A DNA stretch of 64,000 bases from the human T2T-CHM13v2.0 reference genome, Homo sapiens (GCF_009914755.1 NC_060936.1), one strand, 5' to 3'; shown: positions 1 through 64,000, counted from the stretch's first letter. Program-made: numbers and translations. Notes: generated by a model not told the origin, from the sequence alone.

Positions 1-2451
1 CACAGGCCAAATGGGAGAGTTGAACAGGGATGTGGTGGGAATCACCACCCCTGCGTCTTTCGAGTCCTTGATGGTAGCATTAATTTCCACAATCCCTCCA
101 GGGATGCGATTTTTTTTTATTTACTATTTTTCTAGCTAGAGGTAGCTCTAAATGGCTTCCATTTTGCCTTTCCCTCCGTAATAGCCCTCACCCTACCAGT
201 CAGGAAGCCAATGTGGGGGTTCTGCCAGCTGCTAAGTATGTCTATGCCAATTATATACTCTGGTCCTGGAAAAATGACCACAAGATGAGTCTGGGGACCC
301 ACTGGACTCACTGTAAGTCAGACCTGAGCTAAAACTCCATTAATTACCTGACCTCCATAAGCCCCTACTTTAACTGGAGGACCACAATGATGTTTTGGGT
401 TCCCTGGAATCAACCTCAGCTCAAAGCCAGTGTCCAGTAGTCCCCAAAATGTCTGATCATTTCCCTTTCCCCAGTACACAGTTACCTTGGTAAAAGGCCA
501 GAGGTCTCCATAGGGAAGGATGGGAAAAAGATTCACGGCATAGTGAATTGAGATCGCACCACTGCACTCCAGCCTGGACGGCAGAGCAAGGCTGCATATC
601 AAAAAAAGATTCACTACATAAATTGTCAGTAATGTAGTGGGGTCCTTCCTCAAGGGGACCTGGCCTTCCCTTTATTCAAGGGGTTCTGGGTTTGTAAACT
701 GGCTCAAGTCTGGAAATTGATTGAGGGGCCGTGATTCTGTTTTTACAATTCAAATTAGTCTTGTCCATTCAACCTAGAAGTTTTCTGCTTATGAAAATTA
801 GGTAGGAATGTAGTAGGCTTCCTATCAATTTTAATTCTAGGAACACTGTAATTAATTAGCCAGTGCCAGCACTCTACAGGAGTCAGTCTATTCTGATTGC
901 CGCTTTGCCTCTTCCGTCCATTATGGTAGCTACACCCACCTTGCCTTTGATGGTTGAGTGCTGCCACCTGGCCTCTGCCACCTTGGGATCCAATTATTCC
1001 CATTGTATTTAAATTTTGTAGTTGAGTGACTGCAGTTCCCACTGTTAGATCTGACATACAGAGAAGAGCAATTACAGGGCTCTTCAAAAATGCAGGTCCT
1101 GCCCTCACAAATCTATTTCACAAGGCATTGGTCAAGGGTGTATCTTCTGACCCTCTCTACTGGGATGAGTAGGTCTAAAGTGACTAATCCACTCCACCAT
1201 CCCAATCTCCCTAAGCCTTTGGATCCCTTCCTCTACATTAAACTGAGGGAGATGAGGCATTTCCAGCTCACTCACAGTGGGCTATCTTTTAATCCATATT
1301 TTAGCTAACCAAGAAATAAACTCTTGGACCCTTTTTTAACTCCCCAAGCTGAGACATTAAATGCAGAGTCCCTATTTAGTGGGCCCAAATCAATAAATTC
1401 AGCCTGATCCAACTCTATGTTCCTTCCACCATTATCCCACACCCTTAATATCAATTCCCATGCCTGTTCTCCAGATTTCTGTTTATATAAATTAGAAAAC
1501 TCAAGCAGTTATTTTCAAGTGTAGGACCCCTCCTCATGGGTCACACTCTCAACCTTACCTCTAGGTGCCTGCCGGGACTTTAGTCCAGTTACAGGTCTAG
1601 AGGCAAACAAGGTTGTTGGGGGTGGCTCCTGAGAAGAATCAACATTATCTTGCCTGCCAACTGCCTCAAGGGAGGCCATCACTATTGCCTCAGGCAGTGC
1701 AGGGTTTATCTCCCCAGACAAAGGTGGAAAGGCTGATGGCAGCATGGGTCAGGGTGGGGATGTTGCCACTACTGGGGATGGGGAAGCTGTTTTTTTCTAG
1801 CAAAAAGCATTGTCAGAATTTACAAACTCAGTGTCCCCAGCTTCATCAGCGTCCTCCCGGGCATCCTATTCCAAGTTGCAGGGTCTCATTCTTTTCCAAT
1901 CAATGCCCTCACTTTAACAGTAGGCACCTGGTGGGGCTGTGCATGCACCTTTCATTGCAGGTCAGCTACTCACATAATAAGAGCTTGTGTCTATTTTTCA
2001 ACAATTTCAGCTCTTTCTCTACAAGAGATAAGACTGTCACTCAGGGCAATCTTAGCAAATTTTGAGGCTCAGTGTCTGCTTCTGAAGCCAGGAGTTAGAA
2101 TCCCTGAGTTCATCATTTTCTCTCAACACTTTGTCTACTGAACTTAGGAGCACCCAACCAGCTTTGTTATGTTCCTTGGTTCTCCACATATGTCAAAGGT
2201 ATTATGTATAGAGTCACTAAACTTGCCTGTCACAAGCAGTGAATCAGGAGTGTCAAATGCATTTATGTTGCATAACTCTCCAAACGGTTCACACCAAGGA
2301 CTATCAGTGTTCTCCATACTATTAGAAGTAGAGTCCTTAGCATTTTTCGGTCTAATCATATGAAGCAGCCAACTCCAGAAGCCCCAAAACCAATGAAAGA
2401 ACTCCATCCTTAATACTCTGTTCCTCTAGAACCACTCCTTGTACCAAAATC
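1..2451 (-). mobile_element. HERV-L (ERVL) internal region: decayed gag and protease; continues left of window
   Basis: Minus-strand ORF fragments resemble HERV-L gag/pro, including the aspartic protease motif TFWGLLDTG (ORF 318-653). A tRNA-Leu-type PBS (TGGTACAAGGAGTGGT on -, 2431-2446) abuts the LTR. The reading frame is broken. Confidence 0.9.
543..607 (+). mobile_element. Severely 5'-truncated Alu nested in HERV-L
   Basis: GAGATCGCACCACTGCACTCCAGCCTGG plus short A tail, flanked by ~17-bp TSD aaaagattcacGGcata / aaaagattcacTAcata. Confidence 0.85.
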
Positions 2452-2490
2452 TGTATTAGTCAGAGTTCTCTAGAGGAACAGAACTAATGG

Positions 2491-2535
<45 letters not shown>

Positions 2536-2915
2536 AGAGTTTATTAAGTATTAACTCACATGATCACGAGGTCCCACAATAGGCTGTCTGCCAGCTGCGG
2601 AGCAAGGAGAGCCAGTCAGAGTTCCAAAGCTGAAGAACTTGGAGTCCAATGTTCGAGGGCAGGAAGCATCCAGCATGGGAGAAAGACGTAGGCTGGGAGG
2701 CTAAGCCAATCTCAGATCTTCACGTTTTTCTGCCTGCTTTAGATTTGCTGGCAGCTGATTAGATGGTGCCCACCCAGATTAAGGGTGGGTCTGCCTTCCC
2801 CCGCCCACTGACTGATATGTTAATCTCTTTTGGCAACACCTTCACAGATACACCCAGGATCAATACTTTGCATCCTTCAATCCAATCAAGTTGATACTCA
2901 GTATTAACCATCACA
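2452..2915 (-). mobile_element. MLT2A-type LTR (5' LTR of the HERV-L)
   Basis: TG...CA termini (minus strand starts TGTGATGGTTAATACTGAG); PBS adjacent; internal (GATA)n typical of MLT2A. Confidence 0.88.
2490..2534. repeat. (GATA)n microsatellite inside the LTR
   Basis: About 11 GATA units read directly. Confidence 0.95.
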
Positions 2916-3039
2916 AGATTCTTACATTACTACTAATAAACAAGAACTGAAAACAAAAACAAAAACAAAAACAAACCGAGACAGATCCCCCATTTGTCTC
3001 TCTTCACTCCCTCTTCTCTTCTTCCACATGTCTCTGCAG

Positions 3040-3121
3040 TCTTTTCTGCAGCAGCCATTTGTTCAAAGAGCCCACTTCCTTGAACAGCTGCTTGCCAGGC
3101 TGCATGGTCATATAATGTTAG
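3040..3121 (+). pseudogene. Pseudo-exon 1 (SFLQQPFVQRAHFLEQLLARLHGHIML)
   Basis: Long pyrimidine tract + ctgcag acceptor; TAG|gtgaag donor; phase 0 in, 1 out; no stop. Confidence 0.55.
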
Positions 3122-3231
3122 GTGAAGAGTGAAGAGCTCTGCATGAGGCCCCACTGTCTATCTAAGAGCAAGGGTTCTTGCCTCAAAAAAAAAAAAAAAA
3201 AAAAAAAGGCCTATCAAATGGTATAAACTAG

Positions 3232-3425
3232 GATTTAGCAAACTATGGCCCATAACCTGTTTCTGTTAATAAAGCTTTATTGGAACACACCAACGCCCAC
3301 TCATTTGTGCATTGCCTGTGGCTGTTTCAACATTGTAATGGCAGAATTGCAAGAGACTGCATGGCCCACAAAGCCTAAAATGTTTACTATCTGTCTCTTT
3401 ACAGAAAAGGTGTGCTGACCCCTGG
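3232..3425 (+). mobile_element. MER58A-like hAT DNA transposon remnant
   Basis: gcaaactatggccc ... aataaagctttattggaacac ... tgctgacccctg, typical MER58 motifs. Confidence 0.7.
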
Positions 3426-3542
3426 CCTATACAATTAAGAAATGCTTGCCTCTGTGGCTTCCAATCACAGCAAAATTTTTTGTCTTGCAGAATAGATATG
3501 AAACCTTTTTCAAAAATACTGATTCTTCTATTACAGTGGTTT

Positions 3543-3544
<2 letters not shown>

Positions 3545-3581
<37 letters not shown>

Positions 3582-3846
3582 TTGAGACAGAGTCTTGCTC
3601 TGTCACTCAGGCTGGAGTGCATTGGTACAATCTCAGCTCACTGAAATCTCTGCCTCCTGGGTTCAAGTGATTCTCTTGTCTCAGCCTCCCGAGTAGGTGG
3701 GATTACAGGTGTGCACCACCACACCCGGCTAATTTTTGTGTTTTTAGTAGAGACAGGATTTCGTCATTGTTGGCCAGGCTGGCCTCAAACTCCTGACCTC
3801 AAGTCGTCCACCCTCCTTGGCCTCCCAAAGTGCTGGGATTACAGGT
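3545..3846 (-). mobile_element. Alu (antisense) with TTTTG tail
   Basis: gagacagagtcttgctctgtc...ctcccaaagtgctgggattacagg. Confidence 0.95.
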
Positions 3847-4440
3847 ATTACAGTGTTTTAACCTGTAATATATGTAACCTGACAATGTGTAAGTGAGAAG
3901 TGCCCAATATACTCTTAGTTCTGAAATTGGCTAACTGGAAAACCCTTGCTCTCACGTTTTTCTTTGTGAACTCGTTCTTCCTGCCATTCCCTCTCTCATT
4001 CTGTAATATTTAAGTGAACTCATACTCACTTCAAACCTTCCTCTGTTATCACTAGAATATGGCCTCTGGAAAAAAAATCTTCACAATTCATTCTTACACA
4101 AGTGTGAGGGAATTTAGGCTTAAGGGATATACACTCTCATCTTTCCAAGTACAGCCAGTACATTTCTCCCTTTTGGGTTTCCCCGCATCTTATAAATGTC
4201 TCCATCATAATTTCTAAAACACTATATTGTGTTTCTTTTAAATTCATCTGCCCCCAAGAATCAAAACCTTCCTGAGAGCAGAGACTGCTTCTTATTTATC
4301 TTTGAACCTCTAGCATCCAGTACCCAGAAAGAGTCTACTTCCAAAAAGATGAATGGAAGAAGGAAGACAGGCAGGTTGGCAGGCTTCTTGGATTACCGTT
4401 CCACTTATCTATCCCCAATGCATTTGCATTTTAACAAAAG

Positions 4441-4498
4441 ACAGCTTGAAGCCAAGCAGTGAAACTGTGTTGGTGGAAATTTTAAACATCAGAAGCAA
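4441..4498 (+). pseudogene. Pseudo-exon 2 (D-SLKPSSETVLVEILNIRS)
   Basis: aaag acceptor (weak); CAA|gtgagg donor; phase 1 in, 2 out; no stop. Confidence 0.45.
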
Positions 4499-4589
4499 GT
4501 GAGGGAGATGCTTTTGTGGATAGGGAAACATTCCTAGCATCCCTTCAATTTTATATTCATAGGAAGCATCCATCTTACCTAATTTTCAG

Positions 4590-4672
4590 GTCAGCCCTGA
4601 AAGAGAGAAGAGAAACGTACATGCTACATTTCTATAAGACTATAGACTAACCTTCCAATGCTCAAATAGAAA
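4590..4672 (+). pseudogene. Pseudo-exon 3 (K-SALKERRETYMLHFYKTID*PSNAQIE)
   Basis: cctaattttcag acceptor; AAA|gtagga donor; phase 2 in, 1 out; 1 stop. Confidence 0.5.
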
Positions 4673-4991
4673 GTAGGAGAAAAATTAAATACATCCATAT
4701 TAGCCACTGGGGCAACACTAACATGAAAGCCAACTGATGAGATATTTGAAAGTTTGTCTTGAGGAAAAAACAAACAAAGAAAGTATTAAATGCCAGTAAA
4801 ACTTCCCCCAAAGTCAGAGTCATCTGGGGTTACCAATAGGGGGCAGCAGGACCTGGAGTTAAAATCTACTGGAGTCAAACTCCCTGAATTTAAATCCTAG
4901 CTCCACTTCTCTGTGGCAACAAGATCTTGCACAATTTCCTTAACCACTTGAAACTTCGATGTTTTTAATCCACAAAGTGGAGACACAAATA

Positions 4992-5332
4992 CAGTCAGGC
5001 ACTGTATTAATGATGCTTTTGTCAACAATGGGCCTCATATACAATAGTGGTCCCGTAAGATTATCATAACGTAGTTTTGCTCTACCTAGTTTATGTTTAG
5101 ATACACAAATACTTCCCATTGTGTTACTGCTGCCTACATTATTCAGTACCATAACACGGTGTACAGGTTTGTAGCCTGGGAACCCCCAGTGACACCTTAC
5201 AGCCTAGGTGTGTAGTAGGCTACACACCATTGAGGTTTGTGTAAGTTCACTCTGTGATGTTCACACAATGACAAAATTGCCTGAGGATGCATTTCTCAGA
5301 ACGTATCCCCATCATTAAGCAATGCACACCTG
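4992..5332 (+). mobile_element. Tigger3-like (Tc1/mariner) MITE
   Basis: CAGTCA...CTG termini with TA duplications; gtggtcccgtaagattat and gtatccccatcattaagc motifs. Confidence 0.75.
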
Positions 5333-5796
5333 TAGTGTTCCTCTCACAGGTCTTTCTTTTGAACTGGTTAATAATATAACTCAAATAGTAGCTATGGTTA
5401 TTCTTAGAGAAACCATTCATTCAGCACCTCCCACATGTAAGTCATTGACTTATCCTTTCTAAAATTTTCTAACCCCAGAGCTAAATATTCTAACATCAGG
5501 CACATCAAATGTAATGTATCTGACCTTTAGGTTCAATACAATATTATACCCCACAGGCTTTTATTTAAAACCCCTTATGTCCCTAGCACTGTCTGTTAAC
5601 TGTAGAACATACTAGAGGAGAAGACTCTGTCAGCTTCTTCGGGGCTTTAAGGCTTGTTGGACAGGATTCAGAGACTACTAGGCAGTGTACTGCTCATTAC
5701 TCAAAAGAGAAGACTGCAGCCTTGGGGAGCCTTCCTGATATGGGCATGGTGCAAGGGGAACCACGTGCCACTCTTCCAGCAGCATCAGCTCATCTG

Positions 5797-5879
5797 TTAG
5801 GCTGGTGCAAAAGTAATTACGGGTTTTGCCATTACTTTTAATTGCGTCAAAAACTGCAATTACATTTGCACCAACCTAA
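5797..5879. mobile_element. MADE1 mariner-derived MITE (full palindrome)
   Basis: ttaggctggtgcaaaagtaatt ... aattacatttgcaccaacctaa inverted termini, ~83 bp. Confidence 0.92.
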
Positions 5880-6118
5880 TAGAATGTAAGTTCCAGGAAA
5901 GTGGGATTTTCATCTGTTTTGTTTATTGCCTTATCCCCGGTACCTAGAACACTGCCTGGCACTTAGTAGGTGTCCAATAAATGTTTAAGGAAAGAAAAAG
6001 AAAAGAAAAAGGAAATTGATTGGTAGTTGGGTTTGGACATGCCTTTTAGGGAAAAATTGTATGGTTCCCTTTTGTTTCGTGTATTTTCTCCTCCAACTAT
6101 TTATCTGACTCCCTCCAG

Positions 6119-6265
6119 CTCCTCTTGACCTCCTCGATCTTCCTTATAGTTTTGTGCTTGTCTCTGAGTGTACTTTGGGTTTGTGGGGATTTGTACAAAT
6201 ATTGCTTAATCCCACAAGGGAGTATGTTGAGTGTTTTCCATAAAAAACAGTAACCTAGAAAGAAG
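6119..6265 (+). pseudogene. Pseudo-exon 4 (T-PLDLLDLPYSFVLVSECTLGLWGFVQILLNPTREYVECFP*KTVT*KE)
   Basis: Strong acceptor (ctgactccctccag after long pyrimidine tract); AAG|gtgaga donor; phase 1/1; 2 stops. Confidence 0.6.
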
Positions 6266-6426
6266 GTGAGATTTCTGGGCAGTTGCCAGCAGTTACCATG
6301 GTGCTCTGAACACATGTCCTCAAAAAATATTACTGATTTGACCCCACAGCCACAGTACATGGCATTTCTCACACATGATGAGACTCTTAAGAGGCATCTC
6401 TGTTCTGTGTTCAAACTGATGTATAG

Positions 6427-6684
6427 GGTACAAGTCTTCCATTTGTTCACTCTGCATTTATGAGAAATCGCCATCATAGTACCGGATTCCAGGCGGTAAA
6501 CTAGAAGCTCATCATCCTATCTGCTTCTCATTTGCGTTTCCAACAAATGGAATACTTTGATAGAAAGTTGAATTGGAAACCATAGTCGAACATACAAAAG
6601 CGCATTCCCAACAATTTTTTGAAACTCATAATGGAAAAATATATCCCAGATTTAACCAAGAGAACTGTAGTTCAATAATTGGCA
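6427..6684 (+). pseudogene. Pseudo-exon 5 (G-YKSSICSLCIYEK...EAHHPICFSFAFPTNGIL**KVELET...ENCSSIIG)
   Basis: ctgatgtatag acceptor; GCA|gtacag donor (weak); phase 1/1; 3 stops; STAT-DBD-like E..H.I.F...G...K.(E/D)LET pattern. Confidence 0.55.
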
Positions 6685-7526
6685 GTACAGTTGTCATTTC
6701 TCTTTTGATTATTTTAAAAAGAGATTTTTAGAAAAAGTTTGTTACTGATGCTTAATTTGTTCTTCCTGTGTAATCAACCCATAGTTATAAGCAAGCATTC
6801 CAAATTGCACTATATTTCTTGCATAGGGTAAAACATTATGATTCTTAAAATGGAATGCCAACTTTTTCTAGTCACACAATTGCTGAAAAGCTGCCTGCTG
6901 AAAAAGACTACATTTACCATGAACTCTTACTACCAGACAAGGACTATAGTTTCTGATGAATAGGGCCTGATAAGGCTGCCTGATTAAAAAACAAAAATCA
7001 CTGGGCAACATTCGTAGCAAAGGAAAAGATAAGACTATGCTTTATCCAAGTTGCAGTGCCTTCAATAAGATTTTTATTCCTTTTAGACACACATATCACT
7101 AAAGGGCAGTTGTACTTCCCATATTCTCTAGCCTTTGTTATTATTTTTTCTTAAAATTTGCACCTGGGAATTAAAGGCTAGGAGTCCTTGGCTTAAGTCT
7201 GCTGCACAGAAGGAATCTTTTAAAAATGTAAGTGATCTATTAGTCATATTTCTAAAAGGGGAGCTTTGAATTAATCATCTTCAAACGTTTCTGCCAAGAT
7301 AAAGGTCACCACACAATTACTGTCCTCACCCACTGGCCACAGAAGGAGAGAAGGAGAATGATGCTCCTGGATCTCACACTAGAGCATGCAGGATGCAGGC
7401 AGCCTCACGTGGCACACTTGCTTTCCACATAAGGAAACGGTGGCCCGGGGAAGCGACAGGCCAAGGTCACAGTTGGGAATCTGGGTCCTAAGTTGGGTGC
7501 CCTTGCCACTCAATAGGACTGCCCCA

Positions 7527-8291
7527 TATTCGTTTCCTGTGGCTGCTATGATAAATTACCATAAATCAGGTGACTTTAAAAAACAGAAATTTATCCTCTT
7601 TCCATTCTGGAAATCAGAAGTCTGAAATCACAGTTTGGGCAGAGCCACACTTCCCCTGAAGGCTCTAGGGGAGGACTTTCGCTTGCTTTTTCATCCAGGC
7701 GTTCATTGGCTTGTGGCTGCCTCCCTTTAATCTCTGCCTCTGTTCGTCTTCACATACCCTTCTCTCTTCGCTGTGTCTCTTCTCTTAGTGTCTTTTTTTT
7801 TTTCTTTTTTTTGAGATGGAGTCTCACCCTGTCACCCAGGCTGGAGTGTAGTGGCGTAATCTCAGCTCACTGCAACCTCTGCCTCTCAGATTCAAGCTAT
7901 TCTCATGCCCCAGTCTCCTGAGTAGCTGGGACTACAGGCGTGCGCCACCACATCGGGCTAATTTTTTGTATTTTTAGTAGAGACAGGGTCCCACCATCTT
8001 GGCCAGCTGGTCTCGAACTTCTGACTTCAGGTGATCCGCCCACCTTGGTCTCCCGAAGTACTGGGATTACAGGCGTGAGCTACTGAGCCTGGACTCTTAA
8101 GTGTCTTTTATAAGGACATTTGTCGTTGGATTTAGGGCCCACTCAGACAATCCCGAATAATCTCATCTCTAGATCATTAATTTAATCATATCTACTAAGA
8201 CCCTTTTTACAAATAAGGCCATATGCACATGTTCCAGGGGTTAGGATGTGGACATATCACTTTTGGGGGGGCCACCATTCAAACCATTATA
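7527..8291 (-). mobile_element. MaLR LTR (MLT1B/C-like) interrupted by an Alu
   Basis: tttcctgtggctgct...aaacagaaatttat...gggttaggatgtggacatat MLT1 motifs on both sides of the Alu. Confidence 0.75.
7792..8092 (-). mobile_element. Alu (antisense)
   Basis: Full Alu with poly-T and TSD ctctta(a)gtgtcttttt. Confidence 0.95.
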
Positions 8292-8853
8292 CCCCATTCT
8301 TTTTCCTAAAGTAGTAGCCATCATCACATCATTTTAAAAGTTTTGTAGTGCATTAAAATAGTTGGTAGTCTCTTTTTCTCTTCTTCCCATTCACAAGTCT
8401 TCTTGGAGTCAGACCTGCATATTTGAATTTCTAATTCTAGCTCTGTCATTCACTACAACATTGCGACCTTAGGTAAGTTCCTTATGCATCCCTCTAAGCC
8501 TCAGTTTCCTCTGGTCTAAAATAAGAACAGTAATATCCACTACATAGGGTGCTTGTGAAAATCAATATGATAATGCATGTAAAGCACGTAACAAAGTGTC
8601 TAAGAAGAATCAGTTCTCAGTAAACGCCAGCTGATTTTAAATTAGAATAATATTCACCAAGATCAGTCTATTGCTTACAAAATGTAGACATTTGAGGTCT
8701 ACTGGGGGACCCATTTCCAGCAGCCAGAGACATTTCTGGCACCAGCACGTGAGAGCTGCCTCATTGTTGAGTGCTGACACATGGGTGCACGGCCTGCTCA
8801 GCAGTGGGGTTGGGGGGGAATTCCCGGGATGCTCTGAATTGTTGCTTTCTCAG

Positions 8854-8992
8854 CCCACACCATGGACCTTCAGATCTTCAGCAGAGCATAGAATAAGGAG
8901 ACGTTCTGGTACCAGAAGGGAGACGAGACTATTCCAGCAGCCATGGGACTAGTCCCTTCGGATCTGACCAGCTTGGGGCAACGCAACTCAGG
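8854..8992 (+). pseudogene. Pseudo-exon 6 (T-HTMDLQIFSRA*NKETFWYQKGDETIPAAMGLVPSDLTSLGQRNS)
   Basis: ctgaattgttgctttctcag acceptor; AGG|gttagt donor; phase 1 in, 2 out; 1 stop. Confidence 0.6.
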
Positions 8993-9827
8993 GTTAGTGA
9001 AAGAGTGGCTATATTGGGGTTTCTACATGGTGGGTGGGGGTGGGGAAAGCCAGTGGAAGGGTGTCCTGCTCTAGAGAGCTGCAAAGTCTGGGTCAGACAC
9101 CCAGTTATACAACCTTCTGGGTTCCAAAGCTTGTCCTGAAGCAAAGAACCAGAATAGCCAAGCATAAAACCAAAAAAAAAAAAAAAAAAAAAAAAAAGCA
9201 TTTATCAAGGATATTTGTTTAGTTGTATTTTTCTAAACAAATAAAGGGTGGCATGGAGTTATACTGTACTTACACGGTGACAATGGGTTGCCAGCCACAC
9301 CCCAAATAGTTTGCATTTATTATTAGTTTATTCACCAGCTTAGTCCTCCTGTGAGGAAATCCAATCTCTAAAAATATTCTTCCCTGTCCTCTTCACACTG
9401 GGCACCCCTACCCCACACAGACACCACTTTGCTTAGGGGAGGGAGATAAGAATTCTGAATTCACTACAGTGATTGCTTCCAGTGGATGGTCAATCCAGAA
9501 TTGGAGACAATCCTGCATGAATGCCACATTTATTAAAAAAAAAAAAACCCTAATATTTAGAACAGCCAAAAGAAGATACCAGTTCGGATACACACTGCAC
9601 CCACCGTGAGACCTAAATTCAGTCATGCTGAACTCATTACAGCTATTTGAGTTAATTTCATTCATCCAACGATCCGAGCAACCCCAGCTGACACAGACCC
9701 GGGTCTTTTCTAGAGTGCCCAGAAATCCAGTCCACTGCCAGGCATGGAATTGACATAGAGGCACATTTTCCGCACCAATCCATGTCTCTTCATGTTACTG
9801 GTGCAGATGTTCTGATTGCTTTCCTAG

Positions 9828-10136
9828 GTCTCTGCATGGCTACAATGGTGGTTCTTGATATTTTTATTAACTCATGCTGTCTTTTGATGAACAAAATATA
9901 TTTCATGCCACAGAAATTTTGTTATGCCCTTCCAGAGGCATATTCACCTTTCCAGAATTAGCATTAGTGGGTTTTGAACACCAAGGCAAAAAGTCAAGGT
10001 CATGGATCAAGCCGTTCACAAGCCGGTTATCTTCTCCCTGCTCCCTATGTGCAAATTCAACTCCAAATTTGACCTTTGTGCTCCCAAATGGATGCATGAT
10101 GTCAGAAGGTATCCCAGATGAGCAAAATGGATGTGG
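9828..10136 (+). pseudogene. Pseudo-exon 7 (G-SLHGYNGGS*YFY*LMLSFDEQ...ILLCPSRGIFTFPEL...EQNGC)
   Basis: ctgattgctttcctag acceptor; TGG|gtaacg donor; 309 nt, phase 2/2; contains ORF-track ORF 9874-10140; 2 stops. Confidence 0.6.
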
Positions 10137-10230
10137 GTAACGTAACCAACCACTTTTAACTGGGGGAGGGTGAGCACTCAAACTGTATTCTGCTTTTGTA
10201 TATACATACAATTATTCATTTATGTTCCAG

Positions 10231-10278
10231 AACGGAAAAACAAATGCAATTGAGGACTGTCAGTATTTCGATCTATAG
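10231..10278 (+). pseudogene. Pseudo-exon 8 (G-TEKQMQLRTVSISIY)
   Basis: ttcatttatgttccag acceptor; TAG|gtcaac donor (weak); phase 2/2; no stop. Confidence 0.5.
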
Positions 10279-11588
10279 GTCAACATGTCTATTTATTCAA
10301 CAAGCTTATCTGAATACTTGTTCTATGTCAGATTCCATGCTAACAGATTAGATTCGGTGATATATAAGATCCAGTATGAATCTTCAACGTGTTTATTATA
10401 AAGAGACAAGGTAGGAGTAGGGAAGGGAAGGGAAGAGAGAGAATTGTCCCTCCCTGAGTGGGTCGGAAAAGATTTATGGAGGAGGAGTGTCTAAGCTAGA
10501 ATTTAAAGATGAATACAAGTTTTTCAGGCAGACAAAGTACAGCTAGGCAGGCAGATGGGAACTACCTGAGCCAAGGCATGGAGGCGTAAAGTGCACAGTG
10601 TGTTTAAAGAACAGTACACAGCTAGCTATTCTTGGAGTACACATTCTGCAGGAGTTTGTGTAGGGAAATGGCAATGATCAATCACTCTGAGTATATGTGG
10701 ATTGGGTTATTGTTCCATTTACTTAACAAATGTTTACTGAGCCCTTGCTAAACAGAGGAATTCAGACCAGGAGCTGGACCTAAGGGTGATAAGGAAAATA
10801 TGACATGAATCTACAAAACATAAGATACTTTTCATGAGAGAAGATGGTTTCATTCATTCATATTCATCAGCAACAATGGATTAAGTTCTAAATTAGCACC
10901 TACCAACACAAATGATTATAAGACATGTTTTTTGTACTTAAAGAGTGTCAGTCTAATGGAAAAAACACATAAATAAAACATGATATTATAATATATTCAA
11001 TAATCAGTCTAATAGCATTTATTGGCTGCTTACCAAGTTCTGGACACTGATCTAAGTGCTTTATATTGATTAATTTAGCCCATCCTCACACAATATTATT
11101 ATTGTCTGCATTTCCCAAATGGCAAAGTAAGGACTGGAGAGGTTACTCAAGTTGTTCAACCAAGGGTCACACTGCTAAGATTAAAATCCACGAAATTTGA
11201 CCCCACATTCTTAACCACCACTCCAGAGGACTATAGAAGCATGGAACAGAAACACAGAAGCCATCCAAGAAGGGGTTGGGGAAGATGAATCCTTCCACCC
11301 CAACAGTAGTTACACGCTCTCTGAGGTCTCCGGGGAATAGAAAACCAGTTTATAGAATCTTGGGAAACTACCAAACTTAATGATACTAGAGTGTATACAT
11401 CTAGAGTTCAAGCTCACAATAGTCCATTTTTTTCCCAAAAATTCCCCTACATTACATTTCTCATTCAAATTATTGTAACTTTTTCAATCCCCGCCCTCTT
11501 TAAATGCTAAAATCTCATTATATGCTTCTTAGATTTTTATCAAGAGACCTATATAGTTGATGGGGAAGCTTCTGACATTTCTCTTCAG

Positions 11589-11726
11589 GGTCTTCTTTTT
11601 CGGAGCACTCAGCATTTTATGTTATGTAATACCTTCTGAAGACCATTATAAAACTTTCTGGCTGGATTTGTACACTGCTAATCCATTATGTGTCAATCCC
11701 AGTGTCCTGTATGCAATATGATGAAG
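11589..11726 (+). pseudogene. Pseudo-exon 9 (R-VFFFGALSILCYVIPSEDHYKTFWLDLYTANPLCVNPSVLYAI**)
   Basis: ttctgacatttctcttcag branch point and acceptor; AAG|gtagaa donor; phase 2/2; W....T.NP..VN STAT-like motif. Confidence 0.6.
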
Positions 11727-13987
11727 GTAGAATTATGTTTCTCATTCAAATTATTTTAACTTTCTCAACTCCCACCTAATTCAGTTCCCTCCATCCTTAT
11801 AACTATCATTGACATGGAGTTGGCAAACAAAAAAGGAAAGTTGTAAGAACTCACAGCCCTAATGATCTTCTTATAAAATCAAATCATAAAGTAGAGAAAA
11901 AGTCAAACAGGACCGTAGAATGCTGAAAGATGGCCTCATCCTTGGAGGAGGAATCCAGGATGAGAGATCTGTGTCAGTAAGGATAGCATTTGCCTGGATG
12001 TCACAGAACCCAACTAGAATGACTTTAGCAAGGAAAGAGAGGGTTTTGGGTAACATAACAAGATCCCAGGCACCTGTTTTTCTATTCTGCTGTTGTCTTT
12101 GCAAGAGTTGTGATATATGTTCAGGTTTCAAGATCTATTCCGAACAGCAAGAAGGCAAAGGACAAGGAGTAAACAGAAGAAGCTAGCTAAGTCTGTCCCC
12201 TTTGAAAAACTTTTTCCAGGATTCACATGCTTGAGCCTCCATTTAAATCTCATCAGCCAGGTTTGGGTCACATGGCCTTCAGTAGCTGCAAGAGAGTCAG
12301 AGCAGGTCAGCCTATGACCTCAGCACATACCATCCCAGACAAAGCAGGGTTTTAATAGCAAGAAAAGGAAAGAGCATGCACATTGAGTTGGCACATTATC
12401 TATTATTACAATAACAGTGATGACTACATTCTCCTAAAGTTTCCTGATTAAAAAAAAAAATAGAAGAGCAGAGAAAAGGCAGGTGAAACAGATTACAAAA
12501 CCCCAGGGAATATAGACAATTGACTAAAGCTGAGCCCAGTGTTACTTAAGTACTTGCCCCTTTGTGATTATCTCCTTAACACAGATAATCCATGGGCCTG
12601 AATCTCATAGTATGACTAGGAGTTAGACAGACTTGGGGAAGGCACCTAGGGGATAAAACATTCCCAGCCAAAGCACCAAGCTGGGAAGCACCATTTTGTA
12701 TGGGGAATTACAATGCATTCCCTATTTCCAGAGATCAAATTGCAAAGTAAGGAATATCAGGCAGGTAAATGGAGCCAGATCACGGAAGGCTTGTGTTTGT
12801 GCTTTAAAAATGTGTTTATCTGGTATGAGAATCCTCTGAGGTGTCTTAAGCCAGGGAGGGAAGGTTCAGACTTAAATTTTAGATAACTCACCTTTAGTGA
12901 CCATTATAGGATGGAATCAAGGAGATAAAAAGGAGGGCGGAGAAACAAGGTAAGAGGCGACCATGTTAATACAATTGGAAGATGTTGAGGCCCTGATCTG
13001 GTGGAGACATGGAGGAGTGCACAAATATGAAGAATTATTTCCTTTGAGTATCATGGAAGACTTCTTGGAGGAAGCAGCCTTTTATAACTGAAAATGAACT
13101 TTATTTTGTGTCTACACTCTGTATCTGAACAGTCTGAGGCATCCTTGCTTCATATATTTTGTAAAAAATTATGGGATATAAGTTAACCACTAATTATAAA
13201 TTCCTAAACAACTTGTTCTACTATTCATAAGTAAAACGATTTGAAAAAAATTTTGGCAAAGGCTAAAAACGTGAAATAATACTCAAAACCTAAAAGTAGG
13301 AAAAGCCTATATCAAGTTACTTATAACCTCAAAAGTAATTGTTCTCTAGTTGTGGTGAGTATCCAGGGAGCAGGGTGAAAATACAGATACAGAAGCCCAC
13401 TTCAGATCTACTAAATCAGAATCTCCACGGTGGGACTTGGGGATGAGTATTTATAATTAATTCCACAGGATATGCTAATATACACTGGTTTTCATCAGCA
13501 GCATGATGAACCTAATAGGGCATGATACACTCCACCATTACACATATTGACAAGAAAGAGGGCATGGGATCCGAGAATGTGCAATTAAGAGGCAAGAGAC
13601 GAAAGTGCAGGCAGAAAGGCTGTCACTCATATAGAATGTCAGAACCATGGAACTTGGCTGCAGAGCCTGGTAGGACTTGAGCAGCAGCTAGGTAGGAAAA
13701 TGGAAAGAGCAGAGGAAGGACTGGGATAGGGAGACTAACAGGGATCCAAGCACAGCCACTTTGGGGGTGGGAGAGTGCTAGATGGCAATAGACAAAATCA
13801 CCCTATCCAAAAGGGTGTGACAAACCTGGTCTCTCAACTTTCCAGGCAATTCATAGCTATGCTTTTGTTGGTAAATCAAGACAAATTTCTTTCTATGTAA
13901 AGTATATATGCTAACTATTATTTGTTGGTGAAAATATAGAGATTACATTGGTCAGTAAACAGAAGAAATTGCATCTCTGTCCCTTAG

Positions 13988-14029
13988 AATAGACCAAAGG
14001 AATATCTGAACAATTCTGATGAGAAAACT
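13988..14029 (+). pseudogene. Pseudo-exon 10 (R-IDQRNI*TILMRK)
   Basis: tctctgtcccttag acceptor; ACT|gtgagt donor; 42 nt, symmetric. Confidence 0.55.
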
Positions 14030-14111
14030 GTGAGTCCCTACAGTTCCATGTTATTAGGCAGGTCCCCAGCACGACAGACCCCTTACCAGCCTGACCAATT
14101 TTGCTCCTTAG

Positions 14112-14234
14112 AGATCACTGAGCAAATACCTGGTGGCTTTGGCACTGTTCCCTACTGTGTCTGTGACATCACCCATTTATTTTGTGAACATCCTACAGAC
14201 ACATTTCATGAAATGGGCCAAGGGAAAGAAGAAG
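14112..14234 (+). pseudogene. Pseudo-exon 11 (phase 2: L-DH*ANTWWLWHCSLLCL*...GPRERR)
   Basis: ctgaccaattttgctccttag acceptor; AAG|gtagga donor; 123 nt symmetric; 4 stops in phase 2, open in phase 0, so the frame is uncertain. Confidence 0.5.
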
Positions 14235-14460
14235 GTAGGAGAAAGGAGAAGGGCAGAGGAAAGGAGAAGGTAGATAGTCCTGTGTGATGAACTTTTCTAA
14301 CACTATTTCTCATTTTTCTCTGGGAAAAATAAAAGTAGCTGACTTTAAACAACCAGCTTCAGATCATCGGGGAACCATGATCACCCCCATGGATCCTGCT
14401 GCCTTCTGAGGCAGTATGCATGATTTGCAAAGACTTCTGTGTTTGAGGTCTTTTTCCTAG

Positions 14461-14550
14461 TATCCTGAGTCAGAACAAGCAGGGTGCATTTGCGTTGACA
14501 TGTCTACCTGAGCTCTTCTGCTTTGGATTAGTCAAAACCATAAACAGCAA
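14461..14550 (+). pseudogene. Pseudo-exon 12 (S-ILSQNKQGAFALTCLPELFCFGLVKTINS), SH2-start-like
   Basis: tctttttcctag acceptor; CAA|gtaagg donor; 90 nt symmetric; stop-free in phase 2 and in frame with the PLEKHG7 exon at 16534. Confidence 0.6.
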
Positions 14551-15064
14551 GTAAGGCTGGAAGAGGTGGTGAGTAGATGTATGGGGAGTTTTTGTCATCA
14601 CAGCCCTCCCCTGCCTCCCAGTCCTTCCTAACAGAGTGGCAGCAGGCAGCTCGCAGCCATTCTGCATGACCAGAGGTGGTCTGAACCATGAACCTGCCTA
14701 ATTCAGCTCTAAGATCTCTCCTTGCATCTTTTTAAAAACTTATTTTAATTCAGAGAGTACATGTGCATATTTGTTCCACGGGTATATTGCATCATGGAGG
14801 AGATCAGACTTCTAGTGTACCCATAACCCAAATATTGAATGTTGTACCCAATAGTTAATTTTGCAACACTTACTTCCCTCCCACCTCACCCCTCCCCACT
14901 TTTGGAGTCTATTGTTTCCATCTTTATGTCTATGGGTACCCATTGTATAGTGCCCACTTATAAGCGAGAGAATGTGATATTTGATTTTCTGCATCTGGAT
15001 TAGTTTACTTAGGATAATGGCCTCCAGCTCCATCCATGTTGCTGAAAAGAAAATAATTTCATGC

Positions 15065-16168
<1,104 letters not shown>

Positions 16169-16533
16169 TTTCTTTATCTAATCAACCATTGATAGACACT
16201 TAGGTCAGTTTCATGACTTTGCTATGGTGAATAGTGCTGCAATAAACATGTGTACAGGTGTCTTTTTTATATTATGATTTCTTTTCCTTTGGGTAGATAG
16301 TCAGTAGTGGGATTGCTGGGTTGAATGGTAGTTCTATTTTTAGTTCTTTGAAATATCTCCATACTGTTTTCCATTGAGGTTGAACTAATTCACATTCCCA
16401 CCAATGGACTATAAGCATCCCTTTCTCCACAACCACGCCAACATCTGTTGTTTTTTTACTTTTTAAAAATAGCCATTCTGAGTGGTCTAAGATGATATTT
16501 CGGTGTGGTTTTCCTTTTATCTCTTGAGCACAG

Positions 16534-16661
16534 GTTCTACGAGCACAGGCGGAGTTCTGTGGTGCTGAACTTACCTGGACTTGAGGTGTTCCCCGGGGAC
16601 CTTCTGGTGTCAGATGGAGCTGCTGATTACCTATGCCATCCACTTCTGCTGCTGAATTCAG
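16534..16661 (+). CDS. PLEKHG7: PLEKHG7 coding exon (FYEHRRSSVVLNLPGLEV...LLLNS); first functional exon seen in window
   Basis: cag acceptor; CAG|gttctg donor (weak); 128 nt; phase 2 in, 1 out, fits next exon. Confidence 0.75.
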
Positions 16662-17905
16662 GTTCTGTTCATTCAGTATACTTTCATTCCATGCCCACTG
16701 TGGAACAGATATTGCCATAACCAGGGGGAATTTTCAAAATATTGAATAATTAGTAGAATATATGCACTGACCTGTTACAATCAGCCTCACCAATTACAAC
16801 GGGCACCAGCTGTTACTGGAATTACGGGAACCAGCTGAGTACCAGTCTTGGTATTGGGCATTCCATTTACAGAGATGAATAAGGTATGGTTCTTCCCTTA
16901 AAATGTCTTCTGGCCAAATGTCTTATCCCAGGCCCAAGACCTGAGACAGGTGCAGCATCCTAGATCAGAGTGCCCTCTCTAGGCTGGTGAGTAGCTTCCC
17001 CATTATTGCTGTCATGTTCATCTCCCACCCCACTCCTGGGCTTCAGCCTCACACTGATATCTTCCAACCAGGGTGGTACCATGGGGAGGCAGAGGTGCCG
17101 GTGGCAGATGAGTGTCTGATAGACAGGCAGCTTTAGGGATAAAGCGTCTGCATCTTCATCTCATTTGTGAAATAAAAGAACAATTAGGGTCTTCAGAGTG
17201 TTTTCTTCAAGATTCTGGGGATAGGTAAATCAAAGCCTTTGAGAGCTAAGAGGAGACTTAAGGATTATCCATGCTGGTGGTTTTTAAACTGGTTTAGTTC
17301 TTAGCAGAGTCCTTTTTACAAAAGAATCCTTGCTTGGAAATCCAATGTATAAAACAAATCCAGGTGAAGTTGCAATGCTTGCAGCTGAGATGAGCCCCAA
17401 AGACTCACCTCCAAGGCATCCCCAGGAGTCTCAGACACCCAACAAAACAGTTTAAAAACCACCAGGGTCATCCCTCATTCACATATGTGTGAGTGAGACC
17501 CAGAAAGGAGAAGTGGCCTAGTCATGGGGTCAGCTGGTTTGTGCAGAGAAATGGAATCAAGGCTCCTGACTGTGAGTCCAGTGCCCTCTCTACCAGTCTG
17601 CATCTGTTATCATCTGTCATCTATTGTATGGGCAGCTGCAGTCTCCTGTACGTGGAGCCCAGGACCACCAGTGAATACATCATAACTAACATGTTTATAG
17701 CTCTTTATTTTTACAGAGCCTTTCACATCTACTTACTGTCTTATATGATACAGTAATCCAAGTGAACAAACCAAGAGGGATTAAGTGATCTGCTTGAGGA
17801 CATGCCCCTAGAAATCTGAGCTAGTTCTAAACACAATGTGGCCTTAACAGAGGTTACTACATTTTAAGAGGCTTTAGAATGCTGTCAATTAGTTAACAAC
17901 TACAA

Positions 17906-18322
17906 CAGTGGTTCTCAAAGGCTGTCCCGAACTAGCAGCTTTGCCATCACCTGAGAAGTTGTTAGAAATGCAGATTCCAGGCTGCCCACCCCCAAGACCT
18001 TCTGAATCAGAAACTCTGGGGGTGGTGTCCAGCAGTCTGTTAGTCCATTTTGTTTGTTGTGGTGGTGGTGGTGGTTGTTGTTTGAGACAGAGTCTCACTC
18101 TGTGGCCACCACCACGCCTGGCTAATTTTTTTGTACTTTTAGTAGAGACGAAGTTTCAACATATTGGTCAGGGTGGTGTCGAACTCCTGACCTTAGGTAA
18201 TCCACCTGCCTTGGCTTCCCAAGGTGCTGGGATTACAGGCGCAAGCCGCTGTGCCCAGCCAGCAGTCTTTTTTAACAAGTTCTGCAGGTGATTTTGATGC
18301 CGGCTACAGTTTGAGAACCACA
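17906..18322 (+). mobile_element. MER5A-like DNA transposon interrupted by an internally deleted antisense Alu (~18078-18260)
   Basis: cagtggttctcaaa...gaaatgcagattcc...gaatcagaaactctggg...gtttgagaacca; Alu motifs inside. Confidence 0.8.
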
Positions 18323-19773
18323 TGCTAAGGAACAAGTTCATCGCTGCTTCTACATCTCACTAGCTGTTATTTTTGTGTGTGCCTAGCATCGTGGTAGATA
18401 CCACACAGCAAAAGATAAGCAGCCTCCTCCCTATACCCCTCTGCCCTCTTCTCAGGAGTTTAGAATAGAGGCCTCATGTTCCCAAGTCACGGTCTAAAGC
18501 AGTGCTGCTCACGCTTTGCTGTGCATATGAGTCACCTGCAGATATAGTTGAAATAAAGATTCTGGCTTAGCAAAATTGTATATTTAAGGCAGATAATGAA
18601 AGATTGTGGATTCAATAAGGACTCATGAATCTTCTGAATATTTACAAAGCTTTCCCAAGGCTCCAAAGCTAGAAAAGCACAGGAGAGAAATTGGCCAAGG
18701 ATCAGGGACCCCAATTATTGCAGTTCAAATTGGATGTAATAATTTACTGCCAGGCATGTGAAATCTAAGTGTGGTGAAGCTGATTTGTGCCTAAGGGAGA
18801 GTCCACCTAATCTCTCTTTAATAAAGATCAATAAGCTGGTCAAAATGAATGAGAGGATAATCTGTTGGGCAGGTGCCTCCCAAGGTTACAGTGGGAAGGT
18901 GCCTTAAGCACATCCTTTGCAGTAAATGCTGCTCAGTTCATTGCTTCCCTTTGATTGAATTATTATGCACACTCTCCTGGGGGATCTGATAGAGAGAGAG
19001 ATGGACGTATAAGACATCCATTTTGTATGCTGAATGGTCAGAACATGCCACCCACACCTAAGAGACAATTTTCAGCTTTGGCTAGGTAGCATTACAACTT
19101 TATGCAAACAGCATAAAATTCAAAAGGCTAGAATCCAATCGAATCTCTTTCCTTCCTGGTCTTCCAAATAATGAGGGATTGAATAACGGCTTCCTTCTCA
19201 AGTCAAAGCAACTCCTAGAAGATGGCCAGTAGCAAGAAGCCCCGACATGGGTGATGTTTTAATGTTCCCTATTTTGGGAGTCTTCATTTAACCACATCTG
19301 GGGATTATGAGTGAATGCAGTTTCCAAGTCTCCCATTTGCTCAAGCTATTGAAGTTTGCATGTGATGGGGGCGTTCTGGAAAGATGGTGTGAAAATGAAG
19401 GGCCTGTCCTTTTAGCCCCAGAGTGCTTTGGCTCCCTGTCTTAAATAAATTACTCAACATCTTCAGTACAGTTTATAGATTTCCTTTCAAGCAATGAGGA
19501 AAAAGAGTTTAAATAATACACCAGTAAAGAAACAGGACAGTACCACCTTAAGGCAGCAACAGAACACCAACTTTTAGGTTGCAACATTGTTTCATTCACT
19601 TGTCTGCAAAAATATAAATATTCATTTTGTGCATTCTCAAGAGAAAGAGAATTAAAGCAGGATGAATTCTGTTTGGCTAATTTTCAAAAAGCAGGTTTTG
19701 TAAAGCACTACGATGATCTGTCGCTAGTTACTCTAAGTACTCGTAATAATATATTGTCTTTAATTTCACCCAG

Positions 19774-19814
19774 AATCCAAAAAGCCAAGATGGCCTTTCT
19801 CCAAAAGAGGAGTG
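19774..19814 (+). CDS. PLEKHG7: PLEKHG7 coding exon (E-SKKPRWPFSKRGV)
   Basis: ttcacccag acceptor; GTG|gtaagt donor; 41 nt; phase 1 in, 0 out. Confidence 0.8.
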
Positions 19815-22800
19815 GTAAGTGTTGCAAATTGCCATTTTTGTTTTAATTAAGCTTCCTGTAGCTAAGAAAGTAAGAAATGGCTGAAGAGTCTCTTCATTCT
19901 GCTTTATCTTTGTATAAAGGCAGATGGCACGTGAAATATAAATGATATCATCACATCCGTAGTATTGGCTACGGAACATGCCAAGTGGTGCCAATTTGTG
20001 CAGCGAAACAGTGCTAATTGCCAGTGGTTAATTAGTTCTGCAAAAAAACACAAAGCAATCCTAATATAGTGATGCTTTACAACACTAAATTTATAACTTG
20101 CTGCTTAGAAAGCAGCTCACTCGATGAAGCAAACTTGCACAAATGTATGCCCCAGTTTGCAGTTAGTGTCGTGTATATTGGGAACATTGAAAAATGAATG
20201 AGATCTTACAGAAACAGATTCTGCAAATACACTTCTATTTCTGGGAAAGCCAATTGGATTAATCCTAGTGGGTTTAAATTCATTCTTGGCTCCATCAATA
20301 ATTGACGAGTTATCCATCTCAATCAGCGGTCCCTGAGACTTTACTGCCTAAGACAAGGGTGGCCACAGTCAAGCCGTTCCTTCTGGCATGCTGTGGGAAG
20401 AGGGAGGGAATGTTCATGATGACAACCTGACTCCTGTTTTCTAGGGGGAGAAAAGGGACTGATTTGTGTTCTCCCAGCATTACTAGTTGCATTACTTACA
20501 CACCACGACCAGCAGCAGCAGCGGGGCCTTATGGACTGTTACTATGCCTCATTCTGTTAAAAATCTGCCCACGTGGCCTTGCCAATCAGTTTGGCATCAG
20601 TTGCTGACATCTGCAGTGGTTCTATGGACACACACACCTTGCTATTTTTTAAGTCCCATCGCTAAATAAAAAGCCCTCTGAAGTTCTAATTCTAGCTGCT
20701 TCCCTTACTGCCCTATGACCTTGGCCAAATGGATTACTCTCCCTCAACTCAGATCTTCCCTATAAAAGGCAGAAGACCAGTGCCAGCCTCACAGGGTGAT
20801 TGTAACGAATGCCGTATAATGCAAGTGGAGCCTACCCCAGAGCTGAGCACACACAGACGCTCAGTCAATCTTGGCCGTATCACTAGTAGTAGTATCTTTA
20901 ATTAGGGTTTGGAAAACAACTTATTCTCATAGCCAAGTGTATGATTGACTTTCACTTTTTTTCCCAAAAATAAAACGTTTATATGGAACATACTGTAAAC
21001 ATTATGAGCTGCAAATCTTAAATTGTTAGTAAAATGGTAACACCATTGCCACCAGGGCTGTTGCTCATCAGTCATTTAGAGACGTGCTTTGTCTGTTTTT
21101 CTGACAGATCTGAGACAAGGCTTATGATGCAGCCCCTCCTGAGCTCTTTCTTCGAATAAACAGAGGCAGAGCTGGTCACCAATCACATCTGAGGTCTCAG
21201 GAGAAGGGGCATCTCCCCCCTAGCCCTCCCGAGGGCTTATCTAGGACAGGGAAGTTCTGAGGGCTGCCTGAGAGATAGAATATGCTTTCAGAAGGGAAGA
21301 ACTTGGCCAAGGAAGGGACACTACTACAAGTTGTTGGGATTGATCCATTCTTTTCCCCAAAAAGAAGCAACTTGTTCTACACACATGTGTTGAGCAACTG
21401 GGCCAAGTACTGGGACAGATATCTAAGATGCCAAGATGTCCATTATCAGCTCACAATTGAGAAGATGGGACTGACAAGTAAACTGTGGGTGGCGGAGGAA
21501 AACATGCTAAATGGTTGGCACTATGTTGGAGGGAGGGAAGCAATGAGGGAGATACACAAAGGAAGAATAATTAGTGGACGTTTTCAGCAAATGTTTTCAG
21601 CAATGAAGAGAAAGTCATTTCTAGAAGCTTCACTTTCACAAGAACACAATATCTGTTTTCTTAAAATTAACGTCTTCTTCTTTCATTTATCCTCTTAGCC
21701 TTATTTATCATGTAATTCATATCTCTATAAATGGTAATCCACATCAATATAACAAACATACTTCTATGTTGTCATGTGCTTTTCCAATCTTTAGAGATTT
21801 TTCTTTTTCCTCCTTTTTTCCTTCCTTTCCTCCTTCCTTTCTTCCCTTCCTCCTTCCTTTCTTCCCAACCATCAATATAATATTAGTAATAAAAGCTAAC
21901 ACCTCTATAACGTTTAGCACATTACCAGGTACTGTTACTGTTTGCATGTATTCTTGTTTATGCATGTCAGTTAACACATGTGAACTCATAAATTCTACAA
22001 CAATCCAACAAGGTAGGTAACATTATTACTTCTCATTTTGAAAATGGGGAAATGGATTCAGAGAGTTTGACTAGTTTGCCTGAGGACACACAGCTCATAA
22101 GCTATGGAGCATGCAGCAGTTCCAGGCAGTCTGGCTTTGAGTCTGTTCTACCCCTGATGTGGCCCTGTTCCTTCAACTGTAGGAGTCCCCATCACCAGAC
22201 CTGGAAACTCCTCCCTCCATTCTCTCATTAGAGCTCTCCATAGATCTTGCCTTTTCTCATTGATTTGTCAACCACTCCAAAAATTTATATATTCAGTCTT
22301 AACCTTCAGTTTTGCTCCAGTTCCATGTCACCAATGACTACTGTACATCTTCATGCCACCTACCTCTTAGTTACTAAGTTTGAGACTCCAGAATTAACCT
22401 TGGCTTCTCGATTTCTTTACCCTGTGTATCCTCTCTCGTAACCTTCAAATGCTTCTCATTGCCTCTCCTAACCACTGCCACCACAATGGAGGCAAGAAGG
22501 TACTAAATGGGTGTGTCGTTTTCAAGAGTTAATGTGACCACTGGGAGAATGGTCTCTTCTCCCCTCACTGGAATACCCACCCAGCCATTTGGCCAGGAGG
22601 CTGGTCAAACCCATAGAAAGCCATGGTGAGTGCCCTTCAAAACACGGGGTTGGCACTCACTTTCCCACAACTCCAATGCTGCTTCCATTGTCTCAGCCTC
22701 TTTCTTTTCCAACTGGCTGCTGATTTTTTATTTCCACAACATGCAGTCACTATGGTTTCAGACATCAACAAAAGGCATATGTCCCAATTGCAGTAGGAGG

Positions 22801-24022
22801 TCTTTAACTGGTTCCAAGATTCCTTTGCTGCTGTGGAGGCTAATGAGTCTACAATAGGTTTCCTCTTTCAGTGCCATAACCCTACCAGAGAAACCAGCCA
22901 CAGCCCATTAGCACATTCTGAAACTATGACACGGTCTCCTTTCAGCACACAGGGAGCCCCCTACCTGCAACAGCAGATAACCTGTGCCTTCTCTTGCTCC
23001 TGAAAAAAACATTGATTAACTTTCACAAAACTGTTTAGATCCATGCCAATATCGTGCACTCTGAGGCAATAGAACAAGTTGAAAAATTGTGATAAACATT
23101 CATTTGAAATGCAGCCAAGCTGACTTTTAAAAGCCTTGCACATTGTTATTTGATAGCTTCTTCCTGCTTTGGTTGGTAAAATGAACTCTTTAAGTGGGCA
23201 ATTCATGATGTCGCAATAGAATAGTGAATGAACTAAAAAGAAAATGTTCACAATATAAGCTTAAAAAGCAAGTTGCAAAAGGATGTGTAAATATGGTACA
23301 TTATACCATTTAAAAATTAATTATGAATATGATCAGAATACCATATTTCCAATGGGTATATAGGGGTGAAGACACATTTCATGCTTTTTTTTGTTTGTTT
23401 TTTCTCAAATTTTCTACAATAAACATATTATCTTAGAAATCAGATTTTTTAAACAAATATTATTAAGAAAAAATGACTATAACAAAAATAAGTGGGTGAT
23501 TCCATTCTAAGGAAAATAGAGTTTCCAGCATATTCTGGTATTCTGTAGCAGAGAATTATTGTTTGGGGCAACTCGCTTGAACACTGGGCTTTATTTTGTC
23601 ATCTGCTAAATTAAGGGTTGAACCAATATGTCTGAGGTACCTTCTGATGTTAATAAATCTTAGGGTCCAGAGTTTGGAAAAGTTAAGACTGTGAAGGCTA
23701 TGTCACCCCAATGGGTAGGCATGATAAGACTGTTTGCTATATGACCATTCTGTGCCTAGGATTTTTTTTTTTTTAATTTGTAAAATGAGAGGTTTGGACA
23801 AGGTAGTCTCACGGGCCTGTGTCCCCCAGGTCTGACATTCTGTGGTTCTGCAGCTCCTACTAGAGCTCAGAAATGGCTTTGGAACTGTTAGTGGCTTAAA
23901 GACAAAATATGCCATCTCTTATCATGAATGTTAGGGAATGAACGAAAGATGCCAAGGCTACCGAAGTCATGTCATTAAAGAATCAATGTTTGAAAATCCT
24001 GTTTCTAACCATCTTCGAGCAG

Positions 24023-24118
24023 GGCAAAGACAAACACAAGCACATATCTGATCTGGAAAACTGCCTGTCCTCTGTGAAAATTACCAGCTTCAGGGGCTAT
24101 GACTTCTACGGTCTTAAG
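24023..24118 (+). CDS. PLEKHG7: PLEKHG7 coding exon (GKDKHKHISDLENCLSSVKITSFRGYDFYGLK)
   Basis: cag acceptor; AAG|gtatct; 96 nt, phase 0/0. Confidence 0.85.
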
Positions 24119-24918
24119 GTATCTTTCAAACTGTTAACTATGGGGTTTGACTTTTTCTTTTCGTTTTTTGGTGGGGTGGGGAAGGTCGGGTCAGTATTTT
24201 AAGCTGCCAGATTACTGCCTTGTTTATAGTAAGAGCAAAATGCAAGAGAGGAACCCAGGACTGAGCAGGGCCTGCTCTCCTCAAACACACTGAAAGCTGG
24301 GGAAAGTCGTTTTATCTTAAATAAGGTAACAAATGTGAGAGCACTTCATAGGCCAGGAAGCCTCTACAAATGTTAAAAGTGGGTGTTACTACTCTTCGTC
24401 TCTCTGGGCCTGGATTTCCTCATTTGAAACGTTAAGTTGTTTTTGATAAGACAATTTCTAAAGGTCTCTTTGCACTCTAAAGCTCTCACTTCATGCTTCT
24501 TCAGTAGTTAATTTCAATAAGTTTTGCCAACGGAACCTGGAATCAGACTTCCCAGTCCTGGGTTTAGGGTTCTTTGAGTTTTTTTTGTCAATAAACTGAA
24601 AAAGACTCATGATATTCTCAAGCATAATTCAAAACATCATCAATCTGAATTGATTTGAATCTTAAACTAGAAATAATGCACATTGTGCATTTCATGCTGC
24701 ATATTAGGAGGAATTGGCATCCCGGAGCCCCACAGAGAGAAGCTGTGGCTTGGGTCACTTGGGGAGTCACTGTCAAGAGGGATGCCCAGGGTCTGAAGCA
24801 GGAAATCATGATTTCGGGGGTTGCTTGGTCCTTTGGAACTGCAAGCCAAAGCAAATAGCCAACAGGTCAATCCACTGAGGTGGAAATGTTTTGTTCTCTC
24901 TTTTTCCCTCATGTACAG

Positions 24919-25062
24919 GATAAGACCTGGGATGAAGTCTTGGAAACACATCACAAACTCCCGACCGATCAATTAGACCTGAAAAAGCAGCAAGAGGCCG
25001 TGTGGGAACTTTTCACAAGTGAATGCACCTATTTTTTGGACCATTTATTAGTTCTTAAGATG
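24919..25062 (+). CDS. PLEKHG7: PLEKHG7 coding exon, start of DH domain (DKTWDE...QQEAVWELFTSECTYFLDHLLVLKM)
   Basis: Pyrimidine tract + cag; ATG|gtaatg; DH CR1 motif ELxxSExxY. Confidence 0.93.
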
Positions 25063-25134
25063 GTAATGCCAGGCTTAATTTTTGTAGTAGATGGAAAATA
25101 TTAATTTGTTTTTTTGGGCACTTGTTTTCCTCTT

Positions 25135-25358
25135 CTGAAAGAAATAAAGAAAAGAAAGAGAGAAAAGAAAGAAAGAGAAAGAGAGACAAAGAGAAAGAAA
25201 GGAAGGAAGGAAAGGAAGGAAGACAAGAAAAGAAAAAGAGAGAAAGAGAAGAAGAGGGAGGGAAGGAAGGAGGGAGGAAGGGAGGGAGGGAGGAAGGGAG
25301 GGAGGGAAGGAGGGAGGGAGGAAGGAAGGAAGGAAGGAAGGGAAAGAGAGGGAACGGG
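25135..25358. repeat. Purine-rich GAAA/GGAA/GGGA low-complexity tract
   Basis: Read directly. Confidence 0.95.
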
Positions 25359-26051
25359 AGGCCAGGTGAGGCTTTTTTCTCCCTCTTTCAGGGGATCGTG
25401 AAAATTTTTATTTGTCATTTATTTTTGTTTACCTATTACTCTACTGTCTCTTTATACTTTAACATTGGATGAGATCGTCTAAGTGAACTAGTCCAGTGTC
25501 CCATCCGATGTTGAATGAATCTCTTCTGCCTTGTCTCACCAGTTTGCACACTCCTGAGCCAGGGAGCTTACACCCTTCTCAGGCAGTCCATTGCATCTTT
25601 GCTCGGCTTTCTCTCTCGGAGCTCTTGCTCCCTCGTGAACAGTACCAGGTGAATGCTTTTTATCAGCTGCAGGGCCACCATTGCAGATATAGGGGGCTAC
25701 CACCCACATGCAATTTAGTACTGTTGAATTACATGGTATATTCATGATGTCTTTCATGTAAATAGCACCCCTATGGTCGCAGCCATGCTCTGGTGAGGCT
25801 CAGAACACAGAATTTTTTCTAGAAGAACAATAGAGCAAGGAAGAGAACCATAGAGCAGCTTCCTCCCAGGACCACAGGGGAGGATGGGCCACACAGCTCC
25901 CAAGGTTGCCTCTGCCCACCGCACTTTTGCATCCTGGTGACTGTCTTACACAGCCAAAAGGCACTGTGCTGGCAGATCTGAGTTCAAGCCCTGGCTCTGC
26001 CTCTGTTTTGCCTTGTGACCTTAGAAAAGTCTAGTCCTTCATACCCTAAAC

Positions 26052-26268
26052 CAGGGGTTGACAAATCTTTTCTGCAGAGGTGCAGACAGTAAATATTTTG
26101 GGCTTTTCAGGCTATATAGTTTTTGTTGCAACCACTTAACTCTGCCATTGCAGTACAAAAGCAGCCTAAAGGAATGTGCATGACTGTCACCCAGAAAACA
26201 TCATTTACAAAAACAGGTGGCAGGCCAGATTAAGCTCACAGGCTGCATACTTTGACAGTCCTTGTCCT
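26052..26268 (+). mobile_element. MER58A-like remnant
   Basis: caggggttgacaaatc...cagtaaatattttgggc...aactctgccattg...aaaacaggtggcaggccagat. Confidence 0.7.
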
Positions 26269-28421
26269 AAGCTGTAAAAGAGAAATGACAATACCATCCC
26301 TGGCTATCTCATAAGACCATTATGATGATCAAATTAGTTTTCTTTGAAATCTATCAAGTGCTATACAAATGTCAGTTATTTTCTGTAAGTAATATTTTTT
26401 GTCAATCACAGTGCTAAATCCTTAACTTAGCAAAATGTGAACCGCAAAGACACTCTAGGAGAAAACTGAAATTTAGAGACAATATCAGTTAGGATGCTTA
26501 CAAGAGCACGTAATAGAAAACTAGCTTAAATAATACAGGATTTTATTAGTCCATGTGACTGCAAAGTTCAGAGGTGGGAGAGAATTCAAGGCATGTTTGA
26601 TCAAGGGCTCAAAACAAAACAAAACAAAACAAAACAACATTTCTTCCCATCTCTCACCCTGCCTTCCATGGCATTAGCCACATCCTATGGCTGGCTTCTC
26701 TTGTAGTCACAGCCTGGTTGCTATCCTTGAGCTAATGGCCAGAGAGAGAGAGAGATCTTCTCAGCATTCATAGCAGAAGTCTTGAGATTTATTCTGATTG
26801 GACTGGCTTAGATCACGTGCCCACCCGTGAGCCAAATCCTCTAGCTCTGTAAAGAAGGAATGTGCCAATTGGCTTAAGGCAGTCAAGGCCCACCCCTGGG
26901 AATGAGATCAGCTTGCCACATGGCACATGTGCAGCCTGGGGAAGAGTAGACACTGAGGTGAAAACCATGCTGTTTTTAGGGAAGGGGAGTATTGCAGGGG
27001 GTGGTAACAATAAATGTTCACCGCAGAGAACGAAGCCCCTGAGTTATGCCACCTTCCTTGTCCTAAGAAACTGCACAGAACTTTCTATCCCACTGTAAGC
27101 TGTCCAAGCTTTTCAAACTGACATTTCCTGTTTAAGAAAAGGCCAATTTGAGCTCACTGTCAAATACCTCAGTGTATTTAAAGTATATATGTACCTTCCT
27201 TTTACACAATCAATATGTTTTCCAAAAGTGCTTATGAATTAAAAATTTGTAACTCATATAATAAATATACTGGAAGACTCAGTATTTTTTTTAAATAGCA
27301 AAATTTCTGTAAAGCAAAGAATCTTATAGCAAAAGTAGTATTTCTTCCAAATTGTCCTAATCTATCTGTAGTAATGAGTTCTGTTTCTTACAATCATGTT
27401 TTAAATGCTTGGATATTGACAAATTTCCAGACAACCAATACTCCATGGATTTTAAAAGGTCTAAGTGGTTCTTGACAGGTGGCCTCTAGACCAGCAGCAT
27501 CAGAATCCCTTGGTGACTTGTTGGAAATGCATGTTCTCAGACCCCGTCACAGATGAGGGTGGGGGCCCAGCAAGCTCTGGTGTAACAAAGTTGCCAGGTG
27601 ATTCCGATGCAAGTTCAAGAACCACTCATTACACTAATGAAATAATACAGGAATAGGAATTGGAGAAGGTTATCTATCTAAAGCCCAGTCTTTTAACCCC
27701 TAAAATTCTTGAAATAATTTGTCCTTTTGTCCCTTTGAATGCTTCCTGTCTTATGTATACAAAGTATTTCTTTTTCAATAAATTGATCTCTCTTCAGTTT
27801 ATAGAATGAAGGGCAGGCTATCTGTAAGTGAGGATTGTACTTTTTTTTGACTTGCTGTATAGTTCTCCAATTTGTGAAATCATCAAATTAAGTGAAAATA
27901 ACATAAAAACTCCCTCAATGTTTTCATCCATGTTTAATGCCTCTAAACAAACTGAAACATTTTACCAGTTATCAGAGATTAACTCATTAAATATCTACTT
28001 TTAATTCCCTGAAAGTAAAGTATATTTGGGTCTTTTGCAGAAGAAAGAGCATATGAGAATACACCATGAATATTGTTTTGCTCTCAAGTTAGTAGTGTTG
28101 TTGGCAAGAAGAGAATCTTTGGGATTTCTTTGGCACTAGAAGTAGAGGAAGCCCATTTGGACAGATTATGTTCAATAGGAATGTTGTTAGAATTCACATA
28201 AGCAACCACAACTTTCATACTGAAAAGCTCATTTCCAATATGTTCTTTGAAGCTTAAATGTGACCATTTGTCTTGAGTATAACATTTAAACCTTGAGAGT
28301 GCTGATTTCTCCATTGTTTTGTAAAGTTACACCCAGGAGGTTTATGTTTAAAGTTCTTGCAAAAGGCATGTTGCAAAATTAAAAAACAGAAATTAATGTG
28401 TATATATTTTTTATTTCAAAG

Positions 28422-28517
28422 ATCTTTATGAATACACTAAGATATCTGCAAACTCATGAATATCTCCTAGATGTGGATTTATGGAGACTTTTTGCAAACC
28501 TGGAGGAGTTAACTCAG
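28422..28517 (+). CDS. PLEKHG7: PLEKHG7 coding exon, DH (IFMNTLRYLQTHEYLLDVDLWRLFANLEELTQ)
   Basis: tttcaaag acceptor; CAG|gtgagc; DH LFxNLEEL motif. Confidence 0.95.
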
Positions 28518-29059
28518 GTGAGCCAAGTAGGAAGATTCATGTTTTAACATTCACTAGAGGACCATGAAAATTCATGCTTGGTCTGTTCTTATGGCTTGTA
28601 TGCCATAATACATCTCCATATTCCATTCCCAGTCAGGACTTCAGGTTAATAAGAAAGAAGTTGAAATATCCATTATGCCTTTCCCATAAATTGTAGATAT
28701 TAGTTACCCTTTATTTGTCATTTTTCCATGGCTATTTTAAAAAGTAAACACATTCCTAAGATCTCCATCATCTTCATAAATGTTTATTTTCAAATGAATA
28801 TCCTCTTCTCGCATACATTATAAATAAATAATATTTTTCCTCTTAAAAGTAAAGGAAGAGAGATAACAAGAATTTATTTATAAGAAATACTTATAAGAAA
28901 ATATATATTGGAGAGTGGAGGAAATAAATCTTTGAATTTTTCTAGGAGATATATTTGAAATGGGAAACACCTGTAAGAATGATACTTGAAGTTCAACAAA
29001 TGTTTATTCCTTAACCCTGGGTGTGTGCCTATTTTTGTTTTCTTTCTCTCTGTCCCTAG

Positions 29060-29161
29060 ACAAGCCTTGGTTTTGTGAACAGTCTCTTTGGCATCATCAA
29101 GGACTATGTAGACGCTTCTGAGATTTCCTCATCACTGGATTTTATTTCCGTGCTCACAAAG
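29060..29161 (+). CDS. PLEKHG7: PLEKHG7 coding exon (TSLGFVNSLFGIIKDY...ISVLTK)
   Basis: ccctag acceptor; AAG|gtaaac; 102 nt phase 0/0. Confidence 0.93.
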
Positions 29162-30123
29162 GTAAACTCCTTCTGGGAGACCTCAGCTTCATGTAGTAAA
29201 ATCACCCACCTCCCAGGACAGTTGTTTATACCCTACTTGATTTTAATTCTCCCTGGGAAAGTTCTACCTCCACTCTCCTACAAAGGAACTGTCCCTTTCT
29301 CTGCCAGTCAACATTTTCAAAAATAACTTGCAGATTCTGTTTTCCCATTGCCACATCTCCTGTGTGGGTTTTATTAACACAGAAATCTGCATGCATAGAA
29401 AAGCCATTTCCAATTCTGTTTTTTAAGTGGCTTCAATTTAAAGCAACATTCACGGCAATAGTTTAGTGTTTGCTAATTACGTAATTCAGTTGTTTTAACG
29501 AAAGTACCAATTTCTCAGAAAGAAACAGAATAAACCTTCAAATCCATCAACACCCTTGATCATATTTCTGTGGGTGAAATGAGAAAAGAGGAAAACCTGT
29601 ACCCCGGGTTTGATCAATGTTATTTATTTCTTGAGTAGACATTTGGACATCCTCCCCTACTTTTCTTACTTTGAGGTTTTTAATCTAATTTTAATCTAAT
29701 TTCATTTAGCAAGATTTGAATTTTTACACTCCACTTTTTAAGAGAAAAAGATAGATTGAGATTTACTGAGAACCTCCCAAGTGCTATGTATGGAGCCAAT
29801 ACCCTGTACACAATAATATGAAAAATTAAACAAGCGCCTTGCTTTTAAGAAATTGTAAGTCTTGTAGGGGAGAAATTAATCCAATAATGACACTAATGAT
29901 TATATAATCAAAGTAAGATAAATGCTGGGGAAAAGGAGTAACATAAATATAATGAGTGTCCAACAAAGGAAACCTTGTAAGTTGGGATGCATAGTAGGGC
30001 AGTCACAGATAGGAAATGCTTCCTGGGGATATGATGCTTGAGAAGATACGTGAAGAAGGAAGAGTTTTAACAAGGCAAAAATAAGCTGCAAGATCCTTTA
30101 GTGAACATTGAAAATGGGCTTAA

Positions 30124-30428
<305 letters not shown>

Positions 30429-31118
30429 AAATTTAGTTTTTAGTAAATATTCTGGAGAAATGTCAGCTTCTCATCAAAACATGTAAGTATACTTAGAGGC
30501 CACTAAAGAATGGGGTATTATTAGGCTCTTTACTAAGGGTCTATAATAAACCCACATATGAATGCCCCACGCTATGCTACAGATGTGCAATGATGGGCTA
30601 TAAAAACTTCTCCTAAATGTAAAATGTTCTAATCAGCCAGGTGAGAGTCAGTTGTGCCACGGTAGCAAATGACCTCCAAATCTCAGTGGCTTGGTTCATG
30701 TCTCACTATGCTCTGCTTCCAAGTTGTCTTGACCCTGGGACCTCTGCTGATGAAATGGCCACTACCTGGAACATTACCATTTGGAGACCATGGCAAAGCA
30801 CTCACTGGCTCTTTGAGTTTCTGCCCGAAACAACACATGGCATGTCTGCTCACTTTTTATCAGTACATGGCCAAGCTTACCTTCAGTGGAGCAGCTACAT
30901 ATCATCCTCCCCAAGAAGAGCAAAGAGATAAACAGGAAACAGTATACCTGTGCCTCACAAGAAGCTCACCAGCTGGAAGATAGGGACGTCTTGTTATTCA
31001 CATGTGAGCCATCCAATGAGATAGAAACTGAGGCTTAGAGAGGTTACATAATTTAGCTAAGATCATATAGCCAATGGGTGATAGAACTGGATATCTAAGC
31101 CTGACCATTAATGACTCT

Positions 31119-31430
<312 letters not shown>

Positions 31431-32172
31431 CATTAATGACTCTTAATCTTGGCTTCTAACCAGTTACCTCCTAGTTCCAACATTTCTCAAGCATCTCAGT
31501 GTCCATGAGAAGACCCTCTCTTTACCTCCAAGTCCTTTTCAAGGCCCAGCTATCAATATTCCCCTCCAAAATAAACTCACATCATCTTTCAAATTACTTC
31601 TTGCTGAAGCCAAAACTTGACATTGCTCCCTATAGTGTTTTGTCTTCTAAGGTCCTATAACAAAATATTTTTCTAGGTTTCACCATCTCTGACTTTGTTA
31701 CTGTCACTTCTGCTAGTGGTTTTTCAGACTGGGTCTGCTTTCTCTACTCACGAGTAAGTGTGTTTTCCTTCTCCAATTTCACCACATTGGGATACGATTG
31801 GAAATTCCTTAATGCAGCCCATGAGTTATTATATTAATCAATAAACCTATCAATGGACACATAAGCTTAGCAACATGGTAGACACTATGGAATCCTGAAG
31901 AGAGTGCCTTCCAGTAACGAGCCAGAAGAATTGCTGAAGAGAAAAAGAATAACCATCATTCCCAAGAAAGACGCTTAATTGAGATGGTGGCATGTAGTTC
32001 AGTGTGCTCAGTTTACCCATTATATGTATGAATATATGTATATATAAATTAACAATTTGCCTTATTCTAAAAACAATTTTAGGTGGCTTACAAATGTGTA
32101 GTCATTATAGCAAGTTTAAGACATTAAATAAAAATAACGAAGAAAAGGGAAGACAAGCATTAGATTGAGTAA

Positions 32173-32536
<364 letters not shown>

Positions 32537-33047
32537 AAGATGTCCAAAATTTCTACATGTTTAGAAGCCAGCAAAATTAAATGCATGGAAATTTTTGAGA
32601 CATATCAGATGAAAAGTTAAGTGTCCTTACTTTAATCACTTACTATCAATACAAGCTTAACATTAACCAACAGGGTCACCCAAATCAAAGGCAGTATTTG
32701 TTACTGGGTGTCCTGGAGGGTGTGGCACCTGAAGAAAGCTTAAACAGAAGTAAAAGGGTGAATTAAATCAAGACAGCCTAAATAGAATTTTCTTTAAGTA
32801 TAGGGAGAAAAAGACTATTTATTCAGGTGTCAACTGTTTATTATGAGAGTACGATATTCTGTTAAAAGAATGTTTATGTGGAGATTACCTTTGTATTTCC
32901 ATGCAGTTGTGGCGCCTGCTTGATCATGGCGACTCCTCCACTTTTCCCTGTTCTAGTTAATGATAAAAGTGAGGAGAAACACTCTTTCAGGGCTCAATGC
33001 TCTCCTTAACTTGTGTTCATCCTCCTTCTGCTCTTCCTTTCTTGCAG

Positions 33048-33161
33048 TATTTCCGAGGGAGTCTCTGTCAGAGCCACCAGACCTACTGCCTGAACTATTC
33101 AGCTGCTATCTTTTATCTTGAGAGCCTGAGGCAGAGAGATGACTTTGGAATTTATTTAAAA
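33048..33161 (+). CDS. PLEKHG7: PLEKHG7 coding exon, DH (YFRGSLCQSHQTYCLNYSAAIFYLESLRQRDDFGIYLK)
   Basis: Long pyrimidine tract + gcag; AAA|gtaaag; DH YCxNY motif. Confidence 0.95.
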
Positions 33162-34289
33162 GTAAAGTATCATTTTCTTTTCTTTTGTATTTTTGCTGAT
33201 GCTTTTTGGGTGTCACATGTACTGGGAATGATTATATCTAAATTAAATGGGAAAGAAGAAAACAAAATGATCAATAATATGTTTTAACTACAAATCTGCT
33301 TTCCTCATAAATACATTGTCCACTGCACACTTAGGAATATTAAATGGTGCACATCTGGAAAGATTATATTATCTAATATCCCTCCTGAAATGTTGGCTGG
33401 GGCTTAAAAATGTTTTCTTGGTTCATTATGCTATTTGCGGTAGAAATTGGTACATTGTAAGGAGAAAACTATATAGTAAGAACCTGAGCTTTGTGACTTA
33501 GAAGTTTGGCTCTTGCAGGAGTTAGTTCCAGCATAGAAACTTGGGACATCATTTACACTGTATTCTACATGAATGCTGCCCCCTTGATTAGAGTATAAAG
33601 CACAATGTCAATGTTGCCTCTGGAGCTGTGCCAATATGGCAGCTCTGGGTCCCACAGCATTAAAAGAAGAATTTTCTGCCAGGGTCCTTCAGCATTTTCT
33701 AGTAGCCAAGCCTAAAACCTATCTCCCCTGACTTCTCTAATTCTGTTGGTCCCTGCTTTGATATTTCTTTAGTCTGAACTGAACCTTTTCAGTCCTGTGC
33801 CAGAGCCCTTTTGGATCATCCAGAGAAAATGGTCCAAGCCTTTCCAGAAAACCAGCTCTTCCCTGCAGCTGCGAGAAGCCCCTGCCAGAGCATGACCTCA
33901 GAGGCTTGGGAGGAAAGGCTCCCATGGTTCCCAATGACTCAGCTGTGAATCAGTGGGCTTCCGCCCCAGCCTTGATATGCCAGGAAGCCTGGGTGTGCCA
34001 AGGACGAGAAAAGGGGAATAATCTTAGGGAAGAGACTTGGCCATATTTTTGTAGCTTCAGCCCTTTAGTGTTTTTTTTGCTACTCAAACTGAAAGGTGAT
34101 AGCTCATTAGATTTCCAAATGCATGAATAATCATATTGCAAATGTTTCCCCTAGAAGCTGATGGATTACACTCTTAGCTAGGCCCCCAAACTGGGAGAAT
34201 CCAGGTTCCTTTCTCTCCCTTCCAAGCTGGGAAAGAGATTAATTTAACAAGGTCCAACTATTGTTTTCAAATAACTTTGGAAAATCCTA

Positions 34290-35757
34290 TATACATATAT
34301 TCAAAGCCAGATGATTTTTGACAAAGGCACCAAAAACATACATTGGAGAAACAACACTCTCTTGAGTAAATAGCATTAGGAAAACTGAATATCTCGATGC
34401 AGAAGAATGAAAGTAGACCCCTATCTCTCACCATATGTAAAAATCAAATAAAAATGAATTAAAGATTTAAGTGTAAGGCCTGAAACTATAAAACTGGTAG
34501 AAGAAAACATAAAAGAAGCACTTGAGGACATTGGTCTACACAAATATTTTAGGGCTAAGACTTCAAAAGCATAGGCAACAAAAACAAAAATAGACAAATA
34601 GTGCTATATTAAACTAAACGGCTCCTGCACAGCAGAAGAAACAACAGAGTAAAGAGGCAATCTGCAGAATGGGAGAAAATATTTGCAAACTATTCATTTG
34701 ACAGGGGACTAATACCTAGAATATACAAGGAACTTGAAGATCAAAAAAATAAATCCCATTACAAAGTGAGAAAAGAATCTGAGTTGACATTTCCCAAAAT
34801 GAAACATACAAATGGCCAACAGGTATATGAAAAAAAAAAAAATCTCAACATCACTAATCGTCAAGGAAATGCAAATCAAAACCACAATGAGATATCATCT
34901 TACCCCAGTTAAAATGACTACTAAGATATCATCTTACCCCAGTTAAAATGGCTGCTATTTAAAAAGATAAAATAAAATAAGAGATGCTGGCAAGGATATA
35001 GAGAAAAGGGAACTTTTGTACACTGTTGGCAGGTATGTAAATTAGTGCAGTTGTTATAGTAAACAAAATGGAGGTTTCTCAGAAAACTAAAAATAAAACT
35101 ACCATTATCCAGCAATCCCACCACTAGGTGTTTAGCCAAAAGAAATAAATCAGTGTATCAAAGGAATACCTGCTCCTCCCATGCTTATTGCAGCACTATT
35201 TACAGTAGCCAAAATATAGAATCAATCTAGTGTTCATCAACAGATGATTAGGTAAAGAAAATGTAACATATCTGTGCAGTAGACTATTATTCAGCCAGAA
35301 AAAAGAATGAAATCTTGTCACTTACAGATAAAACTAGAGGTCATTAAGTGAAATAAGCCAAGCACAGAAAGACAGATATTGCATGTTCTCACTTGTATGT
35401 GGGAGCTAAAAAAGTTAGTCTCATGGAGATAGAGAGTAGGATGATGGTTACCAGAGGCTGGGAAGAGGGGAGAAGGGGATGAAGAGAGGTCGGTTGATGG
35501 GTGCAAACATACAGTTATAGAAGGAGTAAGTTCTAGTGCATGATAACCCACTAGGGTGACTATAGTTAACAATAATTTATTGTGTGTTTCAAAATAACTA
35601 GAAGATTTGAAATGTTCTCAACATAAAGAAATGATGTTAATAATTATGGTTATGGCTATCCTAAATACCCTGATTTCATCATTACACATTGTACACATGT
35701 ATCAAAATATCATGTGTGCCCCATAAATATGTACAATTGTATATGAATAAAAATGTG
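34290..35757 (+). mobile_element. L1 ORF2 end/3' region (L1M-type, sense)
   Basis: gatttttgacaaaggcacca, ggaaatgcaaatcaaaaccacaatgagatatcatctt, aatgaaatcttgtca, catgttctcactt L1 motifs. Confidence 0.92.
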
Positions 35758-35811
35758 TGTGACATCCAGGGATATTTTGGGAAAGGTAGTAGAGGATAAG
35801 TGCTGTTATAA

Positions 35812-36122
<311 letters not shown>

Positions 36123-36556
36123 TGATGCTTTTATAACGCATAATACTTCACCAGACACTTTCTCAAACATCTCTTAATTCGGAACACAAACCTGTAAAGT
36201 TGATTACATTGTTCCTTTGTGTCCCTGAGGCTCAGAGAGGTTAGATGACATTTGCAAGGCCACATAGCCAATAGGTGGCAAAGAAAGAACCATAGCAAGA
36301 TTTTCAGGCAAAAAAATCCAGTGCTCTTCATATCAGAACTATTTCCAATTCCTTGGGGCTATGACCCATCACCATGGAACTATTAGCCTCATGAAACAAA
36401 GGTGAGAGGTCAGGGAGAGACTCGCAGATACCCAAGGTGACTAGTGTTTGAGCCCTTGCTATGGCCTAGACACTGTGCTACATGCTGGTCATCCATCCTC
36501 TTCTTGTCTACACACTAACTCTGCAGAATTTGATATTGTTCCCGTTTTTCAGGAGT

Positions 36557-37110
<554 letters not shown>

Positions 37111-37424
37111 TACTATTTTAGAAACAAAACGATGCAGAGGAAGAAACTGGGAACTTCGTACCAAGTCTCTTCGTGTGGCACAACTAACAATGGCTAAGAA
37201 CTCTAGCTGCCATGGACTGAGTGTTTGAGATGTGCCAGGCTCTGTTCTAAGCACTTTGTGAGAATTATCTCATTAAAACCTCTCACCAACCTAATGAGGT
37301 AGTTACTCTTGTTATCAACATTTTACTGATAATTTTTAGAAAGGGTAAGTAAATTTCCTGAGGTTCCAAGAATTCTGGTTGCCCCATCCTAATGCTGCAT
37401 CCCACTAAGACAAATTTATTAGGA

Positions 37425-37712
37425 TATTTTATTTTATTTTATTTTATTTTATTTTTTATTTTATTTTATTTTATTTCATTTATTTTATTTTATTTTATTT
37501 TATTTATTTTATTTTATATTTTATTTTATTTTATATTTTATTTTATTTTATATTTTATTTTATTTTATTATTTTATTTTATTATTTTATTTTATTTTATT
37601 TTATTTTATTATTTTATTTTATTATTTTGGAACAGGGTCTCACTCTGTCACCCAGGCTGGAATGCAGTGGCACCATCATGGCTCACTGCAGCCTCAACCT
37701 CCCTTGCTCAAG
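37425..37712 (-). repeat. Expanded (TTTTA)n tract (~200 bp) plus short Alu 3' fragment
   Basis: Read directly; followed by ggaacagggtctcactctgtcacccaggctgg. Confidence 0.9.
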
Positions 37713-38446
37713 CGACAGGACATATTTTCATCTGGGGCCCTTGAATCCTTTCACAGTTCCCCTAAGCATATTGGATACTTATTATAAAGCAAAAGTAGCC
37801 TCTATTGATCTAGACTTATCAATAAAAAGGCCTTTTATGTCCAATCTCTCTCAATGGAAGTGTTATTTGCCTTCCCTAACGGACCTGAAAAATGAAGTCA
37901 ATAGAGAGATGAAAGGAAAACTTACAGCTTTACTTTTATAATGTCAAGCCATTCTTTTTGTCTCTTCTGAAGTTTTCTGAAATACAAATGCTTCCAACAT
38001 CCCTGCCTGGATCCTTCTCTAAATTATTTACCACGGATGCTTCTTGCCAATTGTTACCTGGAGGAGTTTGGTGTTTTCACTTTGACCCTGAATACCAGTG
38101 CACGCTGGCAGCCACAGCTGTTCCCCACAGCAGGGCAATTTGGGGCAGTGGCCTGGGGCAGTGAGTTTTTTGGGAGGACAGGGGCCTAACTGCTGCTGAG
38201 AAATCAGTTACAAGAACTCCCAGCCACCCAAGAGGTCCAGGACCTGAAGGTAGCACTGGAACGCTGCTGCCCGTGAGTCAACATGGAAATCAGCCGCTAA
38301 AGCATAGCCCTGCTCCCCTCCACTCCCAGCCTTATCTTCATCTGTCGTGCTCACTTCTGTCTCCATCCCTGCCAACCTCAATGAGAACCACAGTCATTTG
38401 GAGGAGACCTTGGAGATCATCTAGCCAAGAGCCATCTAGCCACACT

Positions 38447-38831
38447 GGAGTCTGAGGTTGCAGTCAGCCATGATTGGACCACTGCACTTAGCCTGGGTGA
38501 CAAAGTCAGACCTACCCTGTCTCAATAAATAAATAAATAAATAAAAATAAAACAGTTGGAAAAATTCTAATCCCATTAATATACATCAAGATAAAGTACA
38601 TACATTCATAAAGCTTAGCCTCATGTGGTATGAAGGGTAAATTTATCCCACTGCATTTATAGGTCGATTTCAGGCAGCCCATAACACAACATAGGCTTAA
38701 GTTCTACAAGAATGTTGTTTACAACAGAGCATTGTAGAAGATTGAACATCGGGTTCAGACAGGTCTGAATTCAAATCCTACCTCTGCCCTAGAACAACCA
38801 TATCTTTCAGCACGTTGCCTAATTTGTCTAA
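38447..38831 (-). repeat. Inverted duplication, right (inserted) copy
   Basis: Reverse complement of 36557-36954; interrupts a MIR-like element. Confidence 0.95.
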
Positions 38832-38964
38832 GAAGAGAAATCGGAGGTCCAGAGAGAGAAGGTGGTCCTTGGAGCCTGGCTTCTGGAGCTCCATTCACCA
38901 TGCACTGTGAGCTCACTCTCATGGCCAGCCACCTGTACACAGGGGAGAGGAGAAGATTGAATTG

Positions 38965-39283
<319 letters not shown>

Positions 39284-39322
39284 TGATGAAGAGCCCAGGA
39301 TGTTTTCCAAAACATCCAGCTG

Positions 39323-39621
39323 AGCCAGGTACTATGGCTCACACCTGTAATCCCAGCACTTTGGGAGGTGTGCAGATTGCTGGAACCCAGGCGTTTGAGG
39401 CTAGCCTGGGCAACATAGTGATATCCAGTCTCTACAAAAAATTTAAAAATTAGCCAGGTGTGGTGGCCTGCACCTGTGGTGTCAGCTATGTGAAAGGCTG
39501 AGGTGGGAGGACTGCTTGAGACCAGGAGGTCAAGGCTGCAGTGAGCCATGATCATACCACTGCACTTCAGCCTGGGTGACAGGGCAAGATCCTGTTCCCC
39601 ATCCCCCTTAAAAAAAAAAAA
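39323..39621 (+). mobile_element. AluJ-like (sense)
   Basis: gccaggtactatggctcacacctgtaatcccagc...A tail. Confidence 0.93.
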
Positions 39622-40319
39622 CAGCTGATAGTGTGGGAGGAGAGTGAGACCCCACCTCACCCCACCAAGGACATGGTCAAGCTATGAAAGACAAATGCAA
39701 ATTGCTAGGCAAGAGGCTAGGAGATAAAAGGGGAGGGTTTGTTTAAGGGGGAAGAGAGAAAGAACTCTCTCTTTCCAAAGAAGAGAATAGAGCCAGCAAA
39801 ATAGTAGGGTCTCATGGGCTGTGTATTTGACCCCTCTTCACAACCCAAAATCTTCAGTAAAATAAATACGTATACTCACAAAACATGTCATGAGGGGGTT
39901 TACAGCAGAAACTAACATAGGAAACCAAGGGGATATGTTTGTTCCATGTTGTTCAGGGAAGAAACAGTATACATGGAAACAAGAGTCCAGGAGCCAGAGG
40001 AAGATGTTAGAATCTCAGTCCCATGAGTTGGTAAATATCTAGGGGAGGAGTTTAGACCTCCACAGGCCATTGGATTGGTGGGGGGTTGAGCTAATTGTAC
40101 CTAGATCTTCAAAATGCAAGGACTGACACGTGGGCTTGAAGACATCTCTGGGGATGCAGCAGGAGTCTCCTGCAGTGTGCCTGGCCCACCTGAGGATGGC
40201 CCTGAAGGGTCTGGGTCACAAGGCAAAGGATTTAACCTGGAGAATGAAAGGAGAATGGAAGGTGGAAATGAGGCAACAGCCTGCAGCAGGAGAAATATTT
40301 AGTGTAAAGGCAGGATCCC

Positions 40320-40686
40320 TGTTGTAGTCAATTCAGGCTGCTAGAACAACACACCATAGATTGGGTGGCTTATAATCAACAGGAGTTTGTTGCTCACAGT
40401 TCTGGAGGCTGAAAGTCTCCTGGTGCCAGCATGGTTAGGGGCCGGTGATGGCCCTTTTGTGGGTTGCAGACAGCTGTCTTCTCGCTGTAGCCTCACATGG
40501 TGAAAAGAGAGCTAGAGAGCTCTCCGGGACCCCTTTTATAGGGACACTAATCCCATTCAAGAGGGCTCCATGCTCATGGCCTAATCACCTCCCAACAGCC
40601 CCACTTCCTAATGCCGCTCCACTGAAGGTTAGGATTTTATTAGGTTGGTGCAAAAGTAATTGCAGTTTTTGGCGTTAAAAGTAATA
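40320..40686 (-). mobile_element. MaLR LTR (MLT1A/MST-like) followed by a partial MADE1 (40640-40686)
   Basis: ttgggtggcttataa...ctcacagttctggaggctg...cctaatcacctccca; then taggttggtgcaaaagtaattgc. Confidence 0.75.
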
Positions 40687-41671
40687 TTAGGTGGATTTGA
40701 AGGAAAGCAAACATTCAGTTGATATTAATCCCTTTATCGCTGAACTCAGGGTCAATTTGGTGTGAGTGTTCAGGGTAAGAGAAGAGGAAGAGAACACACA
40801 CACCCCTATACTCCTTCCTGATGTACCCATCTGCATGCTGGCCAGCAACCACGTCCATGCCTCATTTGCCACCTTCATTAAAGCCAGAGCCCCTTACGTT
40901 CAAGGAAGCTCACATTCAAAGAAACAGCACAGCAGATAAAACAAGCGTAAAAGCTATTCTCATGTTTACTCAGGTTTCTCAAACATCATTTATGGAACCC
41001 CAATGGATAACCCATGGCAATACTTACTACAATTACTAAATTACTAAAATTTCTTGTCTTCCCCGGTGCTGGCATACCCTAGAACTGCCTCTTCTTCCAA
41101 ACCCCAACTCCAAACTCTCCCTATTGAAAATTGTCCGCATCTCTACCTCTCTCCTCTCCTCTCTTTGTTCTAGATCAACTGAGCCTCTTCAACTTCTATC
41201 TTCTATTTTCATTTCTCTTCATTTTCGATCATTACCCTGATCCTCCCCAACTAAGAGGAGTCAAGGAACTGACCCAACAAGCAAGAATCCTTCCTTTTCC
41301 CTTCTGCCTCTCCAGTCTCAATTCTCAATTGTCCTAACTGCATCACAACAAGGATGGGACCAAAGCTGATGAAACCAGAACTCTCCCCTGAAGGCCAGGG
41401 AAGAAAAGCCAATGGGCAAAACTAAATTCACTCTCCAATGAGAAGGGTAAACAAGGCTGGAACCCACCTATTACTACATCTTATCACTACTGCTAATGGA
41501 ACATGCACTTTTCAGGGGATTTAATTTGTGGCTTATAAATTGTCCCAGCAAACTCACAAGTAGGTCCTGCAGTTACTGAGTAAAATCTCCAAGAACCTCT
41601 CATATCCAGGCTTCTTAGTGGCTCAGTGGGAGAGGTGATCATTCTGATATGGCTGCTTTTGCCTTCCCCAG

Positions 41672-41846
41672 TGGTGTGAGCAGAATGAACAATGCAGACG
41701 GCTCCACGTGCCAGAGCTGCTAGTGGCCCCACTACAGAGGCTCACTCGATATCCGTTGTTGCTGAAGAATATCTGGAAAAGGAGCATGGACTCTGCTGAG
41801 AAAATCATGATCTACTCCATCAAGGAAAAGGTGGAAAAGTCCATCC
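41672..41846 (+). CDS. PLEKHG7: PLEKHG7 coding exon, DH CR3 (WCEQNEQCRRLHVPELLVAPLQRLTRYPLLLKNI...KVEKSI)
   Basis: ccccag acceptor; C|gtaagt; hallmark PxQRLTRYPLLL. Confidence 0.97.
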
Positions 41847-43406
41847 GTAAGTCCCTGAGATAAGTGAGCTTAATTACAGAATTGTGGCCTTGTGACTCCT
41901 GGAAACCTTCTGGGCTTCCATCCTAGGAGGTAATTCCACTGATTTGAGGTCATGGCTCTTGGAAATGTGGGTTCAAGTGTGAGTGCATTGTAAATCAAAT
42001 GCGCACAGAACAATGGGCTCCAGTCACATCCTGGCGAACCCTATGAGAACTCTAGCACCAAGTTTACACAGGATGTGGCTCTGTCTCCAAGTGTTTCAGA
42101 AGTGAGTTCAGGCAGGAAAAGTTCTACTTCCCAGATAACTGAAGGCACTTTGTTTTTAACAGCCGTACTGACCCCACACACAAAGCAAATGGGAGTAAAC
42201 ACCATGGAAAGTGTGTCCAGAGGATAAATTACCATTCATCATTTCTTAAATCACCGAAAGCCAGGGTCAATATGGAACTACTGCCAACTGCAATCTTTAA
42301 ACTGAAATTTGAGGATGGGAACTGAGCAGGCCCTATGATGACTTAAGTTTATTTGTGTAACTCTGTATAACTGAAATTCCCATAAAGAAGTTCATGATTT
42401 ATGCCCAAAAACCAAGATTTTCCTCGTGGGCATCAGAAGGGAACAATTCAAATTGGTGATATTCAGCTATACATAATTTTTTTCTTTTACAAGTTTAAAA
42501 GTAAAATGATACTGCCTGAAACAGATGCTTTAAAAAAAAAAGTAAGACTGTTTAATTGGGTTTTTCTTCTGTTTTTAAATTTTTTATTCAAATTCTAAAA
42601 TTATCTGAAGAGCTGGAATTAAGTTTATCAAGCAAGTAAGACAAAGAATCTCTTAAAGATGACTTCTTTAGCTTTAGAAGTAATCTTAAGGATTATTACT
42701 CATTTGGATGGGTTTGTGAGGAAAGATAAAGCAGCACCTCTGGAGATTTCTCAGTGAAAGATGGATTCTCATTGTTGAGGGAAGAGATTTGTGTGGCCTC
42801 CCTTTATGTCTATTACCTTAAAGATGGTGAATTCTGAAGGTTCCACTAACAATGTGATTCTTCAGGTCTCTTACTTGCCCTCCATGTTTTCAAAAAACAT
42901 TTCAAACCCTCAATAGCAACATGTTATTAGAAAACATTGGAAAATGAATATAAACCTTCCAAAGAGAAATTGAGTTCCTACCAAAAAAGAAATAATCACC
43001 ATGATCATGAAGTGAATATATACTTTTATGATTGGGACAAAAACATATGTTTGTCCTTGTTAGTCTGATTTTTTTTTTCCTCCTCTAATTATAGGCTGTG
43101 TGGTCTAGGGAATAAGAGAAAACTACCAAGGATTTTATTGGTATTATTGAAATAAGAATACACAATATACTTTCAAACTACTGAATTAAATTAGCTAAGC
43201 TTGATTTTTCTCTGCAAGAGACTGATTCCAAATTAGTGAGTTTTCTAAGACGCATGAACAGCAAGCAATATGTGAAATGAACTTTATATATTGTCTGGCT
43301 CCAGGGGCAGCCAGTGTTTCTAAATGATTCCTGTGGACCTTGGTTAAAATTTATACTGCAATGTCATATGCACCTAAAAATATACTGACTATGTCATGTC
43401 TTTCAG

Positions 43407-43522
43407 GGGACCTTGAAGGAAAAGTGAAGTGGCTGGACAATTTCCAAAAATTTAGATATCTACAGGAGATTATAGTGTGGCCACCGCTTTGGGATAGAGA
43501 TAAAAGGTTTTTCATTCCAGAG
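43407..43522 (+). CDS. PLEKHG7: PLEKHG7 coding exon (R-DLEGKVKWLDNFQKFRYLQ...RFFIPE)
   Basis: tttcag acceptor; GAG|gtacaa; phase 1 in, 0 out. Confidence 0.93.
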
Positions 43523-43879
43523 GTACAAAAAAAAAATCAATTAGGACTTATGTCCATTTCTGGAATTTGGGCATTCAGATAGAAATACAATCATCTTAGA
43601 TGTCCCCATCTGTCCACTTGAAGAATAAATCTAGTTTCATGAACAAGAAGTAAAGTCTTCATCTGTAGGGCATTGTATGCGGGGAGGCTGAGGTCGCTGT
43701 GCCATTCTTATGATGGTCCTTCTGAGAGGGTTTTTCATTGTTTCCCATTCCCATGTCCATCTGCTGGCATTTCCAAATGTCATGAACTTTCTAGATGGAG
43801 TTAATTGCCCCAGCTTTTTAAACATGTTCTCTTCCAATCACTAACAACATCTCTTTTATTTTCTCGCTTGTTTTACAAG

Positions 43880-43973
43880 TGTTTGAAACACATTTTTAAA
43901 GAACACATGGCAGAAAACATCTTGTCACCAACCAGCAGACACCTTCTCTATGAAGGAAAATTAACTCTTGCAG
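43880..43973 (+). CDS. PLEKHG7: PLEKHG7 coding exon, PH start (CLKHIFKEH...RHLLYEGKLTLA)
   Basis: ttacaag acceptor; CAG|gtaaat; RxLLxEGxL PH motif. Confidence 0.93.
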
Positions 43974-46900
43974 GTAAATAACTGCTTCCTTTAAAAAACC
44001 CAACATCTGTGCCGCCTTGTAACTTGTTTGACTGCCAGTAATTGAAGAGCAGGAGGACTTGTGTTTGCCTATGTTCCAGGTGATGGAGGGTGTGAATGAG
44101 AGAGTCCCTATGGAGTCACACAGACTCAGGCTTGAATGAAGACTTCGCAACATAACTAGCTAGGTGCTCTCTGTTTTCTCTCTGTAATGGGATAACTCTA
44201 ACTATTCCATAGGATTGTTAAAACAACATACAAGAACAACTTCGCTCACGGTCTGGAATCTAGTAAATAGTCAATGGCAGCTGTTATCATCATAATCGTT
44301 GTACTCCCCCAATGAGCCAGACAATCAAGCTCTCAAATGTTTATGGAGACTCTATTATATTATATAGGACAAGTTGTGCTAGGTAGGTACTATTGGAAGA
44401 TATAAAAACTCATTCTGTATAATTCTTTCCCTCTAGTTGGGAAGCTCTGCCTTATTACCAGACCTTCAGGATAAGTTCAGAAAAGAAGAGAGTCCTTGAG
44501 GCTGCAGTGCCCTGGAGAGGCTTCGTGCAGTCCATGGGACTGGAGGTGGGCTTGGAGGGGCAGGAAGGATGAGGTCAGTGGAAGGACAGGAGGGAGGTCA
44601 TTCAGATAAATAGCACAGCTGGAGAAGTCTTGGAGGCAGAAGCCCCTGGAGAAACTTAGTTTCTAGCAGAGTACATAGGAAGCCAAGCCCCTGGGGCTGA
44701 CTGCCTGGCTCACTCCCTGCTCAGCCTTTTCTGCCTGTACAACCTTGGGCCATTTACAGTGATCTCCTGTGCTTCAGTTTACCTTTCTTTATTGTGAGGA
44801 TTAAATGAACCAACGGATGTGTAAGCACTCAAAAGAATGATTGACACAAAGTTCATGCCCAATAAATATCATGATGATCAGAAAGGCTGCCTGGCTGAAA
44901 TAAGGTTTTAAATCATTTATTTATTCATTTCTGCACAAAATCTTGACCAGGCACTTACTGAGTGTGAAGTCCTGTGGGATGGGATGTTGCCTAACAGTGG
45001 TGATGTGATATCTGGTGGGGAGGGGCTGGGAAATAATCCCTTAATACATGTATATTGAAACTCTGCTCTATTTTAGAGGTAGTCTGGATGTCAGGTTAGG
45101 ACATAATCCCCACCTGGCAGCTGTTAAATAAGGAAGATAGACATATCCAGCGTTTTATATCCAAGGGCTTTTTCATACATTGTCTCTTTCCAGTAAGTTA
45201 AATAGAGAAGTTGCTTTTAATCCCTTGTTATAGGTGAGAGATTTGGGTCTCAGGGAGGTTCTGTATCATGCCCAAGTTCACCTGGTGGGTAAATGACCGA
45301 GTACCAGCTGGAGCCTGGCTGCCTTGGTCCAGCTGGCTTCCAGAATCAGAGCAACTGCCTTGGAAACCAAACAGAAGGACCCAGCCAGGAAACTGCAGGC
45401 AACCAGAAGTCATTGAGCTCTCAGACAGGGAAGTGATAGGTTAAAAGGGTGTTGAAGAAAGCGTTGTTAATAAGCAGTGTTCAAAATGGCATAGAGGAGA
45501 CCAAAGCAGAGTGGTGAAACCGGAAGTTCAGTGGTGAACACGGTGAGGTGAGAAGACTCGGGGCCTGTCTGTTGCTCTACCATTTTTAACATGTGGTCAA
45601 CCCACCCCCCACTTTCATTTGAAAACATAACAATTTTAACTTTTCTTTAATGTTATTTACAACTTCAAAGTAATTATATTTTATGACAAGAACAAATCAA
45701 AGTAATAAAGCAAAACATTATCTGTGTTCCAGCATGTATCTTTACCTCCAAAATTAGCCCCACCTGAAATTATGTGAGGCTTTGGTTCACTCCTTCCCTC
45801 TTCCTACCTACCTCCCAATACTGCAAGACGCACCAGCTTCTCCTAACACATTAGAAATGGGCATGATAGAAAAGGATATGGGAGACATTGCAAAGGCAAA
45901 ACCAGGAGGATTTTATGATCGACAAAGTGGATGAAGAGGAAATGAGTATCAAAAACTGTTCTAATCTATGTATCTGAAAGTTTTGTTGATAATGCCATGA
46001 GTGGTAGAGGGAGTGGGTCAAGGAGTCAATTTTAGGGTTCAGGTTTGGGCATAATGAGAACCCACATGGAAGCTGGAGGAGCAGCTCCTGGTGGGTGAAA
46101 GTCTAAGTCAGATGTGAATTCATGCATCGCATGGGTTCAAAGTGACTGTCATAGATGTATGGGTTGGAAGCTCACCTAAGAAAGACTCTTTACAAACAGA
46201 CTCAACTTTTCCAGAAAATGCTTCTTGTACAGTCAAATGTGGTAGTATGGACATGAACTACATAATGTCACTAACACCAGGCACTTGTTTAATGGCATAT
46301 GCTGTATTAGTCAAATTCCATCAGAGATGGAGACTCCATATGATGTAGTCTACATGGCATCAAGCCAAGTGCAAAGTCCTGAGACTGGACTCAGAGTTGA
46401 GCATCGAGATTTGATGGGGCAGGGTGATAGTGTTAGAAGAAACAGGACATTTCACTTCTTGGTCTTTTGGCTAAGATCAAGTGAGGAAACAGGACATCAT
46501 TTTAAATGAAAAAAGCATTGAACCAACAGTCAGGGGATCTAGCACCAATTGTAGGCTTTGGGAAAATTTAAATTCTCTTATTCTCTTTTATAAATGTTAT
46601 TGCTGCTGCTGATAATGATGATGACAATGAGGATGAAAATGATGTGATGAAACCTAACACATACTGTGTTTCCAAATTTCTCCCAGCCTTAAAAACTGTA
46701 CTCTTATAATCAAATAAGTATATGTTCTCATTCCCAGAAGGTACACATTTTCATAATTTGTTTCATAACTTACTTGGTGGAAAACTAGGGCCTCAATAAA
46801 TGGTAGATAAAATAATTACCACTTTCTAGAATAATGTCTGTAACATTATCTAGAATAACATCTGGAATACGTAGAAGGTGTGCTCCCTGCCTGTTTGTCA

Positions 46901-47020
46901 AAATAAAATAGTTGAAATTAGAAGGAGAAAACAAAACTATTTCATTTTGACAATGATCATTGAGCTGACGCATACATGAGTAGCAGAAGATGGGAATAGC
47001 AAATTTTACAGGTTTGAAGG

Positions 47021-47398
47021 TTGCTGTGGACTGAATTGTGTTCTTCCATTGCTGTGGACTGAATTGTGTTCTTCCACAAATCACATGTTGAAGCCTTAAT
47101 GTCCAGTATGACTATACTTGGAATAAGGAAGAAATGCAGGTAAAATGAGGGACTCAGGCTGGAGCCTTGATCTGATAGGATTAGTATCCTAATCAGAGCA
47201 GACATCAGAGAGCTCACTCTCTCTGTTTGCCATGTAAGAACACATGCAGAAACCCAAAAAGAAAGCCCTTATCAGGAACTGAATCGACCAGCACCTTGAT
47301 CTACTTCCCAGGCTCCAGAACTGTGAGAAATAAATTCCTATTGCTTAAGCCACCCTGTCTGTGGTATTTTGCTATGGCAGGCTCAGCTGGCTGTTCAC
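47021..47398 (+). mobile_element. MLT1A-like MaLR LTR with duplicated 5' 28 bp
   Basis: tgctgtggactgaattgtg...ccagaactgtgagaaataaatt...gtggtattttgctatggcag. Confidence 0.8.
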
Positions 47399-48457
47399 AG
47401 GTCTAGTGCTGTACCATTCCTAGCCCTGTATATCAGTTGGCATATAGATTCAGCCACTGGAGACGGACAGGTTAAAAAAGATAGTTTATTTCTCTCTTGT
47501 TAAGTCTCAACCTATATGACAACTCCACTCCATGAAGTCATTAGGAATCCAGATTCCTGCTGTCTTATTCCCAAATCTAGGGAACTGCCTTCTTCTGTGT
47601 GGCCCAAGATGACTCACCAATATGTCTGTATTCTACCCAGTGAGAAGGAGAGACAGAGACAAGAGAGCTTAGCCCTGCCCTTCACGAATATGACTCAGAA
47701 GTTGCATGCTTTGGCTCACATTCCATTGGTCAGAATTTAGCTCCTTGGTCATATTCAGCAGCAAGGAAATGTAGTCTCTGTTCTCTGAGGATGGGTACTC
47801 ACTAAAACTTGGGGATTCTACTGCTACAAGAGAAGGGGAGAATGGTTTTCAAGGGACAACCAGAAGTCTTTGCCACAACTTGATTTATGAAAAGTTAAGT
47901 TTTTAATATGATTTTTAAAAAAACTATTCAAGGACTATTTAATTTGAATAAAATACCAGATTTCTCCCCTATGCAAATATAGAAAAAATCTTTTCTCTAA
48001 ACTTAAAGAATGAGAGGAGATAGAAATGAATCCTAAATGTTTTAGCTACTACTTTAAATCTTCTAGGGGTAAAAACATATAAGAAAGAACTTCTAGAACA
48101 ATATATATATATAATCTAAATAGAACAAGCTGAAAAAAATTTACTGGGTTTTCCTATGATTACTCTAAGCACTTGTCACATCTCCCTCTAAAAACCTTTT
48201 CCTCTGAAATCACTTAAATTTAACCCTTTTTTCTAATTTCTAAGGGATAGAGTAAAATAAGGAAGGAGATGCCTTATTCTGATACTTGGTTTCTCTTCTA
48301 CTACTATTCCCTTCTTAGGGAAAACTAAAGAAAAGCTATTTGCCTTAAGTAACTATTAAAACTAATATCAGAAAAGTTTGTAAATATGAAACAGATGGAG
48401 AATATCTAAACATTTATGGACACTTTCTAAAACTTGAGAAATAAGTAGTTTTAATGA

Positions 48458-48785
48458 CTGTCAACCTAGGCCGCCATAACAAAATATCACAGACAGGCTG
48501 ACTTAAACAGCAGAAATTTATGTCTTACAATCTGGAGGCTGAAAAGTCCCAGGCCAAGGTGATGGCAAATTCAGTTCCTGATGAGCGCTCTCTTCAAGAC
48601 AAGGAGTGGGGGATAGGGTGGAGGTATCCGGTGTCTCAAAGAACACTAATGCTACTGGATCAGTGCACCAGCCTTATCACTTCATTTTACCCTAATTACT
48701 TTCTTACTCCAAATGCAGCCACCCTAGTGGTTTAGGGCTTCAACATATGAAATTTGAGTGACACAATAGCATAATTCATAGCAGT
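48458..48785 (-). mobile_element. MaLR LTR remnant
   Basis: gccataacaaaatatcacagac...cttaaacagcagaaattta...tagggcttcaacatatgaa. Confidence 0.7.
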
Positions 48786-49117
48786 GAGAAAATGCCTTTT
48801 CTCTGGTTATGTGTGCCTTTGCCAATAACCACCCAGAGGAATCTAGAGGCAAAAATGCTGCAAGTTCAATCAGTTGATAGATTTACCCTCGGCTGAGTTG
48901 AAGCCACTACAAATAACATCTGAGTTATCTTAGATTCAAATGAGACGCATCATAAATTCAATGTCTTTAATGTTGGAAGCTTGGCCTCTCATCAAGTCTC
49001 TGCTTTAGGAAGAAATCAATTCAACATTGAGGCAGGCAGCTTTCTGACCTACATGATTGGAGCCCCTGGGGTGCCGTAATACTCACCCAGTTTTGTTTTC
49101 TAAGGAATTCATTGATT

Positions 49118-49219
49118 AAAAAAAAGAGAGAAAGAAAGAAAGAAGGAAGGAAGGAAGGAAAGAGAGAATGAAAAGAAAGAAAGAAAAAGAAAGAAAGAAA
49201 GAAGAAAGAAAGAAAGAAA

Positions 49220-49268
<49 letters not shown>

Positions 49269-49279
49269 GGAAAGAAAAA
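49118..49279. repeat. (GAAA)n/(GGAA)n microsatellite
   Basis: Read directly. Confidence 0.96.
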
Positions 49280-49333
49280 CTCTTCTACTTAACAGTTTCA
49301 GGTCCCCATTTCAGCTTCTCTTTTTTTCCTCAG

Positions 49334-49413
49334 AAAGCACAAGATTCCTAGATGTTTATCTGTTTCTCTTCAATGATTTCCTCTTAGTTACGAAAACTAA
49401 GTGCAACAAAAAG
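49334..49413 (+). CDS. PLEKHG7: PLEKHG7 coding exon, PH (E-STRFLDVYLFLFNDFLLVTKTKCNKK)
   Basis: tttttttcctcag acceptor; AAG|gtaaaa; FLFxDxLLVTK PH motif. Confidence 0.96.
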
Positions 49414-51116
49414 GTAAAATGCTGCTATTTCAAAGTACGTTTCTAAACAAGTTTGCTAAATGAGTTTAGAAATATTTCTAAATAAACTGTGGTAAAAATA
49501 TAAAATATTCTTAAGCTGAATCTTTTCCTCTAAAAAATGAAGGCATTATAAACTATTGGCTTTTTTAGTCATAAAGCTCTGAAGTAAATAAATAAATAAA
49601 TAAATAAATGAAACCAAAAAAATGCAAGTTGCATTTCTCAAGGATGTCAAAAGAGGAATACATTTTTAGAACAACTTAATCTATATACTTGCAAGCTAAG
49701 TCCCAGAAGCCACAGGACTTTGCCTGACCTGCCTAAGCAAAGGAACCCAAAACATCTTTGTCCATTTTGGCCTGTTCCTTTTCTGAATTGGCCACCACAA
49801 CAAAAACAGCCAGAGTAGGGCCCCTCTGAACTGTCTACTGTCTTATGTCGAGGTGGTTTCAACACTCATTCTGATTTGAAAGCTCACATTATTTCTGAGA
49901 AATAATGATTTGGAGGTGGAGGAGAGAGGGAGCCCTGATCTCTCAGTGTCTACCTATATAAAAAGTGTAGAAGCCAAACATGTATGTAGCATCACAGACT
50001 AAATTAGTCAACTGGGAGCTAGAGCTACAAAATCTCTATAGGGAATAGGGATTTTTTTCACGTTACTTAAGTATTATTTGTTACTGTTATTGTTGTTGTT
50101 ATTTTTACTACCCATTAAGCCACTGGTCTGCTGCTGGTCCCCAAAAGGCTTTCTGTCTAATTTACTATTTCACAATCTGTTTCCTGAATGGTGTGTTTGA
50201 GTGGTATCAAGTAGAGAAGTTTATCTAAGGCTCCCAGACACCTGCTCTAAGAGGTGGGAAGAGGAACGCAATGTCTTCAACAGTCAGAGATACCTAATGT
50301 TGCTTTATTCCATTCATTTCTTTACCAAATGACTAGCCTTACATAGATAAGATCATGAGACTAGCTATGTCATATCTTTTAATAAACTAAGCTTCTACAT
50401 GGCATGTTGGTTAGTTGAGCTAAATCTTTAAGCAATAAAATAGATACCCATTAATCAATCTATGAATAGCTAATCGGTGGTTGGGGAGGGAATGGGTGTA
50501 CGAGAATATTAAGAGTCATAGTTTCGGAATTTGTATGACCTCCCATTATAAGTTACTCAGACTAGCATGTCTGAACAAGCCAAATTCTGAAAAATCTCTA
50601 CCCCCTTCAAAAAAAACCTTGATGCTTGCATAGTTGACCTTCACGTCAAATAGTGGTACAAATCAGAGTATATGAATTAATGGCAGCCCATGTTGATAAT
50701 ATAATAAGCTGATATTCCGGTTTTATGCATCACAAGTTGATTCCTAAAGTAAGGAATGGTATCAGTTTACATGCCTCTTTGCTATTTTATGTACAATTTA
50801 TACCATGCAGGTCACAATTTTTAATTTTTACCCCCTTTTAAAAAAATCACCATCTTATGTGTTCAAAACAATTTCAATTATTCATAAATTCTAGAGCATG
50901 GAATCTATTAAGAATTCAGTATTAGATCCCAGGCATACAGTTGGCCAAAGTGAGGCCCCCTTTCTCATTCATCGAACTCAATACTATAGAGAGATTAAGA
51001 TACTAGGAATGAAGAACTTCCCATTGACGTGAGGGTGATTTAAATGTTTCCCAGTTATGGACATCAACCATTATTTATTCAGGTAATGAAACTTGGAGAT
51101 CAGAAACACTTTGCTG

Positions 51117-51432
51117 CTGGACATGGTAGCTCACTCCTGTAATCCCAGCACTTTAGGAGGCTGAGGTGGGAGGATCACTTGAGCCCAGGGGTTCAATACC
51201 AGCCTGGACAACATAGTGAGATCCCATCTCTACAAAAAAATTAAAAAATTAGCAGGGCATGGTGGTGTATGCCTGTAGTCCCAGCTACTTGAGAGGCTGA
51301 GATGATGGGAGGATCACTTGAGTGTAGGAGGTTGACACTGCAGTGAGCTGAGATCGCACCACTGTACTCCAGCCTGGGTGACAGAGTGAGACCCTGTCTC
51401 AAGAAAAAAAATTTTATTAATAATAATAAAAT
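51117..51432 (+). mobile_element. AluJ-like (sense)
   Basis: Full Alu; TSD aaacactttgct. Confidence 0.93.
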
Positions 51433-51622
51433 AAACACTTTGCTATAAATCACTATGCTTTGGGGAAATGCTTTTCAAGATCCAGAAAGAGTAGTAAGAT
51501 TTTAGGCAATAATAGTTTTTAGGCAATTGTTTCTCAGAATCTATTTGCTTACAGATGCACTTTAGATAAGTGTGCCAATATTTATTTCTTGTTTATTGCA
51601 TTATTTTTCTTGTTAATTTCAG

Positions 51623-51776
51623 AAACTTGGAGGCTCAGACCCTGGTTTAATGTGTCCTTCTCTTACTCCTGAGTTGCAAGCAGTAATAAAAGAGGGTGGT
51701 TCGTGTACAGTACTCGATCAGCCTATTCCACTAGATAGATTGGTAGTCAAAAGTATTGAACCACTCCATGTGTCAG
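51623..51776 (+). CDS. PLEKHG7: PLEKHG7 coding exon (KLGGSDPGLMCPSL...VLDQPIPLDRLVVKSIEPLHVS)
   Basis: tttcag acceptor; CAG|gtatgt; phase 0 in, 1 out. Confidence 0.94.
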
Positions 51777-52787
51777 GTATGTGTCTATTTTCATTATTCA
51801 GCTCATCTGTTTGCCATCACAGAGTTTTATATTGGCCTTTCTTGGTAGCAGGTCATAAATCCAATTCAAGTCTTCATAAAAACAAGACTGTGTTCCTATG
51901 TGTCTACATATCTTTCACTCTATGAATTAGTTATGGTGTCCGGTGCTTGAGTGATAGCTCTGTTACTTGCTAGCCGTATGACCTTAGACAAGAGACTCTT
52001 CAGTTTTCTAAGCCTTTGAGAAATAGGGATAATAATATCTATTTCAGTGAGAGTCTGTGAAAATTAAATAACAAATGTGATGCATTCAATAAATGATAGT
52101 TGCTACTGGTATTGTTATTATAGTATCATTAATACTATTGCTGTTATTAAAACACTGAGAAACCATAACCAGACGTGCAAGAGTAAGATATTTTATTACC
52201 CTCTATTAAAATAATTATGCCAGCAATATATATATATTCATATATATACACACATATATATGCATGTATCTACATGACACATGCATCAGAAATATATATC
52301 ATTTTTAATCTTTTATTCAAGTATTTCTTGAGTTATCTCCTGAGACCCAGGAACTCAGCAGGCCCTACAGATACAAAGATGAATAAGAAACAGCCGTTGA
52401 CCTTGGGGAGCTCTTAGAATAATGAAAGATCAGTAAATCCTCTGTCAGAAAAGCCCTGGGACTCTGAGTTACTCAAGGCTTGAGTGGGCGGCAGTGTTCA
52501 GGAGGACGCAGACACCACTCTGCCTTGGCTAGAGGCTCCTAGACCAGCTGAGGCCAGGCAGGTGGGGACTGACTTCCTGTCCCCATTGGAGGGGCCGGAA
52601 AAGAGAAAGCGCTCACCATCCCCCTCAATTCCCATCCCAGCAGCCAAGCCCAGAGCTTCAGTGAAGAGCATAGGACTGACTCATACATAATAGAGAAACC
52701 TTAAAGAGTGAATGAATGAATATACAAACAACAGTACCAAATACTTACATAGTTATGCTACATAACTAAGTTATATATTTAAATGCT

Positions 52788-53390
<603 letters not shown>

Positions 53391-54138
53391 TAAAAATTTT
53401 AATGCCTTACATATATTAACCCATGAATTAATATAACCTCTCTCTCCAAGAGCAGAAGGGAAGCCTGTATCCAGAAAGATAGCCTCTGCCTCCTGTGTCC
53501 ATTCTTTCTATTTTCAGTAAGATTTGCTGAAAGGTAACAGGGCAGACCTTAAAGCCTCTTGTATTTAACTTGACTGGGACCAAAGTCTATGTAGGGCAAA
53601 ATCTGCCAAGCCAGACAGCAGTTCAGGAGCAAGCCACAAAAAGGGTATGTCAAAGTTGCAAAACCTTTGCTTGGTGAGTGCTCTCACTTTCAGTGTGAGC
53701 TTCTTACCTGCCCAAGGGATGGCAGAGGAATGTAGATAAAACAAAGCCTCAGTATGTGGCGGCTGGAAATCACTTCTTTTCTGTCATTTGTTTAGTTTAC
53801 TTTTTCATGGGGAAAAATATCATAGTAGAGGGCATCCTGTGCTAGGAATTTATTCTCCTACTACAGTGGCTATAGTTATAGATTATGATACAGTTATACG
53901 CTATATAGTTATAGATTGTGGCCTGACACATAGACTTGAGTAAAGGAAGGTGCCAGAACACCCATGAGGAAGAGGATGCAGCTTGGCTGAGGGTTCAGTG
54001 TAGTCACAACCCTGCCAGCTTTAAGACTTGAACTTTATGGGAAATCTAATGTCACCGGATTACCTTGAAAGATGCATGTTTTTTCTCCTCTATTTCTTTT
54101 TTTTTTTAATTAAAAGATCTTTTTAAAAACATGCTTCT

Positions 54139-54429
<291 letters not shown>

Positions 54430-55501
54430 CTATGCTTCCACCTTTTTTATTTTCTGATTTGTAACTACCATCTCTTGTTCCTTTTAAAAATATTTTTCTC
54501 ATTCCTCGGGCCTATTAACTTGACTAATTAGATACAGTACATGGGCAGAGCAGCTATAGAACAGGAAAGAGTAAATGAGGACAAGAGAGAGATTGAGCTC
54601 TGGAGTGACAGACCTAATTCCAAATCCTGGCTATATCATTTATAAGCTCTGTGACCTTGGAAAAATTCATATGTTTCCTCATTTACAAGTAGGAATTAGC
54701 TGACCTATCTCACAGGGTTGCTATATAGAGAAAAAACATAGTATGGTGCCCAATACATAGAAAATGCTTTTAAAATTGTGTCAGTTATTGTATTAGAATG
54801 TCAGTAAAAAAAGAGCTATTCTTGCCTGTATATTATACTCTCTCCAAATTGTATTTTACAGGCCTAGCTTAGCAGGTCCTTTTATTTATAAAGTCCCTTG
54901 TACCCATACTACAAACCAAATGAAGCAAGGATGCCTGGAATAACCTGGAAGTACAATTATAGTTTTTGAGGAAAATGAATTCCAAAAACCAGCCAAGAAC
55001 AATGACCTGATCTTTAAAGCCTCACTTGCTACAGGGAATTTATAAGGCAAAGAATTAGAGAGTAAAACACAGCCAGCTTTTTTTTTTTCCCCAGAAAGTC
55101 ATTTTAATAGGTTTAAGTCCTCTCGCTGCAGAGAAGCTGGACAGAATTTTATGGCCTCTCATTAACAGACTTTATTTTTTGTAGTAGAATTTGGGAATTA
55201 TGATGTTTAGATTGTTATGAGTATAATCTGTGATACTGGGGTAGTTCTTGCAGTTAAGAAAATAAGTATTGTATTCACCTGGATTCTGAAAGAAGCCCAA
55301 CAGCCCCTCAGATAAGCCTGAGTTAAACTAACTTCAACAAATACAAATAGTGACAGCAGACAAGCATCAGCTTAATGATCAGCAAGAATATGTCACTTGC
55401 TCACTTTTTCTCTTTCCTGAAGTACTTGATGTGGGCAGGAGACAGCCCTGGCCTGTTTTTGTTTGTTTGTTTCTAAACACTGACTATAGAAAGAATGTAT
55501 A

Positions 55502-55810
55502 GGGCGGGCGTGGTGGCTCATGCCTATAATCCTAGCACTTTGGGACGCCGAGGTTGGGTGGATCATGAGGTTAGGAGTTCGAGACCAGCCTGGCCAACAA
55601 AGTGAAACCCCCGTCTCGACTAAAAACACAAAAAAATTAGCCAGGCGTGGTGGCGGGCGCCTGTAATCCCAGCTACTCAGGAGGCTGAAGCAGGAGAACC
55701 ATGTGAACCTGGGAGACAGAGGTACAGTGAGCCGAGATCCCGCCACTGCACTCCAGCCCGGGCGACAGTGAGAGACTTCGTCTCAAGAAAAAAAAAAAAA
55801 GAGAGAAAAA
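55502..55810 (+). mobile_element. CpG-rich Alu (AluS/Y-like, sense)
   Basis: Alu body with many CpGs; TSD aaagaatgt(a/g)ta. Confidence 0.94.
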
Positions 55811-56560
55811 AGAATGTGTAAGCTTCAGGACTGTGTTGTATTAATAATTCAAAGAAGAGACTTTCATTTTAAGCGCTCCTGCTATATTAGAAAAAGAAGT
55901 CTGCTCTCCCACTATCTTTTCTTTGAGGCCAGCTAGGAAATGACAGAACAGGCTTTCTTTTGCAAACACAGAAACCATGCCAATGTCTCTTTTTGTTTTG
56001 TTTTACATTTCACCCAGTTTGGTGGATGCTGGATTTTGAGTGGTTTTTGGCTTTTCTTGGCCTGAAGTATTCAGGTGGTTTTGTATTTTTGCCACATCTT
56101 AATTTGTTTATAAACCTTGGTTGGATGTGACTTCCCTTTAAACACAAAAATAAAATTTTTTAAAGGAGTGGTGAAGAACAAAGAAGAAAATATTATATTG
56201 TTTTGTATATTTTTATTATCTATATTTTCATACACAAAAAAATCTACCGCATATGTTTAGCTTGTTCTACGAGCAGGGGCCCCATTACCTAAGCCTTAGT
56301 TGCATTTCATCAAGTATCAGAAGTCATTAGCTAAGGAAGAAAGGGTTTTTATAGTAGAGTAGGCTTTATTTGGACATAGTGGTGGGGTCTTGGCATTGAA
56401 ATAAAATTTAAAAAAAAATTATAAGCTAGATAAACCTCCCACCCTCGTTAAAACAGAAACAAGCCAAATAGAAAACAAACCCCAGATTCTTGTACTAAGA
56501 AATTGTTTGGATTTCATATGAAATGATTTGGCTTTTTGTCTTTGTAATATCTTTTTCTAG

Positions 56561-56658
56561 TCTTTGGGCTGAGAAATGCTTTTCTTATACAACACGAAAA
56601 CAGATATCGACAGTGTATAGCAGCATTCTTATTACAAGCCCAAACGGAAAACATCAAA
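56561..56658 (+). CDS. PLEKHG7: PLEKHG7 coding exon, PH (V-FGLRNAFLIQHENRYRQCIAAFLLQAQTENIK)
   Basis: ctttttctag acceptor; AAA|gtatgt; phase 1 in, 0 out. Confidence 0.95.
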
Positions 56659-56840
56659 GTATGTATTTTAATTTTGTAGGTCTTTGATTCTTCAGAGTTT
56701 ACATAAGCTCCCCCCAAGTGTCTTAAGTAACAGTGAATGGAAAGTTTTGTGTTTTTCTCTCACCCACTTGGGAAGGGCAGATTTGGGAGGAGGGGAGGGG
56801 TACATCTAGTCCATATAATGCTCAAAAGCCTCAGTATTGA

Positions 56841-56920
56841 CAATTTCCTCACACTTGTGGGGTTGAGGAACAATTTCCTCACACTTGCGGGGTTGAGGAA
56901 CAATTTCCTCACGCTTGCAG
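56841..56920. repeat. 30-bp tandem repeat (~2.7 copies) caatttcctcacacttgtggggttgaggaa
   Basis: Read directly. Confidence 0.95.
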
Positions 56921-57665
56921 AGTTCTCCTGCAGAAGCTCAAGAACTGCCTGCGTTCTACAGTTTCTGTAGGAAATGGGGGAAGAATTGATTTGGATTGCA
57001 TGATGAACCTTTAAGATGCTCCAATCAGTTTCCAAAGTGCATATAATAGGATATTAGCTTAAGGAGGGCCTGGCGCAATAATGATCCCTGTCAAGTCAGC
57101 TTGTCAACCTTTGAAAAACTGCCATTGTTTTTACAGCTATGGAGTTGAAAGAGCAGCTGCCTGACTCTGGTTTCTCTGTCTTAGAAGTTTCTATTTTTGT
57201 ATTTCCCCTGGTAGGCTTTCATCATATCTACAATGTGGCCAGACAACAAATGCAATATTCGATTTCCTGGGTCACTGCCCTCAGTCTCTTTCAAGTTATA
57301 CTACAGGTTAAGAACTTGTTTCCACAGAGAATAGAAATTCCAGCAATGCCACTTTCAAACTACATATATTCTCAGTGCTCATTTTTCTAATGAGTTATCA
57401 TTGACTATTGTTTCTTGATTACTCATAACTGTTATCCAACATGCATACCATACTCATTTAGCCCATCTGCATTTTCCTGTAAGATTAGAAGTATTTATAT
57501 TAGATGTAAGAAAGAAAATGGGAAACATATGCAAATGTTTCATTAGTCTTCAGTTTTAAAGAGCTGGTCAATAAATATAGCAGAAAATATTAGCCCAAAT
57601 ATGTGAGAAATTGTCAGCTTAACATTCTAATCTCTATTTATGTATTTTTTTCTTTTTTTCAACAG

Positions 57666-57773
57666 AAAACATGGATGGCACAAATAACAACTGCAATTTC
57701 TTGCTTTACCAAGAGTCAGGAAACCAAGAAAATATCTTTATTCACATTGCCCGCAGAATCCTCTGAAATTTAG
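57666..57773 (+). CDS. PLEKHG7: PLEKHG7 last coding exon (KTWMAQITTAISCF...AESSEI*)
   Basis: tttttttcaacag acceptor; PH C-terminal helix Trp; TAG stop 57771-57773. Confidence 0.95.
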   Translation, partial: KTWMAQITTAISCFTKSQETKKISLFTLPAESSEI

Positions 57774-58572
57774 GGACCTAAAACAAGTGGCATGTCTTTT
57801 TAGAAGATTATGGTTTAAGGTATAATTTCATTCAAAGTTTTGTAACACTTAGCTAGTGATAAGCTAGAAGGAAATTTGCATTTTAAAGAAGTTTCAGAAT
57901 TTGAAATTTTGAGCTAGGAAAATCCTCAGTATGGAGGAATAATGACTGCAACAAATTTGAACTCTGAGGAATTTCTTGACAAATATATACTGACATCCAG
58001 ATTACCTTCTAATGCTTCCGTCAGGTTTGTAAGAGGTGTGAGTGAAGAAAGGTGCTAATTTGTAAAGGGTGAATGATCAGATAAATGGAGTATCAGAAGG
58101 AAAACAATGTCCACTGCTTATGTCCAATATGAACTCCAGCATCTTACTCTGTATCCATAAAATAATGAAACCAATTTTCCTTCATGGCCTGTCAATCAGT
58201 CTTAACCGCTTTATAGTCCTACCTCAAACATAATGATAAATCTTTAGATACAAAGCTTGATTGTTCTTTTAATATACAAAGCAATAAATAGGGACTACAT
58301 TTAAGTAGCAGTTTTAAAATTCCTATTCTCAAACTCATCTCAGGTATATAGTACTCTAACGTGGAAGTAGAAAATCCCAAAGACTAAATTCCATTACTTT
58401 AAGATAGGAAGAAAAAAAAATCTGGCTTTCACCAGTTAACACTTTTGCATGGCTTTTCTTGGCCTGTTGTGAAGTGTACAGATTTTCATAGACATAGTAA
58501 GGTATCTGTCTCTTAACTTTATTTTTTGAAGAATGATGGTGTTTGCCATAAAAATACTTTCTGGTTTTGATT

Positions 58573-58605
<33 letters not shown>

Positions 58606-60040
58606 GCACAGTACAGTCACTTAATTTTATTTGGCAGGACTTCAAATTTCTTCAGAATTTTTATCATGAAAGGCAGTTTGAATAATTATTATCATGGCAG
58701 GATATATACTATTAACTACATTCAAGGAACTAGTTCTTAGGGTCAGATTATTGCATCAAAGGGAAGTCCACAAACTTCCATTTCAGAATCGTACCTTTTG
58801 CAATTTGCAAAGTGAAAGTAGTAAATTTATCAAATTTGGCTGCAAGACAACTGAAGCCTTAGCTGATTTTGTTAAGCTGAAGAATGGGGTAGAGAGGATA
58901 ATGTTTGGGCAAGTCATGTGCCCAGTAATTCCTTGAGGAAGGTGAAATTTCACTATGCAAACAAAGCAGTAAAGACAAGTGCAGCAGAAAGGCTTTTGTA
59001 CAAGGCAAGCACTATTAGAATGGAGACTAATAACCTCTTTATAATAATGTCAGAAATTTAATAGAAGAAAAAAAGGAAAATCTGGAGGACAGTAACTATT
59101 GTTAATAGCTAAGAATAAATGAGGTGGAGGGGAGAAAAAGGGGAGAATAGACTTCAAGCTTCAAGTGAATTCCTAGAGATGGCATCTGGATGGGACTGAA
59201 AGCAGTTATGTCCAGGAGAATACAATATAGATTATGCAAGAGAAGATTTTATAAAGAAATTTCTGGTTAAAAAAAATTTTTACATTAACAATCATCTTGC
59301 AAATGTTTAGATATAAACTAACCTCGGAGGTGAGCAGTGGACTAGGATGAGGTGGCCTCTCAAATTCCTTTAGTCCCATGAATCCAGCAACCACAGACTT
59401 ACATGTATAAAGGTAGTTTTCTCCCTCTGAATCTCATTAAAGGGAGAGACAGACTGACTAAATTAACAAAATATATAAAACAGCTCAAGAATATGCTGTA
59501 CATAAACTGGAATTCTATAAAGCTCACAAAGTAACATGTCTAATATACAATATATTAGATGTTTGAGGATATGCACATTAAACTCTTTGGAGGGTTTAGA
59601 ATGAAGCACATTCGAATGAAGGGATCACGGGGGTCAGAACAAAAACCATTCTAGAACCGTGGCTCCCAGGAAGAAAAAATAGCAAAAAACAATGGCACAT
59701 TGGGCCTTCCAAAAAGTATCTTTGGGGAGGGGAGGGAGAAAAATAAATAAATAAATAAATAAATAATGTTTTAAGTATCTTTAAATGGTCATCTGGGTAT
59801 TAAATGCAGACACACAATGAAATAAGGGGTTAATTACATATTTTTTATATTTGTTTTTAGTTTTGTTAATTCTCTACAATATTAAATGGAATGTCTAAGG
59901 CAAAATGGCATTAATAATTTCTCTTGAGATCAGGAATTTAATTACTATTCGAAATTGAACAACATTAAAACACCACTGTCTATATCCAAGTGCAAAGTCC
60001 TAATATTCTGTAAATAAATTAATGCAAAATGGTTAATACA
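57774..60040 (+). other. PLEKHG7: PLEKHG7 3'UTR (to distal poly(A) site, approximate)
   Basis: Follows the stop; ends after AATAAA 60013-60018. Confidence 0.6.
58573..58602. repeat. (TG)15 microsatellite in PLEKHG7 3'UTR
   Basis: Read directly. Confidence 0.95.
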
Positions 60041-60057
60041 GTGTTCTCTCTTTTGTT
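60013..60057 (+). terminator. Putative PLEKHG7 poly(A) signal and GU/U-rich downstream element
   Basis: AATAAA 60013-60018; CA at 60039-60040; gtgttctctcttttgtt follows. Confidence 0.65.
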
Positions 60058-60060
60058 AGA

Positions 60061-60113
60061 CAAAACAATTTATAGTCACAGAATACAACTAGTTTAGAAA
60101 GAAATGTTTTTAA
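60061..60113 (-). terminator. Putative EEA1 poly(A) signal and downstream element
   Basis: ATTAAA on - (tttaat ~60109-60114); downstream on - reads ttgtattctgtg...ttgttttg. Confidence 0.6.
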
Positions 60114-63100
60114 TATAATATTTAAACATATTAAAAAAAAGCAACAATTCAATAAGGATCCTTCCATTGTTCTTTATACAGATTTAAATGCTGTCACGTA
60201 CTTTATCAGTTACATTTATAATTAATAACCTTCCAATCACTGAGTTTAGAAATTGCAGTATTTACTGAGCTAACCTTTCTCACAAAGTAAGGCACAACTA
60301 CATGATCACAAGTAGTAAACACAATACAAATAATGAACCCAAAAACTAAATGAGAAAATGTTCATGCATAAGTATCTACAGAACTTATGAATATATGATC
60401 CAGTTCAAGGAATTACAGAATGTCATATACACAACTGCATTGTGTTACAATAAATTTATTACTTCTACACAGAAAGAACTTAGTGACTTCTAATTCTATT
60501 TTATACAATTTTACATAAATTTAGTAAGTTTATGCACAATATTCACATCTGCAACAATAACAAATTGATCATTAAAATTCAGGCTAAGGGCAATTAAGAC
60601 ACAATAATGTGTGGCACGTTATAATTACAGAATACCATTCATCAAGCTCATGTCTAGGAATACTATAATGGTGGCACATTTAAATCTTATGGATCAAATC
60701 ATCCATGGTTTTATAGCCAAAGTGCATTTTTTTAAAAAAACTCCTATAGTCAAACAGGTCATGAATATCAAAATATATGATCATAATTTGCTCTCTACTT
60801 AAAAGCTAAACATTTTTATGCAAATGTAAGGTTAAAAAAAAGTGGCTTTAAAGTTCTCAAAACTATATAAAATAATCATAAAGACTTTTTTAAGAGAGAT
60901 GGGAAAATAACAAATTTGGCAGTTACTATTTAACATTACTGTCAGGAAACTATTAAAGTAGATAATTCCACATTAAGAGGTAGTTGAACAAAATGTTATT
61001 TATACACTGCATTGAGGTTTTTGTGTTTGTTTCCCTCATTTTTTCTTCAAAGGAACAAATCCTATACCAGCAGCTTTGTCTTCTTTCTATTAAAAAAAAG
61101 TCTGTAGGTATAGTTTATTGTACACTAACCCAGCAAGACTTAATTTTAACTCACATTCTGTGCCGGGGTTTGGAATTTACTAACATTATGTCAATGTGCT
61201 TTTCATTAAAGCCAAGAGCTGTACATGCCAGCTTTAACTCACTGACAAAATAATAGTACCAGCAAACATGTAAAATGTACAGCCAATAAGGACTTCAAAG
61301 ATGACTTTTTAATTAAAAGGAAAAAAATTTAAATTTTTATTTCGAAAACACATTAAATTGGGGAGAGTTAGTAGCAAAAAATGTTCGGTTTCATTTATAT
61401 TATCAGTATAGTAGCCTATGGTAGGTAAATTACTCGGGACTTATGAAATGAAATTAGATAAAAATGAGAAAATCATTCAAACACCTATATATGGTTACTT
61501 GTTGTCTTAAAATTTTTTTTGTGAATATTTTGGGGGTAAAGGGGAGACAGACAGAAGGCCTGGAGTGGTGTTCAATTAGGAGACAAAGTAAACAAATATT
61601 CAAACCCAGATTTCTCATGGAATTTATTATCTCAAAAAAAAAAAAAAAAAACAGTGGTGCTGTGAACATCTGTGTTTTTCCAGCACACTTATTAAGTTAT
61701 TTATATGTAAAAGGATAGAATTAAAACTATTTGGAAGGATTTATAAGTATATAAAAATGCATAAATAGTTCAGTTTATATTATCCAACTATTATTTTTAA
61801 TAAAGAGCCACTGTATTTCTTCATTATATATGTTCAAGGATATATGTTTATCCAAGTCCAGGGACTTAATCAATGTTCTTAATAGCTAATGACAACAGGG
61901 TTTACTTAAATTTTTTTTTAAATAATTAAACAAATATGTAGTGATCTCTTTAGTTTACATACACTGTAGGTATAGCATGAATATAATTTCATTTCAGAAT
62001 ATTTGAAAGCAAATGTATATTAAGAACTATTATAAATGAAATATTAACTACTGTTATAAAATGATTGCACTGAATGAATGTATAACTACACTTCTTCTCT
62101 AGAAAGATTAATAAACCAATATTAATAACTTCTCTCTTGAGATGTTTTACAATTTTCCAAATTAATAAGACTATGCTAAATTAAAGTTCGATTCCATTGT
62201 TCAGCATACAAATAAGCTAATTTCTTAATTATCCTTAAGATGCTTAGCCATGCTGTTTCAGTTTTTATTGTAACTGGGATTCCTAAATACATTTGTTTTT
62301 GGTGATACTCTATTTCTAGGTGTTAGTTACTTAAAGGGAATTTCACAACATTATTTTTGCAAAGTTAAAATTAAAACTGGGAACAGTTGACATGGAACAC
62401 CAAATTCAGAACCATTTTAACTTTAAGTCAATTTTACAACTTTTAAAAATTCTTCCCAATAGGGTAAGAAATAGAAAGTAAAATATTTAATGTCTTCTTA
62501 TCATTTTATATTTTGTTTTCACCAATAAGACCACAGCAATATTAGTTACTAGCTTTAAGATGCAAAATTATAAAACAAATACATGAAGCTGATCTATGCT
62601 TGAAAATGTTAAACCAAATAAAGGAAAAAATCAGATCTATGTAAAAAGCAAACTCAGGTTCCTGAAGATGCTAGAGAGACAAAATAAGGGTATGATATGA
62701 AGGCTGATCTCAAAAGACTTCCCACTTACAAGAAACCGAGAATAAGAACATTATACAATGTTTATTATTCATCCTCCAACTGACAGCGAGGGTAAGAAGC
62801 TTTCTAAGATTCTAAATGGACAATGCGTGGGAGTTTAAGAAAGAGACAGAAAAAGACAAAAAGAAAAATTAACCCTATTCTTTGCAATACAACCCCAGAT
62901 AACTATAAGTAAACAAATTGATTTTACAGAGGTTTTTATAAAATCCACCCAAGAAAATTTAATTAATATTGTTAAAACAAAAACCATTTTTGAATTCATA
63001 TTACTACATATTTTAAGATAAACTGTATTTAGAACACCCAAGTAGTAAATTCATAACATAACAATGCAACTGAACCATGAACCCACATATAAGAGAAAAA

Positions 63101-63594
63101 GGCAGAGGAAAGTGTTACAGTTCTGTGCATAACTTCACAAAGAGAATATTTAATATAATTAATGTGCTATTGTGCAACAAAAACAGCAACAAGTGATAAT
63201 ATCATCCATGTACATTTTTGTACATTAAATTTAGGAGAAAGAAGTAAGCTATGGAATTGCATTCTTCATTTGTGAATAATGAAATTATATTAAAAAAATA
63301 CATTGCTATTTTCTGTCCAAAGTTTATTTACATTTCATTGGCTAATTCTAAACTTGGCATGAAAGCTATTCCAGGGGCTAAATGGGAAAAAAGTAATGAA
63401 AGATGATAAGCCCAAGTCTCACAAAAATAGAAGAGTTTTACTTGATATCCATAACATTCCAAAATATACTAATTCCTATTTGGTCTAGTATTGCAACCAG
63501 TGTCCAAACCAAATAGTAGTCCAAGACCTCTATTAAGTACATTTATTAAAAATCTAATGTTAGTGTAATATTACTCTGAAGTTGTGATAACCCA
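60093..63594 (-). other. EEA1: EEA1 3'UTR (AT-rich, transposon-free, ~3.5 kb)
   Basis: Follows the EEA1 stop on -; no interspersed repeats recognised. Confidence 0.7.
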
Positions 63595-63717
63595 TTATCC
63601 TTGCAAGTCATTGAAACATGCATCACAGACACGAACAGGCTTCTTGGAGGAAGGAGTTAAGGCATTTTTGGCTGAACATTCAGCACAGAAGATATTTCCA
63701 CACTGTCGGCAGTGATG
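63595..63717 (-). CDS. EEA1: EEA1 last coding exon, FYVE C-terminal half (HHCRQCGNIFCAECSAKNALTPSSKKPVRVCDACFNDLQG*)
   Basis: tttacag acceptor on -; FYVE HHCRxCG and RVC motifs; matches the EEA1 C-terminus as I recall it; TAA at 63597-63595. Confidence 0.98.
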   Translation of the reverse strand, partial: HHCRQCGNIFCAECSAKNALTPSSKKPVRVCDACFNDLQG

Positions 63718-64000
63718 CTGTAAATGACAAAAATTAAACAATTTCAAGAATAAAAACTATACCAAAAGTATTATGAAACTACATGAATACCACCAACTAC
63801 ATTATGAAGGTACATTAGCTTTCAAGTCATTGGTATATTATTTAATGATATGTTTCAATATGTTAACTTAATCTCTGTTATAATTAAATTGAATGCTTCC
63901 TATTTATCAAACACTATGCTAAACATTTTACGTAGAATTTATTATGGAACTCTCAAAAGAACCAGAGGAGGCATTTAAAAAGTTTTTATAAAGTATCTCT

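What the first reader, a model, noticed from the sequence alone, without database searches (positions are those of the whole stretch)
3040..14550. Hidden 12-exon decayed gene module inside the PLEKHG7 intron, in frame with the RhoGEF
Seen: 12 segments on + bounded by AG and GT, most with a good pyrimidine tract: 3040-3121, 4441-4498, 4590-4672, 6119-6265, 6427-6684, 8854-8992, 9828-10136, 10231-10278, 11589-11726, 13988-14029, 14112-14234, 14461-14550. Their phases (0-1-2-1-1-1-2-2-2-2-2-2-2) join into one frame of 1517 nt (~505 codons) without invoking a frameshift, giving junction codons D,K,T,G,T,G,G,R,R,L,S. The chain ends in phase 2, so AA|G joins the PLEKHG7 exon at 16534 (..TINSK-FYEHRRSS..). 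It carries 16 stops, so it is non-coding as a whole here. Inference: these are lost exons of an ancestral long PLEKHG7 isoform, or a unitary pseudogene. The ORF track misses them. Caveats: some donors are weak (gtacag, gtcaac), sites were picked by eye with phase in mind, and 16 stops with no net frameshift is unusual for neutral decay.
Basis: partly seen in the sequence, partly recalled or inferred. Interest (0 to 1): 0.95.

Follow-up and report, generated by a model that had tools for sequence, protein, structure and literature searches.

The report
Chance splice-site chain; one real exon
The supposed 12-exon hidden gene in this human PLEKHG7 intron is a chance chain of splice-like sites, except for one segment that is an ordinary, evolutionarily conserved alternative 5' exon of PLEKHG7.

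Summary
The 12 segments exist exactly as described: AG/GT bounds, 1517 nt, phases, junction codons and 16 stops. As a module they are no better than chance. The intron gives about 25 stops per 505 codons, and 194 of 7155 random chains reach 16 or fewer. A deliberate search with stricter splice thresholds finds a 12-segment, 526-codon, zero-stop, phase-2 chain in the same DNA, and chains with 0-6 stops in the reverse strand, another intron and shuffles.

No chain piece has a Pfam hit or a paralogue. In PLEKHG7 proteins from frog to primate, the peptide of exon 16534 follows directly on a 23-nt micro-exon that lies upstream of the window. None of 119 located proteins leaves room for 505 extra codons.

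Segment 6 (8854-8992) is the exception. It is a conserved alternative 5' exon that gives short DH-PH isoforms without DUF4675. Human has TAG where 18 of 19 models have Gln, and a second ATG (8943) keeps a 531-aa ORF open. Low interest.

The parts
8854..8992 (+).
   Evidence: 28 of 120 PLEKHG7 protein models align here (tblastn E 1.8e-24 for marmoset P0041, 4.7e-19 for P0093), plus P0126. The N-termini are aligned. The acceptor context is TTGTTGCTTTCTCAG| and the donor is CTCAGG|GTTAGT.
8862..8864 (+). ATG1, the start of the 42-44-residue leader (MDLQIF...) used in 19 orthologue models. In human it opens only a 9-codon ORF.
   Evidence: Context ACCATGG. Alignment.
8889..8891 (+). TAG in human where 18 of 19 orthologue models have Gln and 1 has His
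8943..8945 (+). ATG2, the start of the 17-residue leader (MGLVPS...) used in 10 orthologue models. It is intact in human.
   Evidence: Context GCCATGG. The human ORF from here through the annotated exons is 531 aa, ends at the annotated stop, and is 96.4% identical over 531 aa to macaque model P0003.
8993..16533 (+). Intron removed when the alternative exon joins the common exon. It contains claimed segments 7-12.
   Evidence: All 29 models read ...NSG followed directly by the exon-16534 peptide. The junction is GG|G = Gly.
16534..16661 (+). Annotated PLEKHG7 exon (exon 4 of the selected transcript). It takes 2 nt from the preceding exon.
3040..3121 (+). Claimed segment 1: no support
   Evidence: 0 of 120 proteins. 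No Pfam hit.
4441..4498 (+). Claimed segment 2: no support
   Evidence: 1 of 120 proteins, at noise level (E 0.83, 29% identity).
4590..4672 (+). Claimed segment 3: no support
   Evidence: 0 of 120.
6119..6265 (+). Claimed segment 4: no support
   Evidence: 0 of 120. No Pfam hit. Only a self-match in the own genome.
6427..6684 (+). Claimed segment 5: no support. It has the weakest sites, with a pyrimidine tract of 0.47 and a donor matching 3 of 9.
9828..10136 (+). Claimed segment 7: unique intronic DNA holding a chance 88-89-aa open frame
   Evidence: 0 of 120. No Pfam hit. Only self-matches in the own genome. The only relatives in 1.84 billion representatives are unspliced ORF calls on orthologous DNA, which change frame relative to human, and low-complexity proteins.
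10231..10278 (+). Claimed segment 8: no support
   Evidence: 0 of 120.
11589..11726 (+). Claimed segment 9: no support
   Evidence: 0 of 120. Only a self-match.
13988..14029 (+). Claimed segment 10: no support
   Evidence: 0 of 120.
14112..14234 (+). Claimed segment 11: no support. It has 4 stops in 40 codons, and its 3' end runs into an 18-bp tandem repeat.
14461..14550 (+). Claimed segment 12: no support
   Evidence: 0 of 120.

Best explanation
There is no 12-exon module. Eleven of the twelve segments are ordinary, mostly single-copy intronic DNA that happens to lie between an AG with a fair pyrimidine tract and a GT. Such pseudo-exons are abundant, and a reader choosing among thousands of them with the phase in mind can always build a chain that ends in the required phase.

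The real exon before 16534 in the full-length gene is a 23-nt micro-exon at window -4878 to -4856. It follows a large DUF4675-coding exon that ends at -5390.

Segment 6 (8854-8992) is a genuine alternative 5' exon of PLEKHG7, conserved in placentals and at least one marsupial. Its donor at 8992 splices directly to 16534 (GG|G = Gly). It carries its own start codons, so transcripts using it encode N-terminally short proteins with the DH and PH domains but without DUF4675.

In most mammal models translation starts at ATG1 (8862). In this human genome codon 10 is TAG, so ATG1 opens only a 9-codon upstream ORF, and the in-frame ATG2 (8943, good Kozak context) would give a 531-aa protein like the macaque model. 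If the 139-nt exon is instead included behind the canonical upstream exons, it shifts the frame and gives a stop after 13 codons.

Shown: the coordinates, the homology, the junction, the ORF states and the chance controls. Inferred: that the exon is transcribed and ATG2 is used in human, and that the TAG is older than the human species.
For: Chance controls:
This was verified by translation.
- The best chains elsewhere are: reverse strand 0 stops in 421 codons and 3 in 592; intron 33162-41671, 2 in 478 (+) and 2 in 550 (-); six dinucleotide shuffles, 0-6 stops in 366-614 codons.
- Random chains are described.

No coding signal:
- 8 in-frame stop-free pieces and 41 six-frame ORFs of 60 aa or more gave no Pfam match above a curated cut-off.
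- 4 pieces searched as protein in the own genome gave only self-matches, plus one hit at E 0.35.
- DNA of 8300-14550 is unique apart from short weak matches outside the segments.

Gene architecture:
- tblastn of 14 PLEKHG7 proteins, from baboon to Xenopus and Ascaphus, puts the residues before the exon-16534 peptide upstream of the window.
- The micro-exon was located with AG and GT bounds.
- The exon-16534 peptide was located in 119 of 120 proteins, and its offset is 700 or more in 0 of them.

Segment 6. Domain content is: DUF4675 lies at 55-249 in the 754-aa lemur and 752-aa opossum proteins and is absent from the 531- and 558-aa isoforms.
Against: - All the orthologue isoforms are database protein models, mostly automated predictions. 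I saw no transcript, CAGE or junction-read data for any species, and none for human.
- The gene table supplied with the finding lists no human RefSeq exon at 8854-8992.
- Only the best 120 of 179 hits were listed and examined, and none is a fish.
- Protein comparison cannot exclude that some of the other 11 segments are occasionally spliced as non-coding or NMD exons.
- My splice measures are crude (pyrimidine fraction and consensus matches), not MaxEntScan or SpliceAI.
- The marmoset model's 5' junction does not fit human 8854 exactly. The frame implies a boundary 2 nt away or a sequence difference.
- No CpG island lies upstream of the exon, so any promoter there is unproven.
- P0123, an unnamed 232-aa ORF call, aligns to 9622-10122 at 44% identity in one frame. 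That stretch may therefore be conserved non-coding DNA, which I could not test.
Confidence: 0.9

Rival explanations
1. One reading: the 12 segments are decayed exons of an ancestral long PLEKHG7 isoform, inserted between the N-terminal exons and the exon at 16534.
For: The arithmetic holds. The chosen frame has 16 stops against about 25 expected. One segment is a real exon in that frame.
Against: - No PLEKHG7 protein examined leaves room for it. The peptide's offset is 700 or more in 0 of 119 located proteins.
- The junction from micro-exon to exon 16534 is contiguous in monotreme, marsupial and placental models, and the bird and frog models also show no insertion there.
- Ten segments get 0 of 120 hits.
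- Better chains arise in shuffles.
- The real exon splices directly to 16534, bypassing segments 7-12.
Confidence: 0.01
2. The segments are a unitary pseudogene of some other gene nested in the intron.
For: The 88-aa open frame at 9871-10134 has a 92%-identical and a 46%-identical relative among 1.84 billion representatives.
Against: - Those relatives are unspliced ORF calls over orthologous intronic DNA. P0121 changes frame relative to human after 10086, and human has 3 stops within the P0123 alignment.
- No Pfam family above a curated cut-off for any piece or any six-frame ORF.
- No second locus in the own genome.
Confidence: 0.01
3. Some of the other 11 segments are real but rare non-coding, cryptic or NMD-targeted exons, for example 5'UTR exons feeding the alternative exon or the canonical transcript.
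For: Several have acceptable sites, for example 6119-6265 with a donor matching 8 of 9 and 11589-11726 with a pyrimidine tract of 0.82. Marmoset and shrew models show that this intron does hold extra cassette exons, but upstream of the window.
Against: The region contains 88 acceptors and 106 donors of equal quality, so site quality alone predicts nothing. No listed protein model uses them. The supplied RefSeq table lists no such exon.
Confidence: 0.1
4. Segment 6 is not a real exon but a recurring artefact of automated gene prediction.
For: All the evidence comes from database protein models. Human RefSeq, as tabulated for this window, does not include it.
Against: - The same peptide with the same junction recurs in 29 models from primates, tree shrew, rodents, bats, a mole, a whale, bison, a tenrec and a marsupial.
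- The frame is open from ATG1 in 19 of those models.
- The only indel is an in-frame 2-residue one, in 6 bat models.
- Both ATGs sit in good Kozak contexts.
Confidence: 0.05

Closest known systems
Intronic pseudo-exons (decoy splice-site pairs). General knowledge, recalled and not looked up here.
   Same: Eleven of the segments are stretches of exon-like length, bounded by an AG with a pyrimidine tract and a GT, inside a long intron. They have no coding signal and no homologue.
   Different: Nothing distinguishes them. Their site quality is matched by 88 acceptors and 106 donors in the same 11.6 kb.
Short PLEKHG7 isoforms in database models of other mammals, for example macaque isoform X2 (531 aa, P0003), capuchin X5 (558 aa, P0008) and marmoset X5 (647 aa, P0041)
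   Same: The human sequence at 8862-8992 encodes the same leader and uses the same junction to the exon at 16534. The human ATG2 ORF is 531 aa and 96.4% identical to P0003.
   Different: Human has TAG at codon 10 of the ATG1 frame, where 18 of 19 models have Gln. The RefSeq table supplied for this window lists no human transcript with this exon.
Alternative-promoter or alternative-5'-exon isoforms that drop an N-terminal regulatory region of Dbl-family RhoGEFs. The general pattern is recalled, not tested here.
   Same: The short isoforms keep RhoGEF (DH) and PH and lack the N-terminal DUF4675.
   Different: No function of DUF4675 or of the short isoform is known to me, and no activity was tested. 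Whether there is a promoter upstream of 8854 is unknown. There is no CpG island.
Frame-shifting (poison) cassette exons
   Same: The exon is 139 nt, not a multiple of 3. Read in the canonical frame it gives a stop after 13 codons. The marmoset model uses it internally.
   Different: It also carries its own well-placed start codons in frame with the downstream CDS. That is the use seen in 28 of the 29 models.

Membership tests
Coding exons of an ancestral long PLEKHG7 isoform (the 12-segment module) | Orthologous PLEKHG7 proteins contain residues that align to the segments | tested here: not met
   tblastn of 120 proteins against window 1-16500 gave 0 of 120 for ten segments and 1 noise hit (E 0.83) for segment 2. 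Only segment 6 was hit. blastp of the chain, with X at stops, against the same 120 gave significant matches only at chain residues 210-256, which is segment 6.
Coding exons of an ancestral long PLEKHG7 isoform (the 12-segment module) | Room in the protein: about 500 residues between the N-terminal exons and the exon-16534 peptide in some lineage | tested here: not met
   The peptide's offset is 700 or more in 0 of 119 located proteins, with a maximum of 592. The residues just before it map to the micro-exon at -4878 to -4856, or upstream of it.
Coding exons of an ancestral long PLEKHG7 isoform (the 12-segment module) | Splice-site quality and phase concordance better than intronic or shuffled controls | tested here: not met
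Controls give chains with 0-6 stops under stricter site thresholds.
Unitary pseudogene | Recognisable homology to a protein family or to an intact orthologue, with disablements relative to it | tested here: not met
   Pfam on 8 pieces and 41 ORFs. The 88-aa piece against 1.84 billion representatives. Own-genome searches. The seven shorter pieces were not searched against the large protein libraries.
Alternative 5' coding exon of PLEKHG7 (segment 6 only) | Its peptide is present at the N-terminus of orthologous protein models and joined to the common exon | tested here: met
   28 of 120 models plus P0126. All join ...NSG to the exon-16534 peptide.
Alternative 5' coding exon of PLEKHG7 (segment 6 only) | A donor in the right phase and a start codon in frame with the downstream CDS in this genome | tested here: met
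   The donor at 8992|GT leaves GG, and with the G of 16534 this makes Gly. ATG2 at 8943 gives an open 531-aa ORF ending at the annotated stop. The ATG1 frame is closed by TAG at 8889-8891.
Alternative 5' coding exon of PLEKHG7 (segment 6 only) | Transcription and splicing of the exon in human tissue | not testable with these tools
   No expression, CAGE or junction data are available here. The supplied RefSeq table has no exon at this place.
Frame-shifting (poison) cassette exon (segment 6 only) | Inclusion behind the canonical upstream exons introduces a premature stop | tested here: met
   139 nt. The canonical frame stops after 13 codons. Actual inclusion was seen only as one marmoset model.

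The most novel reading that the evidence does not exclude
A conserved alternative 5' exon of PLEKHG7 (T2T chr12:92,698,854-92,698,992), absent from the human RefSeq table supplied, is still used in human. A Gln-to-TAG change at codon 10, possibly shared with Old World monkeys because the macaque model also starts at ATG2, has turned the ancestral start (ATG1) into a 9-codon upstream ORF. The DH-PH-only short isoform would then have to start at ATG2 by leaky scanning or reinitiation. That would be a lineage-specific change in how a RhoGEF isoform is translated.
Probability: 0.4. Interest if true: 0.2.

Novelty: not a real feature. Interest (0 to 1): 0.1.

Why it matters
It matters mainly as a caution. 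Chains of AG/GT-bounded segments with concordant phases can be assembled from any long intron, even fully open ones. Phase arithmetic with tolerated stops is therefore no evidence of a lost gene.

The one real element is an ordinary alternative 5' exon already present in other mammals' PLEKHG7 models. For human annotation it may be a small gap, and the human TAG is a minor point about isoform evolution in a poorly studied RhoGEF.

Tried and rejected
- Pfam on the 8 in-frame pieces and on all 41 six-frame ORFs of 60 aa or more. Only sub-threshold chance hits appeared (best E 0.0049-0.033, all below curated cut-offs), and there were no transposon protein domains.
- Rfam. It gave only Alu-type SRP matches, a mir-548-like palindrome and low-complexity miRNA-like hits in the VNTR. 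None is in a claimed segment and all are below gathering scores.
- Own-genome DNA search of the whole region. It was swamped by Alus, with only 39 of 20,903 candidates scored, so I repeated it on sub-regions.
- The 88-aa ORF at 9871-10134 looked briefly interesting because it had 5 hits in the representative library. I rejected it. Two hits are unspliced ORF calls on orthologous DNA that are not co-linear in frame with human, and three are repeat-rich or low-complexity proteins.
- Literature. 61 papers hold 'PLEKHG7' and none has it in the title (listing only). A second search combining it with isoform and promoter terms listed 10 papers, none of which holds PLEKHG7. I read passages of PMC5499878 only. 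They say PLEKHG7 belongs to the conserved vertebrate Dbl-like set and was lost in several rodents such as mice. I found nothing on PLEKHG7 isoforms, but these searches do not show that nothing is in print, and I opened no supplements.
- Structure prediction, complex prediction and the protein atlas were not used, because no chain piece had any sign of being a protein.
Full report
**What was claimed and what is in the sequence**

The window is human chr12 (T2T-CHM13), and the region is the long intron before the PLEKHG7 exon at 16534.
- Each of the 12 segments is preceded by AG and followed by GT.
- The lengths sum to 1517 nt, which leaves 2 nt.
- The frame-0 translation shows the listed junction codons and 16 stops. 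The other two frames have 27 and 25.
- The annotated exon at 16534 does take 2 nt from the preceding exon. The window's coding parts sum to 1546 nt and only the +1 frame is open.

**Is the chain more than chance? No.**

The three + frames of the region carry 0.050-0.052 stops per codon, so about 25-26 are expected in 505 codons. Sixteen is a mild depletion, not a coding frame.

The region holds 844 AG and 582 GT sites. 88 acceptors have a pyrimidine fraction of at least 0.70, and 106 donors match at least 6 of 9 consensus positions. The 12 claimed sites average 0.71 and 6.2, against 0.79 and 6.7 for 13 real PLEKHG7 exons in the window.

Random 12-segment chains of 1400-1650 nt have 24.6 +/- 4.7 stops per 505 codons. 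194 of 7155 have 16 or fewer, and 51 of 7155 also end in phase 2.

- In the same DNA it finds a 12-segment chain of 526 codons with no stop at all. It ends in phase 2 and reads open into exon 16534. I verified this by direct translation.
- The reverse strand gives 0 stops in 421 codons and 3 in 592.
- Another PLEKHG7 intron (33162-41671) gives 2 in 478 on the + strand and 2 in 550 on the - strand.
- Six dinucleotide shuffles give 0-6 stops in 366-614 codons.
- One 5.3-kb intron was too short to give any 12-segment chain.

**Homology of the chain**
- The eight stop-free in-frame pieces of 20 aa or more have no Pfam match above a curated cut-off. The best is E 0.033 at 14.7 bits, against a cut-off of 21.
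- The same holds for all 41 six-frame ORFs of 60 aa or more in 3000-14600.
- In the window's own genome, segment 7 as DNA, and four pieces as protein, match only themselves, apart from one hit at E 0.35.
- The 6.25 kb that holds segments 6-12 is unique apart from a few short weak matches that lie outside the segments.
- The repeats found are Alus at about 3552-3848 and 7790-8092 and a repeat of about 340 bp at about 4983-5339. None overlaps a claimed segment.

The longest open piece (88 aa, 9871-10134) had five hits among 1.84 billion representatives.
- Two are unspliced ORF calls over the orthologous intronic DNA of other mammals. P0121 switches frame relative to human after 10086, and human has three stops inside the P0123 alignment.
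- Three are repeat-rich or low-complexity proteins.

None of this is evidence of coding.

**The decisive test: PLEKHG7 in other vertebrates**

The peptide of exon 16534 retrieves 179 proteins, of which the best 120 were listed. They include PLEKHG7 from primates, other placentals, marsupials, echidna, birds and frogs. Full-length forms are mostly about 750-775 aa.

I mapped 14 of them onto the window plus the 12 kb upstream fetched from the same genome. The residues before the exon-16534 peptide map to one large exon at about -6106 to -5390. Pfam calls this part DUF4675.

That large exon ends in phase 0 at -5390. A 23-nt micro-exon follows at -4878 to -4856, with the bounds TTTCAG| and |GTGTGT. 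Its last two bases (AG), with the G at 16534, form the Arg that precedes the exon-16534 peptide in all 13 orthologues inspected.

The peptide was located in 119 of 120 proteins, and its offset is never 700 or more. The two largest offsets are a mole model (592) and a shrew model (408). The mole's extra residues map upstream of the window, and the shrew has an extra 35-residue exon at -4660 to -4556, also outside the window.

No tetrapod PLEKHG7 examined has room for a 505-codon insertion at this junction. tblastn of all 120 proteins against window 1-16500 gives 0 of 120 for ten segments and one noise hit (E 0.83) for segment 2.

**The exception: segment 6**

28 of the 120 proteins, plus P0126 from a second search, carry a peptide encoded by 8862-8992. 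A 29th overlap is noise (E 0.68).

Start codons in these 29 models:
- 19 start at or before ATG1 (8862, context ACCATGG), with a leader of 42-44 residues. They come from New World monkeys, fruit bats and microbats, squirrels, marmot and bison.
- 10 start at ATG2 (8943, context GCCATGG), with a 17-residue leader. They come from macaque, owl monkey, tree shrew, grey whale, ground squirrel, blind mole rat, star-nosed mole, tenrec, one unnamed protein, and the marsupial Dromiciops.

The only length difference is an in-frame 2-residue gap in 6 bat models.

In this human genome codon 10 of the ATG1 frame is TAG (8889-8891), where 18 of 19 models have Gln and one has His. From ATG2 the human frame is open through all annotated exons to the annotated stop, giving 531 aa, 96.4% identical over its full length to the macaque 531-aa model.

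The short isoforms keep RhoGEF and PH and lack DUF4675.

One marmoset model (P0041) uses the exon internally, behind exons that map to -5475 to -4142. Its reading frame does not fit a boundary at exactly human 8854, so the acceptor is plausible but not confirmed to the base. One bat model extends the first exon upstream to about 8781 without splicing.

Included behind the canonical exons, the 139-nt exon shifts the frame and gives a stop after 13 codons.

**How it most likely works**

Segment 6 is an alternative 5' exon, either a first exon from an internal start site or a cassette. It brings its own start codon and yields a DH-PH-only PLEKHG7.

In human, ATG1 now opens a 9-codon upstream ORF, so the protein would have to start at ATG2.

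Shown: the homology, the junction and the ORF states. Inferred: transcription in human, use of ATG2, and the age of the TAG. The macaque model starting at ATG2 hints that the TAG is older than humans, but ATG2-only models also exist in owl monkey, where ATG1 models are intact, so this is weak.

There is no CpG island upstream. GC is 0.50-0.54 around the exon against 0.42 in the flanks, and CpG observed/expected is 0.26-0.40.

**Limits**
- All the comparative evidence is protein models.
- No vertebrate genome alignments, conservation tracks, splice predictors or expression data were available.
- Only 120 of 179 hits were seen, and no fish.
- Non-coding use of other segments cannot be excluded (rival 3).

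**Literature**

I saw passages only of PMC5499878. They say PLEKHG7 is part of the conserved vertebrate Dbl-like repertoire and was lost in several rodents such as mice. The other papers were seen only as search listings.

**Verdict**

The 12-exon module is an artefact of selection among abundant pseudo-exons. One of its segments is a real but ordinary alternative exon, already present in other species' gene models. Interest is low.

Noticed in passing
window -4878..-4856 (L001/L002 region, outside the window): The real exon 3 of PLEKHG7 is a 23-nt micro-exon. It encodes 7 residues plus the AG that completes the Arg codon with base 16534. It is conserved in mammal models, from echidna to primates.
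   Followed up: yes
window -4660..-4556 and -4248..-4142 (outside the window): Two further cassette-like exons appear in other species' models: a 35-residue exon in a shrew model (66% identity to human DNA, E 2e-8) and an exon in marmoset isoform X5. The second has AG and GT bounds in human.
   Followed up: partly
window 9622-10122: An unnamed 232-aa ORF call (P0123) aligns here at 44% identity over 173 residues in one frame, with blocks of much higher identity. Human has 3 stops in that frame. It may be a conserved non-coding element about 0.6-1.1 kb downstream of the alternative exon, or it may be neutral similarity to a close species.
   Followed up: partly
window 5795-5881: A palindromic mir-548-family match on both strands (69 and 62 bits, gathering score 90). 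It looks like a MITE-derived hairpin; that repeat identity is recalled, not tested.
   Followed up: no
window 15438-16149: A 37-bp minisatellite of 19.2 copies with 95% matches, preceded by (GT)17 at 15397-15430 and an Alu at about 15074-15358. It lies just upstream of the exon at 16534.
   Followed up: no
window 4983-5339: An interspersed repeat of about 340 bp with many genomic copies at 74-82% identity. 40 of 6070 candidates were scored. The family was not identified.
   Followed up: no
window 9172-9197 and 2491-2534: An A26 run about 180 nt downstream of the alternative exon's donor, and a perfect (GATA)11 microsatellite.
   Followed up: no
window 3040-14550, + strand: A fully open 526-codon 'gene' can be assembled from 12 AG/GT-bounded pieces of this intron, partly through Alu sequence. 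It makes a handy negative control for exon-chain claims.
   Followed up: yes
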